Shown: positions 1 to 64,000 of the stretch, one piece after another | How the letters are laid out: each line of letters begins with the position of its first letter | How positions within the stretch are numbered: the stretch's first letter is position 1 | Source of the DNA: Candidatus Babelota bacterium | GTDB taxonomy: Bacteria > Babelota > Babeliae > Babelales > Chromulinivoraceae | Direction of reading: 5' to 3' | Length of the DNA stretch: 64,000 bases | NCBI GenBank assembly: GCA_026389065.1 | Contig: JAPLIP010000036.1 | Span: 815-64,814, forward strand | The notes under the pieces: model-generated | Seen by the model: only the letters and a program-made list of their open reading frames with translations | What the model was told of the DNA's origin: nothing | The model's database searches: none | Made by a program: the position numbers and the translations under genes

Positions 1-2
1 CT

Positions 3-1166
3 TTGCAATGCCTGAAAAACAATTTAAGCGCATCGCAATGTTCAAACGTTACTATTTGTGAAAAACCAGTAAAGCAAACAAGCGATCATGTTGTTTTTGG
101 GCCAAGAGAAAACGCTCTTAATCTATCTACTTCACATGTAAAAAAGGAATCAGACAATATAAATGATTACAGCATTCAAGCCACAACTTTTAAACAATTA
201 ATATATGATTTTGTATATGAAAACGATGCAATAGAAAATAAAAAAATATCATTTATTAAGTGCGACATTGAAGGCGGCGAAGAGAGCATTCTCGAAGACC
301 TGCTGCATTTTGCTTATAACAATAAAGCAAAGGCGTATATTTCATTTCATTTAGATTGGTGGGAAAATAAAAACATTGCCGAATTCGAATATTTATTTAA
401 ATTTTTTAAAACAAGCTGCCCAAGTCTTAACATTGCTGACTATATTAAAAAAAATCCTTTCACTTCTATCCTCTTTGAGCCGTTGAGCGATGCGGGAACT
501 TTAATAAAAAAGAATATGCCAATTGTAATTATTGGATATAATCAACTTACCTATATTAAGCATATGGTTTCTCAATTAGAAAAATACACGACCGATATAA
601 TCATTATAGACAACAATAGCAGCTACGAGCCATTGTTAAATTACTATGCAAATGATTTCAAGTACACACTTCTAAGGCAAAAAATTAATCATGGACATCG
701 CATTATTGCAAATCGATTTATACAAAGTGTAATTGGTGATATTCATATAATGACAGATCCAGACTTAAAATTTAACATTAATCTACCCAATGATTTTATT
801 AATATTTTGGTGGCCCTATCAAATCACTTTAAGGCTCATAAAGTTGGCTTTGCATTGCACATTAACTCTGACCAAATAAGAACAGACGTCTTCTGTAATG
901 GCTGCACTATTAAAAAATGGGAGAGTCAATTCTGGAAAACAAGATTAATCTACCCATTAAATTACTCCTTAGAGCTATACAAAGCTCCAATCGATACTAC
1001 TTTTTGTTTAGTTAACCACAAGTTTTATCTTGGCTACAATATAAGAGTTGCGGGAAACTATACCTGCCTACATCTTCCATGGCTCAAAGACTTTCAGAAT
1101 CATATGCCATCTGAAGAATATGAAGCATATTTAAAAAACAACATATCTTCTACATGGATTAAATAA
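3..1166 (+). CDS. Partial (5' end outside window) two-domain sugar-modifying enzyme: FkbM-type methyltransferase C-terminal part fused to a GT2-like glycosyltransferase domain
   Basis: ORF is open to the window edge. 'FIKCDIEGGEESILEDLL' resembles the FkbM-family methyltransferase core. 'MPIVIIGYNQLTYIKHMV...DIIIIDNNSSYEPL' resembles the N-terminal region of family-2 glycosyltransferases. Confidence 0.5.
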   Translation: MQCLKNNLSASQCSNVTICEKPVKQTSDHVVFGPRENALNLSTSHVKKESDNINDYSIQATTFKQLIYDFVYENDAIENKKISFIKCDIEGGEESILEDLLHFAYNNKAKAYISFHLDWWENKNIAEFEYLFKFFKTSCPSLNIADYIKKNPFTSILFEPLSDAGTLIKKNMPIVIIGYNQLTYIKHMVSQLEKYTTDIIIIDNNSSYEPLLNYYANDFKYTLLRQKINHGHRIIANRFIQSVIGDIHIMTDPDLKFNINLPNDFINILVALSNHFKAHKVGFALHINSDQIRTDVFCNGCTIKKWESQFWKTRLIYPLNYSLELYKAPIDTTFCLVNHKFYLGYNIRVAGNYTCLHLPWLKDFQNHMPSEEYEAYLKNNISSTWIK

Positions 1167-1214
1167 TATTTACAAAGCCATTAATTTAAACAAAAACTTT
1201 TAGGATTTTAAACA

Positions 1215-2360
1215 ATGTCACAAAAAAATTACACCAAAATATTATTAATCTTTTTAACTAGTTTTTCTCACTTAAAAATTAATTGTTGGTGGTTCGATAT
1301 CCTTCCAATAAAACAAATCATTCAAGAAAATCCATCAATTAAATATACAAAATGTTTTGATCCTGTTGATTTTAATTATGCAGAGTTTCCCTTGTCTTTG
1401 AATCAGTCGTGGCATCCAAACAAGGGAAGATTCGATGAAACATTTGTCATAACCATTCCAAACGGAACCCTACAATCAAAAAATGGATTTACTGTCATAA
1501 ATAATCACTTTATCGATGAAATGATTTGGAAAAAATTTATGCACAACCTCCAACTTGTAAAACAATATAACTATAAGCCACAATACTTTGCGAAACGAGT
1601 TGCGGTCATTACGCAGCCTGCATACGGAAATTATTTCCATTGGCTGACAGAAGTACTTTGCAGATTAGCCCTTTTAGAAATAAGCGGCGAGCCATATGAT
1701 TATATTTACACCCCGCAAGACAGAGCTTACATAAAAGGTAGTTTAGATCTTTGGGGAATCCCACAAGAAAAAATACTTACGCCTTCAAACGATGATACCT
1801 ACTTGCAAGCAAAAGAGATTATAATTCCATCTCTTGTCTCAAATAGCAGCTTAAATAGTATTTATTTTTCTTGTTATGTGCAGCCGCACCTTATCAAATA
1901 TGTTATAAATAAACTGCTTGCTGCGGCAAAAGAATTTCCATCTGAGCACGAAAAAAGTAAACGCATTTTTATTTCAAGAAAAGATTCTCCACAAAGAAAA
2001 CTTTTAAACGAAGATGATGTGTTTGCATTGCTAAAGCCTCATGGCTTTGTGCGCTATGAACTTGAGCATTTATCCGTAACTCAACAAATTTTATTATTTC
2101 ACAATGCAGAAATTGTTATTTCACCACAAGGTACTGGCCTGGCAAACTGTATATTTTGTACACCCAAAACTCAGATTATAGAACTTTTCCAAGGGCTGAA
2201 TGATTGTACTTTTTGGTATTTATCACAAGAGCTTGGTTTAAATTATACGCCCATTAAAACAATAGAATTTTCACCGAATTACTATTCCGGATGGAGTGAT
2301 AACACAAGTATGCCGCTCGATATTATTCAAAAAATGATAGGTGATTTAAATATTGATTAA
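1215..2360 (+). CDS. Glycosyltransferase family 61 / DUF563 protein (paralog 1 of 4)
   Basis: Family hallmarks 'NYFHWLTEVLCRLALL' and 'RIFISRKDSPQRKLLNEDDVFALLKPHGFVRYELEHLSVTQQILLFHNAEIVISPQGTGLANCIFC'. Hydrophobic N-terminus. Confidence 0.75.
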   Translation: MSQKNYTKILLIFLTSFSHLKINCWWFDILPIKQIIQENPSIKYTKCFDPVDFNYAEFPLSLNQSWHPNKGRFDETFVITIPNGTLQSKNGFTVINNHFIDEMIWKKFMHNLQLVKQYNYKPQYFAKRVAVITQPAYGNYFHWLTEVLCRLALLEISGEPYDYIYTPQDRAYIKGSLDLWGIPQEKILTPSNDDTYLQAKEIIIPSLVSNSSLNSIYFSCYVQPHLIKYVINKLLAAAKEFPSEHEKSKRIFISRKDSPQRKLLNEDDVFALLKPHGFVRYELEHLSVTQQILLFHNAEIVISPQGTGLANCIFCTPKTQIIELFQGLNDCTFWYLSQELGLNYTPIKTIEFSPNYYSGWSDNTSMPLDIIQKMIGDLNID

Positions 2361-3573
2361 GGCTTTTAAAGATACTATTTTACAATTTATATATAAAGCT
2401 GAGGCCACCTTGAACATTAAAACAATAGCTTGCTTTTTATTCAGCATAACAATCTGGTCAAATATTTTTCCAGTAATTGAAGATGAATTTGCACAAAAAG
2501 ATAAAGTAGAATCTTTATATGATTTTTTAAAAACTTCCAATAATGCTTTAACCACAGAAGAAGGGATATTAATTAAAAATGAAATATCAACAGTTGTTAT
2601 TATGTGCCCAGCGCTAGTTACTGGGGGCCCCGAAAACCTATGTCAAATTTCTTTAGAATTAAAAAAATTAGGGTTTAACGTTTATCTGCTTTGGTTCATA
2701 AGTGAGTCAATGATTAAAAGAAAATATCAAAATAGCTCATGGTATCTTTGTGGCAATAGTGACGACCTTACACCAAATATATACAAAGCTGAATACGAAA
2801 TAGAGCACCTAAAAAATGACGTAATATTAGACAAGTCTACTATGATAATTCTACCAGAAGGCATGTGTGATTTTTTACCATTTTTTAATGGTGCCTCAAA
2901 AATGATCGCATGGCTTTCTATAAATAATATGCATGGATTTGATAGGTCAAATACTTGCAGAGACCTAATAGATAAAAAGAGCCTACGTTTGCTAGACTGT
3001 TCTCATGCCGCACAAGCTCCTTGGATACAAAAAATATTAAGCTCGTGGGGAGCGAAGTCTTTTTTGCTTGGTGATTATATTAATAAATCTTATTTCAACG
3101 CTTCACCTGTTGCAGCCAAAGAAAATTGCATTGCGTACTATCCATCGAAAGGACGGCACCTTGGAGAGTTATTCACTCAAAACAATCCTATGTATAAATA
3201 TATTCGTCTTCAAAATTTAAACTCTTTTGGAATGCTTTGGGCTCTAGATACATCAAAAGTTTATATAGACTTTGGACACTTTCCAGGCAAAGACAGAATT
3301 CCACGTGAGGCATTGCTTAGGGGTTGTATTATTTTTATTCACAATCAAGGTTGCGCAACAGATTATGAATCATTTCCAGTCGACGATTATTTTAGATTTT
3401 CAGATACAGATGTAATTGATGGTACTCTTGAAGCTAAGATACGAAATGCCTTGGATAATTATGAAGATTTGTACGCAAAGCAGGAATTAATTCTAAACTC
3501 CGTAAAACAAGAATATTTTAGTTTTTCTAAACAGGTTTCACAAATTTTTGGTTCGCCAAAAAGACAATTTTAA
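2353..3573 (+). CDS. Hypothetical protein, possibly a GT-B fold glycosyltransferase; start codon uncertain (TTG at 2353 overlaps the upstream stop)
   Basis: Long ORF in a glycan gene cluster. 'VVIMCPALVTGGPENLCQISLELKKLGFNVYLLW' resembles the N-terminal GGxE/xxLAxxLxxxG motif of GT4-like enzymes. N-terminal hydrophobic segment. Confidence 0.4.
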   Translation: MIKAFKDTILQFIYKAEATLNIKTIACFLFSITIWSNIFPVIEDEFAQKDKVESLYDFLKTSNNALTTEEGILIKNEISTVVIMCPALVTGGPENLCQISLELKKLGFNVYLLWFISESMIKRKYQNSSWYLCGNSDDLTPNIYKAEYEIEHLKNDVILDKSTMIILPEGMCDFLPFFNGASKMIAWLSINNMHGFDRSNTCRDLIDKKSLRLLDCSHAAQAPWIQKILSSWGAKSFLLGDYINKSYFNASPVAAKENCIAYYPSKGRHLGELFTQNNPMYKYIRLQNLNSFGMLWALDTSKVYIDFGHFPGKDRIPREALLRGCIIFIHNQGCATDYESFPVDDYFRFSDTDVIDGTLEAKIRNALDNYEDLYAKQELILNSVKQEYFSFSKQVSQIFGSPKRQF

Positions 3574-3751
3574 CACTTAAGGAATAAAAACAAAACATGT
3601 TATAAATTACAATTGTGCATCAAATAAATTTAACCCAAAGTATTATATTTTATTACTAATACAAAGGATAACAGATGTTCTTTATGCCGCTTTTTTATTA
3701 CTATGCCCTGCCCTCCATGCAGATTTAAGCAAAGATCTTTATTTAGATCTT

Positions 3752-4546
3752 ATGAAAAAATGTTTAATTAATTCTATATATCAAGACACTGCATATGCCA
3801 GCCAAAACCATAGCAACCCATATCAAGAAAAAGTTCGCGAAAATGGCCTTGATTGGCCAGATGCAGCACATACAATGATCGGCCTGCATAGGTTAAATAA
3901 TTTACAATTTTGTGTTGAAGATGTGCTACAAAATAATATACCTGGAGATTTAATAGAAACAGGCGTATGGAGAGGTGGTGCTAGTATATTTATGAGATCA
4001 ATTTTAAAAGCATATGAAAATACTGAAAAAAAAGTTTTCGTTGCTGATTCTTTTGAAGGAATGCCAAAGGTAAATACCGAGCTCTATCCAGATGATAAAG
4101 ATTTTGCAATTTTAACTAACTACAACAATGTTTTAGCGATTCCTTTACACCAGGTTCAATATAATTTTAGTCTTTATGGGCTGCTAGAAAGCCAAGTTGT
4201 TTTTTAAAGGGATGGTTCAAAGATACTCTTCCTAATGCGCCAATGGAAAAACTAGCGGTTATGAGACTTGATGGTGACTACTACGAATCAACAATGGATG
4301 CTCTTACTAGCCTATACCCAAAGCTATCAATTGGTGGATGATGGTGACTACTACGAATCAACAATGGATGCTCTTACTAGCCTATACCCAAAGCTATCAA
4401 TTGGTGGATGGGTAATTATTGATGATTACAATATCCCGTGTTGCGCTAAAGCAGTACATGATTTTAGAAACAAATTTAATATTACTGACGAGCTATGTAA
4501 AACAGCGGATAATATAGGCGCTTTTTGGAAGCGAACAAAAGAATAA
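3752..4546 (+). pseudogene. TylF/MycF-type (macrocin-O-methyltransferase family) sugar O-methyltransferase, disrupted by a T-run frameshift (about 4200-4207) and a 70-bp tandem duplication (4271-4410)
   Basis: Family motifs are split over frames. Frame 2 has 'LYLDLMKKCLINSIY...LIETGVWRGGASIFMR...VFVADSFEGMP'. Frame 1 has '[45 protein letters not shown]' followed by a stop. Frame 2 then has '...GGWVIIDDYNIPCCAKAVHDF'. Conserved residues ('DLSKDLYLDL') continue upstream of the 3752 ATG. Confidence 0.8.
4271..4410. repeat. Perfect direct tandem duplication, 2 x 70 bp (4271-4340 and 4341-4410)
   Basis: The string atggtgactactacgaatcaacaatggatgctcttactagcctatacccaaagctatcaattggtggatg occurs twice back to back. 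70 is not a multiple of 3. Confidence 0.97.
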
Positions 4547-4627
4547 TTTATTTCATGTAGTAAATAAAGAAATGGAATTGCTATAAAAATTAGCAATTCC
4601 ATTTCTTTTCAATTCTTATTGATTCTT

Positions 4628-5788
4628 TTACAGCTCAGGATTCTGTACTAAAAACTCTTTAACTTTTTCCAAAGATAACGGAACTGGCGCTGTCCATGGT
4701 CCATGATGAACTTCAAGACCAGGAGAATCATCGATAGCGCTATACTTTAATCCAAAAATTTCACCAACATAAAAGAATGTAGCCTCAACCATTTTTTGTG
4801 TAATTTCTATGTAATGAGTTCCTGGCTTACAAAACATAATATTTGTACTACCTGATCCCAAAAACGAAACTATTGTTTTTGCGTTATTAAATAATGAAAT
4901 TTTTTCTGCAACAGACAGCCTAGCTAATTCGTATCTTTTAAATCCAAGTGGCTCAAATAAAGCAAACACTTCATCTTCATTTGGGATTGCTCTTTTTCCA
5001 CCAGCATCTTTTCTTGAAATAAATATTTTTTCTGAACGCTCAGTATCAAGCTTTAAAGCTTCAACCCCAGCTAAAATTTTATTGTGAATATGTTTCATTA
5101 AAAAATCTACATAGTGATTTACGAGCCAAGAAGGTGGTACCTTACATCCAGATACGGACGTTGGCATAATAATAACATCTGCATGTATGCACCCAGTCGT
5201 TACCATCGGTATAATTTTTGATCTATCTATTCCCCAAAGATCTAATGATTCTTGCATAAATTTTTCATAGTAAGGAATGCACAAGTAGTCATACTCAACG
5301 CCATAAACTTCAAGCAATGCTAGCTGGCTAAGTATCTCAAAAAACCAAAGTCCATAGCAATAAGGGTACAAACGAGAAACAATTGCAACACGACCTGAAA
5401 CTTTCAAAATATTTGATGGCGCTTCTTGATCAATAAAATCTTGGTTGTTAAAAAAATTTAATCCACCCATTTGAGTTTCTTTAACAAAAGAATCGTTTAC
5501 ATAAACATATCCTGTTTTATCAAAAAGAGCTGTCCCTTGAGGAACCTCTAGAATAAACATATCAACATGCTCACCTTGCGACGGAAAATAGTTAACATGA
5601 TCCTGATACAGTGGAAACGGAGCATGATTAAAAGAATAGTTACTTGTGCATTGCACATAACTTGACTGCGGAAACTCTTTTACAAAATCTGACAATGACC
5701 TTTGATAAATCCGTGATGCTTGTAAAAATGTGCTTACAAAACAAATAAAGCTCACAAATAAAATATTACGCACAAACTTCATCAACAA
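4628..5788 (-). CDS. Glycosyltransferase family 61 / DUF563 protein (paralog 2), N-terminal signal anchor
   Basis: 'YCYGLWFFEILSQLALL' and 'KIFISRKDAGGKRAIPNEDEVFALFEPLGFKRYELARLSVAEKISLFNNAKTIVSFLGSGSTNIMFC'. Hydrophobic N-terminus 'ILFVSFICFVSTFLQA'. Confidence 0.75.
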   Translation of the reverse strand: MLMKFVRNILFVSFICFVSTFLQASRIYQRSLSDFVKEFPQSSYVQCTSNYSFNHAPFPLYQDHVNYFPSQGEHVDMFILEVPQGTALFDKTGYVYVNDSFVKETQMGGLNFFNNQDFIDQEAPSNILKVSGRVAIVSRLYPYCYGLWFFEILSQLALLEVYGVEYDYLCIPYYEKFMQESLDLWGIDRSKIIPMVTTGCIHADVIIMPTSVSGCKVPPSWLVNHYVDFLMKHIHNKILAGVEALKLDTERSEKIFISRKDAGGKRAIPNEDEVFALFEPLGFKRYELARLSVAEKISLFNNAKTIVSFLGSGSTNIMFCKPGTHYIEITQKMVEATFFYVGEIFGLKYSAIDDSPGLEVHHGPWTAPVPLSLEKVKEFLVQNPEL

Positions 5789-5883
5789 ATTCCTTTTTCA
5801 TTTAAAATAAATCTATTCATTTTTTTAATTATTTTTTGCTACAAATTAAGCCAAAGATCTTTTGTCTCTTTTTATTATTAATA

Positions 5884-7050
5884 TTATAAATCAGGGTGCT
5901 CAACTAAAAATTTTTCAATTTTGTGCAAAGGGAATGGCTCTGGAGACGCCCAGATACCACCACCATTATCTACAAAAGTAGAATCATTAATAAAGCTATA
6001 TTTTAATTTACATGTGTCAGAGACAAAGAAAAATGTAGCATCAACCATTTTTTGAGTAATCTCTACATAGTTAGTTCCAGCCTTGCAAAATAAAATATTT
6101 GCAGCTCCAGATCCAACAAATGAAATTACTGTTTTTGCATTATTAAATAGTAAAATCTGCTGAGATACCGACAAATGCTCAAGCTCATATCTAACAAAGC
6201 CATATGGCTTAAATAGTTCAAATACTTCATCTTCATTTAACACAGATCTTTTTCCCTTAGCTCCCTTACGAGAAATAAATATCTTTTCTGGAAAATTATA
6301 AGACTTTTCTGATAAAGAATTTACACCATCAATCATTTTATTTCGAACATACATCAATAAAAAATCATGATAATAATTGCAAGAGACGCGAACTCCTGGC
6401 TTATCTTGAGATATTGCTGTTGCCATTATTACAGAGTCAGCTTGTATAGTAGCACCATAAACAATTGGTACAATTTTTGATCGATCAATACCCCAAATAT
6501 CTAATGATTGCTGCATAAATTTTGTATAATAAGGAATACACAAATAATCATATTCTATATTATTAATCTCAAGAAGTGCCAGCTGACCAAGCACATCAAA
6601 TATCCAATGGCCATAGCAATATGGATATAAATGAGAAACAATGGCAACTCGACCTGGAATTTTTGTAATTCTTGAAGGGTTTTTTCTATCAACAAAATTA
6701 CTTTTATGAAAAGAGCTTAAATTTTTAATTTGAGTTTCTTTAATAAAAGAATCGTTGATGTAAACATATCCTGAAACATCAAACAACACAGAAGCCTTTG
6801 AGGCCTCTAAAAGAAAAATGTCAGCATGCTCACCTTGTGATGGAAAAAATTTAGAATCCTCTGGATACAGTGGAAAAGGAGCATGATTAAAAGAATAGTT
6901 ATTTGTACATTGCAGATAACTTGACTGCGGAAACTCTTTTACAAACTCTGACAAAGACCTTTGATAAATCCGTGATGCTTGTAAAAATGTGCTTACGAAG
7001 CAAATAAGACTTAGTATCCATGTGTTAACAATTCTTTTCACGTACTCCAA
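5884..7050 (-). CDS. Glycosyltransferase family 61 / DUF563 protein (paralog 3), close tandem duplicate of 4628-5788
   Basis: Same motifs ('YCYGHWIFDVLGQLALL', 'KIFISRKGAKGKRSVLNEDEVFELFKPYGFVRYELEHLSVSQQILLFNNAKTVISFVGSGAANILFC'). N-terminal ~55 aa are nearly identical to paralog 2. Confidence 0.75.
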   Translation of the reverse strand: MEYVKRIVNTWILSLICFVSTFLQASRIYQRSLSEFVKEFPQSSYLQCTNNYSFNHAPFPLYPEDSKFFPSQGEHADIFLLEASKASVLFDVSGYVYINDSFIKETQIKNLSSFHKSNFVDRKNPSRITKIPGRVAIVSHLYPYCYGHWIFDVLGQLALLEINNIEYDYLCIPYYTKFMQQSLDIWGIDRSKIVPIVYGATIQADSVIMATAISQDKPGVRVSCNYYHDFLLMYVRNKMIDGVNSLSEKSYNFPEKIFISRKGAKGKRSVLNEDEVFELFKPYGFVRYELEHLSVSQQILLFNNAKTVISFVGSGAANILFCKAGTNYVEITQKMVDATFFFVSDTCKLKYSFINDSTFVDNGGGIWASPEPFPLHKIEKFLVEHPDL

Positions 7051-7072
7051 CCTTTTTAGCTAAAAAATTAAC

Positions 7073-8242
7073 TTAATATGATATTTCATTTACATGTAGG
7101 GATATAAAGTTTTTAATAATATCTACTGGAACGATAGTGCTATCGGCCACGTGGCCACGACTTGTAAATTCAGTTTTTAAACCAAAATAATTACATTTCA
7201 TATCTTGTGCAAGATTGCAAAAATGAGCATCGTATAATTTTTGAAAAATTTCGATAATCATGGTATTTGGTTTGCAAAATATAATATTTGCAAGTGCTGA
7301 TCCATGAGCGCCAACAATTACGTCTGCTCCATTAAATAAAACAGCCTGTTCAAGGAGTGACATTTTACTAAGGCAGTAACGCTTAAATCCCTTTTCTTCA
7401 AACAGTACAAAAATCTCATCTTCATTTACTATTGACCTAGTAAATCCATCTTTTCTAGAAATAAAAACTTTTTTTGAAAAATTATAGTTTGTTTCAATAT
7501 TTTTCACCTCTGGTAAAAACTTAGACCTAATATTATCTGTCATCCAATATGGCCAATATGCAGTTGCTGGATACCAATCATAAACTGGATCAGTTGCACA
7601 AACATCTCTTCGTATTGCCATAGATGGAACGATCAATTCATCTGCCTGAATGCATTGATCTTCCCCTGTGCACTCTATAATTTTTTCCAATGGAATGCCA
7701 TATAACTCATATGTTTCTTTCATATATGGTGCATACTTTGGAGCAAACAGCCAATCATATTCAATCCCTGATTCTTGCAATATTATTAATCTTGGTAGCA
7801 CGTCATTAAACCAATGAGAAAAGACTTTATGTAGCGACGTTGTAATTACAGCAACCCTGCCTGATATTTTTGTCACTTTATTCAAATCTGTTTTTTTAGC
7901 TAAAAAATCATTGACCTGCGCACCAAATGGAACCAGTTGGTTAAAAAAATCTTTGACTATGTGATTATCGATTTTGATCATCCCAAAATCAGAGCAAACT
8001 ATTCCCTTTGGAATTGTCACTACAAAAGTCTCAGATAAAATTCCTTCTATCGGTTGAGCCTCATTTGTAGACGTAGAAACGGACAATTTTTCATAACAAA
8101 ACTTTAATGGATCATGGTGTTTAATATACGAAATATCTTTTCTAGATAGCATCACGTCATGAAGTGATGCAAAAGAAATGTCTTGGGCTTTTAATGAAAT
8201 AACAGATGAGAATACTGACAATAACAAAGTTATTTTTTTCAC
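7073..8242 (-). CDS. Glycosyltransferase family 61 / DUF563 protein (paralog 4), signal peptide
   Basis: 'KVFSHWFNDVLPRLIIL' and 'KVFISRKDGFTRSIVNEDEIFVLFEEKGFKRYCLSKMSLLEQAVLFNGADVIVGAHGSALANIIFC'. N-terminus 'MKKITLLLSVFSSVISLKA'. Confidence 0.75.
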   Translation of the reverse strand: MKKITLLLSVFSSVISLKAQDISFASLHDVMLSRKDISYIKHHDPLKFCYEKLSVSTSTNEAQPIEGILSETFVVTIPKGIVCSDFGMIKIDNHIVKDFFNQLVPFGAQVNDFLAKKTDLNKVTKISGRVAVITTSLHKVFSHWFNDVLPRLIILQESGIEYDWLFAPKYAPYMKETYELYGIPLEKIIECTGEDQCIQADELIVPSMAIRRDVCATDPVYDWYPATAYWPYWMTDNIRSKFLPEVKNIETNYNFSKKVFISRKDGFTRSIVNEDEIFVLFEEKGFKRYCLSKMSLLEQAVLFNGADVIVGAHGSALANIIFCKPNTMIIEIFQKLYDAHFCNLAQDMKCNYFGLKTEFTSRGHVADSTIVPVDIIKNFISLHVNEISY

Positions 8243-8407
8243 TTACTTTACTCTTTTTTTTAAACTAAAAACTTAATCAATCAATAGTAAAGAAAGCGCG
8301 AATTAATGTCAAAATATGAATGATTTTATAATTTGATTGAACTGTTGCAAAATCTGGATAAAAATAACAATAATAATCATTTTTATTTAAAGCTTAGAGA
8401 GGAAAAA

Positions 8408-10528
8408 ATGAGTGATAAAAAACAAGAAAACCAATATGAAATCTTAGATACATTTTGCCAAAACATTACCAAGTTAGCACAGCAAGGCAAGCTTGATCCG
8501 GTTATCGGGCGCCATGAAGAAATAAGAAGAGTTATTCAAATTCTTTCACGCAGAACAAAAAGCAATCCTGTGCTCATCGGCGACCCAGGCGTTGGAAAAA
8601 CTGCAATAGTTGAAGGAATTGCGCAAAGAATAATTAATAACGATGTGCCAGAAAGTTTAAAAAATAGCGTAATTTATGCTCTAGATATGGGATCTTTAAT
8701 GGCTGGAACAAAGTTCCAAGGAGAATTCGAAGAACGCATCAAAGGAATTTTAAAAGCCATAGAAGAATCACAAGGCGGAGTGATTTTATTTATCGATGAG
8801 CTTCACATGCTTGTTGGCGCTGGATCATCTGGCGGCGGAATGGATGCTTCAAATTTACTAAAGCCTGCTCTTGCTCGCGGAAAGCTTCATTGCATTGGCG
8901 CAACAACAATTAAAGAATATAAAAAATATATTGAAAAAGATGCTGCGCTTGAACGTCGCTTCCAAAAAGTTTTAATTGATGAACCTTCAATTGAAGATGC
9001 TATTTCTATTTTGCGTGGACTAAAAGACAAATATGAACTGCACCATGGTATTAAAATCAAGGATGCTGCGCTCGTTCAGGCTGTGCAACTTTCTGCAAAA
9101 AACATACCTGATAGATTTTTACCAGATAAAGCAATTGATTTAGTTGATGAAGCTGCTTCAATGGTAAAAATGGCAATTGAATCTAAACCAGAAAAAATTG
9201 ACCAAATGGAGCGAAAAATCAGGCAGCTTGAAATTGAAAAAGTTGCCCTCGAAAAAGAAAAAGATAATAAAGCATCACAAGATCGATTAAAAGATTTAAG
9301 CCAAGAACTATCAGATCTTAAAAAAGAACATAAATTACTTTTAGATCAATGGAAGTCTGAAAGAGAGCCCCTAGAAAAAATCAATACCATAAAAGAGCAA
9401 ATCGAGATTGCAACTTATGAATTTATGCAGGCTGAGCGCGTTGGAAACTTTGCTCGAGCATCAGAATTAAAATATGGAAAAATTGTACAGCTAGAAAAAG
9501 AACTCCAAAGCCAATATCAAAAAATACAAAATAACGGCTCACACATGCTCAAAGAAGAAGTAAACGAAGAAGATATTGCAAAAGTTTTATCACGCCTGAC
9601 TGGAATTCCTGTTGAAAAATTACAGGCAAGTGAGTCAAAAAAACTTCTTGAAATGGAAGACACTTTAAAGCAGCGAGTAATTGGTCAAGATGGAGCTCTA
9701 AAAAAGATTGCTCACGCAATTCAGGTACATCGCGCAGGACTTACCGACCCACACAAACCGATTGGATCGTTTTTATTTCTCGGGCCAACAGGCGTTGGAA
9801 AAACAGAAATAGCAAAAAGCTTAGCTGACTATTTATTTAACGATGAGCACAAACTTATCCGCATAGATATGTCTGAGTATATGGAAAAACATTCTGTCTC
9901 TCGACTCATCGGGTCACCTCCTGGATATGTTGGACATGAGGAAGGTGGGCAGCTTACAGAAGCAGTGAGACGAAGCCCTTACAGCATTATACTTTTTGAT
10001 GAAATTGAAAAAGCGCATCCAGAAGTTTTTAATATTTTTTTACAAATCCTTGATGATGGCAGACTGACAGATGGCCAAGGCAGAACCATTAATTTTAAAA
10101 ACTGCGTTATTATCATGACATCAAATATTGGATCTGATTTAATTTTACAATCAAAAACTGTTGATGAAAAAGTACAAAAGGAAATAGAAAAACAACTGCA
10201 TAAAATATTTAGACCCGAATTTTTAAATAGAATTGATGACATTGTTTTCTTTAACATGCTTGATCAAAAAGTTATTAGCAATATTGCAAAATCTCACCTT
10301 CAAGCATTTAAGCAACGCTTGTTAGATCGTGGAATTCAAGCATCATTTTCTGAAAAAGCCCTTGAGTTTGTAGCCGAGCATGGATTTGAGCAAGAGTTTG
10401 GAGCTCGACCACTAAAACGAGCTATTCACCAATACATCGTTGTACCCGCTTCACAATATGTACTCGAACATCCAAGCGTCAAAGAAATGAATTTTGACCT
10501 ACACGGTGATAAAATAATTATCAATTAA
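8408..10528 (+). CDS. clpB: ClpB-type AAA+ disaggregase lacking the canonical N-terminal domain
   Basis: Two AAA modules ('[13 protein letters not shown]', '[15 protein letters not shown]'), a long coiled-coil middle domain and '[10 protein letters not shown]'-like '[13 protein letters not shown]'. Likely start is ATG 8408, preceded by agagaggaaaaa. The motif '[19 protein letters not shown]' lies only ~30 aa from that start. Confidence 0.9.
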
Positions 10529-11223
10529 CTTTTTTCAACAAGGCTTTGTTTTTCTATGTGTGCATCAAAGCCTTGTTGAATTTTTCTTACGCATGAGATA
10601 ACTGACATTTTGCCCGTGTTTACGCAGCAATCATACTGACTTAAAACAGAGGCTATAAAAACCTTTGTACGATTGCCTGAAAAAAAATCTTTTTTAATTT
10701 TATTTAGAGCTCTTTTGTTAGAAGTAGCATTTTCTAAATCAGATTTACGCAACACATCGATAGACTCTTTTTCGCTTAGAGTAGTTCTAAATTTGTTGTA
10801 ATACATAGCAAGCACGCTTTTTACTTTTCTGTGATCACGATCATTTGTCCCCTTATTGCGCTTAGCAACATGGTCTATTAAAGCAACTGGTGGACAATAA
10901 GTTATAACTACAAACTCTTGAGCCTTCGATTTATCAAACACAAATTGTGGTGAAATGGTATCAACAATAACATTGTATCCACTGTCTATATCCTTACTAA
11001 TTTGCCTCCACATGGCCAAATTTGTTGGAGATACTCCACGCGACTGAGAAAAATCAAACATATCAATGCCTACGACCTTCCACTTACCTGGCAAAGCCTT
11101 GCACAATTCACGAGAAACGGATGATTTCCCAGCAGACGAACCACCATATAAAATTATTAATGAACTCTTGGCAAAAATCGTGCCAACATGAAAGACAAAT
11201 AATAAAAACATGCTTTTTTTCAT
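10525..11223 (-). CDS. Chloramphenicol-phosphotransferase-like (CPT family) P-loop kinase with N-terminal signal peptide
   Basis: 'SLIILYGGSSAGKSSVSREL' matches the CPT-family P-loop 'IILNGGSSAGKS'. N-terminus is 'MKKSMFLLFVFHVGTIFA'. The stop shares a TTAA with the convergent clpB stop. Confidence 0.55.
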   Translation of the reverse strand: MKKSMFLLFVFHVGTIFAKSSLIILYGGSSAGKSSVSRELCKALPGKWKVVGIDMFDFSQSRGVSPTNLAMWRQISKDIDSGYNVIVDTISPQFVFDKSKAQEFVVITYCPPVALIDHVAKRNKGTNDRDHRKVKSVLAMYYNKFRTTLSEKESIDVLRKSDLENATSNKRALNKIKKDFFSGNRTKVFIASVLSQYDCCVNTGKMSVISCVRKIQQGFDAHIEKQSLVEKS

Positions 11224-11333
11224 GACTTACCCCTAAATCTAAAAAACCCTACCTAGAATAGTCATATATCAAAACAGAAGTCTGAAAATCAAGACTTAGG
11301 GGCAATTTACGTACTTTGATCAAACAGCATTAA

Positions 11334-11369
11334 TAAAAAAGCCCCGAGATTAACTTCGGGGCTTTTTGT
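11334..11369 (-). terminator. Rho-independent terminator downstream of aspS (hairpin flanked by A-run and T-run, potentially bidirectional)
   Basis: gccccga-gattaact-tcggggc (11341-11362) with A7 on one side and T5 on the other. Confidence 0.7.
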
Positions 11370-11381
11370 TTTTTTATTTTT

Positions 11382-13157
11382 TTAAGACTTAGCTTCTTGT
11401 TTTTTTGGCAAAAACTTCAGGCCATAAATCTCTAAATCTTTTTCTTCAACCTGTCCAGGCGCTTGCATCATAGCATCAAGGCCTTTTTGGGTTTTAGGAA
11501 ATGCAATAACATCTCGTATAGATTTTGAATTAGTAAGAAGCATCATGATGCGATCCAATCCAAGCGCCAGGCCTCCATGTGGAGGGCAACCAAGCTGCAA
11601 CGCTTCAAGCAAGCAACCGAATTTTTCTTGCATCTTTGCCTCATCAAGGCCCAAGATTGTAAACATTTTCTTTTGAAAATCAATATTGCTAATTCGAATC
11701 GAACCACCACCAAGCTCATAGCCATTCAAAACTACGTCATATGCACGAGCTTTGATGTCGCCAAAGTCTTGTGTCTCCCAGCCCGGCTGAGGGCTTGTGA
11801 ATGGATGATGCACTGAATTCCAACGCTTTGCATCCTGATCATACTCAAACAATGGAAAATCAGTTACCCAACAAAAACGAAATTCTGCATGATTTATCAA
11901 ATTAAGTTCAGCAGCGAGTGCGCAACGCAAACGACCCAAAAGAGTCCATGCTTCTAAATATTTTCCAGCAATCAAATAAATCGTATCGCCCGCTTTTGCT
12001 TGAGGCATAATTGTTTTAACAAGTTGCAAAAAGTTTTCTGGTAAAAACTTTGACACAGGTGATTCAGCTTCGCCTTGATCATTAAATCGAATCCACAAAA
12101 GGCCCTTTGCTCCAAGGTGCATAGCTTTTGTAACCCATCCATCAAGCTCAGAGCGCGTGAACTGTTTTTGTGAAACTAAAATTCCACCAACTTTGCCACC
12201 AGCTTGCAAAACTGTTTGTAAAAACTTTAATTCAGTTTTTTCAAACAATGAGCTGCAATCTTGAATTTTTAAATCGTAACGCAAATCAGGTTTATCAGAA
12301 CCATAGTCTGCAAAAGCTTTATCATAGGTAATTCTTTGAAAATTTTTTGGGATATCCAGATTCATGCTTTGTTTAAAAACATGACCTAGCAATCTTTCGA
12401 TTGTTTGCATAACATCTTCTTCTTGGACAAATGACATCTCTACGTCAATTTGTGTAAATTCAGGCTGGCGATCTGCGCGCAAATCTTCATCTCTAAAGCA
12501 GCGAGCAATCTGCACATATCTATCAACGCCCGATGCCATTAAAAGCTGTTTATACATTTGAGGTGATTGCGGAAGTGCGTAAACGCTACGTTCATGAACG
12601 CGAGATGGAACTAAATATTCCCGAGCACCTTCAGGGGTATTTTTTGTCAAAATAGGTGTCTCAACGTCCAAAAAGCCTTCTTTTCTAAAAAACTCTCTGA
12701 TAAAAAAAGAAACATCACTTCGCAAGCGCAAGTTTTGAAACATTTTTTCACGACGAAGATCAAGATATCGATACTGCAATCTTAATTCTTCTTCGACATG
12801 ATCAGCCTCTTCCATCATAAACGGAAGAGCAACTGCTTTGTTAAAAATATATAAAGACGCAACTTGAAGCTCGTAAGCGCCCGTTTTTAAATCTTTATTT
12901 ACTAAATTGCTATCGCGCGCAACAACTTTTCCAGTGACTGAAATAACATATTCGCTACGCAGGCCGTGTGCTGCCTCATGAGCTGCTTTGTCAAAATCAG
13001 AATTAAAAATAACTTGCATAATTCCTTCACGATCACGCAAATCAATAAAAATTAATCCGCCATGATCACGACGTCTATGAACCCAGCCAAAAAGTGTAAC
13101 TTCTTGACCAACATGCTGTTGCTCTATAAAACCACAATAAGTAGTTCTTTTTTCCAT
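11382..13157 (-). CDS. aspS: Aspartate--tRNA ligase
   Basis: Full-length class IIb synthetase signature: 'GWVHRRRDHGGLIFIDLRD', 'FRDEDLRADRQPEFTQID', 'GGGSIRI', 'PPHGGLALGLDR'. Confidence 0.95.
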   Translation of the reverse strand: MEKRTTYCGFIEQQHVGQEVTLFGWVHRRRDHGGLIFIDLRDREGIMQVIFNSDFDKAAHEAAHGLRSEYVISVTGKVVARDSNLVNKDLKTGAYELQVASLYIFNKAVALPFMMEEADHVEEELRLQYRYLDLRREKMFQNLRLRSDVSFFIREFFRKEGFLDVETPILTKNTPEGAREYLVPSRVHERSVYALPQSPQMYKQLLMASGVDRYVQIARCFRDEDLRADRQPEFTQIDVEMSFVQEEDVMQTIERLLGHVFKQSMNLDIPKNFQRITYDKAFADYGSDKPDLRYDLKIQDCSSLFEKTELKFLQTVLQAGGKVGGILVSQKQFTRSELDGWVTKAMHLGAKGLLWIRFNDQGEAESPVSKFLPENFLQLVKTIMPQAKAGDTIYLIAGKYLEAWTLLGRLRCALAAELNLINHAEFRFCWVTDFPLFEYDQDAKRWNSVHHPFTSPQPGWETQDFGDIKARAYDVVLNGYELGGGSIRISNIDFQKKMFTILGLDEAKMQEKFGCLLEALQLGCPPHGGLALGLDRIMMLLTNSKSIRDVIAFPKTQKGLDAMMQAPGQVEEKDLEIYGLKFLPKKQEAKS

Positions 13158-13199
13158 TATTTTTATCCAATCAATGCAATTATTTCAATAATTTAAATT

Positions 13200-15119
13200 T
13201 TACCAATTGTAAGTCATACCAACGTCAAGAATATATGCAGGGCTATTTCCTGTTGGAACGCCACCAATTAAAGTTCCACACATATCCGTATAATGTTGCC
13301 CAGGAAAGAAAAGTCCAAAATACGAATAGATATTAAATTCTTTATATATATCAGCTGAAAGTTTTGTTGTAACCTCAATCCCAAGCGAATTACTTGATGG
13401 CTGAAGCAATGCTGGAACTACAACAGCTCCAGAAAGAGGAGACAGCACCGCAGGCTTAACTACAAAGTTAGACACATCTGGCGACCAATATCCAATTACG
13501 TTTGGAGAAATTTTTACTTTATGATCACTCCAATTTTGAGGACTCCAATCAACAGCTCCACCAAAAAATATAATATTTGTAACTTCATCAATACTATCAG
13601 ATTGAAGAACGTGATTAAGGTTTTGATTTATAGTAATGGCGCTTGGATTTTTAACGTTAAAACGAGGAATCCCTTTGTTAAAAACAACAAGCTGAGTTAA
13701 GCGCTTACCAGAATAAACAGACTGCACAGGAATAAACCCTGTAAACTGTTGATTCATAAGTTGATCCGTTGTCAAAAGATTTGTATTAAGCTGTGGCCCA
13801 ATATATCCAGATGCGTATCCAGCACCAAGCGTAGCTACTAAGACTTTTTCGATGCATTCATACGAAGCATCACCCATTAAGAAAAACCCAGAAAGATTAA
13901 ATTGCTGTGCTGGTCTAAATCTATCAAATGCATTCCATAGCCCAGGAGCGATTTCCATTCCATTAAAGCTTGAGCCTTTACGAGAGCCTTTTACCGCAGC
14001 ACTGTTTGTTGATGTTACATAAGCAGACGTTGGGTTTTTTGTAATTGCAGGATCTTGTGTATAAATTTTTGTATACTGCTCTGAAATTGCACCAGTGGAA
14101 AGATTGTTTGCTAACTTTATTAAATTTCTATCCCACGGCTTAAGGCCTTGGCTTCCCTGGTTAAGAGCTCCTTCAAGCCCCCAGTTAAGTCGACCCTTTA
14201 CGCCCTCAATTGCACAACCATAGGTCGTTAACAAAGACTCCGCGTCTATTAAAAACTCAAGAGCTTGATCAGGACCCCGTAAGAAAACAATATATGGCTC
14301 AACAGACAATTTTTCTTTTGCTCCGTCAAGTAGCTTAACCATACTGCGCATCGCTGAAACATATGACTGGCCAGGCAATCCTCTTGCCAGGCATCCAGCC
14401 TCCAAGTCACCCTGTCTGACAGGCGCGCTATTGCTTCTGTATCCAAGCGTGTAATTTTGAAGAATTGCGGTATAAAAATCAACAACAAATCTTTCTGCTA
14501 TGGGATTTAAGCTTAGGCGCACAGCTGGAGCAAACTGATCAATAGAGTCTCCAGGAGAGAATCCCAAAAATCCACGGACTACATATGCAGCTCCAAGACT
14601 AATTCCACGACCAACCTCAAAAGGAATCAATCCAACCTGTAAATAGTTATCGTTTGGATAATCTAAATTTCCAAGAGCCATTTTTACCCAAGCTTCACGA
14701 GACCAAATTAAATGCTTGTCTGCAGACTTTCCCTTAACAGGAACAGGCACATCAACAACCATTGCCACAGAATCACCAACCTTAGCATCTGTTTCAAATC
14801 CCCATTTGTGACGAACCCGAAATGTTTCATGAAATAAAAGCCTAGGCTGCTCAACAGATCCGTGTAAGGCATCGATAGTAAAGTCAATTGTTGACCTTTC
14901 GTATGATGTGCAATCCCAAGGAATAGCGTTATTTAAAAATTGAGTGTTTTGAGCTCCAAAATATTCTTGAGTATATCTGCCCATACAACTAGCTGAAAAA
15001 TCATCTGTCTTATAAACCAAGCCCTTTGATAATTTTTGAGTAAATGGACTTAAATAACTAACGAAAAAAAATGATAAAATCAAAGACTTTATCGACAGAT
15101 GCAGAGTTGGGAATTTCAT
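13200..15119 (-). CDS. Putative outer-membrane beta-barrel protein (lineage-specific)
   Basis: Signal-peptide-like N-terminus, Gly/Ser/Asn/aromatic-rich alternating composition, and a C-terminal aromatic end '...VGMTYNW' typical of OMP barrels. No family recognised. Confidence 0.45.
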   Translation of the reverse strand: MKFPTLHLSIKSLILSFFFVSYLSPFTQKLSKGLVYKTDDFSASCMGRYTQEYFGAQNTQFLNNAIPWDCTSYERSTIDFTIDALHGSVEQPRLLFHETFRVRHKWGFETDAKVGDSVAMVVDVPVPVKGKSADKHLIWSREAWVKMALGNLDYPNDNYLQVGLIPFEVGRGISLGAAYVVRGFLGFSPGDSIDQFAPAVRLSLNPIAERFVVDFYTAILQNYTLGYRSNSAPVRQGDLEAGCLARGLPGQSYVSAMRSMVKLLDGAKEKLSVEPYIVFLRGPDQALEFLIDAESLLTTYGCAIEGVKGRLNWGLEGALNQGSQGLKPWDRNLIKLANNLSTGAISEQYTKIYTQDPAITKNPTSAYVTSTNSAAVKGSRKGSSFNGMEIAPGLWNAFDRFRPAQQFNLSGFFLMGDASYECIEKVLVATLGAGYASGYIGPQLNTNLLTTDQLMNQQFTGFIPVQSVYSGKRLTQLVVFNKGIPRFNVKNPSAITINQNLNHVLQSDSIDEVTNIIFFGGAVDWSPQNWSDHKVKISPNVIGYWSPDVSNFVVKPAVLSPLSGAVVVPALLQPSSNSLGIEVTTKLSADIYKEFNIYSYFGLFFPGQHYTDMCGTLIGGVPTGNSPAYILDVGMTYNW

Positions 15120-15256
15120 ACGAATTTATCCAAAAAGATTAAGATATTTTTATTGAAAGATATGGTACAACACATGCTATAACTATCTACAAAAACATGA
15201 TTTTTGTCAAACAAAAAAAGCCCTAGATCGGTTTTTAAAATAGATTTAATAAAGGA

Positions 15257-16126
15257 ATGTTTATGCATAAAAAAAATAATTTACTTGGTGCGCACGTTTC
15301 AATTGCTGATGGATTTTATAATGCAATTAAGCAAGGTGAGAAAATTGGCGCAACATGCATACAAATATTTACAAAAAGCAACAGGCAATGGGCGTCAAAA
15401 AAAATCACACAACCCGACATAGATTTATTTATAAATACTCAAAACAATTCAAATATTTCTGTCGTTGTTGCGCATGCATCATACTTAATAAATCTTGGTT
15501 CAAAAACAAAAGAAACTTTGGAAAAATCTATTGCAGCACTAGTCGAAGAACTGCAACGCTGCGACGATTTAAAAATTCCATATCTTGTTTTACACCCAGG
15601 AACAATGCACTCAAGCAGCGAAGAAGAGTCTCTTCTTTTTACCGCAGATCAGATCAACGGTGCGCTAGAAAAAGCAAAACCAAAAACAGTCATGCTTCTT
15701 TTAGAAACAATGGCCGGACAAGGATCAACCATTGGCAACACATTTGAGCAAATCGCAACAATAATTAATCACGTAAAAAACAAAAATGATATTGGCGTAT
15801 GCTTTGACACATGTCATGCATTTGCCTCTGGATATAGGTTTGACACGCCAGATCTTTATAAAAAAATGTGGAAAAATTTTGACGAAACTGTTGGAATAAA
15901 AAACATGAAAGCATTTCACATAAATGATTCAAAAAAACCGCTAGGATCAAAGGTGGACAGACACGAAGATATCGGAAAGGGAATGATTGGCAAAAATGCA
16001 TTTAAAATGATCATGCAAGACCCCAGATTTATAGACATTCCAAAAATAGTGGAAACACCAATAGAAACAGGCCTAGAAGACCACAAAAGAAATATCGAAA
16101 CTTTAAAAAGCTACAAAGACGAATAA
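15257..16126 (+). CDS. nfo: Endonuclease IV (AP endonuclease)
   Basis: 'LLGAHVSIADGF...GATCIQIFTKSNRQW', 'VVAHASYLINL', 'LVLHPG', 'LLETMAGQG', 'GVCFDTCHAFASGY', 'FHINDSK...DRHEDIGKG'. Confidence 0.9.
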   Translation: MFMHKKNNLLGAHVSIADGFYNAIKQGEKIGATCIQIFTKSNRQWASKKITQPDIDLFINTQNNSNISVVVAHASYLINLGSKTKETLEKSIAALVEELQRCDDLKIPYLVLHPGTMHSSSEEESLLFTADQINGALEKAKPKTVMLLLETMAGQGSTIGNTFEQIATIINHVKNKNDIGVCFDTCHAFASGYRFDTPDLYKKMWKNFDETVGIKNMKAFHINDSKKPLGSKVDRHEDIGKGMIGKNAFKMIMQDPRFIDIPKIVETPIETGLEDHKRNIETLKSYKDE

Positions 16127-16408
16127 AAACAGATTTAAATTAACACCCGAATCAGGAAATTAACAAAAAAAATCGATGGTGGAATGCGTGCCCCTAAAAG
16201 CCCAAACAACGACCACCACCGACAATAAGCAGTTCTCCAACCATACTACCTTACTATCAAAAAAAGGAAGGAGACAGTTTTATACTATCTCCTTTCAAAT
16301 CTTACTGACAAAAATTTTATTTATTTTAATTCATAGCAACAAGAAAGAGCCGCCAAATGAGTAAATCTTAAAGTTGCGCAACAATAACAATCCAAAGCAA
16401 CGCAGACT

Positions 16409-18304
16409 TTATGATACAATCTCAACAATGTGATGTACAACATCGCCATTTTTCCAGCTTGTAAACCCTTCAACTGCAAATGCGCAATCATGTCCTTGTG
16501 TGACTGTTAATGCTTTTGACTTATCTCGTTGAAGTGTTCGAATAACGCCTTTGCCAATCATTTCGCCATCGCGATAAACTTTAACCTTGCAACCTTGTTC
16601 TAAGTTTCCGCTTTCTACGCCAGCACCAGCAACCATCCCAACTGATTTAATTTTGAAAATAGCTTTAACTCGAGCAACGCCCAAAGTTTTTTCTTCAACT
16701 TTTCGCACATGGCTTTTAAGTACAGCTTCTTTAGCGTCTTCAAGCAACTTATAAATAATATCAAATGTTTTAATTACGGTACTTTTTTTGATAGAAGCTT
16801 TAGCACTTTTATCAATTTTAACACCAAGGCCGTAAACTAAAGATCCTGTTGTTTTTGCAAGCTCTATGTTGCTTTCGTTGATATCACCAACGCCAACATC
16901 TACTATTTTTATTTTTTCAGGCTGTTCAAGATTAAGTTTTGCAATGCTTGTAATTAAAGCTTCTTTTGACAGAAGTGTGTTCGCCTTCAGAATAATGTTA
17001 ATTCCGCCTTCGCCTTCTGTTTTTTCTTGACCACCCTTAGTTGCGTCAGCAATTGTTCTAACTTGAATGTTTTTATGTTTTTTTACAGCACACGCATCTG
17101 ACACAAACTCAAAAACATCACCAGGCATAGGCAACGCAGAAAAACCTGCCACTTGTGCCGGAACTGAAGGACCAGCGCTTTCAATGTTTTTGCTTAAATA
17201 GTTTTTCATTGAGCTGATTTTTCCATAAGAAGAACCACATACAAAATGATCACCACGATGAATTGTTCCGCGCTGTAAAATTACTGTTGCAACAGCTCCA
17301 CGACCATGCTCCATTTTAGACTCTAAAATAAAGCCACGAGCGCAATCTGTCGAACTTGTTTTTAAATCAAGAATATCAGATTGCAAACGAATAACTTCTA
17401 GCAAATCATCAACACCTTGACCAGTTTTTCCAGAGATAGAGATATAAGGAGTTTCTCCGCCCCAATCATCTGGCAACAATCCTTGATCAGAAAGTTGACG
17501 CTTTACAATGTCAATTCGATCAGGAGAAACTTTATCAATTTTATTTAATGCTACAACCGTTGTAGCGCCAAAGCTTTTAATAGCTTTTATAGATTCTATA
17601 GTTTGAGGCTTTACACCATCATCAAGAGCAACAACCAAAACTACCAAGTCAGCAATCAACACACCGCGTTCACGCATTAATGAAAATGCTTCATGACCAG
17701 GAGTGTCTAAAAAGACTAAGTTTCCATGCTTCGTTGTTACTTCATAAGCTGCAACACCTTGAGTAATTCCACCCTTTTCACCGTCAGCAACTCGTGCTTT
17801 ACGAATGAAATCAAGAAGCGTTGTTTTTCCATGATCAACATGACCGACAACAGCAACCGTAGGCAATCTTCGCTCGTCACCAGAAGAGCTCTTTGCGTCT
17901 AAAAATTTTTCTAAGACAGAATCAGAGTCAACCTTAAGGCCTTCATGCGCAACATCAAGATCAACAAGAACTTTTATAATTTGGTCTTTTTTTACAATTT
18001 GATTTTTATTTGCCAAAATTCCGCGCTTTAAAAGCTGCAAAATCAATCCAGAAACAGAACATTTCATTCTAATGGCTAACTCGCCAACCGTCATATCTTG
18101 AACGATAACCTTTTCTTGAGGAGAAAGTCCATGAGAAAAAGGCTTTACAAATTCAACATGACTAAAGCGCCTCCGAAGGAAGCTTACTTGATCATCGCTT
18201 AAAATAAAGTCGTCCCCATACGAACCAGCTTTACGCTCTTTTAAAATAACAACAAGCTCATTTACTGAGACACCAAACTGATTAGAAAAATCTTTAATTC
18301 GCAT
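16409..18304 (-). CDS. infB: Translation initiation factor IF-2 (short N-terminal region)
   Basis: G-domain 'VVGHVDHGKTTLLD', 'DTPGHEAF', 'NKIDK', followed by the conserved C-terminal IF-2 domains. Confidence 0.95.
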   Translation of the reverse strand: MRIKDFSNQFGVSVNELVVILKERKAGSYGDDFILSDDQVSFLRRRFSHVEFVKPFSHGLSPQEKVIVQDMTVGELAIRMKCSVSGLILQLLKRGILANKNQIVKKDQIIKVLVDLDVAHEGLKVDSDSVLEKFLDAKSSSGDERRLPTVAVVGHVDHGKTTLLDFIRKARVADGEKGGITQGVAAYEVTTKHGNLVFLDTPGHEAFSLMRERGVLIADLVVLVVALDDGVKPQTIESIKAIKSFGATTVVALNKIDKVSPDRIDIVKRQLSDQGLLPDDWGGETPYISISGKTGQGVDDLLEVIRLQSDILDLKTSSTDCARGFILESKMEHGRGAVATVILQRGTIHRGDHFVCGSSYGKISSMKNYLSKNIESAGPSVPAQVAGFSALPMPGDVFEFVSDACAVKKHKNIQVRTIADATKGGQEKTEGEGGINIILKANTLLSKEALITSIAKLNLEQPEKIKIVDVGVGDINESNIELAKTTGSLVYGLGVKIDKSAKASIKKSTVIKTFDIIYKLLEDAKEAVLKSHVRKVEEKTLGVARVKAIFKIKSVGMVAGAGVESGNLEQGCKVKVYRDGEMIGKGVIRTLQRDKSKALTVTQGHDCAFAVEGFTSWKNGDVVHHIVEIVS

Positions 18305-18333
18305 GAACCAACAACTCTATACGTAGCGTAGTT

Positions 18334-19398
18334 TTAAAATTTTGACCCTGAAGTATCCTGAGACCCTAAGCCAACTTCCTCAAGTCCATGACCAGAAGAA
18401 ACAAGCTCAATTTCTAACCCCAACAATTCTGAAGCCAGGCCTATGTTTTGACCAAGTTTACCAATAGCAAGCGCTCTTTGGTCTTCACTGACCCAAGCGC
18501 GAGCTCTTTTATCATCTAATAATTCAACTCTGTTAACCTCTGCGGGACGCAAAGCAAGAGCAACAAGCTCTTCTTTTGAATTTCCCCACGAGAAAACATC
18601 TATTTTTTCACCATCAAGCTCTTTTAAAATAGGCTTAATTCTGCCGCCGCCAACACCAATACATGTCCCAACAGGATCAATGTTTGGATCGTTTTGCGAC
18701 ACAATAACCTTGCTCTTGTATCCAGCTCGACGAGCAACAGCTTTAACCTCAATCAATTTATCATAAATTTCAGGGATTTCTAATTCAAGCAAGCGAGCCA
18801 AAAACTCACCAGATGAACGATCTAAAATAAGCTGTCCAGTGCTACGATGCTCCTGATGAACTGTTTTTAAAAGTGCCCGGATAGGGCGACCGATAACATA
18901 AGTTTCTGTGGGAATAGACAGAGACCTTGGCAAGAAGGCCATGGTGTCTCTAAGCATAACAAGCGCACCATTTTGCTCATGTTTATGAACAACGCCCTGC
19001 ACGATATGACCCTCTTTGTCTTTAAACGCTTCGTAAACACTTAAAGCTTCAATATCTTTAAGTCTTGCCGCGATAACCTGACGAGCTTTTAATATTTCAA
19101 CACGCCCAATAGGCTCTTCAAACGCTATCCAAACTTTATCGCCAAGCGTAATACCGCTTTGTACGGCCTGAGCCTTTTTTAGCGATATTTCCATGACTGG
19201 ATCTTCAACGGTAGCAACGACAAGTTTTTCAACTTCAACAAGAATTGATTCTGTTTTTTTGTTTACAGAGACTCTCAAAATCGCTTCTGGGTACTTTTTA
19301 GAATAAGCTGCCAAAATGCCTTCACAAATAACACTCTGCAAAGACGCTTGGTCTAAACCTTTTTCATCAACAAGTTCTGCAATAACTTTATTTAACAT
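18334..19398 (-). CDS. nusA: Transcription termination/antitermination factor NusA
   Basis: N-terminal 'MLNKVIAELVDEKGLD', an S1 domain and KH domains ('DPVGTCIGVGGGRIKPI', 'ALAIGKLGQNIGLASELLG'). Start chosen at ATG 19398, not the upstream in-frame ATG 19464. Confidence 0.9.
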   Translation of the reverse strand: MLNKVIAELVDEKGLDQASLQSVICEGILAAYSKKYPEAILRVSVNKKTESILVEVEKLVVATVEDPVMEISLKKAQAVQSGITLGDKVWIAFEEPIGRVEILKARQVIAARLKDIEALSVYEAFKDKEGHIVQGVVHKHEQNGALVMLRDTMAFLPRSLSIPTETYVIGRPIRALLKTVHQEHRSTGQLILDRSSGEFLARLLELEIPEIYDKLIEVKAVARRAGYKSKVIVSQNDPNIDPVGTCIGVGGGRIKPILKELDGEKIDVFSWGNSKEELVALALRPAEVNRVELLDDKRARAWVSEDQRALAIGKLGQNIGLASELLGLEIELVSSGHGLEEVGLGSQDTSGSKF

Positions 19399-19666
19399 TT
19401 TATAACAAGGACCCCGATTTTGAGAATTACAATTTTCTTTAAAGATATTTTTGATAAGTAACATAAAATATTATAGCCAAAAAAATAAAAATGAAAAGTA
19501 GAAAGATAGCTACCCCGTTTTTTTTGGATCATCTCTTTGATATTATTATTATTTATATATAGATATTTATATCTTATAGTAATAGGTGAATCGTGTTTAT
19601 GTGGATAACTCGCAACCAAACTAGGTGTTTTTGTTGTTCTAATAGTCTTTTTTTTCTTTAAAAACA

Positions 19667-19700
19667 TGTGGATAAGTGGTGGATAACTATGTGGATAACT
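19667..19700 (-). repeat. Left DnaA-box array: three head-to-tail 11-mers (tgtggataagt / ggtggataact / a / tgtggataact)
   Basis: Read directly from the sequence. Inverted relative to the right array. Confidence 0.9.
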
Positions 19701-19811
19701 CATGGGGGGTAGTGCCTTTGTGGGCTCTGGATCGCGCTATCGCAATGTTGCACACTTGGATTTCCTGATCCAGAGCCAGTATTTGATCATTGGATGGGGA
19801 TAGGGGGGGTG

Positions 19812-19855
19812 AGTTATCCACAAGTTATCCACCACTTATCCACCACTTATCCACA
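19812..19855 (+). repeat. Right DnaA-box array: four contiguous 11-bp units (agttatccaca agttatccacc acttatccacc acttatccaca)
   Basis: Read directly from the sequence. The 11-bp period is roughly one helical turn. Confidence 0.9.
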
Positions 19856-19864
19856 TAAAATTAT

Positions 19865-21325
19865 TTACCCAAAAATGTACTTTTGTATAAAATGACTCCA
19901 AGAGTTAGTCATGGCAAATGGTGACTTTAAATAATTTTGAGATATTGAGTGCTCTGGAAAGTAAATTGAAATCCCTTGAGCGTTTTTTAGTTTTTGGCCT
20001 ACACAGTTAGCAACTACAAATTGAGGTATTATGTCTAACCCTTCTTGCAGGGCGCTGCTCAATTCTCTTTGAAGGGCTACCTCGCGAGATTTATCTTTGA
20101 TACTTATGTGCTGAACGTGCTGCTGTATATTTAAAAAAAAGTGACCAAGGTCTATGTAGCTTGGTTCGTCAAAGCAGGTGCAGTATTTTGTTGATTTGCA
20201 CTTTCTTAATATGTCTGAAGCGCTATGATTTGTTTGATGTTGCAAAGCCTCTATTAACAATTCTGAGACTTTGCTGATGCTATCTTCTAGCGCCTGAGAA
20301 AAAGAAAGATCAAGTGCTGATTGGGTATATTCATTTATTATTTTTTGATAGTTTTGCTCATATGAAAACACAAGCTGCTGGGCAAGTTCTTTTGGGCTTA
20401 GGCTTTGTTTTAGCAGTGGCTTTAGGGCTAGCTCATAATTCCAACCTGTTCCATACTCTACCTCTTGCGATGAAACCATGTATTGAGAATATTTTTTTGC
20501 TATCGATGCAATTCCTATCATAGACATGAGGCATGCGTCAAACCCTAGGATTGCTAATTTTTGCTTAGATAAAACATTGTTATAAATTTCATGTAATGCA
20601 AATTCTAAGTCGTGGTTATTTATATAGCTTTTGAATGTGTCATCGAAGCAAATCCCGCGCCTTCCATCGAGTAGTATATTTTTTAAAGCTTCTTGATATA
20701 AAAGCGCTATGTATCCAACGCCTCTATCGATTTCTAGCATGTTATCTGTAGGGTTTGCGTAAAACAAATTGCATGGATTAATCGTTCTAGAAAAGCTTGG
20801 GTCCTGTTCGCCAGATCCATGATTCCAAAGAATTAAAGCGTATTCATCTGCTGGATAGTGTGAAGCAGACCATGCTACAAAGTCGATCAGAGTATTCGGG
20901 CTTCCGCTGTTAAGTTTTTGCATTGGAGAGTCCTCTCCGAGCACCAGTAGTTTTCTTCCCGCCTTTACCACATATCGTCTTGTAGGGCTTGAGTTTCCAG
21001 GTGTGTTTAGCTGAACAACAATGTTTACGTTTTCATTAGAACCAATAGATTCTAGTTGCTTTAGGTTTTTCCATGCAAAGTAATGAAGGTCATTATCGGC
21101 TGCCATGTAAACCATAAAAGTTAGCGGCTTTTTTGAATGTATTGAGCGTATTTCTGCGCAATCTTTTTCTGTATAAAAGTCTTCCTTTTGTGACTCTATG
21201 GCAAGCTCAAAGAGCTCATCTGTTGATATAAGCCTAGGGTCTAACCGACCGTGTGACAAATCTGTTTGCAGCATGGTAAAAATGCATAGGGTAAAGATTT
21301 TTGCTTTTTTTGCATAGTGCTTCAT
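19865..21325 (-). CDS. Clostripain-like cysteine peptidase (family C11), secreted
   Basis: Catalytic His/Cys contexts 'ALILWNHGSG' and 'ILGFDACLMSMIGIA', 'MVYMAADNDL' near the N-terminus, and a signal-like N-terminus. Confidence 0.7.
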   Translation of the reverse strand: MKHYAKKAKIFTLCIFTMLQTDLSHGRLDPRLISTDELFELAIESQKEDFYTEKDCAEIRSIHSKKPLTFMVYMAADNDLHYFAWKNLKQLESIGSNENVNIVVQLNTPGNSSPTRRYVVKAGRKLLVLGEDSPMQKLNSGSPNTLIDFVAWSASHYPADEYALILWNHGSGEQDPSFSRTINPCNLFYANPTDNMLEIDRGVGYIALLYQEALKNILLDGRRGICFDDTFKSYINNHDLEFALHEIYNNVLSKQKLAILGFDACLMSMIGIASIAKKYSQYMVSSQEVEYGTGWNYELALKPLLKQSLSPKELAQQLVFSYEQNYQKIINEYTQSALDLSFSQALEDSISKVSELLIEALQHQTNHSASDILRKCKSTKYCTCFDEPSYIDLGHFFLNIQQHVQHISIKDKSREVALQRELSSALQEGLDIIPQFVVANCVGQKLKNAQGISIYFPEHSISQNYLKSPFAMTNSWSHFIQKYIFG

Positions 21326-21370
21326 ATGGCTCCTTTTTTAATAAGCGCGTATGGTGAAAAATTATTTATA

Positions 21371-22504
21371 CTAGGATCGTATAAAGCTTGCAGGAGCAAA
21401 GGCAACTGTTTTTGAGTATTTAGCTCTAAAAAGCCATATGATAATGTATGTGACCCCAAAGCTCAGCTGAAAATCTAGAAATAGAATTTGAAGCGGGTTG
21501 TGCATAAGAATTATTAAGGTTGTCGTTGTTAAGGCGTGGATACTTGAGTAGGTAAACTTGTTCATTTTGCTAAACATTTGAAAAAGAATCATGAATAGAG
21601 CACGAACAAATGAAATGCTGGGGTAGGTTATTTCAAAGTATCCAATTGATAGAAGTGTTCCCAGAAAATATCTATATGAGTGCCTAATTCTTAGGTAGTG
21701 CAGGCATGTCATGAGCAATCCAAAAATGGTTACTAGGTGAATTCCGGAGCGTGCCATATGATGCGCAATTCCAAGGTAGATGGAGTTGTGTTGCATTGCA
21801 ACAGTATCTAAGTTTTTTTCTCGTCTTCCTAGAAACAGTGGGCTAAAAAGGCTAGTGGCACGTTTGCTTAGCTGTGATGTAAAAAGATTAAAATATCTTT
21901 TATGGATTGGCAGCCCGGCATCATTTTTAATGATAATCTTGTTTGATGCTATAAATGCAGAGGCCCAAATATTTTCTTTTATAAGGTACGATTCGTACTC
22001 GCATCCAACTTCTGGCTTAGTTAGTTTTATCTGGCTTATTTCAATTGTTTGCCCTTCTTGCAGCCGGAAAGTTCTTTTGGTTGGTGCGTAGATTAAAATA
22101 TTTTTTGATATTTTTGATTCTTTTAATTCGTGGTTTGTTGCGCTTGTTGCGTGCAACAAAATTGTTGTTTGTTCTTTTGCCAGGCTTGAATTATTTATTT
22201 GGCATATAACCCCTTGTAGGGTGAGAGACTTGTGTAGCAATTCGCTCTGAGAATTATAATTGTTGCGCATTTGCTTGATTTGTAAAAATGCACCGGTTGA
22301 AAACAACATGCATAAAATTAAAACAAAGCTTTGGTGCTGCTTTTGCTCAAATGCGGTATAAAAAAACAGCGCAGCATAGGCAATAGGGATTGCCATCCAG
22401 TAGCCAGAAAGTATTGCCAGAATTGATAGAGCCGTTGCTACGGTTATTGTTGCAATGACATGTGGAAAAGGAACTGCGTAAAAGAAGTCAAAAGAAGTTT
22501 TCAT
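21371..22504 (-). CDS. ComEC/Rec2-family integral membrane protein (competence-domain only, short form)
   Basis: Polytopic membrane protein. 'FSPLFLGRREKNLDTVAMQHNSIYLGIAHHMARSGIHLVTIFGLL' matches the ComEC core motif (G.aHllAiSGlHv). Confidence 0.55.
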   Translation of the reverse strand: MKTSFDFFYAVPFPHVIATITVATALSILAILSGYWMAIPIAYAALFFYTAFEQKQHQSFVLILCMLFSTGAFLQIKQMRNNYNSQSELLHKSLTLQGVICQINNSSLAKEQTTILLHATSATNHELKESKISKNILIYAPTKRTFRLQEGQTIEISQIKLTKPEVGCEYESYLIKENIWASAFIASNKIIIKNDAGLPIHKRYFNLFTSQLSKRATSLFSPLFLGRREKNLDTVAMQHNSIYLGIAHHMARSGIHLVTIFGLLMTCLHYLRIRHSYRYFLGTLLSIGYFEITYPSISFVRALFMILFQMFSKMNKFTYSSIHALTTTTLIILMHNPLQILFLDFQLSFGVTYIIIWLFRAKYSKTVAFAPASFIRS

Positions 22505-22604
22505 AGTGGATTAATTATAGCAAAAAATGATTTTTTCTCTAGACTTAAAGGCAAATAAATAAGCTTAAAACAAGAAAAAATTAATTTTAAAAAAAGAATA
22601 AAAA

Positions 22605-25229
22605 ATGAAAAATATAGATAAGCGAGTTCATAAATTTACCCTATCAAACGGCTTGACCATCTTGGTCTGCCCTAAAAAACAATCATCAAAAGTTTCGTTA
22701 CAGCTTTGGTACAATGTCGGATCAAAGCATGAAGTAAATGGTGAAAAAGGAATGGCTCATTTTATTGAGCATATGATTTTTAAAGGCACTAAGGATTTGC
22801 TTACCGAGTCAGATATAAACATGATCACGCAGAAATTATCGGGGTATGCCAACGCTTTTACCTCTTATGATTACACTGGGTATCTGTTTGATCTTCCTGT
22901 TGCAAATTGGGCAAAGGTTTTACCTGTTTTTGCAGACTGCATGCAGAATTGTACTTTTGATCAAGAGCATATGAACTCTGAAGTCAAAGCAGTTATTCAA
23001 GAGCTTAAAATGTATCGAGATGATTTTTCTTGGACTCTTGCAGATAGTCTTGTAACCAACATTTTTGAGTCGCATCCGTATCACTACCCTATCATTGGGT
23101 ACAAACAAGATTTATGGAGCTTGCAAAGACAAACACTCGTTAATTTTTATAAAAAATATTATATCCCGCAAAATGCTGCACTTGTAATAGTTGGTGATAT
23201 TGATGTGCAAGATGCTTTCGAACAAGCGCAAAAAGCATTTGGAAACATTGTCAGAGGTGCAGACATTGAAAAGCCTGACTTTTTCGTTGATGAGGATTTG
23301 CAAGCAAAATCAATTACAATTTATCGAGATGTTGCGCAAGCAACTTGTATGTTGGCATTTGTTTTGCCTGGAGCTACGGCACAAAAAGAATTTTTGTATG
23401 ATCTTTTGGCCTACCTGTTAACAAACGGAAAAGGATCTCGACTTCACAAAATTTTGGTTGATGAGCTTGAGATTGCAATCTCGATCCACGCTATGAGCTA
23501 CGATTTATTCGATAGAGAAATTTTCTTTATCGAATTTAAGCCTAAAAAAGAATCAGGCATTGATCAAATTAAAGAAATTATCTTACGAGAAATCAGTGAT
23601 TTGTCTGAAAACGGAATTCCTGATTTTGAGCTGCAAAGAGCGTTAAAGCTTGCACAAGTTGATTATCAAGACTTGCTTGAAGATGTGCAAAAACAAGCCT
23701 ATGCAATTGGCAAATCTTTTACTGCAACGGGCGATGAACAGTATCCTTTTACCTATTGTAACTATGAAAAAGATGATGCTTCAAATCAGGTTCAAAGTCT
23801 TTTAAAAGAATATTTTAGACCGACTTTATGCCATGAGGGAAAAATCATACAAGCTCCAAAGTCAGAGCTTGGTTATTTGAAAAAACTACAAGAAGATTCT
23901 GATGAGCTTGACACTAAAATTTTATTTGGAAAAGAGCGCACATCAGATGTGGTTGATGGGTCATATGTCCATACCATTAATGTTGAAAAGCTAGCAAAAA
24001 AGCCCTCTCCTGTTGCAAAAAAAGTCACATTAAAAAATGGCTTACAGGTTCTCTTTCATCACAATGCTGATGTTGATTTGGTTGAATGCATTTTAAGCTT
24101 AAAGGCAAATCATCACCATGATCCAGCTGGAAAACACGGCATTGGGTATATAGTTTCTAAGATGATGCTCGAAGGCTCCTCTGCCTATCCAGGCTCTTTG
24201 TTTACCCAGCATGCTGAGTCGTATGGAATCTCAATTTCATCAAATCCAGGACAAGTGTTAATCACTATGCTTTCGCAAGATGTTTCAAAAGGAATGGAGC
24301 TTCTTGGTGAGATCGTTAAGAATGCAACATTAAGCGCTGAGAGCTTTGATAGAATAAGAAGCAAAACAAAGTCACAGCTTGTTCAATTTTGGGACACTCC
24401 GACCAAGTGTATTTCTCAGGTGGCCTCAGAAAAAATTTATGGCAATCATCCATACGGAAATATGGCCTGGGGTAGCGAGCAAAGTCTTGATAGTTTAACC
24501 CCTCAAGAATGCGTTAATTATTATAAAAATATGATTTCTCCCCAGGAGGCAATTTTATCAATTGTTGGAAATTTTAATCCAGAAACTCTTATTGAATCTA
24601 TAGAAAATTCGCTCGGGTCTTCATGGGCTGGTAACCTCATAGCAGATTTGGATTATCCAGCTATTTTGCCGGTGAAAAAAGAAGAAATAAGCATTGAAAA
24701 AAACCGAGATCAAGTAGCTGTTGTTTTTGCTGGTTTGTCAGTTGATCGGCTCGATCCACTCTACGATGACTTGCTAGTTTTTAATCAAATTTTAACCGGT
24801 GGAATGAGCTCTAGATTATTTGATTTGCGTGAACAAAGCGGTCTTTTTTACACGATTGGCGGATCGGTTGTTTCTGGCTCGGGAAAACAGCCAGGTATGA
24901 TTTTTATTAAAACAATTGTTTCAAAAGATCGTTTGCAAGAAGCTCAAGATGCCATAGCAAATTGTCTTGATAGTGCGGTTGATACGATTACAGATCAAGA
25001 ATTTGATGAAGCAAAAGAAGTTGTTATAAATACGTTTCCGACGCTTTTTGATTCAAATGAAAACATGGCATCAACCTTCTTGTTTTTACAAAAGTATGAA
25101 TTGCCTGAAAATTATTTTGAAAATCGAATTGATACCATTCGTGCAATCGATATCAATAGAATGAAAGAGTCTGTTAAGAAATATTTAAACAGTGAAAAAT
25201 TAGTTTGCGTTAGAATCGGCAGAATTTAA
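22605..25229 (+). CDS. Fused double M16-family (pitrilysin-like) zinc peptidase
   Basis: The N-terminal half carries the inverted zinc motif HxxEH ('GMAHFIEHMIFKGT'). The second half is a repeat of the M16 fold without that motif. 874 aa. Confidence 0.85.
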   Translation: MKNIDKRVHKFTLSNGLTILVCPKKQSSKVSLQLWYNVGSKHEVNGEKGMAHFIEHMIFKGTKDLLTESDINMITQKLSGYANAFTSYDYTGYLFDLPVANWAKVLPVFADCMQNCTFDQEHMNSEVKAVIQELKMYRDDFSWTLADSLVTNIFESHPYHYPIIGYKQDLWSLQRQTLVNFYKKYYIPQNAALVIVGDIDVQDAFEQAQKAFGNIVRGADIEKPDFFVDEDLQAKSITIYRDVAQATCMLAFVLPGATAQKEFLYDLLAYLLTNGKGSRLHKILVDELEIAISIHAMSYDLFDREIFFIEFKPKKESGIDQIKEIILREISDLSENGIPDFELQRALKLAQVDYQDLLEDVQKQAYAIGKSFTATGDEQYPFTYCNYEKDDASNQVQSLLKEYFRPTLCHEGKIIQAPKSELGYLKKLQEDSDELDTKILFGKERTSDVVDGSYVHTINVEKLAKKPSPVAKKVTLKNGLQVLFHHNADVDLVECILSLKANHHHDPAGKHGIGYIVSKMMLEGSSAYPGSLFTQHAESYGISISSNPGQVLITMLSQDVSKGMELLGEIVKNATLSAESFDRIRSKTKSQLVQFWDTPTKCISQVASEKIYGNHPYGNMAWGSEQSLDSLTPQECVNYYKNMISPQEAILSIVGNFNPETLIESIENSLGSSWAGNLIADLDYPAILPVKKEEISIEKNRDQVAVVFAGLSVDRLDPLYDDLLVFNQILTGGMSSRLFDLREQSGLFYTIGGSVVSGSGKQPGMIFIKTIVSKDRLQEAQDAIANCLDSAVDTITDQEFDEAKEVVINTFPTLFDSNENMASTFLFLQKYELPENYFENRIDTIRAIDINRMKESVKKYLNSEKLVCVRIGRI

Positions 25230-25239
25230 GAACTATTTT

Positions 25240-25297
25240 AGTAGTCGCAAAAAGATAAAACAAATAAAACATTTTCTCTTTTTGCGACTACTGTTTT
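25240..25297 (+). terminator. Rho-independent terminator after the M16 peptidase gene
   Basis: 15-bp perfect stem agtagtcgcaaaaag (25240-25254) / ctttttgcgactact (25278-25292) followed by gtttta. Confidence 0.7.
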
Positions 25298-25330
25298 ATA
25301 GGTCCTGGAGCCATAGGGTATAGTTGGTTT

Positions 25331-25845
25331 ATGAAAATTGCTGCAGCGGTTATTTTTTTACTGTTTTCCTCTCAAGTCTTTTCGCAAGAAAACCTAAGGG
25401 TTGATTTTACTGCGAGGGGGAAACGAAAAAAGCTTTTTAAAATAAATTTCTTTCATGGTGATAGTTCTGTTGGGTTTTTGTTTGTTTATAAAATCCATGG
25501 TTCTAGGGCATATGTTTTTTATAGTTTATATATCTACACAGAGCATAGAAACAATGGTTATGGCGAGTTTTTTTAAATCATTCGTGTGATTATATCAAAA
25601 GCCTTGGAGCCAAAAAAGTTTATATTCAGCCTGGCTCTTTTGAGATAGTTGATAATAGAATTTGCAAGCCAGACGATGAAACTAAAAAAAATAACGACAA
25701 AAAGCTTTTAAGATTTTATAAAAGATGTGGTTTTAAAATTGCTGGAAAAGCAGCAAGGAAGATCGCGAGCATGGTTTATTCATTTATGAAAATAGATGAA
25801 AATGCCGATTTTTTAATGGTAAACAATCTTAGAGCAAGTCTTTGA
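25331..25845 (+). pseudogene. GNAT-family N-acetyltransferase with signal-like N-terminus, split by a -1 frameshift in a T7 run (25568-25574)
   Basis: Frame 2 ends '...YIYTEHRNNGYGEFF' at TAA 25574-25576. Frame 1 continues from 25573 as 'LNHSCDYIKSLGAKKVYIQPG...KKLLRFYKRCGFKIAGK...' to TGA 25843-25845. Together these give GNAT motif A (R..G.G) and motif B (FY.k.GF). Confidence 0.7.
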
Positions 25846-25917
25846 AAAAATGTCATTTTTTGCTATGTTGAACGTACGATTAAATCGATTGTTTTTAAAT
25901 TAAAAAGGAGTTTGAGT

Positions 25918-26064
25918 ATGAAAAATGTTATTAAAGTTTTTGGGCTATTATTTTTGTTGAGTTTTCTTGGAGGGTGCGCTTCTATTACTAGTGATGGTAC
26001 TGCTGTGTCGAATAATCAGCAAAAAAATGATCGCTCAAATCTCCCGGACGCGCCACAACCTTAA
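25918..26064 (+). CDS. Small lipoprotein (48 aa), not in the supplied ORF track
   Basis: aaaggag RBS 8 nt upstream of ATG 25918. 'MKNVIKVFGLLFLLSFLGGCASI...' has a lipobox L-G-G-C. Stop TAA at 26062-26064. Confidence 0.55.
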   Translation: MKNVIKVFGLLFLLSFLGGCASITSDGTAVSNNQQKNDRSNLPDAPQP

Positions 26065-26231
26065 TTTTTAAGAACATTAAAAAGCTAAAATCAATAAAAA
26101 GTTTTTAGCTTTTTACTATTCTGATTGATTTTATATGCAAAATAAAATGATTCTCTTGAAAAAGAAAGAAAATATTTTTTTTTAGAGTGCTTGCAGTGAT
26201 ATCGTTTAGCATTCTTTAAAAAAGGAATAAT

Positions 26232-26453
26232 ATGAAAAAATTCATGAGTATACTTGCTGCATTTGCTTTGTTAACAGTTGTAACTGGCTGTAAAAAATCT
26301 AAAAAAGATGAAAACAAGCCTGTTAAAAAAGAACATATGAAAAAAGATCATATGAAAAAAGATGACAAAAAAAAATCAATGAAAAAAGATCATGCAAAAA
26401 AAGATATGCATTCTAAAAAATCACATGATTCAAAGAAAAAATCATCTTACTAA
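26232..26453 (+). CDS. Small Lys/His-rich lipoprotein (73 aa)
   Basis: Lipobox 'LLTVVTGC' followed by repetitive 'KKDHMKKD...KKDHAKKDMHSKKSHDSKKK'. A terminator follows. Confidence 0.6.
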   Translation: MKKFMSILAAFALLTVVTGCKKSKKDENKPVKKEHMKKDHMKKDDKKKSMKKDHAKKDMHSKKSHDSKKKSSY

Positions 26454-26480
26454 AAACAATTTCTTAATTTAAGAATTTGT

Positions 26481-26515
26481 AAAAAAGGGCGCTTGTTTAA
26501 AGCGCCCTTTTTTTT
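26481..26515. terminator. Bidirectional rho-independent terminator between convergent genes
   Basis: A6-gggcgct-tgttta-agcgccc-T8. Confidence 0.8.
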
Positions 26516-26531
26516 GATAAAAAGTCTATTT

Positions 26532-27665
26532 CTAGCAGCAGCAACCGCCAGATTTTATTTTTTTTGGTTTAATTGGTATCGACTGAATTGGAGCTATTGG
26601 GGTTATTTCTTGGGAAATATCAATGACTGGCGTTGCGCGCTTTGAGTGCTCTTGCGCTATTTGATTAACTGCTGACTGTGCTTGATTAAGGGCTGTGGTC
26701 AGTTGGCCGGACAGTAGGGAGGTGGACAGTGATGGCACTGGTGATGAATTGATTGAAAGGGATGCGGCGCGTGGTTGTTGAGTCTCTGCTAAAATTCGTA
26801 AAGCTTCATAGGTGGAAACAGATGCCTTATTTGCGCTGTCAATGTGTTGACTTTGTAAAATAAAACCTTCTTGGGTTTGCATAGCGAGCCTTCGGTGAGA
26901 TTTGTCGGCTTTGGTTATCTTTTCTAGCAGTGTGTTGAAGATGTGATCTGTTGCTACTTGGTAAGCTTGAAAGTCTTCAGATAGTTTTTCTACTTGCTGA
27001 GCAAAATCTCTATTTTGATTTTCTAGCTTATATCTACAAGAAGCATGCACCATTCTGTTTATTTTGTATGCAATTGCTGATAGTGCGATAAGTGCAGTAG
27101 CGCTTGAAACGCCAGCATATAAAAGTTGCGCAGATCCTATTGCTGCACTTTCCATTCCAGGAATAAATCTTTTTTGTGGCTGAAAAAAATTATGAGCATT
27201 AAGAATTACACCGGATTGTTTGTAGGTTGCATAACAAGCTCCTGCTGCTGCGCTAGATATTAAGGAAATCTCTACGCAATCTAGAAGCCTTAGTTGATTT
27301 AGGGTTGGTTTTTCTTGTTTGATAAATGGGCTAGTTGGATAGTTTTTGTTTTTTACATGAGCTTTAAGTAGTTTTTTTTGGCAGGATGGTGACATTGCCA
27401 TTGTGCAGCTAAGCTCTGATTTGTCTAGTTCGTTATTTAATGAACTAATTGTGAGTTCATTAAGCTCTGGCGAAAGGTCTATTTGAAAAGCTCTTTTGCT
27501 TTCTTCTCTTCGAGGGCTTAAGCAGAAAGGGCTTGGTATAAAATCAGGACTTATATCGCCTTGAGCATAAGCTTTTCTGCCCTCTCTTGAAGAATCGGAG
27601 CCGTTTAAAAAAGCTGCTAGATTAAAGATTGATATAAGGAAAGAGCATAGAATAAGTTTTTTCAT
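26532..27665 (-). CDS. Lineage-specific secreted/membrane protein ending in polybasic-GGCCC
   Basis: Signal peptide 'MKKLILCSFLISIFNLAAF'. Two hydrophobic segments ('ISLISSAAAGACYATY', 'AAIGSAQLLYAGVSSATALIALSAIAY'), a helical/coiled region and a Ser/Pro-rich tail. C-terminus is 'PIKPKKIKSGGCCC' followed by TAG. Confidence 0.6.
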   Translation of the reverse strand: MKKLILCSFLISIFNLAAFLNGSDSSREGRKAYAQGDISPDFIPSPFCLSPRREESKRAFQIDLSPELNELTISSLNNELDKSELSCTMAMSPSCQKKLLKAHVKNKNYPTSPFIKQEKPTLNQLRLLDCVEISLISSAAAGACYATYKQSGVILNAHNFFQPQKRFIPGMESAAIGSAQLLYAGVSSATALIALSAIAYKINRMVHASCRYKLENQNRDFAQQVEKLSEDFQAYQVATDHIFNTLLEKITKADKSHRRLAMQTQEGFILQSQHIDSANKASVSTYEALRILAETQQPRAASLSINSSPVPSLSTSLLSGQLTTALNQAQSAVNQIAQEHSKRATPVIDISQEITPIAPIQSIPIKPKKIKSGGCCC

Positions 27666-27793
27666 AAAATCCCCTATTTTTGATATAATATTGTTCTACC
27701 TATTTCAGGGTAGTTTAAAAAAAATGGTTAGCTAAAAGCAATAATTTTAAGTAACTGCAAAATTGTTTGTCGTTATTTCGTGATTGAGAGCAT

Positions 27794-28204
27794 ATGAACA
27801 ACATGAATCAAGATTTGTACAAACAAGACTTAATTGATCACTCTAAAAACCCTAGAAATTACGGTATTTTAGATGGAGCAGATTTTTTTTCAGATGAACA
27901 CAACCCCTCCTGTGGCGACAGTGTTAAAATCTGTGGAATTATTGAAAATGGTAAAATAGTAGAAATGAGATTTGAGGGATCTGGATGCGTTTTAAGCATG
28001 GCCATGGCTTCAAAGCTTACAGAATTTGTCGTTGGAATGGATTTGCATGAAGTAGCGAAGCTCGATGAAGAGCTTGTTGAAAAATTGCTTGGAACAAGGC
28101 TTGGCTTAAATCGATTACGATGCGGACTTTTGTCTGTCATGGCTCTGACCAAGGGAGCAAGTCAATACTTGGAAAAAAATAGGTCTAGTGCTTCAGCTCT
28201 TTAA
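27794..28204 (+). CDS. sufU: SufU-type Fe-S cluster assembly scaffold/sulfur acceptor (solitary)
   Basis: 'LYKQDLIDHSKNPRNYG', 'HNPSCGDSVKI', 'GSGCVLSMAMASKLTE', 'RLRCGLLSVMAL': three conserved Cys in SufU-like context. Confidence 0.75.
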   Translation: MNNMNQDLYKQDLIDHSKNPRNYGILDGADFFSDEHNPSCGDSVKICGIIENGKIVEMRFEGSGCVLSMAMASKLTEFVVGMDLHEVAKLDEELVEKLLGTRLGLNRLRCGLLSVMALTKGASQYLEKNRSSASAL

Positions 28205-28341
28205 CTCTTAAAAAAAGCCCTTGTTTAGGCTCAAAATTTGAAAATTTAGATAAAATCTGATATCTTTACAAAGACTTAATAATCTTATTTTTAATAACAT
28301 TTTGCAATTTTTAGGAAGATAAAAATTGTGTCGAAAAAAAT

Positions 28342-30210
28342 ATGTCAAAAGAGCGTATAAAACCAATTCAGTTTGCGAAAGCCTACATTGTTCCTTCATC
28401 GGACGATATGGTTCTTTCTGCAGAGCAAAAACAGTCAATGATCGACCTGTTTGAAAGTGAAGTTAGTAAATATAATTCTGGTCAATTGGTAACCGGAAAA
28501 ATTATATTAATTGATTCAAACGGTGTGCTTGTTGATATCAAATACAAATCAAACGGTATCATTCCTTTGTATGAATTTTCAGAACAAGAAATGAGAGAAA
28601 TTGCTGTTGGCAAAGATCTCGAAGTTATCATCGACGAACTTGAAAACGTTAATGGTGATGTTGTTCTTTCTTATGAAAATGCAAAAACAGTTCGCGCTTG
28701 GGATAGAATTACCAAGTTGTTCGAAGAAGGAAAACCGGTTGAGGGTGTGGTCACTCACAAAGTTAAAGGTGGACTTAGTGTTGATGTTGGCGTTCCGGCG
28801 TTCTTGCCTGGATCACAAGTTGACTTATACCGCGTTACTGATTTTGACAATTTTGTTGGTAAAACAATTATTGCTGAGATCGTTAAACTTAACAAAAAAC
28901 GTGGCAACATTATCATCTCATGCAGAAAATACCTTTCTGAGTGTCGTGATAAATCTCGTAAACAAATTCTTGATACTATCGAAGTTGATAAAGTTATCAT
29001 GGGTACTGTGAAAAATATCACAAACTATGGTGTATTTATTGATGTTGGTGGAGTTGATGGATTGTTGCACATTACTGATATGACATGGGGCAGAATTTCT
29101 CATCCAAGTGAATTGGTGAAAATTGGCGAAAATGTTACGGTAAAAGTTCTTTCTATTGATAAAGATAACAGCAAAATTTCTCTAGGAATGAAACAACTTG
29201 GCGACAACCCTTGGCAAGATATTGACAAGATGATTCAAGTTGGCTCAATCATCAAAGGACACGTTGCAAGCATTGCTGATTACGGTCTATTTGTTGAAAT
29301 TCGCAGAGGCGTTGAAGGATTGGTACACATTTCAGAAATTTCATGGACTGATCGTATTTCAAACTTGAAAGACAGATTTAAAGTTGGTGAAGAAATTGAA
29401 GTGCTTGTAGCATCTTTAGATATTGAAAACAGAAGAATGTCTTTGAGTATCAAACAGTTGTCAAAAGATCCTTGGACAACAATCAAAGAAAATTACAAAA
29501 AAGAAGATCGCATTAAAGGTAAAATTACCAATATTGCTGATTTCGGTATTTTTGTTCAAATTATTCCAGGCGTTGACGGATTGGTTCACGTTTCAGATTT
29601 ATCATGGACTGAGCATATTGCACATCCAAGTGATCTATATAAACAAGGCCAAGAAGTTGAAGCGGTCATCCTTTCAGTTGATGAAGATCACAAAAAAGTT
29701 GCTCTTGGTATCAAACAACTTTCACTTGATCCTTGGAAATCAATTGAAAAAGATATGCCTATTGGATCAAGAGTTATGGGCACAGTAACCAAAATTGGTA
29801 ACTACGGTGCATTTGTCAAACTTTCAAATAAAGTTGAAGGATTGATCTATAATTCTGATTTAGAGCAACGCAAAGAAAGCCCTGTTGAAGTTGGTCAAAC
29901 TTATGAGCTTCGTGTTGTTAACATCAACGCTGGTGAGCGTAAGATTGGTTTAAGCTTGAAGCTTGAAGAAACAAAAGAAGAGCAACAGCATCATCAAGCA
30001 CCTGCTCCAAAACAACAGCAACAACAGCAACAACAGCCTAAGAAAAAAGCGCCAAAAGTAGAAGAAGACGACTATGTCGATCAAAAAGCTTCTATGGCGC
30101 CTCGTATGAAATCTTCGTTGCAAATCGAGCTTGAAAAGCATGCAGCTCGTCAACAAGATGAATCATACGGTGAAGAAAAAGAAAACAAAAAGAAAAAATC
30201 AAGAAAATAA
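28342..30210 (+). CDS. rpsA: 30S ribosomal protein S1 with a low-complexity Q/K/E-rich C-terminal extension
   Basis: Six S1 repeats (e.g. 'GTVKNITNYGVFIDVGGVDGLLHITDMTW', 'GHVASIADYGLFVEI..VEGLVHISEISW'). Tail is 'QQHHQAPAPKQQQQQQQQPKKKAPK...KENKKKKSRK'. Confidence 0.93.
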   Translation: MSKERIKPIQFAKAYIVPSSDDMVLSAEQKQSMIDLFESEVSKYNSGQLVTGKIILIDSNGVLVDIKYKSNGIIPLYEFSEQEMREIAVGKDLEVIIDELENVNGDVVLSYENAKTVRAWDRITKLFEEGKPVEGVVTHKVKGGLSVDVGVPAFLPGSQVDLYRVTDFDNFVGKTIIAEIVKLNKKRGNIIISCRKYLSECRDKSRKQILDTIEVDKVIMGTVKNITNYGVFIDVGGVDGLLHITDMTWGRISHPSELVKIGENVTVKVLSIDKDNSKISLGMKQLGDNPWQDIDKMIQVGSIIKGHVASIADYGLFVEIRRGVEGLVHISEISWTDRISNLKDRFKVGEEIEVLVASLDIENRRMSLSIKQLSKDPWTTIKENYKKEDRIKGKITNIADFGIFVQIIPGVDGLVHVSDLSWTEHIAHPSDLYKQGQEVEAVILSVDEDHKKVALGIKQLSLDPWKSIEKDMPIGSRVMGTVTKIGNYGAFVKLSNKVEGLIYNSDLEQRKESPVEVGQTYELRVVNINAGERKIGLSLKLEETKEEQQHHQAPAPKQQQQQQQQPKKKAPKVEEDDYVDQKASMAPRMKSSLQIELEKHAARQQDESYGEEKENKKKKSRK

Positions 30211-30227
30211 TCGAAGCGAGTTAAAAC

Positions 30228-30635
30228 ATGGAACAAACATTTGCGATTATTAAGCCTCATGCGGTTGCAGAAAACAATAGCGGTAAAATCATTGATATGA
30301 TTGAAGCGGCTGGTTTTAAAATTGTGCGTCTTGATAAAATTACAATGACTAAAGCGCAAGCTGATGACTTGTATGTTGAGCACAAAGAAAGATCTTTTTA
30401 CAACGGTATGGTAGCAACAATGACATCATCTCCAGTGATTGTTATGAAACTACAAAAAGACGGCGCTGTTTTAGCATGGCGTGATTTGATGGGTGCAACA
30501 AACCCAGCAAGCGCACAGGCTGGCACAGTTCGTGCTTTGTTTGGCAAAAGCTTAGATGAAAATGCAGCTCACGGTTCAGACTCTTTAACGAGTGCTGCAC
30601 GTGAACTGAAAATATTTTTTGGTGGTTGCTGTTAG
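30228..30635 (+). CDS. ndk: Nucleoside-diphosphate kinase ending in GGCC
   Basis: 'EQTFAIIKPHAV', 'YVEHKERSFY', 'GATNP', 'NAAHGSDS' (catalytic His). C-terminus is 'RELKIFFGGCC' followed by TAG. Confidence 0.93.
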   Translation: MEQTFAIIKPHAVAENNSGKIIDMIEAAGFKIVRLDKITMTKAQADDLYVEHKERSFYNGMVATMTSSPVIVMKLQKDGAVLAWRDLMGATNPASAQAGTVRALFGKSLDENAAHGSDSLTSAARELKIFFGGCC

Positions 30636-30662
30636 GCAATTACTTATAAAGTGATTTCAAAG

Positions 30663-30695
30663 AAAAGGGTGCTATCTTAGCACCCTTTTCTTTTT
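30663..30695. terminator. Rho-independent terminator after ndk
   Basis: aaaa-gggtgcta-tct-tagcaccc-ttttcttttt. Confidence 0.75.
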
Positions 30696-30781
30696 GATCT
30701 TAAATTTAAAATTATATTGTTTGAGTCTACTTTGGAAAGTTTTTTAAAGTAGAGATGTAGTATAACTTTTAAAAAAAATTA

Positions 30782-31603
30782 CTAAAAATTCCAGATTTCG
30801 TCCTGCCCATCTAGGTGAGATTTGATTTCAAATCCGCCTTCTTTTTTCAAGAACCAGAAGTTGCAAGCACCATAAACCGTTAGATTATTTTCTTGCGCAA
30901 ACTCTACCACAGCTTCTCTAACAGTTGTCAGTAGCCAGTCGTCTCCACAAACAATGCCGTGCTCGCCAGCAAGAGGGAAATACAAATACATATCCATTAA
31001 TACGCCTTCTGTTTCATGATCACCATCGATATAAATTAAGTCAAAATACTTAATGTTTTTTGTGATCGTTGAAACTGCATCTTGTGATTTTTGTTTTATT
31101 GGTGTGATTTTATTTTCTAGTCCGCTTGAAACAATATTGCTTAAAAACTGTTCATACATTCCTGCGAAATATGCCCAATCGTCAATGGCAAATAGATTTC
31201 CATTTTCTGGAAGAAGTGATCCAATGTGTCGTGTTGAAACACCAAAATAGGATCCAATTTCTACGACGTTAACGATGTCATTGTGCTCAAAAAGTTTGTG
31301 CATAAACGCAGCATTAAAATACATACCAAACGGATTGAAAGGAAGAACTTTTTTTAGTGTTGAGTATGGATGTGGAAGCGTTTGAATTTCTGATAAAGAT
31401 AGCGGCATGGCTGTGATGTTTTCAATATGTTTTTTGTAGTATGGAAAATATTTAATGTAATCTTCTTTTACGAAACGCTCTTTACCCCAGCTTGTTTCAT
31501 ATGAGACATTTGCGTCATTTCCATTGTATCCAATGTTATATGTATTGATTATGCTTGGAAGTGTAGATATTGATAGCATTATAAATAGGCTGCGACTTGT
31601 CAT
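30782..31603 (-). CDS. Class I SAM-dependent methyltransferase (Methyltransf_24/CmcI-like) with N-terminal signal/anchor
   Basis: 'VVEIGSYFGVSTRHIG' (SAM-binding G-x-G region), 'LFAIDDW', 'DLIYIDGDHETEGVLMD', 'GIVCGDDW'. Confidence 0.6.
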   Translation of the reverse strand: MTSRSLFIMLSISTLPSIINTYNIGYNGNDANVSYETSWGKERFVKEDYIKYFPYYKKHIENITAMPLSLSEIQTLPHPYSTLKKVLPFNPFGMYFNAAFMHKLFEHNDIVNVVEIGSYFGVSTRHIGSLLPENGNLFAIDDWAYFAGMYEQFLSNIVSSGLENKITPIKQKSQDAVSTITKNIKYFDLIYIDGDHETEGVLMDMYLYFPLAGEHGIVCGDDWLLTTVREAVVEFAQENNLTVYGACNFWFLKKEGGFEIKSHLDGQDEIWNF

Positions 31604-31724
31604 TTAATTCCTTGTTTTGTGATAATAATAATGAAGATAACAGCAAAAGAACAAAAAAGTGTCAAGGTTTTTGCCAAGATATTTGGCATTGTTTTTTAAT
31701 AAAATATTGATATTAAAGGTTTCT

Positions 31725-32564
31725 ATGTTTCGATTTAGCTTGCTTGTTACGATGTTTGCTCTGTTTTCTTTGAACACCTCCTCTACTTTGTATACAAAGT
31801 CAGCCTGTATTATTATTCATGGAACTTGGGCAAAGGATGAATCTTGGTACAAGCCACATGGAGACTTTTTTAAATCGGTTCAAAGTTGCAATTTTGAGTT
31901 GGGACTTGTTGATGAAATAGTTTCATTTTCGTGGTCTGGAAAATTAGGGTACCTTGCCCAAGTTGAGGCGGCTCAAGAATTAGCAAAAAAAATCGAAGTT
32001 TATGATTTTGTAATTTTGATAGGACATAGTCACGGCGTTACAGTTGGAATCCTTGCCTCAAAAATTATAGCTCAAAGTATTTCAAGGAGGATTAATTTCT
32101 TTAAAGTCGCTAAATTTTACGCACTGGGGTGTCCTGTTGACATGACAAGAGAAATCTATCCCGATATGTCAGTTGTTGGTAAGTTTTACAACTTATTTTC
32201 GTTTGGAGACTATGTTCAGCCAATTAATCTTTCTTGCGATCGTTGCTTTGCTCAAAGTGATCGAATTGTGAACATTTCGGTTATGTTTCAAAAAGAGCAT
32301 CCAAATCATAGCCAGCTACATCACCCTTCGATTGCAAAAAATATTTTAAAAATAGAAGAGTATTTTTCTAATAAAAAATTACAAAATTTTGAAAAATTTA
32401 CCTTTAATTTTCCAGGGATGATATCTTTTTTTGATCATGAGTTACCTGTTTATGAAATTCAACATGATCAAAAAAGGTTGCTTGATTTAGATAAAAAAGT
32501 TCATTGGTTGGCAACCATGGCCTTTTTCAGGACGCAAAAAACAGACAAAGGTGGTGAGCTTTAG
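31725..32564 (+). CDS. Secreted alpha/beta-hydrolase, lipase/esterase-like (paralog A)
   Basis: Signal peptide 'MFRFSLLVTMFALFSL'. 'CIIIHGTW' oxyanion-like strand, nucleophile elbow 'LIGHSHGV' (GxSxG), candidate Asp 'SFGDYVQ' and candidate His 'HPNHSQLHH'. Confidence 0.5.
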   Translation: MFRFSLLVTMFALFSLNTSSTLYTKSACIIIHGTWAKDESWYKPHGDFFKSVQSCNFELGLVDEIVSFSWSGKLGYLAQVEAAQELAKKIEVYDFVILIGHSHGVTVGILASKIIAQSISRRINFFKVAKFYALGCPVDMTREIYPDMSVVGKFYNLFSFGDYVQPINLSCDRCFAQSDRIVNISVMFQKEHPNHSQLHHPSIAKNILKIEEYFSNKKLQNFEKFTFNFPGMISFFDHELPVYEIQHDQKRLLDLDKKVHWLATMAFFRTQKTDKGGEL

Positions 32565-32757
32565 CTTTATTGGCTAATTGATCTAGAAGGCCTGTTGCTT
32601 TGTATACATTGATTACTGGTTTTACAATGGATATTTGGTTTTTATTGTATTTCTTGTATTTATATGATTTTGAAAAATATAAAAAATATTGATTTACAAA
32701 AATGAGCATGTTAGTGAATTTAGAGGATATGAAATCATTTTATAAAAAGGAGAGTCT

Positions 32758-33588
32758 GTGAAAATTATTTCAGTAATGAATCAAAAGGGTGGCGTTGGAA
32801 AAACAACCACATCTGTAAATTTAGCAGCTGGCCTTGTGCGCGCTGGCAAGCAAGTTTTACTTATTGATGCAGATTTGCAGGGTAACGCAACATCGGCACT
32901 TGGTGTAGTTTGTAAGCAAAAAAATGATGTTGAGTGTGATCTGTTTGCGCTTTTAACAAACCAATGTAATATACAAGACGCGCTAATTTCTAGAGAAATA
33001 AAAAACAAAAATAAAAAAATGACTCTTGATCTTATCCCTGCAACTATTGCACTTTCTGGATTTGATCAGCTTGTTCGTGCTATTCCAAATAAACAGCTTC
33101 TTTTAAAACAAATGCTCCAAGATGTTGATGCGTATTATGATTATGTTTTAATCGATTGCCCGCCAAGCCTTGGCCTCATGACTATAAACGCTCTTGTGGC
33201 AAGTGATGAAGTTTTGATCCCTGTTCAGCCAGAATTTTTTGGGCTGCAAGGAGTTTCTCAGCTTATGGACACTATCGACAGCTTGCAAAAAAGTATGAAT
33301 CCACAGCTTGCAATTTGTGGAGTAGTTTGCACTCGATTCAATCGTAGAAATATTCATAATGAAGTACTTTCGTGCTTGCAAGATAAGTTTGAAAAAGGTT
33401 TATTTGCTACTAAAATTCATGAAAACATTGCTGTTGCCGAAGCCCCAAGCTTTGGAAAAACTATCTTTGAATACAATGAAAACTGTTCAGGAAGCTATGA
33501 CTATGATTTGCTGAGCAAAGAGTTTATTAATCGAGATATTAAAAATATGGCAATGCCTGTAATTAAAGAAAAAATGCTTGAAAGATAA
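32758..33588 (+). CDS. parA: ParA/Soj-type partition ATPase (GTG start)
   Basis: Deviant Walker A 'NQKGGVGKTTTSVNLA', 'LLIDADLQGNAT', 'YVLIDCPPSLG', 'VAEAPSFGKTIFEY'. Confidence 0.9.
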   Translation: MKIISVMNQKGGVGKTTTSVNLAAGLVRAGKQVLLIDADLQGNATSALGVVCKQKNDVECDLFALLTNQCNIQDALISREIKNKNKKMTLDLIPATIALSGFDQLVRAIPNKQLLLKQMLQDVDAYYDYVLIDCPPSLGLMTINALVASDEVLIPVQPEFFGLQGVSQLMDTIDSLQKSMNPQLAICGVVCTRFNRRNIHNEVLSCLQDKFEKGLFATKIHENIAVAEAPSFGKTIFEYNENCSGSYDYDLLSKEFINRDIKNMAMPVIKEKMLER

Positions 33589-33597
33589 GGGATCGTC

Positions 33598-33897
33598 ATG
33601 AAAAAAAGATTGGGCACAATTCCAAAAGGCCTTGAGTGGATTTCTGAGCAGCCAGATGGAAAAGCTAAGACTATGCCACTGTTTAAAAATAGTTTCGATT
33701 ATGCTATTCCTGCTGCAAAAAGAGGGCTACAGGAAGATTTAATTCGCGCAACGTTTATACTTAAACAGGAGTATCTTGAGAAAATTAAATCGCATGCCTA
33801 CTGGGAGCGCTTACAAATAAAAGATGTATTTGATGAAATGTGCGAGCAGTTTTTTAAAGATAAAAAAGTTAGATCTATTCCAGAAAAACGAAAATAA
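33598..33897 (+). CDS. Small ParA-adjacent protein (99 aa), candidate minimal centromere-binding partner
   Basis: Starts 10 nt after the parA stop. N-terminal 'KKRLGTIPKGLEWI' loosely resembles the ParB N-terminal K/R-rich 'GLGRGL' peptide. 'RATFILKQEYLEKIKSHAYWERLQIKDVFDEMCEQFF' looks like a ribbon-helix-helix / ParG-like module. Confidence 0.4.
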   Translation: MKKRLGTIPKGLEWISEQPDGKAKTMPLFKNSFDYAIPAAKRGLQEDLIRATFILKQEYLEKIKSHAYWERLQIKDVFDEMCEQFFKDKKVRSIPEKRK

Positions 33898-33939
33898 AAT
33901 TAGCATGAATCTTTTTTAGATTTTTTGAGTTAAAATACT

Positions 33940-33977
33940 AAAGAGGCATGAGTCAGATAGACTCATGCCTCTTTTTG
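33940..33977 (+). terminator. Rho-independent terminator after the parA operon
   Basis: 12-bp perfect stem agaggcatgagt (33942-33953) / actcatgcctct (33961-33972) followed by tttt. Confidence 0.8.
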
Positions 33978-34017
33978 TTAAAGCTGATCAGGTCTTTATT
34001 TTGATTGAAAATAAAGA

Positions 34018-34221
34018 TTATTTTTTTGAATCAGAAAGATATGTAAAACGAAGCCATATCCATACTGGAATTAAATAATACAGCGGATTTAAATTTAGCC
34101 AAAAAGAATACCAACCTATTTGAGCATTTCTTATTGTTGGACAATTCCAAAGAAACAATACAAATGCACTAATAGCCAAAAATGCAACAAGGGTAGATGT
34201 TTTTTCAGAGTAGTTATTCAT
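34018..34221 (-). CDS. Possible small two-TM membrane protein translationally coupled to nusB (8-nt overlap)
   Basis: ATG 34221 lies inside the nusB stop region (GACTATGAATAA). 'TSTLVAFLAISAFVLFLW' and 'LYYLIPVWIWLRF' are hydrophobic. No homology recognised. Confidence 0.3.
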   Translation of the reverse strand: MNNYSEKTSTLVAFLAISAFVLFLWNCPTIRNAQIGWYSFWLNLNPLYYLIPVWIWLRFTYLSDSKK

Positions 34222-34771
34222 AGTCGGCTTCATCGTCTTCATCATCTTCAGGTTGTGGCTCTTCAGGTTCAATTACAGCGTGCTTACTTTTGTATTGTTT
34301 AGAAATTTTATCTAGAATTCCATTTACAAATTTATAAGCATCTTTTTCAGAAAAGCATTTTGCAAGCTCAATTGCTTCATTTAGAATAATGTTGTGCGAG
34401 GTCTGCGTATATAAAATTTCCCAAATTGCATAGCGCAAAACAAGAAGAGTGCATTTTCCGATACGTTCAAATTTCCAGTTTTCTAAAAATGGAATAAGCG
34501 TATTGTCTAGCTCTTGTTTGTGCTGAGTAATTCCAACAACGGTATTTACAATATCCCCATTTAATGGAATATCCGTTTCGTATTCGCTATTTAATTTTTC
34601 AGCAACGCTACTAGCCGAAACTTCATAATCTAATGCATCAACTGCATATAAAATATGAAACACGAGCGATCTAACTTTGCGCCTAGACTGAATAACTTGA
34701 TCAAGTGTTTCACAAGCATTTTCTGGCTGAGGTATAGGATTTTCTATAGGTGCGGGCTTATCATTTTCCAT
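34214..34771 (-). CDS. nusB: Transcription antitermination factor NusB with N-terminal Pro-rich and C-terminal acidic extensions
   Basis: 'RRKVRSLVFHILYAVD', 'RIGKCTLLVLRYAIWEIL', 'LNEAIELAKCFSEKDAYKFVNGILD'. Tail is 'EPEEPQPEDDEDDEADYE'. Confidence 0.85.
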   Translation of the reverse strand: MENDKPAPIENPIPQPENACETLDQVIQSRRKVRSLVFHILYAVDALDYEVSASSVAEKLNSEYETDIPLNGDIVNTVVGITQHKQELDNTLIPFLENWKFERIGKCTLLVLRYAIWEILYTQTSHNIILNEAIELAKCFSEKDAYKFVNGILDKISKQYKSKHAVIEPEEPQPEDDEDDEADYE

Positions 34772-35337
34772 TATTTATTAATCCGCTCAATATATTCTTT
34801 GGTTCGTGTGTCAACTTTTAAAATGTCGCCTTCTTTGATAAACAAAGGTGCAAGGATGGTAACTCCCGTTTCTAAAACGATTGGCTTTGTTGCACCACCT
34901 TGAGCAGTGTTTCCTTTAAGTCCAGGAGGTGCATCTGTTACGAGCAGGTCCATAAACATTGGAGGGGTAACCGCAATTGGCTTATTTTGAAAATACATGA
35001 TGTTGTAAGATTCTTGTTCTTTTAAGAAATCCATAGCTTCTTCAATTTGATTTTTATTAAAAGCGTATTGTTCGTAAGAAGCAAGATCCATAAAATGATA
35101 GATTGTATCTTCATTATAAAGATATTGCATATCTTTGTACTCTAGTCCTGGATCTTCGAATTTTTCACCAGATCTAAATGTTTCTTCTCGAATTAATCCA
35201 GTGATCATGTTTTTCATTTTTGTTTTGATGTATGCTCCACCTTTTCCTGGTTTTACCGAGATAAATTCGATAACCATGTAAGGTTCATTTTGGAAGAGGA
35301 TTCTTTTGCCTCTTTTGAAATCTGTTGTTGAAATCAT
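34771..35337 (-). CDS. efp: Elongation factor P
   Basis: 'MISTTDFKRGKRILFQNEPYMVIEFISVKPGKGGAYIKTKMKN', 'GNTAQGGATKPIVLETG'. The stop overlaps the nusB start by 1 nt (TAATG). Confidence 0.93.
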   Translation of the reverse strand: MISTTDFKRGKRILFQNEPYMVIEFISVKPGKGGAYIKTKMKNMITGLIREETFRSGEKFEDPGLEYKDMQYLYNEDTIYHFMDLASYEQYAFNKNQIEEAMDFLKEQESYNIMYFQNKPIAVTPPMFMDLLVTDAPPGLKGNTAQGGATKPIVLETGVTILAPLFIKEGDILKVDTRTKEYIERINK

Positions 35338-35478
35338 ATGGATGAACTCCTTGCCAAACGCGCTCTAATCATTTTTATACTTCTATAAGTATAGAAAAAT
35401 CGATAAAAAAAGTAAACACGGACAAATTTTGTGCTAAGTTGTCATGAGATTTGATGACTGCGATTTTGTGGAGTATGT

Positions 35479-36693
35479 ATGAAAAAACAAGATATTTTAT
35501 TTGAGCTATTGGACCTAGAGAGCAAACGTCAACAACATGGAATAAATCTGATTGCTTCTGAAAATTATGCCTCTAAGGAAGTAATGAGCATGACCGGTTC
35601 TGTTTTGACAAATAAATATGTTGAAGGAAATGTGGGAGCTCGTTATTACAGCGGCTGTGCATTTGTAGATGATATTGAGAAAGAGACAATTGAGCGCTTT
35701 AAAGAGTTGTTTTGTGCTGAGCATGCAAACGTTCAGCCTCATTCTGGATCACAAGCTAACTTTGCAGTTTATTTTGCGGTTCTCAAGCCGGGAGATACTA
35801 TTTTAAGTATGAAGCTTTCTGCTGGTGGGCATTTAACCCATGGCCATAGCGTTAATTTATCAGGATCGCTGTATAATATTATTTCATATGGTGTTGATGA
35901 AAAAACCGGGCTGATTGATTATGATCAAGTTCTTGATTTGGCAAAAAAACATAACCCAAAATTAATTATTGCAGGCGCTTCGTCCTATTCTCGAATTATC
36001 GATTTTGAGAGATTTTCAAAAATTGCAAAAGAGGTTGGTGCCTACTTCTTAGCTGATATTGCACACATTGCAGGCCTTATTGCGGCAGGAATTCACCCAT
36101 CTCCCTTTCCATGTGCTGATTTTGTTACGATGACAACTCATAAAACGTTTCGTGGTCCACGCGGTGCAGTAATTTTATGCAAAAAAGAGTTTGCAAGCAT
36201 GATTGATCGAGCTGTTATGCCAGGAATTCAGGGTGGCGCATTTATGCATGTTATTGCTGCAAAGGGTGTTGCGTGTAAGCAAGCGCAATCGTCAGAATTT
36301 GTACAGTATCAAAAGCAGGTTGTAAAAAATGCACAAATTATGGCTCAGTCGTTTGTGAAATTGGGATACCAAGTTATTTCTGGCGGAACAGATACTCATT
36401 TGTTTTTAATTGACGTTAGGCCATTTGATCTGACTGGAAAACAAGTAGAACAGATTTTAGAAAAAGCTGAAATTTTTGTAAATCGAAACGCTATTCCCTT
36501 GGATACAAATTCACCGCTTCTTGCTGGCGGTATTCGAATTGGTACTGCTGCAGTTACCACTCGTGGGGCAACCGCAAAAGACTGCGAGCAGATAGTTGAT
36601 TTAATTCATACGGTCTTACAAGGGTTTATTAGTAAAAAAAGTGCTGGTGAGTACGATAAAAAAGTGCGAGAAATTACTGAAAAATGGGTCTAA
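35479..36693 (+). CDS. glyA: Serine hydroxymethyltransferase
   Basis: 'INLIASENYASKEVM', 'YYSGCAFVD', 'ANVQPHSGSQAN', 'TTHKTFRGPRG' (PLP-Lys context). Confidence 0.95.
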   Translation: MKKQDILFELLDLESKRQQHGINLIASENYASKEVMSMTGSVLTNKYVEGNVGARYYSGCAFVDDIEKETIERFKELFCAEHANVQPHSGSQANFAVYFAVLKPGDTILSMKLSAGGHLTHGHSVNLSGSLYNIISYGVDEKTGLIDYDQVLDLAKKHNPKLIIAGASSYSRIIDFERFSKIAKEVGAYFLADIAHIAGLIAAGIHPSPFPCADFVTMTTHKTFRGPRGAVILCKKEFASMIDRAVMPGIQGGAFMHVIAAKGVACKQAQSSEFVQYQKQVVKNAQIMAQSFVKLGYQVISGGTDTHLFLIDVRPFDLTGKQVEQILEKAEIFVNRNAIPLDTNSPLLAGGIRIGTAAVTTRGATAKDCEQIVDLIHTVLQGFISKKSAGEYDKKVREITEKWV

Positions 36694-36711
36694 ATAAAAA
36701 AGGAGAAAATT

Positions 36712-37500
36712 ATGATTCGATTAAAAAAAATCAGTATTTGTTTTGGTGTTTTTGGGCTTTTTTTTATTTTTATTAGCAAAAATCAAGTTAACCGAGCTGT
36801 GCCTTGCAAAGCTTTGGATGCTCAAGAGCCTGGGCTTATCAGTGAAATGTTAAATGATGTTGAAATGGGTTTTGATTGCAGTGATGATACAATTGAAAAT
36901 CAAAAGGACCATAAAGTGTACGCAAGTGAAAGACAAAAGCGTGATTTCTTTAAATCAATTGGCTGTCAGTATATTAATTTTATGGATATAAAGTGTGCAC
37001 CGTCTGAGCTACCTGATCCAAAAGATTCTGCGCATTATAAATCTGATAGCAAAAACATTTTAGAGCTATCTGAAAAATATCGAAATGACATACAAAATAA
37101 AAAGCTAGCTTCTATGTATATTTCGCTTATTTCAAAAAAAGTTGGGCATGGTATTTTTGCGACAATGTTTATAAAGTCAGGCGATTTTATTGGTACATAT
37201 GCTGGCGAAGTGTGCTCAGGACAAGCGCTTGAAGATACTGAGTTTGCTTGGGATTATGGAGCAATGGTACCGAGCGGGGATCGGTTAATCCTTGACGGGA
37301 AATACCGCGGTAATGAGCTACGATTTATAAATCATGCAAAAGATCCAAACACAAGGGCGGTTTATTTGATTGCTGATGGCAAGTTGCATGTGTGTTACAT
37401 AGCGCAAAAAGATATTGCTGCAGGTCAGCAGCTTACGGTAAGCTATGGAGATGATTATTGGACAACGCGTAATGTGCAGCCAGAAAGTTTTCAGGACTAG
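36712..37500 (+). CDS. SET-domain (lysine methyltransferase-like) protein with N-terminal signal/anchor
   Basis: 'GHGIFATMFIKSGDFIGTYAGEV', 'NELRFINHAKDPN' (NH motif), 'LTVSYGDDYW' (ELxF/YDY-like). N-terminus 'ISICFGVFGLFFIFISK'. Confidence 0.75.
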   Translation: MIRLKKISICFGVFGLFFIFISKNQVNRAVPCKALDAQEPGLISEMLNDVEMGFDCSDDTIENQKDHKVYASERQKRDFFKSIGCQYINFMDIKCAPSELPDPKDSAHYKSDSKNILELSEKYRNDIQNKKLASMYISLISKKVGHGIFATMFIKSGDFIGTYAGEVCSGQALEDTEFAWDYGAMVPSGDRLILDGKYRGNELRFINHAKDPNTRAVYLIADGKLHVCYIAQKDIAAGQQLTVSYGDDYWTTRNVQPESFQD

Positions 37501-37501
37501 G

Positions 37502-38425
37502 TTAAAATGACCGGCTTTTTTTGTTAATTTTTGAAAGGCGTTTTTCTTTTTTTAGAGCATTGTGCAGAGCTTTTCTTTTTGCCGCGTGACGTTGTTTGAT
37601 GCGGCCAGGCGCAGAAGTAAACTCTTTAATTATTTTGGTAGAAATTTCTAAGTGGCTTCCGGGTTGATCACTCCAAACGGTTGGCACTTCTTTTATTTTT
37701 TTGCCTTCAAGTTGGCATAGGTAAAAAAATTCAAGTTCCCATGACCAGCCAGTTTCTTCCATTTGTGGAGCAACTTTTGCAATGGTATCGCGTGTAAAAA
37801 TTTTAGCTCCGCATTGTGTATCTTTGCAGGTAAATCCAAATCGTTTGCGAAGGACCCAGTTGTAAAGTTTCCCTCCGATTAGCCTAATGAGCGGTCTTTC
37901 AGGATAAATTTTTGCACCCTTTGCATAACGGCTTGCATTTGCGCCATCGTAACCTTGATTACAAGCTTCGATAAGGTCATAAAAATGCTCTGGAAGTGTT
38001 GCCATGTCAGCATCTACAAATCCAATTAAGTCGAATTTTTTCTTAAGTGCCCATAAAAATCCATTTTTTAAAGCGTAGCCCTTGCCGCCGTTTTCAAGAT
38101 TTATCACGTCGATATTTTTATAGGTTTTTTTTAAGGCTTGAGAAATTTGAACGGTTTTATCATCCTTGTTGCAACCATTTGCGACGACAAGAAATTTAAC
38201 TTTTTCAGGCTTGTTTTTAAAATAATCTGCGTATGCGCACAGCGTTTTTCCAATGCGGTCTTGCTCATTGTAGGCTGGAATTAAAATACAAATTTTTTGT
38301 GCTGGTACTATAAAAGATGAGCTTAAAAGGATTGTTGTAAAAAATCTAAATATAAAGGCGCCGATTTTGTTTTTTGTCATTTGCTTAATTTCTTTATAAG
38401 TTCGAATAGATGGTTGTTTTGACAC
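37502..38425 (-). CDS. Family-2 glycosyltransferase (dolichyl/polyprenyl-phosphate glycosyltransferase-like)
   Basis: 'ILIPAYNEQDRIGKTL', 'VVANGCNKDDKT', 'IGFVDADMAT' (DxD), 'CGAKIFTR'. The alternative start at 'MTKNK' is not excluded. Confidence 0.75.
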   Translation of the reverse strand: MSKQPSIRTYKEIKQMTKNKIGAFIFRFFTTILLSSSFIVPAQKICILIPAYNEQDRIGKTLCAYADYFKNKPEKVKFLVVANGCNKDDKTVQISQALKKTYKNIDVINLENGGKGYALKNGFLWALKKKFDLIGFVDADMATLPEHFYDLIEACNQGYDGANASRYAKGAKIYPERPLIRLIGGKLYNWVLRKRFGFTCKDTQCGAKIFTRDTIAKVAPQMEETGWSWELEFFYLCQLEGKKIKEVPTVWSDQPGSHLEISTKIIKEFTSAPGRIKQRHAAKRKALHNALKKEKRLSKINKKSRSF

Positions 38426-38611
38426 TATTTGATTTGATCAGAGCTTAGCATAAAGAGCTTTTTTTTCAAATTTATGGACCACTGATTTATGATTTAGGTG
38501 CTTGGAACTTTGTCTATGCAAAAAATAAGAAAAATTATAAGATGTTATCAGTGATTTGAAACAATAAAATAGACTCTGCTAGCAAGAGTAAGCAAGTAAA
38601 GGGTATGTGGT

Positions 38612-39118
38612 ATGGATAAATTATATGCTCCTTGGCGTGACCGATATGTTCACTCTCAGATTAGTGGAAAAGAATCTGGAGATTGCGTTTTTTGTGAGTT
38701 GTTTACAAAAGATGAATCAGATGAGCAGCGATTTGTTTTATTTAAAAGCAGCGACCTGGTTATTGTCTTAAATCTCTATCCTTATAATGGTGGACACATT
38801 CTTGTTCTGCCTAAAAATCATGAGTCAGAGTTTGATTTATTGCCAGAATCAGTACTTGCTCATCTTATGAGTGCTGCGGCAAAAAGTATGAAAATAGTTA
38901 AAGATCAGCTGGGCTGTCAAGGGATAAATTTTGGAGCTAATCTTGGTCGAGCCGCTGGCGCAGGAATTCCTGAACATCTTCATATGCATATAGTTCCAAG
39001 GTACGCAGGAGACACTGGTTTTTTTACAACCATTGGCGATAGCAAACAAATTTCAGTTGATTTAGAAAAAATATATAAAAAATTAAAGCCTCATTTTGAG
39101 AAAAGTTTTAACGGGTAA
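38612..39118 (+). CDS. HIT-family nucleotide hydrolase/Ap4A-phosphorylase-like protein
   Basis: 'APWRDRYV', 'CVFCEL', 'NLYPYNGGHILVLPKNH', histidine triad 'PEHLHMHIVPRYAGDTGF'. Confidence 0.8.
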   Translation: MDKLYAPWRDRYVHSQISGKESGDCVFCELFTKDESDEQRFVLFKSSDLVIVLNLYPYNGGHILVLPKNHESEFDLLPESVLAHLMSAAAKSMKIVKDQLGCQGINFGANLGRAAGAGIPEHLHMHIVPRYAGDTGFFTTIGDSKQISVDLEKIYKKLKPHFEKSFNG

Positions 39119-39121
39119 AAT

Positions 39122-41725
39122 ATGAAATCGCTAGAGTTGCGCAAAAAGTTTTTTGATTTCTTCGTTCGTCATGGACATGAAAAAGTTGTAAGTTCTTCTT
39201 TAATTCCAACAGAGGATCCAACTCTTCTGTTTGCAAATGCTGGAATGAATCAGTTCAAAGATGTTTTTTTGGGCAATGAAAAGCGAAGCTATAAAAAAGC
39301 AGTTTCTATTCAAAAATGTGTTCGCGCTGGTGGCAAGCACAATGATCTTGAAAATGTTGGGTTTACGCAACGACATTTAACATTTTTTGAGATGATGGGA
39401 AATTTTTCCTTTGGCGATTATTTTAAAAAAGAAGCAATCGCTTATGCTTGGGACTTTTTAACTAAAGAGGTTGGCTTAAATCCAGCAGAGCTTTACGTAA
39501 CGGTTCATCATAGCGATCAAGAGTCGTATGATATTTGGCATGAAATCATGCATATTCCAAAAGATAGAATTTTCAAACTAGGTGAAAGCAATTTTTGGCA
39601 AATGGGTGACGTTGGTCCTTGTGGTCCGTGCACAGAAATATTTGTTGATCGTGGGTCAAAAGTTGGCTGTGGAGGCAAAGATTGTAGCCCTGATTGCGGC
39701 TGCGATAGATTTTTAGAAGTCTGGAACAATGTGTTCATGCAGTTTAGTCGTCAAGCTGATGGCACAGATATTTTGCTCAAGCAAACAGGTGTTGATACGG
39801 GCATGGGGCTAGAAAGACTTGCACTAGTTGTTCAAAAAAAAGAATCAGTGTTTGAGACCGATGCGTTTGAATCAATTTTTAATAAAATAGAATCTCTTAC
39901 TGGTCATAATTATCAAAATAGCAGCGAAGAAATTCGTGCATCATTTAATGTTTTAGGCGATCACATAAGGTCTTCTACGTTTTTAATTTCAGATGGTTGT
40001 GCGCCAAGTAATGATGGGCGTGGCTATGTTTTAAGAAAAATTATTCGAAGAGCTGCTCTTTTTGCTCAAAAATTAACAGATGAAAATATTTTCCCTGAAC
40101 TTTCTTTGGTTTTGGTCGATGACATGAAAAGTGTTTATCCAGAACTTGAGTCAAACAAAGAGCGAATAGCTTCTGTGCTGAAGCTTGAAATTGAAAGATT
40201 TTCAGACAATTTAGTTCGTGGAAAAAGAATCTTACAAGATTATATGCATGAAAATAATTCTACCAAGTTAATAACTGGCGATTATTCTTTTATGCTTTAT
40301 GACACTTATGGATTTCCATTAGAGGTAACAAAGCTTATTGCGCTTGAGGCGGAATTTGTGGTTGACGAGCAAGGCTTTGAAAAAAGCATGGAAGCTCAAA
40401 GGCAGCGTTCTGGTAAAAAAATGAAAGATTCGAGCGCTGGAAAAATCGTTTTAGATGAGTCGGTAAAAACAGAATTTACTGGTTATCAAAAATTGCATGA
40501 GGATTCTGAAATTGTTGCAATTTTAGTTGATGATGTTTTGGCTGAAAGCGTTGAAGTTGGAGCAACTTGCTGGATTGCAGCAAAAAAATCACCTTTTTAT
40601 GTTGCGTGTGGTGGCCAGATTAATGACGTGGGTATTGTAGAATTTGGAAACAAGCACACATCGCTTTTAGATTTGAAAAAAATTAATGATGCTATTTTTA
40701 TAAAAATTATAGCACCGGAAAAAATCATGATTGGTGATCTTGTCACCATGACCGTTGACAAGCAAATTCGCTTTGACACTATGAAAAATCACACAGCAAC
40801 TCATTTGCTTCAAGCAGCATTGCAAAACATTTTTGGAAATGGTGTTAAGCAGGCTGGTTCGATTGTGACGCCAGACTATTTAAGATTTGATTTTACATAT
40901 CACAAATCTTTATCACAAGATGAAATTAAAACCGTTGAAGAACTAATAAATCAAAAAATTTGGGATAATATTTCTGTGGTTGTAGATCAAACTACCTACA
41001 AAGATGCTATAGCTCGTGGCGTAACAGCCTTTTTTGGTGACAAGTACAACATGGACAATGTTCGAGCAATTATTATAGATAAATTTTCAGCAGAGCTTTG
41101 CGGCGGAACACACGTGAAGGCAACTGGCGATATTGGAATGTTTAAAATTACAGAAGAAATTTCACTTGCAGCAGGACAAAGACGAATTGTTGCAATCACT
41201 GGACGAAAAGCTTTAGCGGAGTTTCAGCAAGATTTTTCATTGATGAAAAAATTATGTCTTGATTTAAAAACAAAGCCAGAAAAAATAATTGATTCTGTTA
41301 CAGATCTTGGAAGCGAAGTAAGAGACTTGCAAAAAGAAATTAAAGTTTTTAAATCTGCTGGCTTAAAAAGTCAGATTTCTAGCTGGGCTAACTCTGTAGA
41401 AATGATTAATAATATTCCATTTCTTTATTTAGATCTTAACGGCTACAGCCTAGATGATTTTCGAGACATTTCTTTGCAACTGCAAAAGCAAAAACCAGGA
41501 TTTTATTTTTTAATTCAAGCGGATGGATTAAAAACAATATTTTTGACCACGCTAGATAAATCATTGGTTTCAAGAGTTTCTATGCAGGAATTTAAAACTT
41601 GGCTGCAAGAAAATTGCAATCTTTCTGGTGGCGGAAATCAATCGATGGTTCAAGGCGGTGGAGCAGCTATTAACGGTTTAAAATGCCTTGAAGGCATTAA
41701 AGCTTGGCTTGCTCAAAGACCTTAA
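39122..41725 (+). CDS. alaS: Alanine--tRNA ligase
   Basis: 'FANAGMNQFKDVFLG', 'QKCVRAGGKHNDLENVG', 'HLTFFEMMGNFSFGDYFK', editing-domain 'HTATHLLQAAL' and 'CGGTHV'. Confidence 0.95.
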   Translation: MKSLELRKKFFDFFVRHGHEKVVSSSLIPTEDPTLLFANAGMNQFKDVFLGNEKRSYKKAVSIQKCVRAGGKHNDLENVGFTQRHLTFFEMMGNFSFGDYFKKEAIAYAWDFLTKEVGLNPAELYVTVHHSDQESYDIWHEIMHIPKDRIFKLGESNFWQMGDVGPCGPCTEIFVDRGSKVGCGGKDCSPDCGCDRFLEVWNNVFMQFSRQADGTDILLKQTGVDTGMGLERLALVVQKKESVFETDAFESIFNKIESLTGHNYQNSSEEIRASFNVLGDHIRSSTFLISDGCAPSNDGRGYVLRKIIRRAALFAQKLTDENIFPELSLVLVDDMKSVYPELESNKERIASVLKLEIERFSDNLVRGKRILQDYMHENNSTKLITGDYSFMLYDTYGFPLEVTKLIALEAEFVVDEQGFEKSMEAQRQRSGKKMKDSSAGKIVLDESVKTEFTGYQKLHEDSEIVAILVDDVLAESVEVGATCWIAAKKSPFYVACGGQINDVGIVEFGNKHTSLLDLKKINDAIFIKIIAPEKIMIGDLVTMTVDKQIRFDTMKNHTATHLLQAALQNIFGNGVKQAGSIVTPDYLRFDFTYHKSLSQDEIKTVEELINQKIWDNISVVVDQTTYKDAIARGVTAFFGDKYNMDNVRAIIIDKFSAELCGGTHVKATGDIGMFKITEEISLAAGQRRIVAITGRKALAEFQQDFSLMKKLCLDLKTKPEKIIDSVTDLGSEVRDLQKEIKVFKSAGLKSQISSWANSVEMINNIPFLYLDLNGYSLDDFRDISLQLQKQKPGFYFLIQADGLKTIFLTTLDKSLVSRVSMQEFKTWLQENCNLSGGGNQSMVQGGGAAINGLKCLEGIKAWLAQRP

Positions 41726-41757
41726 AATAAAAGAGCTTGGGAATAAACATTTTGATT

Positions 41758-42597
41758 ATGAATAGAAGAAAAATATCAACAGCTACAAAAATATACTTTG
41801 TTTTTGTAGCTGTTTTTTATGCATTTTTAGCGCAAGCTAAAACAATAGAAATAAATGTTTGGGTTCACGGAACGAATCCTGGGCCAGAAAAAATATGGAT
41901 GCATGCAAGCTCTCCCTTTCGTCCATGGTTGTATGTAGAGCCAGGATTGAATCTTGCATTAAAGCTTGCAGAAAATTATTATTTTAATAAGTTGGCCCAT
42001 GCTTGTGCGGCATCTAATGGCTCTTGGAATGTTGATACTTTTTATACGTATGGATGGCCTTCAACCATTTTAAGTCCAAAAACTAGACAAATTGAAGGAC
42101 GAAAATTATTCGATCAATTAAACAAATTAATTGATAGCCTTGGCAGTGATTATGATAACATTGCCGTTAGGCTGGTTGGATTTTCTCATGGTGGAAATGT
42201 CATATTAAATATGATTTCTTATTTGCCTTTTTTGAGATCAGATGTTGAGTTAGAAATTGTTTTTTTAGGTCTTCCAATTCAAGAGCTAACCAGAGAATAT
42301 GTAAATAGCCTGTTTCTAAAAAGAGTTTATTCTTTTTATTCTGAGTCTGACTGGATGCAGTCTTTAGATATTCAAAAATTACAGAATAGCGATGCAAACG
42401 TTCCTTGGTTTTCTAAAAAAACATTTTTAGAAAGTGATCAAGTTATTCAGGTTAAATTAACAGTGAATGGAAGCTCGATTGGGCATAGGGATTATCGATC
42501 GATTAATCATTATCTTCCTAGAGCTTTGAAGGAACTATCTGAAGTTCTGCCTGAAGATCAGAAATCAGCGCATTTGCAATTTGATTTACTAACCTAA
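41758..42597 (+). CDS. Secreted alpha/beta-hydrolase, lipase/esterase-like (paralog B of 31725-32564)
   Basis: Signal peptide 'IYFVFVAVFYAFLAQA'. 'INVWVHGT', 'LVGFSHGGNV' (GxSxG), 'SESDWMQ' and 'IGHRDY' are collinear with the motifs of paralog A. Confidence 0.5.
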   Translation: MNRRKISTATKIYFVFVAVFYAFLAQAKTIEINVWVHGTNPGPEKIWMHASSPFRPWLYVEPGLNLALKLAENYYFNKLAHACAASNGSWNVDTFYTYGWPSTILSPKTRQIEGRKLFDQLNKLIDSLGSDYDNIAVRLVGFSHGGNVILNMISYLPFLRSDVELEIVFLGLPIQELTREYVNSLFLKRVYSFYSESDWMQSLDIQKLQNSDANVPWFSKKTFLESDQVIQVKLTVNGSSIGHRDYRSINHYLPRALKELSEVLPEDQKSAHLQFDLLT

Positions 42598-42610
42598 GCG
42601 AAGGTTAGGT

Positions 42611-43171
42611 TTAGTTATTGATAGTTTTTAGAATAATTTCGATTGATTTTGAAATGAGTTCGTGGACTTGATCTGTGGACTCATTAAATTTTTTGGTGAC
42701 AAAATTTCCAACTTCTGCTGGATTGTCTGGTCGTCCAACGCCAGTACGTAGTCGTATAAAATTTTCTCCACCATGAGCGATGAGTGACCTGAGCCCATTG
42801 TGTCCGCGAGCGCTACCACCTTGTTTGATGGTGACTTTTCCAAAGGGAAAATCAATTTCATCATGAACGACAAATAAATTTTCTTGCTTGATCCCACGCT
42901 TTTGTAAATGTTTTAAAACCTCACCAGAATTATTCATGAATGTTTGTGGTTTAACAAGTAGGATTTCTTGCTCGTTATTTTTTTTATCAACTATTTTAAT
43001 GCTAGAAATAAGCATGTTGTTTTTTTCAGACCAGGTACCATTATTTTGCTCGCACAGTTCGTCCAGAATTAAAAATCCAATGTTATGTGGAGTAAAAGCA
43101 TAGGTAGGTCCTGGATTTCCAAGACCTACGATAGCTTTAATTTCTGAAAAAGTTGGTTGATTATTAACCAT
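42611..43171 (-). CDS. pth: Peptidyl-tRNA hydrolase
   Basis: 'AIVGLGNPGPTYAFTPHNIGF', 'QTFMNNSG', 'VVHDEIDFPFGKV', 'GGSARGHNGLRS'. The start overlaps the upstream gene's stop by 8 nt. Confidence 0.93.
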   Translation of the reverse strand: MVNNQPTFSEIKAIVGLGNPGPTYAFTPHNIGFLILDELCEQNNGTWSEKNNMLISSIKIVDKKNNEQEILLVKPQTFMNNSGEVLKHLQKRGIKQENLFVVHDEIDFPFGKVTIKQGGSARGHNGLRSLIAHGGENFIRLRTGVGRPDNPAEVGNFVTKKFNESTDQVHELISKSIEIILKTINN

Positions 43172-44006
43172 ATGATTTTACGCTGTCTGTTGAGTCAGCT
43201 TTTGGTTTTACAGCAGAAGTATCTTTTTTAGCGCTGTTTTTTTCAATAGCCTGTTTTTTTGCTTGATTTAAAGCTTTTGTTTTTTTGTTAAGCTCAGCAA
43301 TGATCATTTCTGTTTTTGATTTGCTTGGATGTGAATACACCAAAGCTTCTTGCATTAAAACTAGATACCATCCTTGTGCTTGAGCAACTTCTTGAATAGT
43401 TTCTTTTACCATTGCATCGAATGCGCCCATTTCTTTTTGATAAAGAGCCTGCATTTTAGCTTCAACCTTTTTAGCTTCAGCCTGTAGCTTTTGTTGCATA
43501 CGGTTAAATTCTACGCTTTCATCTTCAAGCGACTGAACCATTCTGTCGAATTTTCTTTTGTCATCCATGAGTGATTGTCCGCGAGCTTGCAAAGGATCAA
43601 TTTTTTTATTGCGCGCTTCTTCTGATAAGTTTGCTGCTGTTTTTTCGAATTCTGCCACATCAGCATCAAGAGCATCTTTTTTAGCTTGTAATTCTTGTTG
43701 TCTATTTTGAGCTTCAGTTTGAGCTTTTTGTAGTTCTTTTTGCTTGTCTTCTAGCTTTTTGCTTTCAGATTGAAGCGGTTTTGCTGCTTCTTCTTGTGCG
43801 CTGTGAAGCTTTGCTTGTAAAGCTTCGCCGGCTTCTGATTTTTCCATGACATCTTTGCCGCTGATGCAAACAATTTCTTCTTTTATAACTGATTCGATTT
43901 TGTTTTTATGTGAAGCGCTTACATGTACTTCTTCTTTTGAGATAGCAACTGATGTTGAAAATAAAGAAATGGTTGAAAGTAGTAGTATTTTTTTTGTGCT
44001 TTTCAT
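43164..44006 (-). CDS. OmpH/Skp-like periplasmic chaperone (long coiled-coil form)
   Basis: Signal peptide, extended K/E/Q/A-rich helical region, and C-terminal 'IQEVAQAQGWYLVLMQEALVYSHPSKSKTEMIIAELNKK' matching the OmpH family end. Confidence 0.6.
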   Translation of the reverse strand: MKSTKKILLLSTISLFSTSVAISKEEVHVSASHKNKIESVIKEEIVCISGKDVMEKSEAGEALQAKLHSAQEEAAKPLQSESKKLEDKQKELQKAQTEAQNRQQELQAKKDALDADVAEFEKTAANLSEEARNKKIDPLQARGQSLMDDKRKFDRMVQSLEDESVEFNRMQQKLQAEAKKVEAKMQALYQKEMGAFDAMVKETIQEVAQAQGWYLVLMQEALVYSHPSKSKTEMIIAELNKKTKALNQAKKQAIEKNSAKKDTSAVKPKADSTDSVKSYG

Positions 44007-44063
44007 GAGAGTCCTTTTATTGTAATAAAATTAGTTTTTTAAAAGTTAACTTTTATTGACCAG

Positions 44064-44092
44064 ACTATAATATTTTTATAGAAATTCGTCAA
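44064..44092 (-). promoter_or_regulatory. Candidate sigma70-type promoter for the skp-like/pth unit
   Basis: On the minus strand: TTGACG (44092-44087), 17-nt spacer, TATAGT (44069-44064), about 58 nt upstream of ATG 44006. Consensus match only. Confidence 0.3.
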
Positions 44093-44475
44093 TTATTACA
44101 ATAAACCGACTGACAAGATTTGTGTGTTTTTATTTTTACCAAGAGATTGAGTTTGGCGACTGATTTTGATTCCCCACTAACCCTTCATCAAAATCATAAA
44201 ATAACTATAAGGATTGCTTTGATCTAAAAACAATCTTTTTTTAAAATTATTTTTGATCGGTCCATTACCAGATTGTTTTGGCAGCAAAATGGTTAAGTTT
44301 TTTTATAAAATTTAGATTGTTTTTTTAAAGAGTTTACGAAAAATCTTTTAAGAATTGATATGAAGTTGGTTGATCAGTAAAAAATAAAGCTAGCTTGCTC
44401 TTCACTTTTTCCTATGATGGTCCAAGTTTGGCTGGATCTGTAAAATTATCTATAACGTGTATAAAAAAAGTGAAG

Positions 44476-44865
44476 TGGTGGAGGCGATGGGAATCGAACC
44501 CATGTCCGTAGAGAGTCAAGTCAAAAGTACTACATGTTTATTTACCAAATATACGAACTTGCTGCCTTGGTAACATAGCATTGCAAGAAAGTCTTTTTCT
44601 TATACATCTGCACTATGAAAAAGCTAATATCGTGCAGATAGGACTAATGGTTTATAATACGAAAGACAATGAAGAATAGTCGTCTTCACGGCGTCTTAAG
44701 GAAACAAACATACCAGCAAACATTCCTAAGAATAATGCTAAGTAAGCTGCGCCCACAGTTTTAAGTTCTGCATTTATTATTTTTGCTGTTTTATTAACGA
44801 GCACTCAACAAAAGCTCGACATGCACTCTCAACCATCATAAATACGTCGAAGCCAGTACGCCCCC
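44476..44865 (-). ncRNA. ssrA: tmRNA (transfer-messenger RNA)
   Basis: Minus-strand 5' end is GGGGGCGTACTGGCTTCGACG... and the 3' end is ...CTACGGACATGGGTTCGATTCCCATCGCCTCCACCA. The acceptor stem pairs with G3:U as required for alanylation. 390 nt. Confidence 0.9.
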
Positions 44866-45082
44866 GGTATTTTTTCAAAGAATTATTACTGTAAAATCAG
44901 CATAACACATTTGTGGCCACGGTCAAAAGATTATGTCTGTTTTTGCACCGTAGGGCATATTTGAGCGTTATTTGAAAAAAGCGGTCATTTTTTGTAAAAA
45001 TAGTTGCAGATCTGCATTTTACAGGGTTATTGATTGACTTTACCTTATAAGTCTGTAGACTGTAATTATTAAGTTTGAATAT

Positions 45083-45159
<77 letters not shown>

Positions 45160-45165
45160 ATTTTT

Positions 45166-45198
45166 AGCATTCTGAATTCTCAGGGTGCTTATTTTTTT
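45166..45198 (+). terminator. Terminator hairpin after tRNA-fMet
   Basis: agcattctga-attc-tcagggtgct (8 of 10 positions paired) followed by tattttttt. Confidence 0.55.
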
Positions 45199-45237
45199 GC
45201 TTATTTTAAAAATATTTGTTCTTTGGGCTTGTCTGAT

Positions 45238-46812
45238 TTAATCAAAATATGAAAGTTTGATCCCAAAAGATTTTCTTGTAAGGTGCAAAAGGCCTAAGAA
45301 AATAGCCGCTAGTGGGCCGACCCAGATCCATATTCCCACAGACTGTAAAAAGAATGTTTGGTTTACGGTTATAAAATACAGGTCTAGCGAGAAGTTCATC
45401 AGGCTGATTATTTTGTACATTCCAAGATATGAGACCCAAAAAGTTGCGCAGCATGTAATGAGCTGCAGGGTGCTTCTGGCTAAAAAGTCTAAGCAGTCAC
45501 TTTTTGGCCATGTAAGCTTGAGGTGCATATGCAAAAAAGCTATAAAAAATATAGTTTGAGCAATTGCGGCGACAGATGATGCAAAGGCTATGCCAGCAGC
45601 TCCGTAGTGTTGCATAAGTGATTGATTTAAAACGATGTTGATACTAATTGACATCAGGGTTGAAAGCATAGGTATAATAGTAAGTTGCAGGGCATAAAGA
45701 ACGCTTAGAAGTACTTTATTTAAAGAGAAAAACAGTAGTCCTATCAAGTAAGCCAAAAAGATTGATTGAATGACTGCAATTTTTGCAATGGCTGCAGGGT
45801 CACCGACAAATAAAGTTTGAAAGATTTCTTTTGAAAAAAAACCAAGCAAAAAACATATCGGCATAGTTGTCCAAATGATAAATTTTATGGCTTCAATTAA
45901 ATGCGAGGCTAATTCTTTTGGAGATTCTAGGTGAAGCTTTGAAAAGTGTGGCAAAAGCACGGTAACGAGGGATGCGGTAATTATTCCTATTGGAATATTT
46001 ATAAATTGATACGCATATCTTAAAAGGGTTAGCGACCCGCTTGGTAGATATGAGGCAAATCCTGTATTTATAAAATGATTAATTTCTAAAATCCCAACGC
46101 TTAAAAAGCATGGTAAAAATTGTGCCAAAACTTTTTTGAACTGTTTCCAGGTCTCTGTGTCTGGCGATTGAAAGTAAAAGCCTTCGTAAGCGTAGGCTAA
46201 GATATGAGTTATAAAATATAGTATTGATGATGCAATCATCAGATAGCAAAAGCTTGCAACCGAAAGATTAAGGTGTAGGCAAATAAAAATTGCGGCAACA
46301 TATAAAACATTCGATATCGATGGAGCGATAGCAGGAATAAAAAATTTTGATTGTGCTTGAAGCGCTGATGCAAAGACAGAGCTTGAAGAGAAAAATAAAA
46401 TAAATGAAATTAGAATTTTTAAAAGGTCTGCAGAATGAGCAGCTTTTTCAGATGGAAATCCAGGAGCTATTTGTGAAATAAACCATGGAGCTTGAAAAAA
46501 TATCACAAGGCACATGAGAAATACCAAAGATTCTATTATTAAAAATGAAAGAGTGGTTAATCGGTTGAGGCCTTGCTTACCATCTTTGTGCTGAGCGTTG
46601 ATAAGAGCTGGTACAAGTACTGAAGCCAGAGCTCCTTCTGCAAATATTTTTCGCATGGTGTTTGGAATTCGAAAAGCCGTATAAAAAATATCAGAAGTTT
46701 CACCAACGCTTAAAAATCTAATTAAAAGAATTTCGCGAATAAATGCTATGCATCGACTTATCAGTGCAAAGGCGCCAATTTTAGAACTTTGTTTAAGAAT
46801 AGAGCGTGACAT
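45238..46812 (-). CDS. murJ: Lipid II flippase MurJ (MviN)
   Basis: 'SRCIAFIREILLIRFLSVGETSDIFYTAFRIPNTMRKIFAEGALASVLVPAL' plus a polytopic (about 14 TM) profile. Confidence 0.88.
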   Translation of the reverse strand: MSRSILKQSSKIGAFALISRCIAFIREILLIRFLSVGETSDIFYTAFRIPNTMRKIFAEGALASVLVPALINAQHKDGKQGLNRLTTLSFLIIESLVFLMCLVIFFQAPWFISQIAPGFPSEKAAHSADLLKILISFILFFSSSSVFASALQAQSKFFIPAIAPSISNVLYVAAIFICLHLNLSVASFCYLMIASSILYFITHILAYAYEGFYFQSPDTETWKQFKKVLAQFLPCFLSVGILEINHFINTGFASYLPSGSLTLLRYAYQFINIPIGIITASLVTVLLPHFSKLHLESPKELASHLIEAIKFIIWTTMPICFLLGFFSKEIFQTLFVGDPAAIAKIAVIQSIFLAYLIGLLFFSLNKVLLSVLYALQLTIIPMLSTLMSISINIVLNQSLMQHYGAAGIAFASSVAAIAQTIFFIAFLHMHLKLTWPKSDCLDFLARSTLQLITCCATFWVSYLGMYKIISLMNFSLDLYFITVNQTFFLQSVGIWIWVGPLAAIFLGLLHLTRKSFGIKLSYFD

Positions 46813-46953
46813 TTTTGTTAACCTTTAAATATATGGCTTAAGCAAAATTAATGCTTTGTAGTATGGGATTTAGTATAAATTGTTTTGCTAAAAAGGCTAT
46901 TTTTGATAAGATTAACTTTATGTTATTTTAGTGCTTATTTAAGTAAGGGTTTT

Positions 46954-47718
46954 ATGAAAAAAAATAAATTATTTTTAGCATTGCTCGCAATGCTGTTTGC
47001 GCCATGTTTTGACAGTTCCGTTTACTCTGCGCAGCTTAAGACCAGCAAGGTCTTTAATTTTTTTGGTGTCAATTTTCGCTTGATGAACAAGCAAGAAATT
47101 GAAGACAGTGTTGTTTTTGTTGTTGCAGGGTTAGCTCTGTCTGGAAAAATCGCTTACGATGTAAGCTGGCATGGTGAGTATTCTTCTCGAGTGAGTAACT
47201 GCTACAATCAATTAACAAGATGCATAGAGATTAACAATATTAAAACTGTCGATAATTCTGCGCTTGCAACTATCGCAAGTAAAACATTAAAAAAAGAAGT
47301 TATGTTTTTAGAGCAGTCGCTTTATAATTCATATGGTTCATGGGTATGCCCATGGAACTGGACTTCTGAGCAAAAATTAAGATTTAATCAAATTCAAGTC
47401 GCTTCTATTTTAACAACCTATGCAGAACTGAATGCTCTTGCAGATGCTGTCACTGGCGCAGACGTACTGCGTAACGCTCGTCAAACATTTGTTCATATCA
47501 GTATGTTCCCATGCGTTGCTTGTTATCAAAAGATGATTCGTCAAATTGCTTTTATAAAAGATAAAAAATATACAAATTGTCCTGAGCAAGAACTTTTGAA
47601 CCAAATGCTTGAGAAGTTAGAGCTTTTTGCGGAGCTTTTATCAGAGATGCCTGAGTATTCACAAGAGCTTCAAACGATGAGAACTCATCAGATGCTTGAA
47701 GCGAATGCAAATAGATAG
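46954..47718 (+). CDS. Hypothetical secreted protein
   Basis: Signal peptide 'MKKNKLFLALLAMLFAPCF'. No recognisable family. Confidence 0.5.
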   Translation: MKKNKLFLALLAMLFAPCFDSSVYSAQLKTSKVFNFFGVNFRLMNKQEIEDSVVFVVAGLALSGKIAYDVSWHGEYSSRVSNCYNQLTRCIEINNIKTVDNSALATIASKTLKKEVMFLEQSLYNSYGSWVCPWNWTSEQKLRFNQIQVASILTTYAELNALADAVTGADVLRNARQTFVHISMFPCVACYQKMIRQIAFIKDKKYTNCPEQELLNQMLEKLELFAELLSEMPEYSQELQTMRTHQMLEANANR

Positions 47719-47743
47719 ATATTTGTCGCAATAGAATAGATAG

Positions 47744-48499
47744 TTAAATTAATTTTTGATTTTCAATTCGCACAATTATATCACATTGATTTGCAATTTT
47801 TATGTCATGGGTGCTAATGATTAGGCCCATGGCATATTTTTTTTGATAGTGCAAAAGTAGCTGGATAATTTGATTGCCAGATGATTCGTCTAGGTTTCCC
47901 GTAGGCTCATCTGCTAGTAAGAATTCAGGGGCTTGAAAGATTGATCGTAAAATAGCAATTTTTTGTTGTTGACCACCAGACAAAGATTCTGGAAATGCAT
48001 GAGCCTTGGTTTCAAGTTCGATTTCTTTAAGAAGCTTAGTAGCATGATTTTTATCTTCATCTGCCTGTCCATGGCTTATAATGCCCTTGAGCATAACATT
48101 TTCAATTACGGTCAGTTCGTTTATTAAGTAAGATTGCTGCAAGACAATCCCTATCGATTTTTTTAAAAGATCCGTTTTTTTATGAAAACAAAGCTCGGAA
48201 GCTTTTTGATCTCCTAGGCTTATTGAGCCTGAGCAGGGATGATCGATACCAGAAAGCATGTGTAAAAGAGTTGATTTTCCAACTCCTGATGGTGCCATGA
48301 TGGCATATGACTTGTTACCATTAAATTCATAAGAGGCATTATCAAGTATTTTTATGGTGATGCCAGCCTGTAGAAAGCTTTTCGAAAGATTTTTGATAGA
48401 AAAAATTTGCGTTTCTATGGCTTGGCCCTTTGTATAAAAAAATCGAAACATAGAACGTTTGCGAATTTTAATCATAAGTCTTGGGTAACTTTTTTTCAA
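47744..48499 (-). CDS. Orphan ABC transporter ATP-binding protein (LolD/MacB/FtsE-like); start uncertain
   Basis: Walker A 'APSGVGKSTLLHMLSG', signature 'LSGGQQQKIAILR', Walker B 'FLLADEPTGNLD'. No adjacent permease gene. Confidence 0.8.
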   Translation of the reverse strand: MKKSYPRLMIKIRKRSMFRFFYTKGQAIETQIFSIKNLSKSFLQAGITIKILDNASYEFNGNKSYAIMAPSGVGKSTLLHMLSGIDHPCSGSISLGDQKASELCFHKKTDLLKKSIGIVLQQSYLINELTVIENVMLKGIISHGQADEDKNHATKLLKEIELETKAHAFPESLSGGQQQKIAILRSIFQAPEFLLADEPTGNLDESSGNQIIQLLLHYQKKYAMGLIISTHDIKIANQCDIIVRIENQKLI

Positions 48500-48625
48500 G
48501 AAAAAAAGTTACCGATGCTCATTTATATAGAAAAAACAGTAAAGCTATTGTTTTTGCAAAGACTCGTTGCTTAGACTGCTGTAAAGAAATTGGGAGAAAG
48601 TCACCAAAACCTTGAAGGGGGAAGT

Positions 48626-50971
48626 ATGGAAATCAATCTCGCAGAAGATCACTCTTTAGAAACTGTCCCAAAAGTTATTCCGGTAGTACCAACAATAAAT
48701 GTTACCGTTTTTCCAAACATGATTATGCCTCTTTTGGTTCTTGACGATAGAATCATGAATGGCATTAAGCAGGCGGTTGAGACAGAGAAGTACGTTCTCT
48801 TGCTCTCTGCTCGTGATTCAGGGGAAGAGGGTCAAGAAATTGACACTGATAATTTGTATACAGTTGGAACAGTTGCAACAATCATGCGTGTCATCAATGT
48901 ACCAAATGATGGAATTAAAGTTTTGGTACAGGGCATACAGCGCGTATCGGTAACAGATCTAACGATACGAGATGATATGTTACTGGCCGAAATTACACCA
49001 ATTCCATTCAATAATGAAAATACTCAAGCAACTCAGGCAATTATTAAAAATATTAAAGATATTTCTGAGCAGCTTTCGATCACGAGTCAAACCATAACAC
49101 CAGATTTTTATGCAATACTTTCTAAAATGCATGATGCAGAAAAGATAGCAGAGTTTGTTCTGTCGCATCTTGAAGTGAAAAGCCATGCGTCTCAGATGCT
49201 TTTAGAGTGTACAAATGTAGATGATTTATTGCAGGGTGTTTATGAAGAACTTGCAAAAGAAATATCGATAGTTGAAGTTCAAGAGCGTATTCGAACGAAC
49301 ACGCGTGATTCTATTAATAAAAATCAGCACGAATATTATTTGCGTGAACAGCTTAAGGCAATTAAAAAAGAGCTTGGCGAAGACTTGGTAGATGAAATAG
49401 ATGATTTAAAGGCATCTATGAAAACTAAAAATATTCCCGATGATATTAAAAAAGAGATTGAAAAACAGATTGATAAGCTTGAGCGTATCTCTCCAGACTC
49501 AATGGAAGCGACAATAACTCGTAATCATATAGAGCTTATGCTTTCTATGCCTTGGGGTGTCTATACAAAAGACAATCTTAAAATTCAACATGCAAAAGAA
49601 GTCCTAGATAAAGATCACTATGGACTTGACGATGTAAAGGATCGCATTTTAGATTTTATTTCGGTAAAGAATTTAAAATCTGATGGAGCAAGTCCAATTA
49701 TTTGTTTTGCGGGTCCTCCAGGAACAGGAAAAACATCACTGGGTCTATCTATAGCAAATGCTCTTGGTAGAAATTTTCATAGAATTTCTCTAGGTGGCGT
49801 TAAAGACGAATCTGAGATTCGTGGGCATAGAAGAACGTATGTTGGAGCAATGCCAGGAAGAATTATTCAGGCTATAAAAAAGTCTGGATCTATGAATCCA
49901 GTTATTTTAATTGATGAAGTAGATAAGCTTGGTGCTGATTTTAAGGGTGATCCTTCTGCGGCGCTTCTTGAGGTGTTAGATCCAAATCAAAACAAAGATT
50001 TCTACGACAACTATTTAGGTGTTCCATTTGATCTTTCTTCTGTGATGTTTATTTTAACCTGTAATGATGCTGGTGCTATTTCTGGGCCTCTTCTAGACCG
50101 TATGGAGTTGATACAGCTTTCTGGTTACACGATTGAAGAAAAACAGCAAATTGCTAAAAAATATTTGATTAAGCAAGCTGTTGCAGAAGCAGGATTAAAA
50201 GAAGACTCGTTGCAACTTGCAAGGTCGGTAATTGATACGGTTATTTATGAATATACCAGAGAAGCTGGAGTGAGAAACTTAGCACAAATTATTAAAAAAC
50301 TTTGCGCTAAGGCAGCAAGAGCTTTTGTAGAAAATCAAGAAGTTGTAACAATTACCAAAAAAAATCTAGAAAGATTTTTAGGCCCTAAAAAGTACCCAGC
50401 AGACAGGCTTGATAAAACAAACATGGTTGGTATGACAAATGGTCTTGCTTGGACATCTTTTGGTGGTGATGTTTTAAAAATTGAATCCGTGCTTATGCCA
50501 GGGACAGGAAAATTAATTTTGACTGGTCACTTGGGCGAAGTAATGAAAGAGTCTGCGCAAGCAGCCTTAAGTTATGCTCGAGTGCATGCCGCAGAGCATA
50601 ACATTGATCAATTAAAATTTACGGCATTTGATTTGCATATTCATGTTCCGGCAGGATCTGTTCCAAAGGATGGTCCGTCTGCAGGAATCACTCTTCTTTC
50701 TTCAATGCTTTCAACTTACACTGGTCGTGCAGTTAATGCTTCTTTTGCAATGACTGGTGAATTGAACTTGCGTGGTGAAGTTATGCCAATTGGTGGAGTG
50801 AAAGAAAAAGTACTTGCCGCAAAAAGAAATAATCTTACAACGGTAATTTTACCAGAAGATAATAGAAATGACTGGAATAGTATCAAAGATATTATTGAAG
50901 ACATGAATATTATTTGGGTAAAGCATGCAGATGAGGTTCTCGCTCATGTTCTTATGCCACTTGTAAAATAA
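48626..50971 (+). CDS. lon: ATP-dependent Lon protease
   Basis: N-terminal LON domain, 'GPPGTGKTSLGLSIA', 'ILIDEVDKL', protease Ser 'PKDGPSAGITLLSS'. RBS gaaggggg lies before ATG 48626. Confidence 0.95.
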   Translation: MEINLAEDHSLETVPKVIPVVPTINVTVFPNMIMPLLVLDDRIMNGIKQAVETEKYVLLLSARDSGEEGQEIDTDNLYTVGTVATIMRVINVPNDGIKVLVQGIQRVSVTDLTIRDDMLLAEITPIPFNNENTQATQAIIKNIKDISEQLSITSQTITPDFYAILSKMHDAEKIAEFVLSHLEVKSHASQMLLECTNVDDLLQGVYEELAKEISIVEVQERIRTNTRDSINKNQHEYYLREQLKAIKKELGEDLVDEIDDLKASMKTKNIPDDIKKEIEKQIDKLERISPDSMEATITRNHIELMLSMPWGVYTKDNLKIQHAKEVLDKDHYGLDDVKDRILDFISVKNLKSDGASPIICFAGPPGTGKTSLGLSIANALGRNFHRISLGGVKDESEIRGHRRTYVGAMPGRIIQAIKKSGSMNPVILIDEVDKLGADFKGDPSAALLEVLDPNQNKDFYDNYLGVPFDLSSVMFILTCNDAGAISGPLLDRMELIQLSGYTIEEKQQIAKKYLIKQAVAEAGLKEDSLQLARSVIDTVIYEYTREAGVRNLAQIIKKLCAKAARAFVENQEVVTITKKNLERFLGPKKYPADRLDKTNMVGMTNGLAWTSFGGDVLKIESVLMPGTGKLILTGHLGEVMKESAQAALSYARVHAAEHNIDQLKFTAFDLHIHVPAGSVPKDGPSAGITLLSSMLSTYTGRAVNASFAMTGELNLRGEVMPIGGVKEKVLAAKRNNLTTVILPEDNRNDWNSIKDIIEDMNIIWVKHADEVLAHVLMPLVK

Positions 50972-50992
50972 TCATTTGTTAAAAGCATAAAT

Positions 50993-51038
50993 GAGGGCTA
51001 TTCTAGATAATAACACCAATTATCTAGAGGTAGCCCTC
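50993..51038 (+). terminator. Long imperfect hairpin after lon (no U-tract)
   Basis: gagggctattctagataa (50993-51010) pairs with ttatctagaggtagccctc (51020-51038): 17 bp with one small internal loop and a 9-nt apical loop. Confidence 0.35.
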
Positions 51039-51081
51039 GTCTCTAAACATAAGCAAAGTATACACAAATAGGACATTTTCT

Positions 51082-52104
51082 ATGAATAAAAAAACCTTAC
51101 TATTTTCTATTCTTTTTTTCTCATTTCAGCATGGAATCGTGGAATTGTCAGATGCATCGCGTGCTGAAAAAGTTTATATAAAAGATCCATATACCAATCC
51201 CACACAGTCGATACAGTTTCCTGGAAGCCCAACTGTTTTTGTTGTTCATTTTCATATGAATGACAAATCTATTGTAAATAATGGTAATGCAACAGCAACA
51301 AATACGGCTACTCAAGAAACTCAAGCGGGTGCAACAGTTGATTCTGCTACGGACCTTGATGTCTCTTGCGATGCTGATCAGGATGTCAGTAACTCCATTA
51401 TGGATTCTGAAATTGAACACGCTGTGCAAAAATCTATTCAGGATGCGCAAAATTCTATGAAGGATTCTGGGATCGATCACACTGCGCAAAATCTTGTTCA
51501 AGATTCTGAGATTAAACAGGATCTTCAAAACTCTATGCAGGGCTCTATGGTTAAGCAAGATGAGCAAAATTCTACTCAGCTCTCTTCTATTGTAAACGAT
51601 GGAAGCGGTGCTGCCGTCGATAAAAAGCGTGATGAACCAGGTCTACACTCTTTTGCTTTTTTATTGGATAACAAATTAAAGATTTTTGGGCTTGCAGTGT
51701 GCTTTTCATATGCCTGGACTACCTATCGCATTCATCTAGCAAATCAGATTTTAAGCTCCCATGATTCTTGGTGCAACTGGAAATCAGCTGTCCCTTTACA
51801 TCATCTTGCGCTTGCAAGTAATCAAGATTTGGTATCTCAATTGAATATAGATTTGCAAAAAAAACATTACCTAAATCACTCGAGCAGTCCTAAAAAACAA
51901 CTGTGTCAGCTATTTTTTAGCGACCTGCAAGAAGAGATGGTTTGTTTGCGTAGCTATTTAAAGATACTTAAGTCTGCAAAAGCAATTCGTTGTTCTCAGT
52001 TGTTTTTCTTTTCTTATGATCAATTAATAATTGAAGAAAAACTAGCTCGGCTTAGTTTTGTTTTTGATCTTTTTATAAGAATGCAAGCAGATGATGCAAG
52101 ATAA
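51082..52104 (+). CDS. Hypothetical secreted/membrane protein with internal degenerate repeats
   Basis: Signal peptide. Repeat region 'DSEIEHAVQKSIQDAQNSMKDSGIDHTAQNLVQDSEIKQDLQNSMQGSMVKQDEQNS'. One hydrophobic segment 'IFGLAVCFSYAWTTY'. Confidence 0.5.
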   Translation: MNKKTLLFSILFFSFQHGIVELSDASRAEKVYIKDPYTNPTQSIQFPGSPTVFVVHFHMNDKSIVNNGNATATNTATQETQAGATVDSATDLDVSCDADQDVSNSIMDSEIEHAVQKSIQDAQNSMKDSGIDHTAQNLVQDSEIKQDLQNSMQGSMVKQDEQNSTQLSSIVNDGSGAAVDKKRDEPGLHSFAFLLDNKLKIFGLAVCFSYAWTTYRIHLANQILSSHDSWCNWKSAVPLHHLALASNQDLVSQLNIDLQKKHYLNHSSSPKKQLCQLFFSDLQEEMVCLRSYLKILKSAKAIRCSQLFFFSYDQLIIEEKLARLSFVFDLFIRMQADDAR

Positions 52105-52132
52105 AAAATAATCATTTTAATTTATAATTTTT

Positions 52133-52176
52133 AACGCACGACAGCAATATTGTTTCTGTCGTGCGTTGTTTTTTTA
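52133..52176 (+). terminator. Rho-independent terminator
   Basis: 12-bp perfect stem aacgcacgacag / ctgtcgtgcgtt followed by gttttttt. Confidence 0.8.
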
Positions 52177-52212
52177 TGTTTTTCATTGCGCAACAAAATT
52201 AAGAAAATGCAT

Positions 52213-52250
52213 CAAAAGAAAAACCCTTCAACTTAGAAAAGCTGAAGGGT
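52213..52250 (-). terminator. Candidate terminator for the minus-strand atpDC-to-ABC transcription unit
   Basis: acccttca / tgaagggt stem. On the minus strand it is followed by ttttcttttg. Confidence 0.4.
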
Positions 52251-52387
52251 TAGGGGGGTGAATGATACTCAAAGGTATCATTCGATTAGGGACGTTTTTT
52301 ATAGAAAAAGAGTAACAAGCTCCTATCTCATTGTCAAGAAAGAAATAAAGTCATTATTTCCTATTTAAACAAAAAAGCGGTAGCTAG

Positions 52388-53083
52388 CTATTTTCCCATT
52401 ATAAAGTTTTTTATTTTTTCAAAAGAAGTACTGTTTTGCTGCAGTTCTTGCGTTGATGCGGTTTCAATAATCTTACCATCTTTCATCAGATGTATTGTGC
52501 TTGAAAGTGATTCAAGAAGTCCAATATCATGCGTTGCAATAACAATCATAATTTTTTGTTGCGCAAGCTGCGTAATTATTTGAGCTACTTCACTTGTTAG
52601 CTTTGGGTCGAGCGCAGAAGTTGGTTCATCAAGACATAGGACTTTAGGGTTCATGCAAAGAGCTCTTGCAATTGCGACACGTTGTTTTTGTCCGCCAGAA
52701 AGCGAAACAGGGTAGTTTTTAGCTTTTGATAAAACATTAAATTGATCTAGTAGCGCGCGAGTTATTTTTTGTGCTTCTTGTTCTGTTTTTAGCGCAACTT
52801 TCATGAGAGGCAAAATTAAATTTTGCTCAATGGTCATGTGAGAAAACAAATTAAAGTCCTGAAAAACCATACCAACTTTTTTGAAATCAAGAGATTTTCC
52901 GTCGAGCTCCATACTCCCGTTGTCAATTGTTTCTAGGTTGCTAAGTACTCTGAGCATTGTTGATTTTCCAACACCAGACTGTCCGAGTAGGGCAACTATT
53001 TCTCCCGGCTTTACGCAAAAAGAAATGTCGTCAATTACTTTTTTATCATGAAATTTTTTTGTAATATTTTTAACGACTAGCAT
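52388..53083 (-). CDS. Polar amino-acid ABC transporter ATP-binding protein (GlnQ/HisP-like)
   Basis: 'GQSGVGKSTMLRVL', 'LSGGQKQRVAIARAL', 'VLCLDEPTSALDP'. Confidence 0.9.
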   Translation of the reverse strand: MLVVKNITKKFHDKKVIDDISFCVKPGEIVALLGQSGVGKSTMLRVLSNLETIDNGSMELDGKSLDFKKVGMVFQDFNLFSHMTIEQNLILPLMKVALKTEQEAQKITRALLDQFNVLSKAKNYPVSLSGGQKQRVAIARALCMNPKVLCLDEPTSALDPKLTSEVAQIITQLAQQKIMIVIATHDIGLLESLSSTIHLMKDGKIIETASTQELQQNSTSFEKIKNFIMGK

Positions 53084-53741
53084 GTTTGTTTAACCTTTTT
53101 TCAAGCATAGAAATTAATAAACTAACTATGGTTGTTATGCTTAAATAACAAAGACCTATGATTAAATAAACGGCTGGATAATCATATGTTTGACTCATGA
53201 CAATGTCGCCTTGTTTTGTTAATTCATAAACTCCGATGATGGAGGCAAGGCTAGAGTCTTTGACCAGCGTTACAAATTCGTTTCCAAGAGCAGGAAGAAC
53301 ATTTCTTAATGCTTGTGGCAAGACTATGAGTGAAATGATTTGCCCTTGGCTAAATCCAAGCACTTTTGCAGCTTCGATTTGACCCTTGCCAACAGATTTA
53401 ATTCCAGATAAAACAATTTGACTAACGTAGGCTCCACTATTTAGCCCAATGGAAAAAATTGCAGAATATAAAGCAGAAATTTGAAAGCCGGCATAAATTA
53501 ATAGAAAATATGTTGCAGTAATTTGAATAAGCATCGGTGTGCCACGAATAATTGTTACATATAATGTTACAAAAAAACGAAGGACCTTAGAAGATCCAGC
53601 AAGAATAATTCCAGCCACCGTACCAAATAAAGTGCCTAAGCAGCAGCTTAAAAAGGCGATGCGAAGGGACATTGTAAGCCCGTTAAAAAATAGTGGCCCA
53701 TACTCTTTAAGTATTTCTAGATCAATCATTAAAATTCCCAT
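53070..53741 (-). CDS. Polar amino-acid ABC transporter permease (HisM/GlnP family)
   Basis: 'IIRGTPMLIQI', EAA-like loop 'IEAAKVLGFSQGQIISLIVLPQALRNVLPALGNEF'. Confidence 0.88.
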   Translation of the reverse strand: MGILMIDLEILKEYGPLFFNGLTMSLRIAFLSCCLGTLFGTVAGIILAGSSKVLRFFVTLYVTIIRGTPMLIQITATYFLLIYAGFQISALYSAIFSIGLNSGAYVSQIVLSGIKSVGKGQIEAAKVLGFSQGQIISLIVLPQALRNVLPALGNEFVTLVKDSSLASIIGVYELTKQGDIVMSQTYDYPAVYLIIGLCYLSITTIVSLLISMLEKRLNKHASR

Positions 53742-54538
53742 TTTTGTTTTAAAGATTCTAACGTTCCATCATCGCTTATTGATTTAAGCGCTATGTTTAT
53801 TTCATTTAAGAGCTGTGTGTTTTGTTTATTTATGGCAAAAGCGCAATCTTCACCAGTTCCAGCTATTTCTTTTGTTGCAAATTGATCTGCATGAGAATTG
53901 TTTTGTAAAAATGTTTTTACTGGGCTTTGTGCACAGACAAAAGCATCAACGCTTCCAGAATCTAGAGCCATAAAGCACTTTGCGGGTGAATCTAATTTAA
54001 TAAGATTGACTCCTGGTACCGTTGACATGTGCATATCTGCAACATATCCAAGGTTGACGGCAACGGTTTTGCCAATCAAATCTTTGATGCTTGTTGGTTC
54101 GAAGTGTGATTTTTTTGTTAAAATAACAAGTGGCGCGCCATGCAAATACTGTTGGGTAAAAGATACAACGCGAGCTCGGCGCTGTGTTGGACTCATGCCT
54201 GAGGCAATCATGTCAACATCGTTTGTTAAAAGTCCAAAGATGAGAGCAGAAAACGGCATGTCTTTTATTTTAAGTTTTTTACCAAGTCTGTTCGCTATTT
54301 CAGTGACGACGTCTATGTCAAATCCAATAATTGCGCCGGTTTTTACGTCGATAAATTCATAAAGTGGATAGTCTGCGCTTGTTCCAACTATTAAAACAGA
54401 TTGGTCTTTTGGGGTAGGTGTAGACGATGCTATCCATTTAAAAATGTATGCAAAGATCAGGCAGGAAAAAATGATAATAATAATTCTTGATATCTTCATA
54501 AAAAGTAGCCTAACAAAATATTTTTTTAAATAAAACAA
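53729..54538 (-). CDS. Amino-acid ABC transporter substrate-binding protein (family 3)
   Basis: N-terminal anchor, 'LIVGTSADYPLYEF', 'GFDIDV', 'DMIASGMSPTQRR'. Confidence 0.82.
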   Translation of the reverse strand: MFYLKKYFVRLLFMKISRIIIIIFSCLIFAYIFKWIASSTPTPKDQSVLIVGTSADYPLYEFIDVKTGAIIGFDIDVVTEIANRLGKKLKIKDMPFSALIFGLLTNDVDMIASGMSPTQRRARVVSFTQQYLHGAPLVILTKKSHFEPTSIKDLIGKTVAVNLGYVADMHMSTVPGVNLIKLDSPAKCFMALDSGSVDAFVCAQSPVKTFLQNNSHADQFATKEIAGTGEDCAFAINKQNTQLLNEINIALKSISDDGTLESLKQKWEF

Positions 54539-54541
54539 TGA

Positions 54542-56140
54542 TCAAAAAATTTCGTCAATCACTTGTTTAATTGGGCGAACCATTAATGGATCTTGCATTG
54601 CTTCATAAAAACTTTCATCATAAGTTCTGGTTTCAATAACCATTGGCATAGTGATTGCGTGACCAATGAGCAAAGCCTGTTTTTTAGTGTCAAGTGATCC
54701 AAGAACAGCTCGTAGCGTTGTAGCGTTTGGCGCACCATTTAAAACAGCTTGAATGTCTTTTTCGTCGCTGAGCTGAGCAACTACTTTTGTTCCAATTTGT
54801 GATAATACCTCAGCATCAATTCCAGATGGTCGCTGATCAATAATGAGCAAAGTTACATAATATTTTCGCATTTCTCGAGCAATAGTTCCAAAAATTGTTT
54901 GGCTTGCGGCGATTGGATTTAAAAATTTATGAGCTTCTTCGATTACAATCATAAGTTTTTCTGGCTCGTCATGGGCTTTTTGGGTGCCTAGATAATGCTC
55001 TGTTTTTTTTACATATTCATGGTGAATTCTTCGAGTGATAATGTTTGCCATGAGCAAATAACAAAAAGTAGAGGTAAAATTTCCAAACTCAAAAATTACA
55101 TGTGTTCCCTTTGCAAGGTATTCAAGCAATCGGTCAATGACGGACTCGCTTCTTGGTAATTTTTTTACAAAGAATGGTAATTTTTCAATGCGTTTTAATT
55201 TTCGATAAAGCGCTGCTATCGATTCAGGATGAGCTCCAGTTTGTGATGCAAATTCTTTTGCATCGTGCCCTTGTTCTAAAAGTGCAAGCAACCACTCCTT
55301 TCCAAATTTATTATGAATTAAGTATGCAGCTTCAAGTGCTGTACTATGCAAATTAAGCTCTGCTTGAAGTGACAAAACATCTTCAACGCGAATATCTTCG
55401 TAGGAAAGTTGTACGACGACGTCAGGGCTTGCGCCGCGCCGCATGGTTGCAGCAGGGTCCAAAGAAAAAATTGCGACTTTTGATGGAAATAAAGATTTTA
55501 ATCCCTTAACAAATTTCGCATCAGATTCTTGCCTTGCCTGAAGTCCATACTCATTGTGCATATCAAAAACAAGTATTGTGGCAGCTTGTCTTTTTATGAG
55601 TCCTGCTAAAAGCAGTCGGGTTAAAAATGTTTTTCCTGTTCCGCTTTTTCCAAAGACTCCACTACTTCTTTCAGCAAGTTTTTCTAGATCTATGCAAACA
55701 GGAGCATTCATATCAAGTGGGCTGCCCATGTTGAAATATTTTTTTGTTTTTTCTGCTTCAGATCCAAAAATGGCAGCTACGTCGCGCTCGGTTGCTTCAT
55801 GAACTGATGCAAAATGTTGCGGCACTGTTTTAACCGGAAGAGTTCGTCCTTGCTTGTTTAAAGTAATCATTGGTTTTACTTGCGCTGTTGCATAAATGCT
55901 TTTCTTTTTTAAAAAATCTCGCAAAAATCCTTCGCTTTCGCTTGGAGGATATAGCAAAATATCAGGGTGCGTCACTTGCAGCGTAAGATTTGTGATCATA
56001 GAAAAAAAAGTATATTCATTGCCAGCGATAGCGACAAATTTACCAGCTTTAACTTCTTCAATGTTTGCTTCCTGCGAAACTCGCATGACAAAACCATCAG
56101 TTAAAGATCCTTCTATTATATAGCCAAGCGGTTTGTTCAT
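54542..56140 (-). CDS. HerA/DUF87-like (FtsK-HerA superfamily) P-loop ATPase
   Basis: Walker A 'GVFGKSGTGKTFLTRLL', Walker B 'KLMIVIEEAHKFLN', 'LLIIDQRPSGI'. The ATG overlaps the atpC stop (ATGA at 56137-56140). Confidence 0.65.
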   Translation of the reverse strand: MNKPLGYIIEGSLTDGFVMRVSQEANIEEVKAGKFVAIAGNEYTFFSMITNLTLQVTHPDILLYPPSESEGFLRDFLKKKSIYATAQVKPMITLNKQGRTLPVKTVPQHFASVHEATERDVAAIFGSEAEKTKKYFNMGSPLDMNAPVCIDLEKLAERSSGVFGKSGTGKTFLTRLLLAGLIKRQAATILVFDMHNEYGLQARQESDAKFVKGLKSLFPSKVAIFSLDPAATMRRGASPDVVVQLSYEDIRVEDVLSLQAELNLHSTALEAAYLIHNKFGKEWLLALLEQGHDAKEFASQTGAHPESIAALYRKLKRIEKLPFFVKKLPRSESVIDRLLEYLAKGTHVIFEFGNFTSTFCYLLMANIITRRIHHEYVKKTEHYLGTQKAHDEPEKLMIVIEEAHKFLNPIAASQTIFGTIAREMRKYYVTLLIIDQRPSGIDAEVLSQIGTKVVAQLSDEKDIQAVLNGAPNATTLRAVLGSLDTKKQALLIGHAITMPMVIETRTYDESFYEAMQDPLMVRPIKQVIDEIF

Positions 56141-56382
56141 AGATCGATAGGTAATAAAATTTTTACCCCTGTTCTTGTCACATGTGCAACACCTTGAACA
56201 ATCATCATAGATTCAGTTTGACCGCTTTTTAGTTGGTATAAGAGTTCATATCCAGAAGATAGCTCGATAATCATTGGAGCGTGGCCTTCTTGAATAACCA
56301 TGTTTCCAGTTGGGGTGTTGAACTCTGCCCAATTAATTTCAAGCTCGTTTGTTCTTTGTGTCGTAATAATATGTAGTTTCAT
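56137..56382 (-). CDS. atpC: F-type ATP synthase epsilon subunit, N-terminal beta-sandwich domain only (81 aa)
   Basis: Lies directly after atpD with a 2-nt gap. 'GNMVIQEGHAPMIIELSSGYEL' matches the epsilon 'G..GILPGHAPL...L..G' motif. There is no C-terminal helical hairpin. Confidence 0.75.
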   Translation of the reverse strand: MKLHIITTQRTNELEINWAEFNTPTGNMVIQEGHAPMIIELSSGYELLYQLKSGQTESMMIVQGVAHVTRTGVKILLPIDL

Positions 56383-56384
56383 AA

Positions 56385-57860
<1,476 letters not shown>

Positions 57861-57898
57861 TTATAGCAAGGTAAGGAAAAAGCAGTTATTTGTAAAGT

Positions 57899-58408
57899 TT
57901 AATAACCTCTACGGTTGCGGTTGTACTGTTCTTTCTCAAGAAACAAAAGAGACCTGTTTAATTTTTCTGCTTGTATATGCTTAACTTTGTCTTCAATTTG
58001 TTGACTACTTAAGCCTTCCACTTCTGGCTGGCTAAAAGATTCTAGTATGTTAATTATGCTTTTGTTTTTAATTTTGACAATGTCTGGAGTGCTGGGAGCT
58101 TGTATGTGGTCATGCATTTCTCTAAGCATTACTTCTAATTTTGTTAAGCCTTCTATTCCTTCATTTTCATTAATAGGCGGGGTTGTATCTAAGCTTGTAA
58201 GCTCTAGCTCACATTCAGATACAAATTTCGCACAAGATAAAAGTATCTTTTCTTGTTGTCTTTGAAAAGTGCTTATTCTTGAAGCCTCTGTTGTTTCTTT
58301 ACACCACTTCTCTATTATTGCTGAGACTTCCTGGGCATTCATTCCAAGAGCAGGCGCTGATGCAAAATTAATGAGCGATGCGATAACTAAGAATTTACTT
58401 TTTTTCAT
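57899..58408 (-). CDS. Hypothetical secreted protein
   Basis: Signal peptide 'MKKSKFLVIASLINFASAPALG'. No family recognised. Confidence 0.5.
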   Translation of the reverse strand: MKKSKFLVIASLINFASAPALGMNAQEVSAIIEKWCKETTEASRISTFQRQQEKILLSCAKFVSECELELTSLDTTPPINENEGIEGLTKLEVMLREMHDHIQAPSTPDIVKIKNKSIINILESFSQPEVEGLSSQQIEDKVKHIQAEKLNRSLLFLEKEQYNRNRRGY

Positions 58409-58639
58409 TTATAGATACCCCTAAAGTATTTTTATTTGGTTTAAGAAATTGATTTAATTTTACAATTAAATCTAGATAGTTTTTAAACTAATCAAATATA
58501 ATTATAGATTATTTGTTTCTATTTGTAAAACTACGAGCTGGTTTTGGCACTTATTCATTTTACTCACCGATATGGTATACTGACTGTGTGAAAATCATTG
58601 CTACAGAAAGAAAAGTTATCATTTTGGGGAAGAATTTTT

Positions 58640-60340
58640 ATGAAAAAAATATATTTATTGTTCTTAGTTTTTTTTACTCAAAAAACGACTATATCTTCCG
58701 AAGGACCATTGTTTTCAGGTCTTTTGTCAAGATGTATAAAAAGCATTGAAGATGGCGATAAACGAAGCAGTAGGATCGTATCTCTATCTCTTAATGCTTT
58801 TAATCATCTACATCACGAGAAAAATTCAATTAATGATTTTTTTGCAGATAAAAATATTCAAGATTTATTTTTGTTAAGCCATTCTGGCAAAGATAGTAAT
58901 TTTTTATCGGTTGATAAATTTGAGAGTCAAAGAGACTTTGACATTGCTATTTTGAACGCTCAAAAATTAATGTTAGCTCGTTTGTACATTCAGTTTTTTA
59001 GCGAATATATTAAAAAAGCTGAATCAATCTTACAAGAAATTTCTGTGGCAAAAGAGTATTGGAAAAAAGAGTTGTTTTGTGAGTCGTTGCCATGGACAAG
59101 AAAAAATATTACTCGCTGGTCAACTAAAAAATCATACCAAAATTTTCTTGCCGGTCGCATACAGGTTTTACAGAAAGCAGAAGATGAGCTGTCTTCAGTT
59201 CTTGGCCTTGCGCTTCATGGGCATTATCAAATTTCAAAAATAAATTCGATAGATAATATTTCCGCCGGTCTTTCCAGCGGCGCATTGCCGATGTACCATC
59301 AGTTTAATGTTCCATTTTTAGAAATTGAAAGCAATCACGTTGATGTTTACAGGCTTTTTAAGGATGCTTGGTGGTTTGTCCAAATTGCAAATGAGGACGC
59401 AGAAAGGTTTCAGACCATTATTGATGAACATAAAAAACCACACCATTTCGCACGACATAAGGTAGCATATTCTGTTATTGCTGGATCAATAATTATGGCA
59501 ATGTGTGCTTATAAAAAATATAAAGAACATGTGCCATTTTACAAGAAAAAAAGCAAAGAGGTGTTTGATAATTTTATTCAAGAGTACATTGTCGATGCGG
59601 CAGCGGCTGGCAAGAAATTCTTTTGGGATCAAGATAGGAAGGTGGTAAGAAAGATTAATAAGATGGATCCTCTTCCTACGAATGATATCACCTTTCCTCA
59701 TTTAAGCCCAAAGGATCAGCTTCCGACAGTGGATAATAAAGTAGCTACAGTTGCAGGATTTATTCCTGTTCGCAGCCAGAATGATTTAAATGAACATCAA
59801 AAAGTTATTAATCAAAATATTCAGTCAGGAATTAAGGATTATAATAATGTTATCGATTCTGTTAATCGAGCGCTTGAAGAATACAAAGAAATTAAGCAGA
59901 CCATAAATCAAAACAAAGAGGAGGCTGTCCTCGTTGCTAATAATCTTTTTGAGGTTGTTAATCAAAATTCTCGGGCGACGTTGTTTATGGTTGCCGTACT
60001 TCCTACGGTTGGTGTTGGTTATTTAGGTTGTCGCACTATAAATGTTGGATACAATAGATTTATTAAGCATGATACTTGGTATAAACCAATGAGAAACTTG
60101 GTACGATCAATTGATATTATTTTAAATAAAACCATAACGACACAAGAGCGATCATTTAGCCAAGACGGAAAGCTCCATATTTTAATTATTCAATTAAGGT
60201 CTTATGTTTATTGCTTGTCTAACGAAGAGCTGTTCTTGTTTCAAGATGATATTTCTCAGCTTCTCTCATTTGATTTAAGCTATGAGCAAAAGCATAAAGT
60301 TCTTGAGCGAATGCATAGAACTTATGAGTTTTTAAAATAA
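58640..60340 (+). CDS. Hypothetical membrane protein (lineage-specific)
   Basis: Signal peptide 'MKKIYLLFLVFFTQKTT'. Internal TM segments 'VAYSVIAGSIIMAMCAY' and 'ATLFMVAVLPTVGVGYLGC'. Confidence 0.5.
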   Translation: MKKIYLLFLVFFTQKTTISSEGPLFSGLLSRCIKSIEDGDKRSSRIVSLSLNAFNHLHHEKNSINDFFADKNIQDLFLLSHSGKDSNFLSVDKFESQRDFDIAILNAQKLMLARLYIQFFSEYIKKAESILQEISVAKEYWKKELFCESLPWTRKNITRWSTKKSYQNFLAGRIQVLQKAEDELSSVLGLALHGHYQISKINSIDNISAGLSSGALPMYHQFNVPFLEIESNHVDVYRLFKDAWWFVQIANEDAERFQTIIDEHKKPHHFARHKVAYSVIAGSIIMAMCAYKKYKEHVPFYKKKSKEVFDNFIQEYIVDAAAAGKKFFWDQDRKVVRKINKMDPLPTNDITFPHLSPKDQLPTVDNKVATVAGFIPVRSQNDLNEHQKVINQNIQSGIKDYNNVIDSVNRALEEYKEIKQTINQNKEEAVLVANNLFEVVNQNSRATLFMVAVLPTVGVGYLGCRTINVGYNRFIKHDTWYKPMRNLVRSIDIILNKTITTQERSFSQDGKLHILIIQLRSYVYCLSNEELFLFQDDISQLLSFDLSYEQKHKVLERMHRTYEFLK

Positions 60341-60790
60341 CTAAGCAATAACTTTTAAAAGTTTGTTTTCGAGGGTCATCATTTTTTTAAACTCATCATC
60401 TTCTATGTGATCATGCCCCAGAAGATGGCAAATAGCATGCACAAGCATGCGATCCATTCGAGCATCAAAGTCACCATCTAGATTGTGTTTATTTTCAAAC
60501 ACATATGAAACAGCAATGATAATATCACCGAGGTTTTTATCTTCATCGGATAAAATCTTGATTTTTTTACCAGCCTTTAGCTCGGTGTGGTAAGGAAAGG
60601 ATAGCACGTCAGTTGCTTTGTCTTTATTTCGAAAATCTTTATTGTATTTTTGAATTGTCTTTTCTGTCGTTAGTAAAATACCTAAGTCAAAATCATTGTA
60701 TCCAAGATGCGTTAGAATTTTCTGAGCTTTGGCATGGTACTGCTTAACGTCGAAAGATATTTTTTTTTGGCTGTTTCTTATTTTTATCAT
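60341..60790 (-). CDS. ybeY: Endoribonuclease YbeY (rRNA maturation)
   Basis: Zinc motif 'HAICHLLGHDH', and 'ATDVLSFPY'. Confidence 0.9.
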   Translation of the reverse strand: MIKIRNSQKKISFDVKQYHAKAQKILTHLGYNDFDLGILLTTEKTIQKYNKDFRNKDKATDVLSFPYHTELKAGKKIKILSDEDKNLGDIIIAVSYVFENKHNLDGDFDARMDRMLVHAICHLLGHDHIEDDEFKKMMTLENKLLKVIA

Positions 60791-61015
60791 AGGTAAAAGC
60801 TGCTTTTTAAGGTGTTATAAATATATTTGGAGCTCTACTAATATTATTTTTTCCACCTTGTTTCCTGTGGCTTGACCACAGAAAATAAGTAAAAGAAGCT
60901 TAAGTTTGCTAATTTTTGTTAATATAATAGGAAATTATTTTAATAATATATTCTTAATTTTAAAGCCATCGATTGAAGAGTCAAACAAAAAATTTAGCCG
61001 TCAAATAAAAACCGC

Positions 61016-61052
61016 CCGATATTAAAATCGAGCGGTGTTTTTAATAGATCTT
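61016..61052. terminator. Bidirectional-type terminator hairpin downstream of 61077-61877
   Basis: aaaa-accgcccgat-attaaa-atcgagcggt-gttttt (one mismatch in a 10-bp stem). Confidence 0.65.
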
Positions 61053-61076
61053 TTTTTATAAAAGAATTAAAAATTT

Positions 61077-61877
61077 TTAAGCTTCTTCTTGATCGTTAGC
61101 AGATCTAAGGCTTAGCATTCCTCTACCATTTTTATTGATAAAGTCTTTTACTTCGTCAGAAACTTCTACAGATCCTTGAGCAAGGCTTAATAAAGCTTCT
61201 TTTGCTTCTTGGAAGATGTCCATATCTTCTTCTTTTGATGCAACAATAGAAAGAGAAAGAACAAATGAAGGAATATATTCTTCTATTTCGCTTAGGCTAT
61301 CGACTGCTTGAGCTGATGTATCATCAATATCGTCACTTTGAGCGTTAGCTTCTTGAGAAGCTGATAATTCTTCATTTTCAGAACTATTTTCATCTGTCAT
61401 TTCTTCATCAGAAATTTCTTCAGATGCAATTTGCTCAGGCGCTTCGACGGGTGATACCTCATCAGTTTGCTCAATTTCTTCAGATGTTTGATCAGGATTT
61501 TCATCTAAAGCTTCTGTTGATTGAGAAATAGCTTCAGGCTGAGTTGCTTGAGCCAGAGCATCTTGTATTAATTGAGAATCAATTAGTGACTCCATAACAT
61601 CAGTTGCTATTTGCAGTGTTGACTGATTAGAGAAAACAGCCAATTGAATATCTTGAAGCAATGATAAAAATGTTTGGAAAAGCAAGCCTTTGTCGCTTTT
61701 TTGAACTGTATTAAGAATGTTTTGTGAAAGGTTGTTGAACTCTTCTAAATCAGATGCGTTTTTTGGTTGAACTTGAAACTCAACCGTATAGGTTCTTGGA
61801 ACAAATGTTGTTGACTCCTCAGCGTGAGTAAAAGCAAAAAAGCTAATCGCTGAAAATAATAATATTTTGTTTGTCAT
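61077..61877 (-). CDS. Hypothetical highly acidic secreted protein
   Basis: Signal peptide 'MTNKILLFSAISFFAFTHA'. Central D/E/S/Q-rich low-complexity region. Confidence 0.5.
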   Translation of the reverse strand: MTNKILLFSAISFFAFTHAEESTTFVPRTYTVEFQVQPKNASDLEEFNNLSQNILNTVQKSDKGLLFQTFLSLLQDIQLAVFSNQSTLQIATDVMESLIDSQLIQDALAQATQPEAISQSTEALDENPDQTSEEIEQTDEVSPVEAPEQIASEEISDEEMTDENSSENEELSASQEANAQSDDIDDTSAQAVDSLSEIEEYIPSFVLSLSIVASKEEDMDIFQEAKEALLSLAQGSVEVSDEVKDFINKNGRGMLSLRSANDQEEA

Positions 61878-61974
61878 TTTGATCCCTTAAAAGAGTTTTT
61901 TGTTTTTGAAGATATCTAAAGAATATGCCAAAGCATTGAGTTAGTCAATGCTTTGGCAATTAAAAGCTGTCGTT

Positions 61975-64000
61975 TTATTTTGTAATATTTATATGAGCTT
62001 TCCAGCTGTCTTGCTCTTGAACAAGTGCTGTTTCTTGGTCTGTTGTGCAAAACACTATTTTTGTTGCTTTGCAAACGCCCTTTAAGGTGTTTTCTTGTTG
62101 CTTTAAAACGGCTTGGTTTTGATCTGTTGCGCCATAAATTGTTATTGAGGAAAGCTCTGCCTTAAGGGACAGCTGAGCTGTTGTTTTTAATTTTCTGACA
62201 TGCGAAATTACATTTAAAATTAAAGACATGCTTTGTTGGTTGTCGTTGTTAATATTTTGAGCTTCTGGCAACTGTGTCAAATGAATAGAATTCATTGCAG
62301 ATGTATCATGCTTTAACAAAATATTTTGATATAAATACTCTGTGATGTGTGGCAAGTATGGGCTATAAAGCTGTAGAATAATTAAGCCTGTTTCGCGAAG
62401 TGTCCATAAAGTTGCCTGAACTTCTTTTTGCGAGTAATTTTCAGGATTAAATAGTTGATCCTTAACTATTTCTAAATAATTATCACAAAAATCGTTCCAA
62501 AAAACTTTTTCAATTGATTGCAGCGCAAGGCTAAATTCATGTTTTTTAAAGTGATCATGATATTCTTTGAGGCAAGTTTGTAGTTGGTCTATCATCCACT
62601 CATTTACTACACCAAGGTCTTGAGGCTTCTGCTTGGGAAGAGTTTTTCCATCGATGTGCATGTGTACAAATTTTAAAGCATTCCAAAGTTTTGTTAAAAG
62701 TTTTTGCCCAATCATTATTTGTTCTGGAGAAAAGGCAATATCTTGACCAAGGGTTCCAGAAGCCGTCCAAAAACGAATAGCATCAGGAGCATACTGTAAT
62801 AATAGTTTTTCTGGGTCTGTTGGGGCGTTGTCTTTTGACTTTGATATTTTTTCTTTATTTTCGCTTAAAACATATCCTGAAATAACGATGTCGTTCCAAG
62901 GCATCTGTTTTTGATGCATCCATGTTTTTACAATGGTATAAAAAGCCCATGTTCGAATAATATCGTGTGCTTGTGGTCGCATGCTCATAGGAATAAAGTC
63001 TGAGTCGCTTGATATTGAATCGTTACTTTTATCATAAAGTTGTTTGCAGATGTATGGAGTTAAAGATGAGGTGTTCCAGGTGTCCATCACATCTTTTTCT
63101 GCGCGAATATTTAAGCTTGAGCATTTTGTGCATGGTTTGCCATAGCAAGTTTGCTGAGGATCTAATGGCAAATCTTTTATTTCAGCCAAAAGTATTTCTC
63201 CGCAGTCATTGCAGTACCAAACTGGAAATGGAATTCCAAACACTCTTTGACGGGAAATACACCAGTCCCATGAAAGATTTTTAACCCAATCAACAAATCT
63301 AGATTTCATATGTTTTGGATACCAGTTTATTTCATCAGCAACTGCTAAAAATTCGTTTGAATTTTGAACTACTTTAATAAACCATTGTGGTAAAATTGCA
63401 TACTCAATTACATGCTTGCAGCGCTCATGAATGCTTACCGTGTTTTCAATCTGTTTTTGGTTTAAAAGAAGATTGTTTTCTTTTAGTATCTCAATAATTT
63501 TTTTACGAGCATCGCTTACATTTAGTCCAGCAAGTTGACCAGTGCTTGCAACAAATTTTCCATTAAAATCAATTGATGGATTATGTGGAAGCTTATGTTT
63601 TTTGTACCATTCAATGTCGGTTTTATCACCAAAAGTACAAACCATTACCAGCCCGGATCCTTTTTCTATCAGAACGGTTTCGTCTGCAAGGAGTGGAACA
63701 GTTTGACTAAAGATGGGAACAATTGCTTGTTTGCCGGTTAAGTTTTGATACCGCTTATCGTCTGGATGAAAAAGAACCGCAACGCATGATGGTAAAAGTT
63801 CAGGGCGTGTTGTTGCGATAGTAAGTGGCTCGTTGGTATCAGCTGTTTGAAATTGAATATCGTTAAACATGGTTGTTTGTGACATATCATCAAGTTCTGC
63901 TTGAGCAACGGTTGTGCGACACTGTGTGCAAAACAATGCTGGTTCATTTTTGATGTAGGCATAATCTTTTTTTACCAAGCCAATAAAAGATTCTTGTGCT
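61975..64000 (-). CDS. valS: Valine--tRNA ligase, partial (N-terminal catalytic part lies beyond the window end)
   Basis: The ORF stays open to position 64000. CP1/editing region 'TTRPELLPSCVAVLFHPDD', 'MVCTFGDKTD', 'WCISRQRVFGIPFPVWYC', and KMSKS-like 'KISKSKDN'. Confidence 0.9.
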   Translation of the reverse strand, partial: AQESFIGLVKKDYAYIKNEPALFCTQCRTTVAQAELDDMSQTTMFNDIQFQTADTNEPLTIATTRPELLPSCVAVLFHPDDKRYQNLTGKQAIVPIFSQTVPLLADETVLIEKGSGLVMVCTFGDKTDIEWYKKHKLPHNPSIDFNGKFVASTGQLAGLNVSDARKKIIEILKENNLLLNQKQIENTVSIHERCKHVIEYAILPQWFIKVVQNSNEFLAVADEINWYPKHMKSRFVDWVKNLSWDWCISRQRVFGIPFPVWYCNDCGEILLAEIKDLPLDPQQTCYGKPCTKCSSLNIRAEKDVMDTWNTSSLTPYICKQLYDKSNDSISSDSDFIPMSMRPQAHDIIRTWAFYTIVKTWMHQKQMPWNDIVISGYVLSENKEKISKSKDNAPTDPEKLLLQYAPDAIRFWTASGTLGQDIAFSPEQIMIGQKLLTKLWNALKFVHMHIDGKTLPKQKPQDLGVVNEWMIDQLQTCLKEYHDHFKKHEFSLALQSIEKVFWNDFCDNYLEIVKDQLFNPENYSQKEVQATLWTLRETGLIILQLYSPYLPHITEYLYQNILLKHDTSAMNSIHLTQLPEAQNINNDNQQSMSLILNVISHVRKLKTTAQLSLKAELSSITIYGATDQNQAVLKQQENTLKGVCKATKIVFCTTDQETALVQEQDSWKAHINITK

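Follow-up and report, generated by a model that had tools for sequence, protein, structure and literature searches.

A GT61 glycosyltransferase island with signal-like N-termini in a Dependentiae genome

Gene content of the island

The window discussed here is a stretch of 64,000 nucleotides from an 890 kb assembly of the phylum Dependentiae (Babeliales; 68 contigs, 96% complete). The source bacterium is an obligate intracellular parasite of protists with a tiny genome. Seven genes lie at the start of the window, at the coordinates listed below, as the initial annotation had it. Its description of the region as a sugar-modification island also holds, with the FkbM/GT2 fusion, a GT-B enzyme and the remains of a TylF gene next to the GT61 paralogs:

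1..1166 (ORF 3-1166), plus strand: FkbM-type methyltransferase/GT2 fusion, the 3′ 387 codons of a 503 aa protein (PF05050, PF00535)
1215..2360, plus strand: GT61a, a GT61/DUF563 GT-B glycosyltransferase of 381 aa with a signal-like N-terminus (PF04577, E 4e-28)
2353..3573, plus strand: GT4-like GT-B glycosyltransferase of 406 aa (AlphaFold model and Foldseek)
3677..4546, plus strand: TylF-type sugar O-methyltransferase pseudogene (PF05711 in two fragments)
4628..5788, minus strand: GT61b, 386 aa, signal-like N-terminus (PF04577, E 9e-20)
5884..7050, minus strand: GT61c, 388 aa, signal-like N-terminus (PF04577, E 1e-22)
7073..8242, minus strand: GT61d, 389 aa, signal peptide (PF04577, E 2e-27)

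The fusion gene starts at contig position 469, 346 nt upstream of the window, and its protein begins with a signal-like stretch, YLAASLFIVLHIA. The windowed ORF 3-1166 has a GT2 match and a weak FkbM match in Pfam, and at full length both cut-offs are exceeded (PF05050, 25.9 bits, cut-off 22.7; PF00535, 28.0 bits, cut-off 23.3). An ortholog is found at the equivalent position in a close relative, L059. Inspection of the upstream sequence, which the initial annotation had recommended, shows that the island continues past the 5′ end of the contig, where a partial ORF is the tail of a GT2+TPR gene.

No Pfam match was found for ORF 2353-3573. Its AlphaFold model (pLDDT 90.5) has a GT-B fold, and the best PDB match in Foldseek is a glucosyltransferase of Actinobacillus minor (8xsg, E 9e-9, TM 0.59/0.69), followed by the GT4 family. 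The A. pleuropneumoniae enzyme related to 8xsg extends N-linked glucose on proteins. Among 580 homologues one is a TylF fusion and others are fused to GT2, and a second copy of the gene lies on contig C21. At its N-terminus the protein is extended by about 80 aa that include a hydrophobic helix. This extension is missing in free-living homologues, which begin right at the first Rossmann strand.

The TylF gene is a pseudogene. Its PF05711 match falls into two parts, one at 3752-4207 (profile 43-177) and one at 4268-4546 (profile 200-264), the frame breaks near 4200-4207, an exact 70-nt tandem duplication (4269-4338 and 4339-4408) disrupts the gene, and stops are present when it is aligned to an intact copy from a congener. 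A signal-like remnant at 3677-3721 lacks a canonical start codon. Intact TylF genes with signal peptides are found in the GT61 arrays of congeners; GT61, TylF and the GT-B enzyme co-occur repeatedly in arrays, and the fusions seen among homologues include TPR+MT24+2xGT61 and GT-B+TylF. The arrays, the fusions and the similarity of the GT-B enzyme to 8xsg suggest a multi-step, protein-directed glycan.

In profile searches of the 68-contig genome we found neither a PF02397 Bac_transf (WbaP-type) primer nor a Wzy_C/ligase (PF04932), and no LpxC was found in the genome. MraY is its only PF00953 protein, and among the window genes MurJ alone was recognised as flippase-like. This is therefore not an ordinary O-antigen or capsule locus, in line with the initial annotation, which had seen no Wzx/Wzy/Wzz, ABC exporter or initiating phosphoglycosyltransferase in the window; as the assembly is in 68 contigs, absent pathway genes could sit in gaps.

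Family, fold and ancestry of the GT61 copies

The assignment of the four copies to DUF563/GT61 is secure, since all of them exceed the PF04577 gathering score (71.7-98.7 bits, cut-off 27). The four-fold expansion described earlier is correct for the window, but a profile search of the whole assembly gives nine matches above the cut-off and the genome total is thus nine-fold. Pairwise identity among the nine is 27-60%, and the copies outside the island are surrounded by housekeeping genes. Genomes with several GT61 copies (2-19 each) occur only in the window's own family, and in the rest of the phylum GT61 is absent or present in 1-2 copies; across genomes near 0.9 Mb in size the lineage-specific copy number runs from 0 to 19. 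The known range of GT61 takes in animal EOGT and POMGNT2, plant xylan arabinosyl- and xylosyltransferases, and bacterial DUF563 proteins annotated as 'capsular polysaccharide biosynthesis protein'.

With the known members of CAZy GT61/PF04577 these proteins share the Pfam match, the GT-B fold and POMGNT2 as the best structure match. GT61a, the sole GT61 model (AlphaFold, pLDDT 95.3), has POMGNT2 as all 16 of its best PDB matches in Foldseek (E 1e-10 to 1e-9, TM about 0.5), although the identity in the structural alignment is only 11-13%; helix 3-19 is separate from the fold. The Dependentiae GT61 differ from known members in an extra family-specific, beta-rich N-terminal segment (residues ~25-122). 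The family profile aligns to EOGT and POMGNT2 across the donor motif, and R255, R261, N265 and E266 do not vary among 47 sequences, nor among the nine copies of the genome. The R...R...N donor motif is thus held in common with known GT61, spaced here as R-x5-R-x3-N and aligned to the EOGT/POMGNT2 motif. The two arginines of the GT61 donor motif RxxxRxxxN, which bind UDP, belong to an 'N-R-R constellation' (PMC13123520; bioRxiv 10.1101/2025.07.18.665579), the N of which is the Asn of NxxHxxxD, a hallmark of animal and plant GT61 (PMC13123520).

Only GT61a among the four window copies has this Asn; GT61b and GT61c have Cys at the position, and GT61d has Val. Proteobacterial GT61 also lack it, according to the EOGT paper among the N-R-R sources cited above, and its absence therefore counters the 'eukaryote-type' label given by the initial annotation, not GT61 membership. 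The N-lobe His, a proposed catalytic base (POMGNT2 H166, EOGT H248, SbXAT H397; equivalence by sequence alignment only), is present in eight of the nine copies, including 1215-2360, 5884-7050 and 7073-8242, and the NxxH His is replaced by Leu in GT61b (4628-5788). The full N..H...E and R..R..N motifs are found in GT61a alone among the window copies, and GT61d retains the His of the N-lobe together with the HG His of the C-lobe. Two sequence blocks had been said to be kept by all four paralogs. The first, 'HW...L.RL', reads LW in 4628-5788 and QL in 4628-5788 and 5884-7050, and stands in the other copies; the FISR...R...NE part of the second is present throughout, but its HG His occurs only in 7073-8242 (Q, L and V elsewhere). 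The His of HGAxxT, like the N-R-R Asn, is thus present in one window copy in four, a difference from known GT61.

Divergence between the paralogs is uneven, with a mean identity of 25% in the N-lobe (the acceptor side) and 48% in the donor lobe. The suggestion of the initial annotation that acceptor specificity has diversified fits this pattern.

The window GT61 are closest to proteins of Dependentiae and Chlamydiota and to DUF563 proteins of free-living bacteria. Full-length relatives occur in the first two groups. DUF563 proteins from free-living bacteria and from viruses come next, scoring 63-187 bits with the family profile, compared with a weak 20-37 bits for EOGT and POMGNT2. In a tree that left out plant and amoebozoan GT61, the Dependentiae and Chlamydiota copies adjoin bacterial sequences. 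The same tree shows orthologs conserved across congeners, GT61d as sister to a nine-copy array of a neighbouring genus, and GT61b as a recent in-paralog of GT61c (60% identity, tree support 99). Judging by the dN/dS of GT61a against its orthologs (0.08-0.11) and of the in-paralogs GT61b and GT61c (0.30), the genes are functional and under purifying selection.

These results bear on the eukaryote-type, horizontally acquired origin raised in the initial annotation. In its strongest form, the copies would be Golgi-type genes newly gained from the eukaryotic host, still carrying type II anchors and drifting without a bacterial function. The best-known GT61 members are indeed ER/Golgi enzymes, the structure comparison puts POMGNT2 first and the TylF gene of the island is decaying. 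However, the profile scores favour free-living bacterial and viral DUF563 proteins, the symbiont copies stand beside bacterial sequences in the tree, dN/dS is 0.08-0.3 with orthologs kept across congeners, and the GC content of the island GT61 (0.32-0.33) is similar to that of the genome (about 0.35). We consider such a gain highly improbable, and a recent eukaryotic origin is not supported by these comparisons, nor by the N-R-R Asn being present in one copy of four.

Signal-like N-termini

All nine GT61 copies have a positively charged start with K/R, a hydrophobic stretch of 6-17 residues, a polar end and small residues at -3/-1 (home-made rule and inspection), and the N-terminus of GT61d is a textbook signal peptide, MKKITLLLSVFSSVISLKA followed by QD. 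The initial annotation had described an anchor or signal with a Golgi-like, type II topology. At 6-17 residues, as against about 20, these N-termini look more like cleavable Sec signal peptides; a predicted secretory-pathway signal at the start is something that they share with the eukaryotic GT61.

Some caution is needed with start codons. In several GT61 copies translation might begin instead at codons 21-33, right behind the hydrophobic stretch, while GT61a has no alternative start ahead of codon 60; the stretch survives any choice of start in GT61a and in the copy on C29 (2404-3555), and purine-rich ribosome-binding sites lie ahead of the upstream starts. In control runs the rule flagged none of 11 window proteins that Pfam confirms as cytoplasmic and housekeeping, and it did flag both known periplasmic proteins (Skp/OmpH and a periplasmic binding protein), an ABC permease and ComEC. 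It also flags 44% of the ORFs of at least 150 aa in the genome, or 31% once proteins with further membrane segments are set aside, so the prior for a tag is high.

Sec-type N-termini are also found on the island partners of the GT61 copies. By the same rule 99 of 113 full-length GT61 homologues have signal-like N-termini, whereas these are lacking in 14 of the 15 free-living DUF563 sequences and in the two viral GT61. The TylF, Hexapep acetyltransferase, GT2+TPR and FkbM/GT2 proteins of Dependentiae are all signal-tagged. These extensions and their absence in free-living homologues show, at the level of predicted N-termini, lineage-specific additions across several unrelated enzyme families. 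The presence of a signal on the GT61 copies, rare in free-living relatives, suggests a glycan built outside the cytoplasm from host-supplied building blocks.

The hydrophobic stretches may instead be anchors on the cytoplasmic face, in a conventional synthesis of envelope glycan or glycoprotein that draws on the bacterium's own UDP-Glc and UDP-GlcNAc and uses an unrecognised export route. The genome encodes GalU, MurJ and MraY, the usual annotation of bacterial DUF563 proteins is that of a capsule enzyme, the helix of the GT-B enzyme 2353-3573 (about 19-25 residues) could be a true anchor, and N-termini carried by 44% of the proteome may not all mean export. Since GalU is encoded in the genome and UDP-GlcNAc is needed for the peptidoglycan pathway, cytoplasmic donors do exist. 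Yet K/R residues precede the stretch, which by the positive-inside rule keeps the N-terminus cytoplasmic and puts the catalytic domain on the outer side; a stable membrane span needs more than 6-17 residues; MraY is the only priming phosphoglycosyltransferase, with no Wzy/ligase or LpxC found in the genome; and free-living homologues manage the same chemistry with no anchor. We regard this pathway as somewhat unlikely.

An exported glycan toolkit and related systems

Our preferred reading, to which we give a probability of roughly 0.4, is that the island encodes an exported set of enzymes, a toolkit for making a methylated glycan beyond the cytoplasm with UDP-sugars and SAM from the host. Its components would be the GT61 paralogs (inverting GT-B enzymes using UDP-sugars), the GT4-like GT-B enzyme, the GT2/FkbM fusion, GT2+TPR and TylF-type O-methyltransferases. 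Each enzyme would be made with an N-terminal signal peptide, cross the inner membrane via Sec, and act in the periplasm, at the cell surface, or outside after release through a secretin or in vesicles. There, activated donors taken from the host (UDP-sugars, SAM) would feed the assembly of a methylated oligosaccharide on proteins; the likeliest acceptors are proteins that the bacterium itself exports or displays on its surface. The paralogs would have arisen by duplication in the window's family, keeping the donor-binding C-lobe and diverging in the acceptor-binding N-lobe, so serving different linkages or acceptors, with a gene content that differs between species.

Actual export, donor, acceptor and use of host metabolites are the parts of the toolkit that we infer. 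Host dependence and an exit route are drawn from three observations: no MetK was found in the genome, two secretins are encoded, and another Dependentiae is reported to have no LPS genes, signal peptides on 44% of its CDS (putative effectors included) and outer-membrane vesicles (Deeg et al. 2019, PMC6561590). Several observations count against export of the toolkit, namely the missing proposed catalytic His of GT61b, the missing N-R-R Asn of three window copies in four, the alternative starts at codons 21-33, the 44% tag rate and the cytoplasmic donors supplied through GalU. To this may be added that nucleotide sugars, SAM and acetyl-CoA are not known to occur in a bacterial periplasm.

The same signals could mark host-directed effectors. 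Each GT61 paralog would then be secreted into the host and glycosylate a different host protein or glycan, an arms-race expansion with an outcome like that of Legionella Lgt/SetA. The lineage-specific expansion (0-19 copies at a genome size near 0.9 Mb), an acceptor lobe that diverges fastest, the presence of secretins, full-length relatives found only in other protist-associated lineages (e.g. the Chlamydiota) and TPR-GT61 fusions that point to protein substrates are all consistent with this, as is the marking of putative effectors by signal peptides in Dependentiae (PMC6561590). On the other hand, the paralogs accompany two types of O-methyltransferase, an acetyltransferase, GT2 and GT4-like enzymes, a company of tailoring enzymes that fits a multi-step glycan better than the modification of host proteins by a single sugar. 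The orthologs evolve under strong purifying selection (dN/dS 0.08-0.11), with no obvious arms-race evolution, and no route is known for Sec substrates across a host vacuole membrane. We judge the effector explanation quite unlikely.

The Legionella enzymes Lgt1-3/SetA are secreted glycosyltransferase effectors of GT-A fold with a DxD motif. They have in common with the proposed toolkit a producer that lives inside amoebae, the use of host UDP-sugars, targets outside the cytoplasm and paralogous copies, and differ in type IV delivery without Sec signals and in transferring a single sugar onto host proteins. Toxin-type GT-A effectors of this kind (Lgt/SetA-like, DxD) were rejected for the island, as the models of GT61a and 2353-3573 are GT-B folds.

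A precedent for the exported toolkit is Chlamydia trachomatis, whose secreted glycogen enzymes draw on UDP-glucose from the host inside the lumen of the inclusion (Gehre et al. 2016, PMC4829429). GlgA and its partners share with the toolkit an obligate intracellular setting, Leloir-type GT-B enzymes outside the cytoplasm and a host nucleotide sugar (here inferred). The Chlamydia enzymes leave by type III secretion, whereas the Dependentiae GT61 have Sec-type signal peptides; their product is glycogen, in place of the tailored, methylated glycan proposed here; and their export is experimentally proven, where that of the Dependentiae enzymes is predicted from sequence. Lst of Neisseria gonorrhoeae is an outer-membrane sialyltransferase that uses host CMP-Neu5Ac. 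Like the proposed toolkit it is an extracytoplasmic, nucleotide-sugar-dependent transferase that works on its own surface with a host donor, but it is a single enzyme of another family acting on LOS, with no multi-enzyme toolkit or family expansion.

More broadly, protist-infecting Dependentiae and some environmental Chlamydiota may run a Golgi-like, lipid-carrier-free glycosylation line outside the cytoplasm, an extension of the exported toolkit that we think rather unlikely as it stands. If true, Sec-exported Leloir glycosyltransferases, O-methyltransferases and acetyltransferases would be fed by host UDP-sugars, SAM and acetyl-CoA, and the radiation of GT61 (0-19 copies per ~0.9 Mb genome) would produce species-specific glycan coats. 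Free-living bacterial GT61, by comparison, have no signal peptide, usually number 1-2 copies per genome and lie in glycan clusters, while the source genome has nine copies in 890 kb with no lipid-carrier machinery found.

Large viruses also encode GT61 in such company. In a viral glycan cluster (IMG/VR contig L015) GT61 adjoins a Methyltransf_24 methyltransferase, other GTs and a sugar epimerase/dehydratase, so that clustering with Methyltransf_24 and other GTs is common to the viral and Dependentiae genes; the viral proteins differ in having no signal peptides, are about 30% identical and fall outside the symbiont clade in the tree.

The island and its genome

All seven open reading frames (ORFs) that the initial annotation described in the first 8.2 kb of the window are present where it placed them. 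Four of these are GT61 (DUF563) genes, with Pfam E-values from 9e-20 to 4e-28.

GT61 genes of the island
1215-2360, + strand, GT61 (here GT61a), Pfam PF04577 Glyco_transf_61
4628-5788, - strand, GT61, Pfam PF04577 Glyco_transf_61
5884-7050, - strand, GT61, Pfam PF04577 Glyco_transf_61
7073-8242, - strand, GT61, Pfam PF04577 Glyco_transf_61

The first ORF, as cut by the window edge, has weak Pfam matches to GT2 and FkbM. The window starts 814 nt into its contig (C12); read from the contig start, the full FkbM/GT2 fusion gene encodes 503 aa and both domains score above the Pfam cut-offs, while the partial ORF ahead of it is the TPR tail of another gene. A Pfam search with ORF 2353-3573 gave no match. 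Its AlphaFold model (pLDDT 90.5) has a GT-B fold, with an Actinobacillus minor glucosyltransferase (8xsg) as the nearest PDB structure, followed by GT4 enzymes. A second copy of this GT4-like gene is found on another contig of the same genome (C21:137-1144, - strand; phmmer E 2e-93 to ORF 2353-3573). The TylF gene is a pseudogene: its PF05711 match falls in two pieces (3752-4207 and 4268-4546), the frame is lost near 4205, and a 70-nt segment is exactly duplicated in tandem (4269-4338 / 4339-4408). The 890-kb assembly, in 68 contigs, is 96% complete, and named homologues place it in the Dependentiae (TM6), order Babeliales.

The four-fold GT61 expansion proposed earlier is correct for the window and too low for the genome, which carries nine copies: four in the window, two each on contigs C40 and C29, and one on C56, with pairwise identities of 27-60%. 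The copies beyond the window sit amid housekeeping genes (murG, dciA, M23 peptidase, cysK), and some adjoin large WD40-like proteins. Gene order also varies. A close relative (locus L059) reads uvrC, Hexapep acetyltransferase, GT2+TPR, GT61, FkbM/GT2, GT61, GT61, and the island has been rearranged between the two genomes. In the window's genome uvrC lies on C29, adjoining two other GT61 genes, and C29 and C12 may be neighbours.

Distribution, ancestry and selection of the GT61 genes

GT61 was found in only 30 of 261 Dependentiae genomes. The genomes of the window's genus measure 0.8-1.6 Mb, mostly about 0.9 (10 genomes).

GT61 copies per genome in the Dependentiae
Window's genus, 10 genomes: 0, 0, 2, 3, 5, 5, 7, 9, 13, 19
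Sister genus g3, 1 genome: 9, in one tandem array
Third genus of the family, 3 genomes: 0
Remaining phylum, 21 GT61-bearing genomes: 1 each, 2 in one genome

The expansion accounts for some 1-2% of the gene content of these otherwise shrinking genomes. It is a clear marker of selection for its function and supplies soluble candidates for enzyme bench work. Among 1.84 billion representative proteins, the profile recovered 28,915 members of the GT61 family at E up to 1e-3, and only about 85 representatives that match the Dependentiae-type subfamily at full length.

Related loci were sought across genome contigs with a 10-sequence GT61 alignment as query. Relatives that match at full length (residues about 5-377) and score above 320 bits come from the Dependentiae and from four Chlamydiota MAGs, which have one or two copies each; one more is in a 1.6-Mb MAG labelled Alphaproteobacteria (L032). 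A wider spread, through MAGs labelled Saccharimonadales, Pseudomonadota and Epsilonproteobacteria, was rejected, as contig and coordinate matches put these in the Dependentiae. Loci L018/L024, L019/L022/L026 and L030 correspond to genomes G002, G005 and G011 of the window's own family, L031 belongs to another family of the same order, and their labels look wrong. Lower scores, of 63-187 bits, come from free-living bacteria (Caulobacter, Paracoccus, Burkholderiales, cyanobacteria, Caldilineales) and from two IMG/VR contigs, which match less of the profile, mostly no more than its C-terminal two-thirds. PDB chains of mouse EOGT (36.6 bits) and POMGNT2 (20-23.5 bits) match this profile over only 70-100 residues of the donor motif.

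We built a quick maximum-likelihood tree of 87 sequences, with SH-aLRT support only and several long branches; it covers bacterial and viral sequences, the EOGT/POMGNT2 fragments having been left out as too short. The genome's own copies are spread over five or more subclades, all of which include orthologs from congeners, and most duplications are therefore older than the species. The copies at 4628-5788 and 5884-7050 are recent in-paralogs (support 99), and the nine copies of sister genus g3 form one clade (support 99). The Chlamydiota and single-copy Dependentiae sequences are intermediate, with the expansion to one side of them and the sequences of free-living bacteria and viruses to the other. 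Taken with the bit scores, this placement leaves a recent transfer from eukaryotes unsupported. The eukaryotic origin raised by the initial annotation thus finds no backing in the profile scores or in a tree of this sampling. Neither outcome that would have refuted the initial annotation was seen: the genes do belong to GT61, and an ordinary O-antigen cluster with single-copy orthologs in relatives was not found.

Two neighbouring contexts may be mentioned. In another Babeliales family (locus L058 of genome G068, about 150-14260) a single-copy GT61 lies in a cluster with two GT47/RXYLT1-like enzymes, a GT14 'Branch' enzyme, two GT4 and a PIG-L deacetylase, families known chiefly from the Golgi; many of these proteins have signal-like N-termini. 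A 180-kb IMG/VR contig (L015, 3073-10532) has a viral glycan cluster adjoining phoH, with a nucleotide-sugar transferase, GT61, Methyltransf_24, a sugar epimerase/dehydratase, a sulfotransferase, GT90 and a methyltransferase. Its GT61 proteins all lack a signal peptide.

The GT61a AlphaFold model (pLDDT 95.3) has POMGNT2 as all of its best 16 PDB matches. Catalytic features described for GT61 are an N-lobe NxxHxxxD motif, whose Asn binds UDP and whose His is the proposed base, a C-lobe RxxxRxxxN motif, and HGAxxT (PMC13123520; bioRxiv 10.1101/2025.07.18.665579). The two Arg and the N-E of the donor motif do not vary across 47 sequences, nor among the nine own copies. In the sequence alignment the N-lobe His is kept in eight of the nine, with Leu in 4628-5788; the N-lobe Asn is found in GT61a only, and is also missing from proteobacterial GT61 (EOGT paper). 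The HGAxxT His is present in three of nine copies, within the window only in 7073-8242. Cysteines C47, C315 and C331 are conserved, which might hint at a disulfide. Mean identity between paralogs is highest in the donor lobe (48%) and lowest in the initial part of the acceptor lobe (25%). Selection is purifying: GT61a compared with two orthologs gives dN/dS values of 0.08 and 0.11, and the pair of in-paralogs gives 0.30. That these genes are decaying imports from eukaryotes is, in our view, highly improbable.

Signal-like N-termini

All nine own GT61 proteins begin with 6-17 hydrophobic residues, a polar stretch and small residues at -3/-1, e.g. MKKITLLLSVFSSVISLKA ahead of QD; one to three K/R precede these, except in the C56 copy, which has none. 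The same kind of N-terminus is found in 99 of 113 full-length homologues. Of 15 DUF563 proteins from free-living bacteria, 14 lack it, as do the two viral GT61 proteins compared. In the GT61a model the segment is a separate helix (residues 3-19), the first 30 residues being less confident (block means 73-83 vs 95 overall). Other members of the enzyme set are similar. Signal-like N-termini occur in the FkbM/GT2 fusion, in the GT-B enzyme at 2353-3573, in intact congener TylF genes within GT61 arrays, and in the Hexapep acetyltransferase and GT2+TPR protein of L059. A signal-like remnant without a start codon lies upstream of the TylF pseudogene. GT-B homologues in free-living Shewanella, Clostridium and Campylobacterales begin right at the first Rossmann strand.

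Mis-called starts are ruled out as the source for GT61a and a C29 copy (2404-3555), where a start-codon map has no alternative start that removes the hydrophobic stretch, and are unlikely for the others; the upstream GT61 starts are preceded by purine-rich ribosome-binding sites. Applied to proteins of the window, our home-made signal rule passes over all 11 cytoplasmic ones confirmed by Pfam (ClpB, AspRS, IF-2, NusA, S1, ParA, EF-P, SHMT, AlaRS, Lon, AtpD) and flags all four envelope proteins (Skp/OmpH, a periplasmic binding protein, an ABC permease, ComEC). The rule discriminates on these controls, yet genome-wide it still flags 44% of the ORFs that reach 150 aa, or 31% without further membrane segments. 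The signal-peptide share reported for Chromulinavorax is likewise 44% (Deeg et al. 2019, PMC6561590). The tag is therefore common in the phylum and is no proof of export.

Elsewhere in the window, a ClpB homologue (8333-10528, + strand, 731 aa), 90 nt from the preceding gene, starts at about position 140 of the ClpB profile and lacks the N-terminal substrate-binding domain. A P-loop kinase resembling chloramphenicol phosphotransferase (10525-11223, - strand, PF07931) has a signal-like N-terminus (MKKSMFLLFVFHVGTIFA) immediately ahead of its Walker A motif, a further ATP-dependent enzyme with a predicted export tag. Beyond the island, an O-methyltransferase (30782-31603, - strand, Methyltransf_24 / Methyltransf_3) has a signal-like N-terminus. 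A GT2 glycosyltransferase (37502-38425, - strand), whose residues from about 22 to 40 form a hydrophobic segment and which falls just below the signal threshold, may be membrane-anchored.

A possible exported glycan toolkit

As a rule, bacteria build their glycans in the cytoplasm, where Leloir enzymes work on a lipid carrier before the product is flipped outward, and glycan enzymes beyond the inner membrane use lipid-linked donors. Genome-wide searches of the 68-contig assembly found no WbaP/PglC-type primer (PF02397), no PF00953 member besides MraY, no Wzy_C or O-antigen ligase, and no LpxC, and on these searches an O-antigen or capsule reading was rejected. The only flippase-like gene noticed in the window is MurJ. 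SAM synthetase (PF02773) was likewise not found in the genome, which encodes several SAM-dependent methyltransferases, so SAM is presumably imported. In Chromulinavorax, too, no LPS genes were found (Deeg et al. 2019, PMC6561590).

Several unrelated enzyme families have each gained an export-signal-like N-terminus in this Dependentiae lineage. All of them rely on cytoplasmic cofactors (UDP-sugars, SAM, acetyl-CoA), and they co-occur in variable arrays. A whole set of such enzymes with export signals points to an unusual layout, all the more so in a parasite without LPS, priming enzyme (MraY aside) or SAM synthetase. We propose, with a probability of roughly 0.4, that the predicted toolkit is exported and builds a methylated glycan outside the cytoplasm, with donors taken from the host and, as acceptors, probably the bacterium's own exported proteins. 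Exit across the outer membrane could be through the two secretins that the genome encodes, and glycosylation would run on host metabolites. A documented precedent is Chlamydia trachomatis, whose secreted glycogen enzymes draw on UDP-glucose of the host (PMC4829429).

The N-terminal segments could instead be anchors, with catalysis facing the cytoplasm. The high base rate of such tags fits this arrangement, as does the genome's one NTP_transferase, which resembles GalU; however, the charge distribution and the shortness of the hydrophobic stretches speak against it, and we consider it rather unlikely. More doubtful still is that the GT61 paralogs are individual effectors acting on host proteins, as tailoring enzymes accompany them and purifying selection on them is strong.

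GT61/DUF563 itself is not new, and public MAGs already carry these genes under that annotation. A literature search for GT61 or glycosyltransferase expansion in Dependentiae/TM6 found no paper, and may have missed key TM6 comparative-genomics papers. Within the literature searched, the lineage-restricted GT61 expansion in genomes of about 0.9 Mb, the export-signal-like N-termini throughout the enzyme set and the missing carrier-lipid machinery appear to be undescribed. The Dependentiae are a widespread phylum with few cultured members. If true, the exported toolkit would explain how they build or disguise their surface within protists, and would turn a single documented case, the Chlamydia glycogen enzymes, into a general strategy.

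Fusions joining these families are found elsewhere (TPR+Methyltransf_24+2xGT61, GT-B+TylF, GT-B+GT2), and the TPR modules hint at protein acceptors. Two metagenomic proteins, P0306 (2102 aa) and P0310 (1230 aa), are giant fusions of many TPR repeats and two GT61 domains, with a Methyltransf_24 domain as well in P0306; the Dependentiae profile matches the GT61 part of both at about 340 bits.

Follow-up and report, generated by a model that had tools for sequence, protein, structure and literature searches.

The stretch of DNA analysed here (the window, 64,000 nucleotides from a bacterium of about 35% G+C) contains a gap between nusA, whose true start lies at 19398, and a gene for a C11 (clostripain-family) peptidase, with infB following nusA and a ComEC-like gene lying beyond the peptidase gene. 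Translation and Pfam searches agree with the identities given to the two flanking genes when the sequence was first annotated, and dispose of the idea that their products (486 and 376 aa) represent a mis-called dnaA/dnaN pair. A longer nusA reading frame starting at 19464 finds no support among relatives. The parts of the gap, from left to right, are as follows:

19470..19497, minus strand: probable nusA-infB promoter, TTTTCA-16-TATAAT, the best consensus match in the region (10/12)
19541..19576, no strand: AT-rich candidate DNA unwinding element (DUE), from duplex stability and from its position in relatives
19577..19585, plus strand: putative DnaA-trios 5'-TAG TAA TAG-3' (= 3'-GAT AAT GAT-5'), read from the sequence
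19586..19599, no strand: trio-to-box spacer of 14 bp, 5/14 G+C and so richer than the adjoining DUE
19600..19608, minus strand: DUE-proximal consensus DnaA box, counterpart of E. coli R1, a perfect TTATCCACA
19609..19666, no strand: A/T-tract spacer of 58 bp and fixed length, in the place of the E. coli IHF-binding region
19667..19698, minus strand: left array of three boxes (TTATCCACA, TTATCCACC, TTATCCACA), spaced 11 and 12 bp apart
19699..19813, no strand: variable core of 115 bp, 54% G+C, with G6 and G7 runs, an inverted repeat and 3 GATC sites
19814..19855, plus strand: right array of four boxes, one every 11 bp exactly, opposed to the left array, from repeat finders
19865: stop of the C11 gene, which is transcribed towards the candidate origin, no terminator-like site being found before the right array

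Eight DnaA boxes fall within 256 bp (19600-19855), as one plus three on the minus strand and four on the plus strand, with periods of 11-12 bp. On the minus strand TTATCCACA occurs without mismatch at 19600-08, 19667-75 and 19690-98, and TTATCCACC at 19678-86; on the plus strand the perfect copies are those at 19814-22 and 19847-55, and TTATCCACC occupies 19825-33 and 19836-44, exactly where the first-pass annotation had placed them. Tandem Repeats Finder and a second repeat search recovered the 11-bp period of 19814-19855 as well as the left-hand spacing of 67, 11 and 12 bp, and the G6 run (19704-09), the G7 run (19803-09) and the 11-bp inverted repeat (19723-33 / 19767-77) that had been described between the arrays were all found. 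The five perfect boxes at this locus are the only ones in the 64 kb window, for which dinucleotide shuffles average 0.52, and none of 100 such shuffles of the window yielded five or more. For eight boxes with at most one mismatch in 260 bp the Poisson probability is ~4e-14, and two boxes of this quality are the most that any 300 bp contains elsewhere in the window. The significant DnaA-box cluster by which an oriC is recognized is present at this locus.

The stretch 19541-19586 was put forward as a candidate unwinding element, and its thermodynamics bear this out: it is 89% A+T, and no 41-mer in the window forms a less stable duplex than the one starting at 19541, whose nearest-neighbour dG of -34.6 kcal/mol is the least negative (percentile 3e-5). 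An AT-rich DUE adjoining the boxes, the second mark of an oriC, is accordingly found here. The probable nusA promoter lies ~45 bp outside the DUE and would direct transcription leftwards, away from the candidate origin.

Along the plus strand, AT-rich DNA is followed by TAG TAA TAG, a 14-bp spacer and TGTGGATAA (19600-08), an order that resembles the basal unwinding system (BUS) of B. subtilis oriC (DnaA-boxes 6/7 plus trios; Pelliciari et al. 2021, PMC8287927), with which it shares the box, a spacer of 13-14 bp, at least three trios and AT-rich DNA. Under the published rules for finding a BUS, the box may carry up to 2 mismatches, between 0 and 16 bp (most often 13) may separate it from the trios, and three or more consecutive NAN trios (consensus 3'-GAT-5') must be present (PMC8287927). 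Here the box at 19600-08 is perfect, the spacer is 14 bp long, and the TAG TAA TAG at 19577-85 lies on the same strand as the TGTGGATAA reading and on the correct side; strict trios number three in the source genome, the published minimum, and 5-7 in several relatives. The optional tandem box pair is absent, the single proximal box here being followed by the next one only 67 bp away, and there are two further differences from B. subtilis, in that the spacer is less GC-rich here and the B. subtilis oriC flanks dnaA. In the DUE of T. maritima three TAG repeats are essential both for unwinding and for binding of the ssDUE (Lu et al. 2023, PMC10316083), in an origin that differs from the present one: its box is a non-canonical 12-mer, its boxes point in mixed directions, and it has a single DnaA-oligomerisation region (DOR). 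TAG-TAA-TAG is a predicted single-strand binding track for a DnaA oligomer.

The base composition of the two strands changes sign at the same place. In 2-kb windows the GC skew is about -0.1 to -0.2 at 10-20 kb and +0.1 to +0.2 at 20-50 kb, and its cumulative minimum, computed over the 64 kb window in 100-bp bins, falls at 19.4 kb, so that the skew switch which the first-pass annotation proposed looking for does occur locally. A change from negative to positive skew along the plus strand has the polarity of an origin, not that of a terminus, and the sign of the switch rules out a terminus at this position. An artefact of gene orientation was ruled out by a per-gene regression of GC3 skew, which gave an effect of ±0.177 for the side of the locus and of -0.007 for gene strand; GC3 skew is set by side and not by gene strand, and the signature of replication is therefore separated from that of transcription. 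The two minus-strand genes directly to the right of the site illustrate this, the plus-strand skew being already positive there. The scenario named at the outset as the one speaking against an origin, with the skew minimum lying elsewhere and a better box cluster beside dnaA, is contradicted locally by the minimum at the site.

Two other contextual arguments for an origin carry less weight. A bias of gene orientation, towards the minus strand on the left and the plus strand on the right, is weak overall, with 6 plus and 8 minus genes on the left side and 15 plus and 20 minus genes on the right. Nor is there support from parS/ParB: matches to parS, up to 3 mismatches being allowed, do not exceed chance, and parA is followed by just a 99-aa ORF.

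The ±10 kb around the locus was compared in 11 species-representative GTDB genomes whose NusA is 64-88% identical, and in three more distant contigs with NusA 59-63% identical. The 11 relatives are labelled Candidatus Dependentiae, Babeliales or Chromulinivoraceae, apart from a few MAGs with evidently wrong labels, and on this ground the window is assigned to a Dependentiae (TM6) bacterium. Among the 14 relatives all perfect boxes within ±10 kb lie in the gap preceding nusA, except for one stray (in L077). The cumulative skew minimum is within 500 bp of the gap in the 11 relatives and coincides with the gap in 14/14, and a skew sign change with the polarity of an origin is hence seen both locally and in 14 relatives. 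The three distant contigs retain the synteny M16 peptidase – ComEC – C11 – (UDG) – gap – nusA – infB together with the box layout and the skew minimum.

The conservation is confined to particular parts of the gap. In a 12-sequence alignment the invariant columns lie almost only in the boxes and in CTA-TTA-C/T-T, and the DNA separating these parts has diverged to a mean column identity of 57%. The complementary strand reads CTA TTA CTA after the DUE-proximal box, and columns C304, T305, A306, A309 and T311 of the alignment are invariant there. The DUE-proximal box has at most one mismatch in 13/14 relatives (two mismatches in the remaining one, L010), and its distance from the trios is kept at 13-14 bp in the 12 closest genomes and at ~13-15 bp in further metagenome relatives. 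Measured start to start, this box and the left array are 66-67 bp apart in all of the 12 closest genomes; for the three more distant contigs the figure is 65-68 bp. The 58-bp spacer between them keeps its length and has diverged in sequence, except for an A-run of which columns A238, A240 and A241 are invariant. An AT-rich stretch, often (TA)n, occupies the DUE position in the relatives examined, and the promoter block TTTTCATTTTTATTTTTTT..TATRAT is also kept.

The arrays themselves vary in the number of boxes. The left array, which has the orientation of the DUE-proximal box, comprises 2-4 boxes in relatives, and the right array 3-6, with up to seven in one genome (L113). Both end boxes of the right array (19814 and 19847) are perfect consensus in the source genome and the two inner ones are TTATCCACC; in the 11 closest relatives the right-array box beside the upstream gene is always perfect and the others are mostly TTATCCACC, the source genome having a perfect core-side box as well. 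As read from these sequences, the arrangement recalls a strong anchor box with weaker sites filling in alongside.

We interpret the segment 19541-19855 as the probable chromosomal oriC of a Dependentiae (TM6, Babeliales / Chromulinivoraceae-like) bacterium, and put the probability of this reading at roughly 0.92. The initial proposal of a candidate oriC with no nearby dnaA is backed by the skew switch, the stability minimum, the trio module and the conserved architecture.

Dense DnaA boxes lying ~100-380 bp upstream of a conserved nusA promoter could also mark a DnaA locus that is not an origin, either a titration or recycling site of the datA/DARS type or a DnaA-controlled promoter region for nusA-infB. 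We consider this very improbable, because a titration site or an operator needs neither a skew switch nor an unstable duplex nor trios, and the locus has a sign switch of the skew exactly at the site in 15 genomes, the least stable duplex of the window adjoining its boxes, and a trio module at the correct spacing. A datA/DARS site is a cluster away from the origin and without an unwinding module, and that is not what is found here. A regulatory side-role for nusA-infB is compatible with the segment being oriC.

When metagenome contigs were scanned for four boxes spaced at 11 bp, at least 120 stretches matched, and phased DnaA-box arrays are common in such contigs. Among 80 stretches retrieved from these (at least 120) matches, 20 carry a gene for a NusA homologue (46-92% identical) next to the array. 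Nineteen of those 20 were examined, and the layout recurs in about 17 of them, down to ~46% NusA identity. These ~17/19 contigs share the 65-68 bp box-to-array distance, the ~13-15 bp spacer, the CTA/TTA trios and (TA)n-rich DNA. Many of the non-Dependentiae stretches among the at least 120 matches look phage-like, and in two the array comes shortly downstream of a dnaA-like ORF.

That four-box phased arrays are common in phage-like metagenome contigs raises the question of whether the locus belongs to an integrated plasmid or phage and serves as its replication origin with host DnaA. Such an element would be expected to be bounded by integrase or initiator genes or att sites and to be absent from close relatives, neither of which is seen. 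The flanks are housekeeping genes (nusA, infB, aspS, M16 peptidase, ComEC) with no mobile-element genes adjacent, their synteny is kept in relatives to ~46% NusA identity, and it is at this locus that the skew changes polarity on a chromosomal scale; we regard a mobile origin as scarcely credible.

The absence of dnaA from the neighbourhood, claimed from the open reading frames, was upheld for the window, where Pfam finds Bac_DnaA in none of the ORFs of at least 120 aa and where six-frame translations contain no Walker-A or domain-IV signatures of DnaA. Nor was dnaA found within ±10 kb of the locus in the 11 relatives (by the Bac_DnaA Pfam model and a DnaA motif). A position beside dnaA/dnaN is frequent for oriC and is not a defining property; the neighbours in this case are nusA and the C11 peptidase gene. 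The origin of B. subtilis is bipartite. It is conceivable that the segment 19541-19855 is one half, the unwinding half, of such an origin, with a second DnaA-box cluster elsewhere, for instance beside dnaA: the flanks of dnaA lie outside the sequence covered, the gene being missing both here and within ±10 kb of the locus in 11 relatives, and split origins are known, as in oriC1/oriC2 of H. pylori (PMC10316083). The locus already has a DUE, trios, an R1-like box and two opposed arrays, the full set of an E. coli-type origin, and nothing observed calls for a second part, which makes a bipartite arrangement improbable.

Taking the segment as the probable oriC in its own right, its core stands apart from the other parts. 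In relatives the core is 99-125 bp long and not conserved in sequence, the only conserved stretch being CCCTATCC, which adjoins the right array. The inverted repeat, GATC sites and G-runs to which the first-pass annotation drew attention are present in the source genome; they are not conserved in the cores of relatives, and were rejected as conserved parts, so they are probably not functional. The 11-bp inverted repeat is significant in the source genome (0/200 shuffles), and elsewhere a significant core repeat was found only in L004 and, marginally, in L001, both with different sequences; it is here treated as a probable lineage-specific feature. Four GATC sites in the gap, against one per 275 bp in the window, constitute a mild enrichment, and with 0-1 GATC in the cores of relatives there is no cluster of the kind used for Dam/SeqA sequestration. 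The source core also holds two boxes with two mismatches (19766-74 plus, 19795-803 minus), and more distant relatives often have one solitary core box, resembling E. coli R2. A structured RNA in the core was considered and rejected, as Rfam returned nothing at the gathering score and only chance-level matches with E > 4; ARAGORN found nothing in the core, and the z-score of its DNA fold is -1.3.

The tight 11-bp packing of opposed arrays had been thought unusual relative to textbook origins. It is not, and in fact corresponds to the design of E. coli oriC, which contains clusters of four sites 2 bp apart (PMC6070618), in a left DOR (R1, R5M, tau2, I1, I2) of one orientation and a right DOR (R4, C1-3, I3) of the opposite one (PMC10316083). 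[quoted passage not shown] The hallmarks of the E. coli type, opposed and facing arrays, sites separated by 2 bp and a DUE at one edge, are all found at the present locus.

The likeness extends to the order of the parts. On the DUE side, as in E. coli oriC and Vibrio cholerae oriC1, an outwardly transcribed gene is followed by the DUE, the trios, ~13 bp, an R1-type box and a fixed gap, and the annotated E. coli oriC reads TAT TAG-13 nt-TGTGGATAA, the last element being R1, which is oriented to the DUE just as the box at 19600-08 is. On the far side, as in E. coli, come a left array of the same orientation, a middle region, an opposite right array and a gene transcribed inward. The gap between the R1-type box and the array corresponds to approximately whole 11-bp steps, at 55 bp in E. 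coli and 65-68 bp here, and both origins lie away from dnaA.

There are also clear differences from E. coli. The array sites here have 0-1 mismatches, whereas those of E. coli are of low affinity, specific for ATP-DnaA and with at least 2 mismatches; judged from their sequence, no sites of the latter class are present in the arrays here. The GATC cluster of E. coli is lacking (3-4 sites, not conserved), and no IHF consensus was noticed in the 58-bp spacer on reading it by eye. The middle region is longer (about 100-125 bp), fast-evolving, richer in G+C and, in the source genome, without a strong R2-type box. The arrays have 3 + 4 boxes, a number that varies among relatives (3-7), and the neighbours are the C11 peptidase gene and nusA in place of mioC and mnmG.

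These parallels suggest a mechanism, drawn from the anatomy of the locus and from what is modelled for E. coli, B. subtilis and T. maritima, in which DnaA would occupy the consensus and near-consensus boxes. The 2-bp interspaces would bring neighbouring DnaA protomers into head-to-tail contact and give rise to two facing oligomers, which are proposed because each part of the layout has its counterpart in the E. coli model: one would cover the left array (19667-19698) and also the DUE-proximal box (19600-19608), and the other the right array (19814-19855). The 58-bp A-tract spacer may act as a bend or loop segment, a role suggested by the fixed 65-68 bp distance and the conserved A-run, and its bending or looping would allow the left oligomer to meet the DnaA bound next to the DUE. 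From the box at 19600 an ATP-DnaA oligomer could then extend over the 14-bp spacer onto the plus-strand TAG-TAA-TAG, where it would stretch and open the AT-rich DUE (19541-19576). The replicative helicase would load at the opened DUE, with forks leaving bidirectionally. In E. coli, transcription of gidA and mioC modulates opening of the origin. Here, opening may likewise be modulated by transcription of the two neighbours, that of nusA leading away from the DUE and that of C11 towards the right array.

A more speculative view, which we hold only tentatively and consider unlikely, is that Dependentiae possess a reduced form of the two-oligomer orisome of E. coli in which all sites are of high affinity. 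Boxes at or near consensus would imply that DnaA is bound for most of the cell cycle, and the timing of initiation would consequently depend neither on graded filling of weak ATP-DnaA sites nor on GATC sequestration. If this were true, control would have to come from elsewhere, one candidate being a lineage-specific factor acting on the fast-evolving GC-rich core. Alternatively, it might come from C11 or nusA-infB read-through or divergent transcription, coupling initiation to translation capacity, or from slippage-driven change in the copy number of the arrays (3-7 boxes among relatives).

Prediction of an origin in the Dependentiae is not new. The origin of Chromulinavorax destructans, which belongs to the same phylum and probably the same family, was predicted from the same two criteria, GC skew and TTATCCACA, with coordinates 651641-652233 given and without gene context or architecture (Deeg et al. 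2019, PMC6561590). What is added here is the linkage to nusA, the detachment from dnaA and the combined architecture. The linkage of the putative origin to nusA-infB is stable over the 33 related contigs that were examined, and dnaA is detached from it, being absent within 10 kb in the 11 relatives examined.

At this locus the opposed arrays of the E. coli type and an unwinding module of the B. subtilis type occur together in a distant phylum, and do so under visible selection, since their spacings are fixed and their boxes invariant amid otherwise fast-evolving DNA. This co-occurrence, as seen in sequence comparisons, supports the view that opposed arrays with 2-bp spacing and a box-spacer-trio module may be either ancestral or strongly convergent. 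For an uncultured and host-dependent clade, the position of the origin would help genome closure and analyses of strand bias, as well as estimates of growth rate from metagenome coverage (peak-to-trough ratio).

Two short conserved motifs lie at the predicted oriC (19541-19855) and in the leader of the neighbouring nusA gene:

19795-19803, minus strand: CCCTATCC, a two-mismatch DnaA box CTATCCCCA, kept at the equivalent position in relatives
19399-19425, minus strand: nusA leader TCAAAATCGGGGTCCTTGTT, conserved just before nusA in the loci of the 11 closest relatives (L001-L011)

The CCCTATCC motif is situated 10 bp inward of the right array of four DnaA boxes, with array and motif head-to-head, and may be either a weak DnaA site or a site for another factor. 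The leader directly precedes the nusA ATG in these relatives, and may have a role in translation or in autoregulation.

Among the matches listed from a metagenome scan (L078-L157, e.g. L093, L109, L133, L147; L083, L128), four-box arrays with an 11-bp period are frequent beyond Dependentiae, in contigs of 30-69% G+C. Several of these non-Dependentiae contigs are phage-like in appearance, and in two the array is just downstream of a dnaA-like ORF. One metagenome contig (L090; 61.5% G+C) carries 25 tandem 11-bp units, (G/A)GTGGATAAAT, at 5288-5561; these are phased DnaA-box-like sites adjoining a 476-aa ORF, and could represent a DnaA titration array or a plain repeat expansion.

Partition and RNA genes are also present in the window:

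32758-33897: ParA/Soj-type ATPase gene
44476-44865, minus strand: tmRNA gene (136 bits)
45083-45159, plus strand: tRNA-Met

The ParA/Soj-type gene is followed by a 99-aa ORF alone, with no canonical ParB found after it, and parS-like sites do not exceed chance in the 64-kb window. The tmRNA and tRNA-Met genes are about 25 kb to the right of the origin.

The remaining features are protein-coding:

1215-2360, plus strand: GT61-family glycosyltransferase, paralogue 1 of 4
4628-5788, minus strand: paralogue 2
5884-7050, minus strand: paralogue 3
7073-8242, minus strand: paralogue 4
13200-15119, minus strand: 639-aa ORF between aspS and an AP-endonuclease gene
36712-37500, plus strand: SET-domain protein (E 6e-18)
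58598-60340, plus strand: weak match to NCA2 (mitochondrial ATP-synthase regulation; E 4e-7)

The GT61 paralogues, grouped with further glycosyl- and methyltransferase genes (TylF-like at 3752-4207), look like a lineage-specific expansion. The 639-aa ORF has no Pfam match, and Pfam-less ORFs of comparable length (626-689 aa) are found at the corresponding position in three more distant contigs (L075-L077). The SET domain and the NCA2-like match are eukaryote-like, and the two proteins may serve an intracellular parasite as effectors directed at its host.

Follow-up and report, generated by a model that had tools for sequence, protein, structure and literature searches.

We found that an open reading frame (ORF) on the reverse strand of the window (the whole stretch of DNA analysed, 64,000 nucleotides), at positions 26532–27665, encodes a protein, P0001, belonging to an unannotated protein family found as a core component throughout one bacterial family, the Chromulinivoraceae. 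This protein ends in a polybasic patch followed by a conserved cysteine cluster. Our preferred reading, to which we give a probability of roughly 0.45, is that P0001 is a Sec-exported, membrane-inserting coiled-coil protein with a host-lipidated tail; we infer both its export to the host and its lipidation. The gene lies in a 0.89-Mb MAG of the Dependentiae (Chromulinivoraceae) that is 96% complete. Dependentiae are obligate parasites of protists. They are widespread and almost unstudied. In this MAG the T3SS and T4SS markers tested here are absent, and the route by which Dependentiae gain access to host cells is the wider question.

A syntenic core gene of the Chromulinivoraceae

The ORF is intact in a single reading frame from ATG to TAG (377 amino acids), and every string quoted in an earlier note on this DNA is present within it: ISLISSAAAGACYATY (residues 133–148), AAIGSAQLLYAGVSSATALIALSAIAY (residues 174–200) and PIKPKKIKSGGCCC (residues 364–377). 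A Shine–Dalgarno sequence, AGGGGA (27670–27675), lies 4 nt 5′ of the ATG, within a 128-bp gap (27666–27793) that separates the gene from a divergent IscU-like gene on the forward strand (27794–28204). Downstream of the P0001 gene, we recognized by eye a bidirectional intrinsic terminator (26481–26515; A6-GGGCGCTT-gttta-AAGCGCCC-T8) with an 8-bp GC-rich stem and a 5-nt loop; a consensus terminator scan did not list this element. The earlier note had placed the gene between such a terminator and a divergent promoter region. The terminator and an independent transcription unit hold up, but promoter-like matches in the gap were no more frequent than in shuffled sequences.

The same note had called the protein an orphan, which it is not. 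With the neighbouring S1 and IscU genes as landmarks, we located a positional orthologue next to the IscU-like gene in each of the 14 Chromulinivoraceae (GTDB family) genomes searched, always in the same divergent pairing, and distant homologues are present in neighbouring families. P0001 represents a lineage-specific, single-copy core gene that is syntenic throughout the Chromulinivoraceae. The divergent family alignment contained no conserved 7-mer, and a word-indexed protein search with an 18-member profile returned one further sequence, a duplicate of L035. Pfam and NCBIfam gave no match for P0001 or for any of 8 aligned members, a profile search against PDB sequences yielded nothing above noise, and Foldseek against the PDB returned generic coiled coils alone (E > 0.7). 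We thus agree that the protein belongs to no recognizable family; these searches and an AlphaFold2 (AF2) model, the remote-homology and structure checks that had been proposed, revealed no periplasmic or housekeeping homology.

Protein identity was 14–30%, compared with 81–93% for ribosomal protein S1 in the same genomes, and, judged from the alignments, the protein evolves very fast outside its hairpin and tail. Conservation was highest in the tail (100% to P0002 and the highest family-wide score) and second highest in the hairpin, which was 87% identical to that of the closest orthologue, compared with 34% for the disordered region. A core gene with a housekeeping neighbourhood in every genome would be unusual for an effector, which speaks against the host-lipidation reading.

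A Sec leader, a weakly hydrophobic hairpin and a coiled coil

All features of the protein are given here on the reverse strand. Residues 1–22 (27600–27665) form the Sec-type signal peptide that had been proposed, with the n/h/c layout MKK-LILCSFLISIFNLAAFL-NGS, a 17-residue h-region (Kyte–Doolittle, KD, 19-mer mean 2.0) and an LNG/SD site at which we infer cleavage; this layout is common to every homologue. We rejected a lipoprotein reading, as the leader has no lipobox, and LILC occurs too early and has the wrong residues. Residues 23–125 (27291–27599) are fast-evolving, rich in S, T, P, Q and N, and predicted to be disordered (AF2 pLDDT ~30–45), with a sole short helix at residues 93–105. 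The AF2 model, built from an 8-sequence alignment and with a mean pLDDT of 54.7, is usable for secondary structure only; it placed helices at residues 122–160, 171–206, 208–306 and 313–342, and predicted no secondary structure for residues 23–92 or for the last 35 residues. As a separate observation, the disordered regions of the orthologues hold more R[RK]x[ST] kinase-like motifs than expected (15 against 3.4); these motifs are absent from P0001 itself and were therefore left out of its interpretation.

Two family-conserved hydrophobic helices follow. Helix 1 (residues 127–148, 27222–27287; LLDCVEISLISSAAAGACYATY) is rich in Ala, Gly and Ser, and helix 2 (residues 173–200, 27066–27149; SAAIGSAQLLYAGVSSATALIALSAIAY) contains 15 Gly, Ala or Ser among its 26 residues from 174 to 199. 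The loop between them (residues 149–172, 27150–27221) carries the family motif QKRFIPGME, with R166 and G170 nearly invariant. Helix 1 has a KD value of 1.35 and a marginal insertion dG of about +6 kcal/mol, and helix 2 a KD value of 1.81 and a dG of about +1.4 kcal/mol, both dG values being approximate. Across the hairpin, KD ranged from 1.0 to 1.8 and dG from about +1 to +7 kcal/mol on the same approximate scale, on which 83 proteins of this genome have a segment with dG below 0. The two hydrophobic stretches described earlier as about 30 residues apart are present, but the gap is 25 residues and both are weakly hydrophobic.

Residues 201–213 (27027–27065) form a basic juxtamembrane motif, YKINRMVHASCRYK, that includes the conserved Cys210; YK(I/L)N..HA.C recurs family-wide, with Cys at the position aligned to Cys210 in 9 of 17 alignment rows. 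A long helical region of coiled-coil type (~130 residues, 214–342; 26640–27026; AF2 pLDDT 70–85) leads into a Pro-rich flexible linker (residues 343–364, 26574–26639; ATPVIDISQEITPIAPIQSIP) that has no secondary structure in the AF2 model and over which pLDDT drops towards the tail (10-residue block means of 71, 61 and 54). The domain layout that the note had outlined is supported.

Given its weak hydrophobicity, the hairpin would probably not act as an efficient stop-transfer signal, so that P0001 would leave the cell. Marginal hydrophobicity would also suit a soluble-to-membrane switch, and one alternative is a secreted pore-former or membrane perturber whose colicin- or Bcl-2-like hairpin, held by glycine-zipper packing, opens host or vacuolar membranes, the tail merely raising membrane affinity and lipidation not being essential. 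The Gly/Ala/Ser content of helix 2 and the rank of the hairpin as the second most conserved element fit this idea, but AF2 shows no globular helical bundle to shield the hairpin, and neither family profiles, the PDB-sequence search nor Foldseek found any similarity to pore-forming domains. As it also leaves the strict conservation of the Cys tail unexplained, we regard a pore-former as very unlikely.

Another alternative, which we consider somewhat unlikely, keeps the protein in the bacterial envelope. The hairpin, or helix 2 alone, would lie in the inner membrane, the coiled coil and linker would span the periplasm as in TolA and TonB, and the terminal cysteines would be disulfide-bonded to partners in the envelope, a situation known from chlamydial elementary bodies and their cysteine-rich outer-membrane complex, and would so stabilize the infectious cell form. 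A long helix with a Pro-rich linker is one geometry found in periplasm-spanning proteins, and P0001 has both in the AF2 model, in addition to a Sec leader and two hydrophobic helices. Its place as a core gene of the whole family in a housekeeping neighbourhood and the absence of injection-system markers (FHIPEP and VirB4) also favour an envelope role, as does the relative Chromulinavorax destructans, in which infectious and replicative forms are distinct (PMC6561590). However, neither hydrophobic segment is more than marginal as a stable inner-membrane anchor, and a structural envelope protein would not usually show such extreme divergence relative to ribosomal protein S1. Vicinal CC and CCC form disulfides poorly, and a tail that is flanked by Lys and Arg and becomes Cys-free and basic/aromatic in sister genera would be unexpected if disulfides were its conserved function.

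A conserved cysteine cluster at the C terminus

The polybasic and tri-cysteine tail (residues 365–377, 26535–26573; IKPKKIKSGGCCC) ends with the codons GGC GGT TGC TGC TGC TAG and has KPKKIK directly upstream of its cysteines. All 13 residues are identical in P0002. All 15 members (genera g1 and g3, plus metagenome sequences) end in at least two adjacent cysteines (2–5 Cys each), and 14 of them have a basic patch, the exception being G071 (net charge 0). Overall identity among these 15 homologues is 14–60%, and Cys makes up 1.4% of the proteome; on these figures, the recurrence of the Cys tail greatly exceeds chance expectation. The combination of basic residues and terminal cysteines to which the note had drawn attention is real and is the best-conserved part of a fast-evolving protein.

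Ten of the 15 members carry Cys at –4, the CaaX position, and end in CVLQ, CCIQ, CCTQ, CCCQ, CDCQ, CDMC, CGIC, CKQQ, CFCC or CCSS. A last residue of Q, C or S, as in these ends, is compatible with farnesyltransferase. The orthologue tails CGGCCVLQ, CCDCCIQ and CGGCCCTQ have a Ras-like layout, with palmitoylatable cysteines plus a CaaX box. The end of P0001 itself is not a CaaX box, because its final residues are G-C-C-C, with Gly at –4. It does end in CC(C), as the Rab-type terminal CC/CXC motif requires (…GGCCC), but Rab-type geranylgeranylation needs a Rab GTPase fold; Pfam and NCBIfam found no P-loop or GTPase domain in P0001, and its AF2 model is all-helical. We therefore do not expect recognition by Rab escort protein or Rab geranylgeranyltransferase. 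S-acylation has, to our knowledge, no sequence consensus, and this, with a GGCCC end that is not a CaaX box, would count against host lipidation.

None of the 15 Cys clusters contains His and just three contain an acidic residue; with their Lys/Arg flanks, the tails are therefore unlike metal-binding tails. Cys number and spacing vary between orthologues, and no conserved spaced ligand pattern (CxxC, CxC or His/Asp partners) was found in the 15 tails; SecA of the same genome, by contrast, ends CHCGSGKKFKKCC. These features weigh against a further alternative, distinctly unlikely in our view, in which P0001 is an inner-membrane protein with its N terminus outside and its C terminus inside. Helix 2 alone would span the membrane, and the basic YKINR..RYK stretch, which places positive charges after this helix, would obey the positive-inside rule. 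The coiled coil and Cys tail would then lie in the bacterial cytoplasm, where the tails of an oligomer would bind metal or an Fe–S cluster or act as a redox switch, as SlyD does with its Cys/Gly-rich tail or MerA with its C-terminal CC. Such a topology would explain the Cys tails on two leaderless proteins of the same genome, Ndk (GGCC) and a 178-aa acidic protein (GKGCC), and agrees with a 97-aa type I membrane protein (a leader plus a strong TM segment) that ends CKLMKSGKGGCCKGE, a tail that should be cytoplasmic. The P0001 gene is also always divergent from that of the Fe–S scaffold IscU, but Cys-free orthologues keep this synteny, so IscU adjacency is not tied to the cysteines, and the profile search found no metal-binding family. 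The Cys tails on leaderless proteins would fit an intrabacterial function just as well, and to that extent argue against host lipidation. Separately, contig C39 encodes a 188-aa protein with a Cys tail; as none of the other 13 family genomes has a homologue, the conservation of that tail cannot be judged.

Genera other than g1 and g3 have a basic/aromatic, Cys-free tail at the equivalent position. When these replacement tails were tested for hydrophobic moment, significance was not reached (best P = 0.08), and we therefore call them basic/aromatic rather than amphipathic helices. Their character suggests that the P0001-type end is a membrane binder; as an argument for an amphipathic membrane binder, the replacement tails are weak.

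Possible export routes and proposed lipidation by the host

The T3SS marker FHIPEP/SctV and the T4SS marker VirB4 are absent from the 96%-complete genome, which has Sec and parts of a T2SS/T4P system (two secretins and a GspE/PilB ATPase). A DHHC domain scoring above the cut-off was absent from all 261 Dependentiae genomes searched, and the genus of P0001 yielded no prenyltransferase alpha repeat or subunit. We therefore rejected self-lipidation; any lipidation must come from the host.

A related genome, G061 (1,174,272 bp), which appears to be that of C. destructans, contains 18 ORFs with a canonical CaaX end, against 1.8 expected (P ~1e-12). Leader-like N termini were present in 15 of the 18, and all 10 that we tested were ankyrin proteins; these ankyrin-repeat paralogues carry canonical C-x-I-S boxes and lie in accessory clusters. 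Such CaaX-ended, leader-bearing ankyrin proteins were not reported in the C. destructans genome paper or in the literature searched. The genome of P0001 shows no CaaX enrichment (3 against 1.3 expected) and no CaaX box among its 7 leader-bearing ankyrin ORFs, so the precedent comes from the sister genus; as a precedent within the lineage, it would support host lipidation. The conserved tail, a bacterium with neither DHHC nor a prenyltransferase alpha subunit, and the CaaX enrichment in the sister genus together support the earlier suggestion of a eukaryote-style anchoring tag.

C. destructans is described as having signal peptides in 44% of its CDS, with Sec export, and outer-membrane vesicles, and it replicates in the host cytoplasm (PMC6561590). 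In our preferred reading of an exported, host-lipidated protein, the Sec leader would carry P0001 across the inner membrane, and the protein would then exit through the secretin pathway, in vesicles or by surface exposure, and meet the host cytosol. Through its basic patch, the tail would be drawn to an anionic membrane, where the Cys cluster would be S-acylated by host enzymes and, in orthologues with Cys at –4, might additionally be prenylated. Lipidated tail and hairpin would together hold the coiled coil at a membrane of the host or of the interface, an arrangement reminiscent of chlamydial Inc proteins or Salmonella SifA, with a Sec leader taking the place of an injection signal.

We think it quite improbable that P0001 is a core, Sec-dependent 'Inc-like' tether, with its hairpin in the parasite surface or interface membrane and its tail ~20 nm off in a host organelle membrane. 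The tail, host-lipidated or, in Chromulinavorax, basic/aromatic, would insert into that membrane, and host membranes would be stapled to the bacterium, such as the mitochondrion that wraps C. destructans. If this were true, no membrane-contact protein would have been described for the phylum before P0001, and host lipidation of effectors would work without an injection apparatus.

The P0001 family combines a Sec leader, an insertion-type hairpin and a Ras-like lipidation tail. Because an orthologue exists (positions 642290–643660 of G061) in what appears to be the genome of cultured C. destructans, the family makes two subjects testable in concrete terms: how membrane-targeted proteins are delivered to the host through Sec, and how host lipidation is hijacked beyond the Legionella and Salmonella paradigm. 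The CaaX enrichment on the leader-bearing ankyrin proteins of the apparent C. destructans is an independent pointer to the same theme.

Comparison with known systems

Salmonella SifA has the C-terminal sequence CLCCFL and is prenylated and S-acylated by the host, and Legionella CaaX effectors include AnkB and the Pel proteins. P0001 resembles these effectors in that it comes from an intracellular organism and bears a Cys-containing C-terminal tag mimicking Ras and Rho tails; like them, it would outsource membrane anchoring to host enzymes, with no bacterial lipid transferase. SifA and the Legionella effectors are injected through a T3SS or Dot/Icm and carry a true CaaX box, whereas P0001 has a Sec leader, a hydrophobic hairpin, no Cys at –4 and no sequence homology to them. 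The CaaX ankyrin proteins of G061, from the same bacterial family, share with P0001 the pairing of a Sec leader with a eukaryote-type lipidation tail, but they are paralogues, whereas P0001 is encoded by one core gene per genome and has a poly-Cys end in addition to its hairpin and coiled coil.

Like chlamydial Inc proteins such as IncA, P0001 has an unstructured N terminus, two neighbouring hydrophobic helices and a long coiled coil, which in an Inc-like arrangement would face the host cytosol. The note had likened the paired hydrophobic stretches to the bilobed domains of vacuole or inclusion-membrane proteins, which in Incs consist of two transmembrane helices of about 20 residues with a short loop between them. 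However, we rejected P0001 as an Inc: FHIPEP/SctV is missing from the genome, Pfam and NCBIfam searches revealed no homology to Inc families, and its hydrophobic segments are marginal rather than strong transmembrane helices. Unlike Incs, P0001 has a loop of 25 residues, marginally hydrophobic helices (KD 1.35 and 1.81; approximate dG +6 and +1.4 kcal/mol) and a cleavable-type Sec leader and lipidation-like tail, both of which Incs lack.

Eukaryotic proteins anchored by Cys clusters include yeast Yck2 (terminal CC, S-palmitoylated), H-Ras, N-Ras and RhoB, and further Cys-anchored ends are the CCaX of brain Cdc42 and the GGCC of Rab1/Ypt1. P0001 differs from Yck2, Ras and Rab in having no kinase or GTPase fold and in the variable Cys number and spacing of its orthologues. 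Like Yck2, Ras and Rab1, it has a basic stretch and then vicinal cysteines at the extreme C terminus; its GGCCC resembles the GGCC end of Rab1/Ypt1, and its Cys cluster is adjoined, in the manner of Yck2, by membrane-affinity elements, namely the polybasic patch, the hairpin and Cys210.

A syntenic family of putative membrane proteins conserved at its tail

The target gene (26532-27665, minus strand) is a single intact ORF encoding 377 aa, and every string that the earlier note quoted from the protein is present in it. The leader (MKK-LILCSFLISIFNLAAFL-NGS) has a mean Kyte-Doolittle (KD) hydropathy of 2.0 over 19 residues. Residues 23-125, rich in Ser, Thr, Pro, Gln and Asn, are nearly devoid of predicted structure, and two Ala/Gly/Ser-rich hydrophobic helices (residues 127-148 and 173-200) with a 25-aa loop between them form a hairpin; the basic juxtamembrane motif is YKINRMVHASCRYK. 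An AlphaFold2 model built from eight sequences (overall pLDDT 54.7) predicted long helices at residues 208-306 and 313-342 (pLDDT 70-85), and the protein ends in a Pro-rich linker followed by the tail IKPKKIKSGGCCC, whose last codons are TGC TGC TGC TAG. The three terminal Cys are thus encoded by a perfect (TGC)3 at 26535-26543 (minus strand), directly before TAG, at which in-frame slippage could alter Cys number; this number varies from 2 to 5 in orthologue tails. The bidirectional terminator described earlier is clean when read from the sequence (26481-26515, 17 nt 3' of the target stop) and is absent from the consensus scan output. On the other side, a 128-bp gap holding an AGGGGA ribosome-binding site separates the target from a divergent IscU-like gene; promoter-like matches upstream of the target did not exceed chance level.

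The gene had been called an orphan, which proved wrong. Using profile searches of 261 Dependentiae genomes and access through the neighbouring ribosomal protein S1 and IscU genes, we found a positional orthologue in 14 of 14 genomes of the GTDB family, each divergent from the IscU-like gene in a block that runs Ndk-S1-IscU, the orthologue and, further along, the M16 peptidase. Large protein databases hold one fully syntenic homologue with 56% identity to the target (P0002) and others with 36-28% identity (P0003 to P0005). The orthologue in G061, a genome of the same family, lies at 642290-643660 (E = 1e-11 against the family HMM), and remoter members (L017, L024 and L018) come from other Babeliales families. 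The statement that no homologous family is recognised stood: no member has a Pfam or NCBIfam match, and comparing the family profile with PDB sequences and the model with PDB folds gave no match.

In two genomes of the same genus (G064 and G071), IscU and a shorter orthologue with hairpin, coiled coil and Cys tail flank the gene of a separate disordered protein that bears a leader (pairs of this type: L109:2017-2496 with L109:2515-3333; L108:2008-2838 with L111:123-1349); there the N-terminal module seems to have become a gene of its own, by splitting or by duplication. Two small ORFs (25912-26064 and 26232-26453, both plus strand) lie between the M16 peptidase and the target, with lipoprotein-type leaders (LSFLGGC/AS and LLTVVTGC/KK, respectively) and 69-aa and 73-aa counterparts in related contigs (L001 to L004); the product of the second is a repeat protein rich in Lys (KKDHMKKD...). 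A GNAT-like ORF of 81 aa (25331-25576, plus strand) appears truncated or frameshifted, because its syntenic counterpart in a relative (L001:9846-10361) encodes an intact acetyltransferase of 171 aa (Pfam Acetyltransf_1).

Identity between the target and P0002 rises from 34% in the disordered region to 53% in the coiled coil, 87% in the hairpin core and 100% in the last 13 residues, and family-wide the tail ranks first in conservation and the hairpin second. Overall, the target shares only 14-30% identity with orthologues from its own genus, compared with 81-93% for S1 of those genomes. In the core, two helices of small residues flank the loop motif (K/T)R(F/Y)I.G and are followed by (Y/H)K(I/L)N..(I/L)HA.C. 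We compared 15 tails from two genera of Chromulinivoraceae (g1 and g3) and metagenomes, which end KKIKSGGCCC, KKIKSTGGCFCC, KIKQNSCCCQ, KTKHDSCCDCQ, KIKPRGNCCC, KKEKACCDCCIQ, SKKSCGGCCVLQ, KEKTGCCCSS, NSKCGGCCCTQ, KYKRRCCDMC, KEKSSKCCGIC, SAKCCGICKQQ, RKEKTNCCSNWCK, PRKKSFFCC and KTQEKAFCCCW. All 15 have at least two adjacent Cys inside the last eight residues, preceded in 14 by a Lys/Arg-rich stretch (G071 has net charge 0). In 10 of 15 a Cys occupies the CaaX position (-4) and the sequence ends in Q, C or S, which farnesyltransferase accepts; several tails, such as CGGCCVLQ and CCDCCIQ, match the layout of Ras, in which a CaaX box is accompanied by an extra Cys.

In the Chromulinavorax genus and in another family, members lack these Cys and have basic/aromatic ends (KKHKKGAMARFFGRLFHGKK, KKHKGNAVARFFGALFHKK, GYHYGIFEILYGKKNK, KKTGIKNAIGKIFGITK and QKHWKVRLPNPFGR), for which a hydrophobic-moment test was not significant. 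Because such ends replace the Cys tails, the comparison suggests that the conserved role of the C terminus may be membrane binding. The target could instead be a periplasm-spanning envelope protein whose tail forms disulfides, which we consider unlikely, or, less probably still, an inner-membrane protein (N-out/C-in) whose cytoplasmic tail binds metal or is redox-active. Against both stand Cys flanks that are cationic, Cys clusters that contain no His and an acidic residue in only 3 of 15, Cys number and spacing that vary, and orthologues with the same synteny and Cys-free basic/aromatic tails.

In orthologue N-terminal disordered regions (L006, L034, L007, L031, L033, L035 and L015), R[RK]x[ST], a eukaryotic basophilic kinase consensus, occurs 15 times versus 3.4 in shuffles (RRAS, RRVS, RRLS, RRKS, RRSS and others); the target itself has none.

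The hairpin is marginally hydrophobic

The KD values of the two helices are only 1.0-1.35 and 1.4-1.8. Summed over windows of 19 residues, a Hessa-type biological scale gave approximate insertion scores of +3 to +7 kcal/mol for the first helix and +1.2 to +6 kcal/mol for the second, whereas 83 proteins of the window's genome have a segment below 0 on the same approximate scale. These scores make the hairpin a marginal stop-transfer sequence for Sec. That would be consistent with a protein that crosses through Sec and inserts elsewhere afterwards, and it makes a stable inner-membrane anchor less likely. That the target is a secreted pore-former seems improbable to us.

Cys and CaaX tails elsewhere

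The window's genome (890 kb in 68 contigs, 96% complete, about 35% G+C) contains nine ORFs with CC inside the last six residues versus 1.6 expected, including the known SecA zinc site, the target, Ndk, an acidic protein of 178 aa (GKGCC) and an orphan of 188 aa with a leader (LSCCHQ). Ndk (30228-30635, plus strand) ends in ...KIFFGGCC and has no signal peptide; the N-out/C-in arrangement would account for Cys tails on such a leaderless protein too. Its tail varies far more than the target family's does: orthologues of Ndk end in FFGGCC (L034), FFGGCY (L031), FFGN (L032) or IFF (L033 and L035). Outside the window, a 97-aa ORF (contig C60, 40272-40565, plus strand) has a leader, an acidic ectodomain, a strongly hydrophobic transmembrane segment (VVVVVVLALGAFWLV) and a tail in the target's style (CKLMKSGKGGCCKGE, ending GGCCKGE), which by topology should lie in the bacterial cytoplasm and bears on that rival reading.

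Canonical CaaX boxes are not enriched in the window's genome (three versus 1.3 expected), and none of its seven leader-bearing ankyrin ORFs has one. G061, a single contig of 1,174,272 bp, appears to be the genome of the cultured species Chromulinavorax destructans. Among its ORFs of at least 80 aa, 18 have a canonical CaaX end, whereas internal 4-mer frequency predicts 1.8 (Poisson P about 1e-12); the counts are not independent because the ORFs are paralogues. The majority end in C-x-I-S, and in several a further Cys precedes the box (CCVIS, CCAIS, CCCAIS, CCFIS, CHCVVS and CCLIM); examples within loci L037-L095 are L037:1585-2658, L037:3249-4556 (minus), L037:13770-14789, L040:228-1676 and L074:907-2034 (minus). 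By a crude test 15 of the 18 have leader-like N termini, all ten of those tested further are ankyrin-repeat proteins with such N termini, and the box is maintained in the ankyrin paralogues.

The window's genome has two secretins and a GspE/PilB-type ATPase. No DHHC acyltransferase or prenyltransferase alpha repeat was found in this genome or its genus. Because only one of the 261 Dependentiae genomes has such alpha repeats, the G061 boxes are meaningful only if the leader-bearing proteins meet host enzymes. C. destructans SeV1 lives inside a flagellate as a lytic parasite, replicates in the host cytoplasm with a mitochondrion wrapped around it, encodes signal peptides in 44% of CDS, and has Sec export and outer-membrane vesicles (PMC6561590). 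That genome paper makes no mention of CaaX, prenylation or palmitoylation, and our literature search returned no paper tying Dependentiae to any of them.

A candidate host-lipidated membrane protein

We tentatively favour, with a probability of roughly 0.45, a Sec-exported, lineage-specific membrane protein whose hairpin and tail would fix the coiled coil on a host or interface membrane. The marginal hairpin and polybasic/poly-Cys tail would act as joint anchors for a coiled coil of roughly 130 aa, and perhaps the disordered N-terminal region too, with host enzymes S-acylating the tail and also prenylating orthologues with CaaX-like ends. Against this reading, the target is a core gene among housekeeping genes and does not itself end in a CaaX box. 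The family belongs to an almost unstudied phylum and has an orthologue in a genome apparently of a cultured species.

Host-lipidated bacterial effectors, among them SifA and AnkB, are already known. In the favoured reading the target would work like Inc and SifA-type proteins while belonging to neither family. What is new is the combination: a core gene family that joins a Sec leader, an insertion-type hairpin, a coiled coil and a poly-Cys tail, in a genome without the injection-system markers searched for (FHIPEP/SctV and VirB4).

Follow-up and report, generated by a model that had tools for sequence, protein, structure and literature searches.

Conserved C-terminal cysteine tails on a nucleoside-diphosphate kinase and an exported protein of Candidatus Dependentiae: candidate signals for lipidation by host enzymes

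The question raised by this locus is why an otherwise canonical bacterial nucleoside-diphosphate kinase (Ndk) ends in two cysteines, and whether such an end could be read by the lipid-transferring enzymes of a eukaryotic host. The window, i.e., the whole stretch of 64,000 nucleotides that was analysed, originates from a metagenome-assembled genome (MAG) of Candidatus Dependentiae, as indicated by the 100% identity of its Ndk to P0001, a protein of such a MAG. The phylum Dependentiae is widespread and consists of energy parasites, of which hardly any have been cultured. Look-ups from the two window ends extended the contig by less than 5 kb in one case and not at all in the other. The described isolates are solely intracellular parasites of protists, which possess many Sec-exported putative effectors and release outer-membrane vesicles, as seen in Chromulinavorax, and beyond Sec and these vesicles no specialised secretion system has been reported for the phylum (PMC6561590). 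The source organism is presumed to share this intracellular lifestyle, which is taken from the phylum (PMC6561590) and not from the organism itself.

The ndk gene lies at 30228..30635 on the plus strand, where the letters give an ATG start at 30228 and the closing codons ggt ggt tgc tgt tag at 30621-30635. Its product of 135 aa ends in ...RELKIFFGGCC, as the earlier note had read it. No N-terminal signal peptide or other export signal was found on the protein, and an in-frame stop two codons 5' of the ATG precludes an N-terminal extension. The enzyme scores 162.4 bits against the Pfam NDK model (PF00334; cutoff 27; residues 2-132) and 162.9 bits against the NCBIfam equivalog NF001908 (cutoff 155), its catalytic His motif NxxHGSD is intact as NAAHGSDS and invariant in the alignment of Ndk homologs, and its nearest solved bacterial structure is that of E. 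coli Ndk (2HUR, E = 7e-38). In the AF2 model (pLDDT 94.6), the final helix spans residues 120-131 and ends at Phe-Phe, which is predicted to belong to a folded, buried helix end and not to a disordered tail, and the subsequent GGCC is a low-confidence coil. The tail thus comprises four codons (30621..30632, plus strand) that lie outside the Ndk fold, directly after the conserved Phe-Phe of the last helix. A terminator-like hairpin, found by a hairpin scan as a 16-bp stem followed by a T-run, is located 3' of the gene (30659..30693, plus strand), and no read-through frame extends past the ndk stop in this region. A DNA-level repeat or read-through was ruled out as the origin of the tail, since the terminator comes right after the gene.

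An unrelated protein of the same window, here called X, has a similar end. Its gene (26532..27665, minus strand) encodes 377 aa specific to Dependentiae, in which a signal peptide and a hydrophobic core are joined by a long helix and by a basic tail that is disordered, and closes with tct ggc ggt tgc tgc tgc tag when read on the minus strand, which places Cys at positions -3 to -1. The polybasic and Cys-cluster tail (26535..26570, minus strand) reads KPKKIKSGGCCC; this end, too, had been pointed out earlier and is borne out by the letters. The predicted Sec-type signal peptide covers residues 1-23 (27597..27665, minus strand; hydropathy 2.0) with a conserved MKK-hydrophobic pattern, and the hydrophobic core at residues 129-202 (27060..27281, minus strand) is the sole strongly conserved block of the family. 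In particular, hydropathy gives one clear transmembrane-length segment, at residues 180-200, which is followed by basic residues, so that the X tail could face the bacterial cytoplasm, with X in the inner membrane. The AF2 model of X is helical, with a pLDDT of 47.9 that is too poor for a fold search. A terminator-like hairpin is also present 3' of X (26481..26514, minus strand), for which GGGCGC, a loop of 9 nt, GCGCCC, and a T-run were read directly; it was missed by the hairpin scan because the loop exceeds 8 nt. Between X and ndk lie genes for a NifU/IscU-like protein (27794-28204, plus strand) and ribosomal protein S1 (28342-30210, plus strand), both assigned by Pfam. The gene order X, nifU/iscU-like, S1, ndk, framed on 27794..30210, is the same in all Dependentiae loci examined, and X is head-to-head with the Fe-S scaffold gene in every one of them. 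Within this block X evolves fastest, being 56% identical between two genomes in which the neighbouring genes are 82-99% identical.

Could two such ends in one window be accidental? Among its 50 open reading frames (ORFs) of at least 100 aa, CC or CCC occurs at five sites in five proteins, CCC being counted as one site, and two of these sites are at the very C-terminus. With Cys at ~1.5% of residues, ~0.01 -CC ends would be expected, and the two observed correspond to an event of ~1e-4. The earlier note had argued from this pair against coincidence, which holds, and had further proposed that the tag is appended to exported proteins in this lineage, which as a general rule does not. A Dependentiae-specific 639-aa protein resembling outer-membrane proteins (13200-15119) served as a probe to fetch 78 metagenome loci (934 kb) that were not selected for tails. 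In this unbiased sample, at least two Cys within the last six residues were found in 4 of 691 ORFs (0.58%), compared to 0.62% in controls; since this is the background level, a proteome-wide tag is rejected. The sole convincing tail among the four is RGGCCC, in locus L101. In ndk-centred loci, Cys tails end 16 of 229 ORFs, and among the 1292 control ORFs there are 8 (p = 1e-8), a comparison that is biased because the former loci were partly picked for a CC-tailed Ndk. The tag is limited to a handful of families.

The tail of Ndk was then followed across homologs. Of the 120 nearest Ndk homologs, 25 have CC behind the FF that closes the core; they belong to three or more clades, reach down to 62% identity, and show the forms GGCC (13 times), GECC, GACC, GSCC, SSCCI, KCCSSK, SCCAH, GGCCGTC, and others. 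When mapped on the S1 tree, built from the protein encoded next to ndk, the tail occurs in nearly all sampled lineages and is lost in one clade. In locus L176, whose Ndk is identical to that of C. destructans, neither Ndk nor the protein at the X position has the tail. The other Ndk tails after FF vary (GN, GS, PNL, PGL, or none), and a single tail Cys is present in nine Ndks of Dependentiae. A GTDB scan with Ndk returned four Dependentiae loci and 76 others, mostly from Proteobacteria, which were taken as controls. The Ndks recovered from these control loci have at most one tail Cys each, so that the absence of a Cys pair, given in the earlier note as normal for bacteria, holds for this set, and most of them show one conserved Cys within FFxxxE[LIV]CPRTR. 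This proteobacterial tail resembles the Dependentiae tail in being a Cys-containing extension after the same FF, but it is 10-11 residues long, as against four in the window Ndk, and its single Cys stands at -5, never as a pair and never terminal. The single tail Cys of proteobacterial Ndks and of the nine Dependentiae Ndks suggests that CC may elaborate an older Cys intrinsic to Ndk. Across 62-98% Ndk identity, CC is kept with synonymous changes, and the Cys, Gly, and Phe codons as well as the stop codon all vary; codons that vary while residues are kept point to selection on the protein rather than on the DNA. For this reason, a shared GGY-GGT-TGC-TGY codon context and TAG stop, which had been put forward as an argument, carry no weight: the orthologous tails of L001, L088, and L083 end in TAA, the codons have synonymous variants, and TGC is in any case the commoner Cys codon of the window (147 TGC, 113 TGT). 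The tails of Ndk and X are, judged from these sequence patterns, kept by selection and not by chance.

For X, a sequence search gave one homolog and full HMMER three more, and the remaining counterparts were assigned by conserved position; not all of the latter are demonstrably homologous, and that of L091 is doubtful. A basic stretch followed by a Cys cluster ends 13 of the 16 family members or positional counterparts, including all four sequence homologs (P0122 to P0125). Eight of the 11 positional counterparts have a Cys-cluster end: CGGCCVLQ, CGGCCCTQ, RRCCDMC, CCGICKQQ, TCCPCC, GCCIVS, GCWPCRR, and TGCGC. In every case the cluster falls among the last 1-6 residues, its spacing varies (CC, CCC, CFCC, CGC, CWPC, CCPCC), and Lys and Arg make up 35% of the eight residues upstream of it. 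Canonical CaaX boxes, with Cys exactly at -4 followed by aaX, are found in two orthologs (CIVS in L086 and CVLQ in L001), whereas the window Ndk has its Cys at -2 and -1 and the window X likewise has no such box. A protein without terminal Cys occupies the X position in L092 and L176, and in two of the three Cys-less counterparts its place is taken by a polybasic/aromatic tail (PRKKKPWWKF and FNMLYGKKNK), which suggests membrane binding as the shared function. The X orthologs share the Cys cluster but not the GG; a ubiquitin-like RGG-C precursor or double-glycine peptidase site was dropped as a candidate on this ground. Two more unrelated ORFans with Cys ends were found, KVRTRGGCCC on a protein of 193 aa (L101) and CPDCCCMM on one of 179 aa, both of which have Sec-type signal peptides, as does X, in contrast to Ndk. 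The 193-aa protein has no similarity to its positional counterpart in the window (10525-11223), and neither X nor either of the two ORFans (193 and 179 aa) gave a match to a Pfam or NCBIfam model, sorting-signal models included. Collectively, the tails are present, conserved, unstructured, and at the extreme C-terminus of several unrelated proteins.

We tentatively favour the reading that the Ndk and X tails are membrane-anchor signals of eukaryotic type, whose terminal Cys would be lipidated by host enzymes in the host cytosol; it is a serious possibility that rests on sequence and analogy. The closest analogy for Ndk is the yeast kinase Yck2, one well-studied non-Rab protein with a -CC end, which is palmitoylated and not prenylated (PMC3145546, PMC2173492). 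Its terminal CC is dually palmitoylated and requires the nearby FF; the native end KGFFSKLGCC can be replaced by the fully functional variant KGAAFFLGCC, and the peptide of 10 residues is by itself insufficient for palmitoylation (PMC3145546). Like Ndk, Yck1/Yck2 and CK1-gamma are soluble enzymes without a hydrophobic segment, with a -GCC end and an essential-looking FF just upstream. The IFFGGCC end of Ndk has the terminal CC with FF two to four residues upstream that characterises Yck2 and CK1-gamma, and its FF-GG-CC spacing equals the FF-LG-CC of the functional Yck2 variant. In view of this FF-x2-CC arrangement, the likeliest chemistry for Ndk would be that a DHHC acyltransferase of the host S-acylates (palmitoylates) both cysteines. 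The correspondence is incomplete, because the Yck2 signal is tripartite and involves a disordered C-terminal region of 42 residues and the kinase domain, whereas Ndk has four residues outside its fold, no kinase domain, and an FF that ends a folded helix. Yck1/Yck2 are anchored by the ankyrin-repeat DHHC enzyme Akr1. Being a bacterial protein, Ndk would have to enter the host cytosol before any such step. Its access to host enzymes is assumed, given that it lacks a signal peptide and that the phylum has no reported secretion system of a specialised kind beyond Sec and outer-membrane vesicles. For X and its relatives, in which a Cys cluster follows a polybasic stretch, the alternation of -CCC, -CXC, and CC-aaX among orthologs leads one to expect S-acylation with or without CaaX prenylation.

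Host prenylation and S-acylation of Legionella and Salmonella effectors are established (PMC4951486). Host-lipidated effectors include AnkB and PelA-J (CaaX), LpdA and GobX (palmitoylated) of Legionella, and SifA of Salmonella, which is prenylated and S-acylated at CLCCFL. Their Cys motifs are short and extreme C-terminal, as in Dependentiae, and the X orthologs ending in GCCIVS and CGGCCVLQ combine a CaaX box with an extra upstream Cys; Dependentiae are also a phylum of intracellular parasites, and the carriers are fast-evolving proteins without a known family. On the other hand, the Legionella and Salmonella effectors are delivered by type III or IV systems and their lipidation has been demonstrated by experiment, whereas the Dependentiae proteins are known from sequence and have Sec signal peptides or, in Ndk, none. 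Moreover, as a housekeeping enzyme Ndk makes an unusual carrier, and the phylum would be new for this strategy. Mimicry of a host-lipidation signal, as proposed in the earlier note, is a reasonable reading given the CaaX-type ends CIVS and CVLQ, but its specific form, a double geranylgeranylation of Rab type, is weakened by the lack of a Rab fold in Ndk; overall, the earlier reading is partly supported.

Four other explanations were weighed. According to that Rab-type form, -GGCC would be doubly geranylgeranylated by host Rab geranylgeranyltransferase (RabGGTase), as in Rab1/Ypt1. The resemblance is real, inasmuch as Ypt1 ends in GGGCC (PDB 1UKV_Y) and shares its last four residues with Ndk. 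Ndk also has the terminal substrate motif (-CC, -CXC, or -CCX(n)), and the Ndk and X tails, taken together, include -CC, -CXC, -CCX, -CCXX, and -CCXXX, a spread that mirrors the Rab C-terminal classes. It is well established, however, that RabGGTase recognises the Rab GTPase fold via the Rab escort protein (REP), not the terminal peptide. Ndk has the ferredoxin-like NDK fold without a GTPase domain, and hence no REP recognition surface, and X is helical; the palmitoylated -CC of Yck2 likewise speaks against this route. Because of the Rab fold requirement, S-acylation appears more plausible for Ndk, and we consider the Rab-type route very improbable. Neutral drift, in which the tails would be meaningless short extensions with chance Cys, could draw on the general variability of Ndk tails after FF and on the background level of Cys ends in the unbiased sample. 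It would have to accommodate the excess of -CC ends in the window, the persistence of CC across diverged Ndks, the retention of the tail on the fastest-diverging protein of the block, and the enrichment in ndk-centred loci, albeit partly chosen ones, and can be regarded as almost negligible.

The two remaining explanations need no host enzyme. The tail could have a thiol function in the bacterium itself, where vicinal Cys might hold a metal or an Fe-S cluster, serve as a disulfide that is redox-active or links subunits, or crosslink envelope proteins. Examples of C-terminal vicinal Cys that act on metals or in redox chemistry are MerA, insect thioredoxin reductase, and the SlyD tail. The single tail Cys of most control Ndks and of nine Dependentiae Ndks, the absence of an export signal on Ndk, the constant pairing of X with an Fe-S scaffold gene, and the topology that would leave the X tail in the bacterial cytoplasm are all compatible with such a function. 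A metal site, in contrast, would not need a cluster confined to the last 1-6 residues, a K/R-rich stretch precedes the cluster, and the highly variable Cys spacing is unlike a defined chelating site; orthologs exchange the cluster for CaaX boxes or polybasic/aromatic tails, and the carriers would belong to different bacterial compartments, leaderless Ndk on one side and signal-peptide proteins on the other. We judge this explanation somewhat unlikely, though a serious rival; if it holds, the C-terminal Cys that is widely conserved in bacterial Ndk would have a role so far overlooked. Alternatively, a machine of the bacterium could read the tail as a signal for sorting or secretion, for export or for attachment to the envelope or vesicles, any lipidation being bacterial. 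This would account for a GGCC(C) core on unrelated proteins (FFGGCC in Ndk, SGGCCC or CGGCC in X, RGGCCC in the 193-aa protein) and for the exit route that a leaderless Ndk needs, and it agrees with the vesicles known in Chromulinavorax and with the dependence of P. aeruginosa Ndk secretion on a C-terminal motif. It is disfavoured by the lack of a match to any Pfam or NCBIfam sorting model and by the poor conservation of GG among X orthologs. Known signals such as LPXTG, PEP-CTERM, GlyGly-CTERM, and the T9SS CTD far exceed this tail in length and contain either a transmembrane helix or a folded domain, and we know of no candidate processing enzyme. This explanation seems distinctly unlikely.

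Under the favoured reading of a host-made lipid anchor, a membrane-tethered Ndk could be a local source of GTP or ATP, or could target small GTPases of the host at the parasite compartment. The Ndks of M. tuberculosis, P. aeruginosa, and Porphyromonas are likewise leaderless, with a proposed extracellular action on host GTPases or nucleotides, and to our knowledge neither a C-terminal Cys pair nor a lipid anchor has been reported for them. Mycobacterial Ndk in particular is secreted and acts on Rab5, Rab7, and Rac1 (PMC2808246, PMC3715411). A fuller scenario, which is rather doubtful as a whole, can be formulated as follows. Many Dependentiae would release Ndk into the host, where -GGCC after FF would mimic the CK1-gamma/Yck2 peptide and an ankyrin-repeat DHHC enzyme would fix Ndk to host membranes. 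Its partners there would be rapidly evolving exported proteins with polybasic-Cys/CaaX tails similar to those of Ras and Rho. At this interface GTP and ATP might be supplied or drained, thereby feeding the nucleotide importers of the parasite or disabling Rab/dynamin GTPases. In that case no lipid-anchored Ndk, and no host-lipidation mimicry in Dependentiae, would have been described before.

No open-access paper linking Dependentiae to palmitoylation, prenylation, or CaaX motifs was found. If the lipid-anchor reading is true, host-lipidation mimicry would extend beyond Proteobacteria, and four codons would have turned a core metabolic enzyme into a membrane-tethered effector. The conserved Cys tail of four to 12 residues nominates a short list of host-targeted candidates, namely Ndk, the X family, and a few ORFans, and would predict both their location, at membranes, and the route there, host lipidation. 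Two results count against the lipid-anchor reading: the background level of Cys ends in the unbiased sample and the lack of correlation, across genomes, between the tail on Ndk and that on X, with L003 and L004 having it on X only and L092 on Ndk only. In favour of the reading, the Lys three residues before FF (RELKIFF) is found in 15 of 26 CC-tailed Ndks, compared to 1 of 94 without the CC tail.

The ndk gene runs on the forward strand from an ATG at 30228 to a TAG at 30633-30635. The final five codons read ggt ggt tgc tgt tag, and the 135-aa product has the C-terminus ...AARELKIFFGGCC. Protein X, a 377-aa protein unrelated to Ndk, lies on the reverse strand at 26532-27665, where the last codons, tct ggc ggt tgc tgc tgc tag, give ...KPKKIKSGGCCC; direct reading of codons and products thus confirms both Cys ends as the earlier note had described them. 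A terminator hairpin is found 3' of ndk and likewise 3' of X. The Ndk is canonical, scoring 162 bits against Pfam NDK and 162.9 bits against the NCBIfam equivalog NF001908 (cutoff 155), with an intact catalytic NxxHGSD motif and no export signal. In its AF2 model (pLDDT 94.6), the last helix comprises residues 120-131 and GGCC forms a low-confidence coil, and the tail is predicted to be an exposed appendage. The protein is 100% identical to one from a 'Candidatus Dependentiae bacterium' MAG, and its matches with a source name are mostly labelled Dependentiae, TM6, Babeliales, or Chromulinivorax.

Among the 120 nearest Ndk homologs, CC follows the core-ending FF in 25 and at least two Cys residues are present in 26; nine further homologs have a single-Cys tail, and the remainder stop at FF or at GN, GS, PNL, PGL, and the like. 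The CC tails are GGCC (13 times), GECC (twice), GACC, GSCC, SSCCI, KCCSSK, PQKMKSCC, PRKNRSCCAH, KSESCCSDKC, GGCCGTC, ...EGCCGTC, and ...DCCGTC. CC forms occur in at least three clades of the Ndk tree; in a tree built from the neighbouring S1 protein (600 aa), for a sample partly picked for CC, they are spread over nearly all sampled lineages and lost in the L003/L004 clade. The Lys of RELKIFF is present in 15 of 26 homologs with a CC tail and in one of 94 without it, counts that are not phylogenetically independent. The codon context and TAG stop, which had been taken as an argument against coincidence, do not serve as such, since orthologs vary in their codons for Cys (TGC TGT, TGC TGC, TGT TGT), Gly (GGT/GGC), and Phe (TTT/TTC) and in their stop (TAG/TAA). 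This variation therefore places conservation at the protein level, and the Ndk tail is conserved and under selection. As had been proposed, bacterial Ndks normally lack a Cys pair: it never occurs in 76 non-Dependentiae loci from a GTDB scan, where the tail reads FFxxxE[LIV]CPRTR or similar, with one conserved Cys at -5 instead. Most Ndks recovered from these mainly proteobacterial loci (L005-L080) end in FFxxxE[LIV]C[PAS]R[TI]R, and the single Cys at -5, for which we know of no established role, is strongly conserved.

Protein X matches no family in Pfam or NCBIfam. A word-indexed search returned one homolog (P0122), and full HMMER against 1.8 billion representatives added three; each of the four has a C-terminal basic stretch and Cys cluster (KKPKKIKSTGGCFCC; PPKIKQNSCCCQ; RPKTKHDSCCDCQ; KIKPRGNCCC). 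Positional counterparts in more distant genomes, recognised by their conserved place in the gene order, end in SKKSCGGCCVLQ (L001), NSKCGGCCCTQ (L002), KYKRRCCDMC (L003), AKCCGICKQQ (L004), EKTCCPCC (L083), KSSGCCIVS (L086), KPKGCWPCRR (L088), and KTGCGC (L094), and two have a polybasic/aromatic tail instead of Cys (L092, PRKKKPWWKF; the C. destructans-like locus L176, FNMLYGKKNK). The eight residues upstream of the Cys cluster are 35% K/R. CIVS and CVLQ, found among the counterpart ends, are textbook CaaX boxes, and Ras/Rho hypervariable regions likewise combine a CaaX with an extra upstream Cys. Compared with L174, a close relative, X of the window is 56% identical, versus 82-99% for 13 of 15 other common genes (the two exceptions being a Lys-rich small ORF, 81%, and the remnant of a truncated GNAT gene); in X only the hydrophobic core and tail are well kept, a pattern that would be expected for a host-interface protein. 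Its N-terminus is signal-peptide-like, its tail is disordered, and it has a long helix; one clear transmembrane-length segment (residues 180-200) and a weaker one would allow more than one topology. In one strain (L089, of the same species as L088), a reverse transcriptase of the group II intron type (RVT_1 + GIIM; 3871-5202) is inserted directly downstream of X, the end of which is …KGCWPCS (5747-7330) versus …KGCWPCRR in L088 (5696-7330).

The locus comprises an M16 peptidase, small ORFs, X (opposite strand), NifU/IscU, S1, ndk, and, further on, ParA, NusB, EF-P, SHMT, and a SET-domain protein, and the order from the M16 peptidase to the SET gene is kept in every Dependentiae locus fetched. 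Two small forward ORFs (25912-26064 and 26232-26453) have lipoprotein-like signal peptides (…LGGC, …VTGC), the latter being a Lys-rich repeat (KKDHMKKD…), and similarly sized and placed ORFs separate the M16 peptidase from X in other Dependentiae loci. L174 has an intact 171-aa GNAT acetyltransferase (11846-12361), of which the forward ORF at 25331-25576 matches only about half, and the window ORF looks like a truncated or decaying gene. L174 also has a toxin-antitoxin-like HEPN/nucleotidyltransferase pair (2983-3745) between NusB and a 99-aa ORF downstream of ParA, which is missing at the matching place in the window (33900-34214). The SET/PR-domain protein (36712-37500, forward), a eukaryote-like lysine methyltransferase without a Cys tail, is likely a host-chromatin effector; it is conserved at this position in most of the Dependentiae loci examined (L083, 18070-18762; L088, 17609-18298) and is duplicated in L091 (18068-18775, 18871-20064). 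L002 (DATIJN010000109.1), which also has the X, NifU, S1, ndk order, is labelled Saccharimonadales, and P0098/P0153 are labelled Epsilonproteobacteria; these MAG contigs carry a Dependentiae-type Ndk and a Dependentiae-specific OMP family, and their labels probably reflect errors of binning or annotation.

The 50 ORFs of at least 100 aa in the window contain only five CC/CCC sites, each in a different protein, and two of the five are at the extreme C-terminus, where ~0.01 Cys-pair ends would be expected (Cys ~1.5%). None of the remaining ~48 ORFs of at least 100 aa has at least two Cys in its last six residues. The Ndk and X tails are unlikely to be products of chance, and coincidence as the explanation of both deserves almost no credence. 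By the same six-residue measure, 16 of 229 ORFs in ndk-centred Dependentiae loci, a sample biased by choice of loci and by orthology, are tailed, whereas control loci have 8 of 1292 (Fisher p = 1e-8). One genome (Ga0207050/Ga0206820) has four tailed proteins in the ~40 kb seen, namely Ndk, X, and two unrelated ORFans of no known family with N-terminal signal peptides, of 193 aa (...KVRTRGGCCC; L101) and 179 aa (...CPDCCCMM; L088). In an unbiased sample of 78 metagenome loci (934 kb, X-ndk block excluded), probed with the Dependentiae-specific OMP-like protein at 13200-15119, 4 of 691 ORFs (0.58%) are tailed, one of them convincingly, which equals the control level. The tag is real and confined to few families, and the general tag on exported proteins once envisaged is not borne out. 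The probe itself (reverse strand, 639 aa) has a signal peptide and an aromatic C-terminus (…MTYNW) and belongs to no Pfam family; with 66 homologs and 188 metagenome matches it defines a family specific to Dependentiae, sometimes in tandem duplicate (P0132/P0133, L099, L101), and is probably a major outer-membrane protein of the phylum.

The tails might be a host lipid-anchor signal, a reading that we hold as the likeliest of those weighed, though with not quite even confidence. They are unstructured, extreme C-terminal ends in a polybasic context, freely swapped among -CC(C), -CXC, CC-aaX, and polybasic/aromatic forms in orthologs and borne by both leaderless and Sec-exported proteins of a eukaryote-parasitising phylum. 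This combination fits the two-signal membrane anchors of the eukaryotic proteins Ras, Rho, Rab, and CK1, as well as the strategy of Legionella AnkB, Pel proteins, LpdA, and GobX and of Salmonella SifA, effectors that borrow host lipidation (PMC4951486). The described Dependentiae isolates are all intracellular parasites of protists, which take up ATP, release outer-membrane vesicles, and export a very large number of proteins with Sec signals (PMC6561590); nothing on lipidation (palmitoylation, prenylation, CaaX) in Dependentiae or its cultured genera was found in the literature searched. Intracellular bacteria are already known to mimic host lipidation motifs, and the phylum and the housekeeping-enzyme carrier are new here; the tag could be tested cheaply with reporter fusions.

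The earlier note had equated the Ndk end with the Rab1/Ypt1 terminus, and the two do agree in sequence, Ypt1 ending in GGGCC, but for Ndk the analogy is mechanistically weak, since RabGGTase requires a Rab fold with REP bound to it, and true Rab-type geranylgeranylation is very improbable. A better precedent is Yck2, a soluble kinase with a terminal Cys-Cys dually palmitoylated by the DHHC enzyme Akr1, in whose peptide KGFFSKLGCC the Phe-Phe is required and of which the variant KGAAFFLGCC is fully functional (PMC3145546). This variant has the same FF-to-CC spacing as the FFGGCC of Ndk, whose helix-ending FF may have pre-adapted the enzyme, with four extra codons giving FFGGCC; the Yck2 peptide is insufficient alone, and the FF of Ndk, by contrast, sits in a helix. 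The tail more likely signals S-acylation than Rab-type prenylation, and what survives of the original interpretation is a real, selected, lipidation-like tag rather than a proteome-wide one. Having a Cys in the tail is in itself an old and widespread trait of bacterial Ndk, so that a bacterial-intrinsic thiol function (metal, redox, or disulfide) stays alive as a rival, albeit a rather unlikely one, to which the lack of an export signal on Ndk, the constant adjacency of X to nifU, and the uncorrelated use of the Ndk and X tails across genomes also lend support. Mycobacterial Ndk is a known secreted effector (PMC2808246, PMC3715411), whereas export of the Dependentiae Ndk is assumed, and it is doubtful that the tail itself acts as a bacterial sorting or secretion signal.

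Four paralogous GT61-like glycosyltransferases, mutually 31-60% identical, are clustered at the window start (1215-2360, forward; 4628-5788, 5884-7050, and 7073-8242, reverse), and Pfam Glyco_transf_61 is a mainly eukaryotic family; the ORFs at 3-1166 and 2353-3573 are of like size and show no similarity to them. At 56385-60340 (see also L081, 8778-10465), an ATP-synthase alpha/beta-family protein (F1-beta-like, 56385-57824) and a short epsilon-like ORF adjoin a HerA/DUF87 ATPase and a protein weakly matching NCA2 (58598-60340), a mitochondrial ATP-synthase regulator, and this is an odd, apparently partial ATP-synthase-related cluster in an energy parasite.
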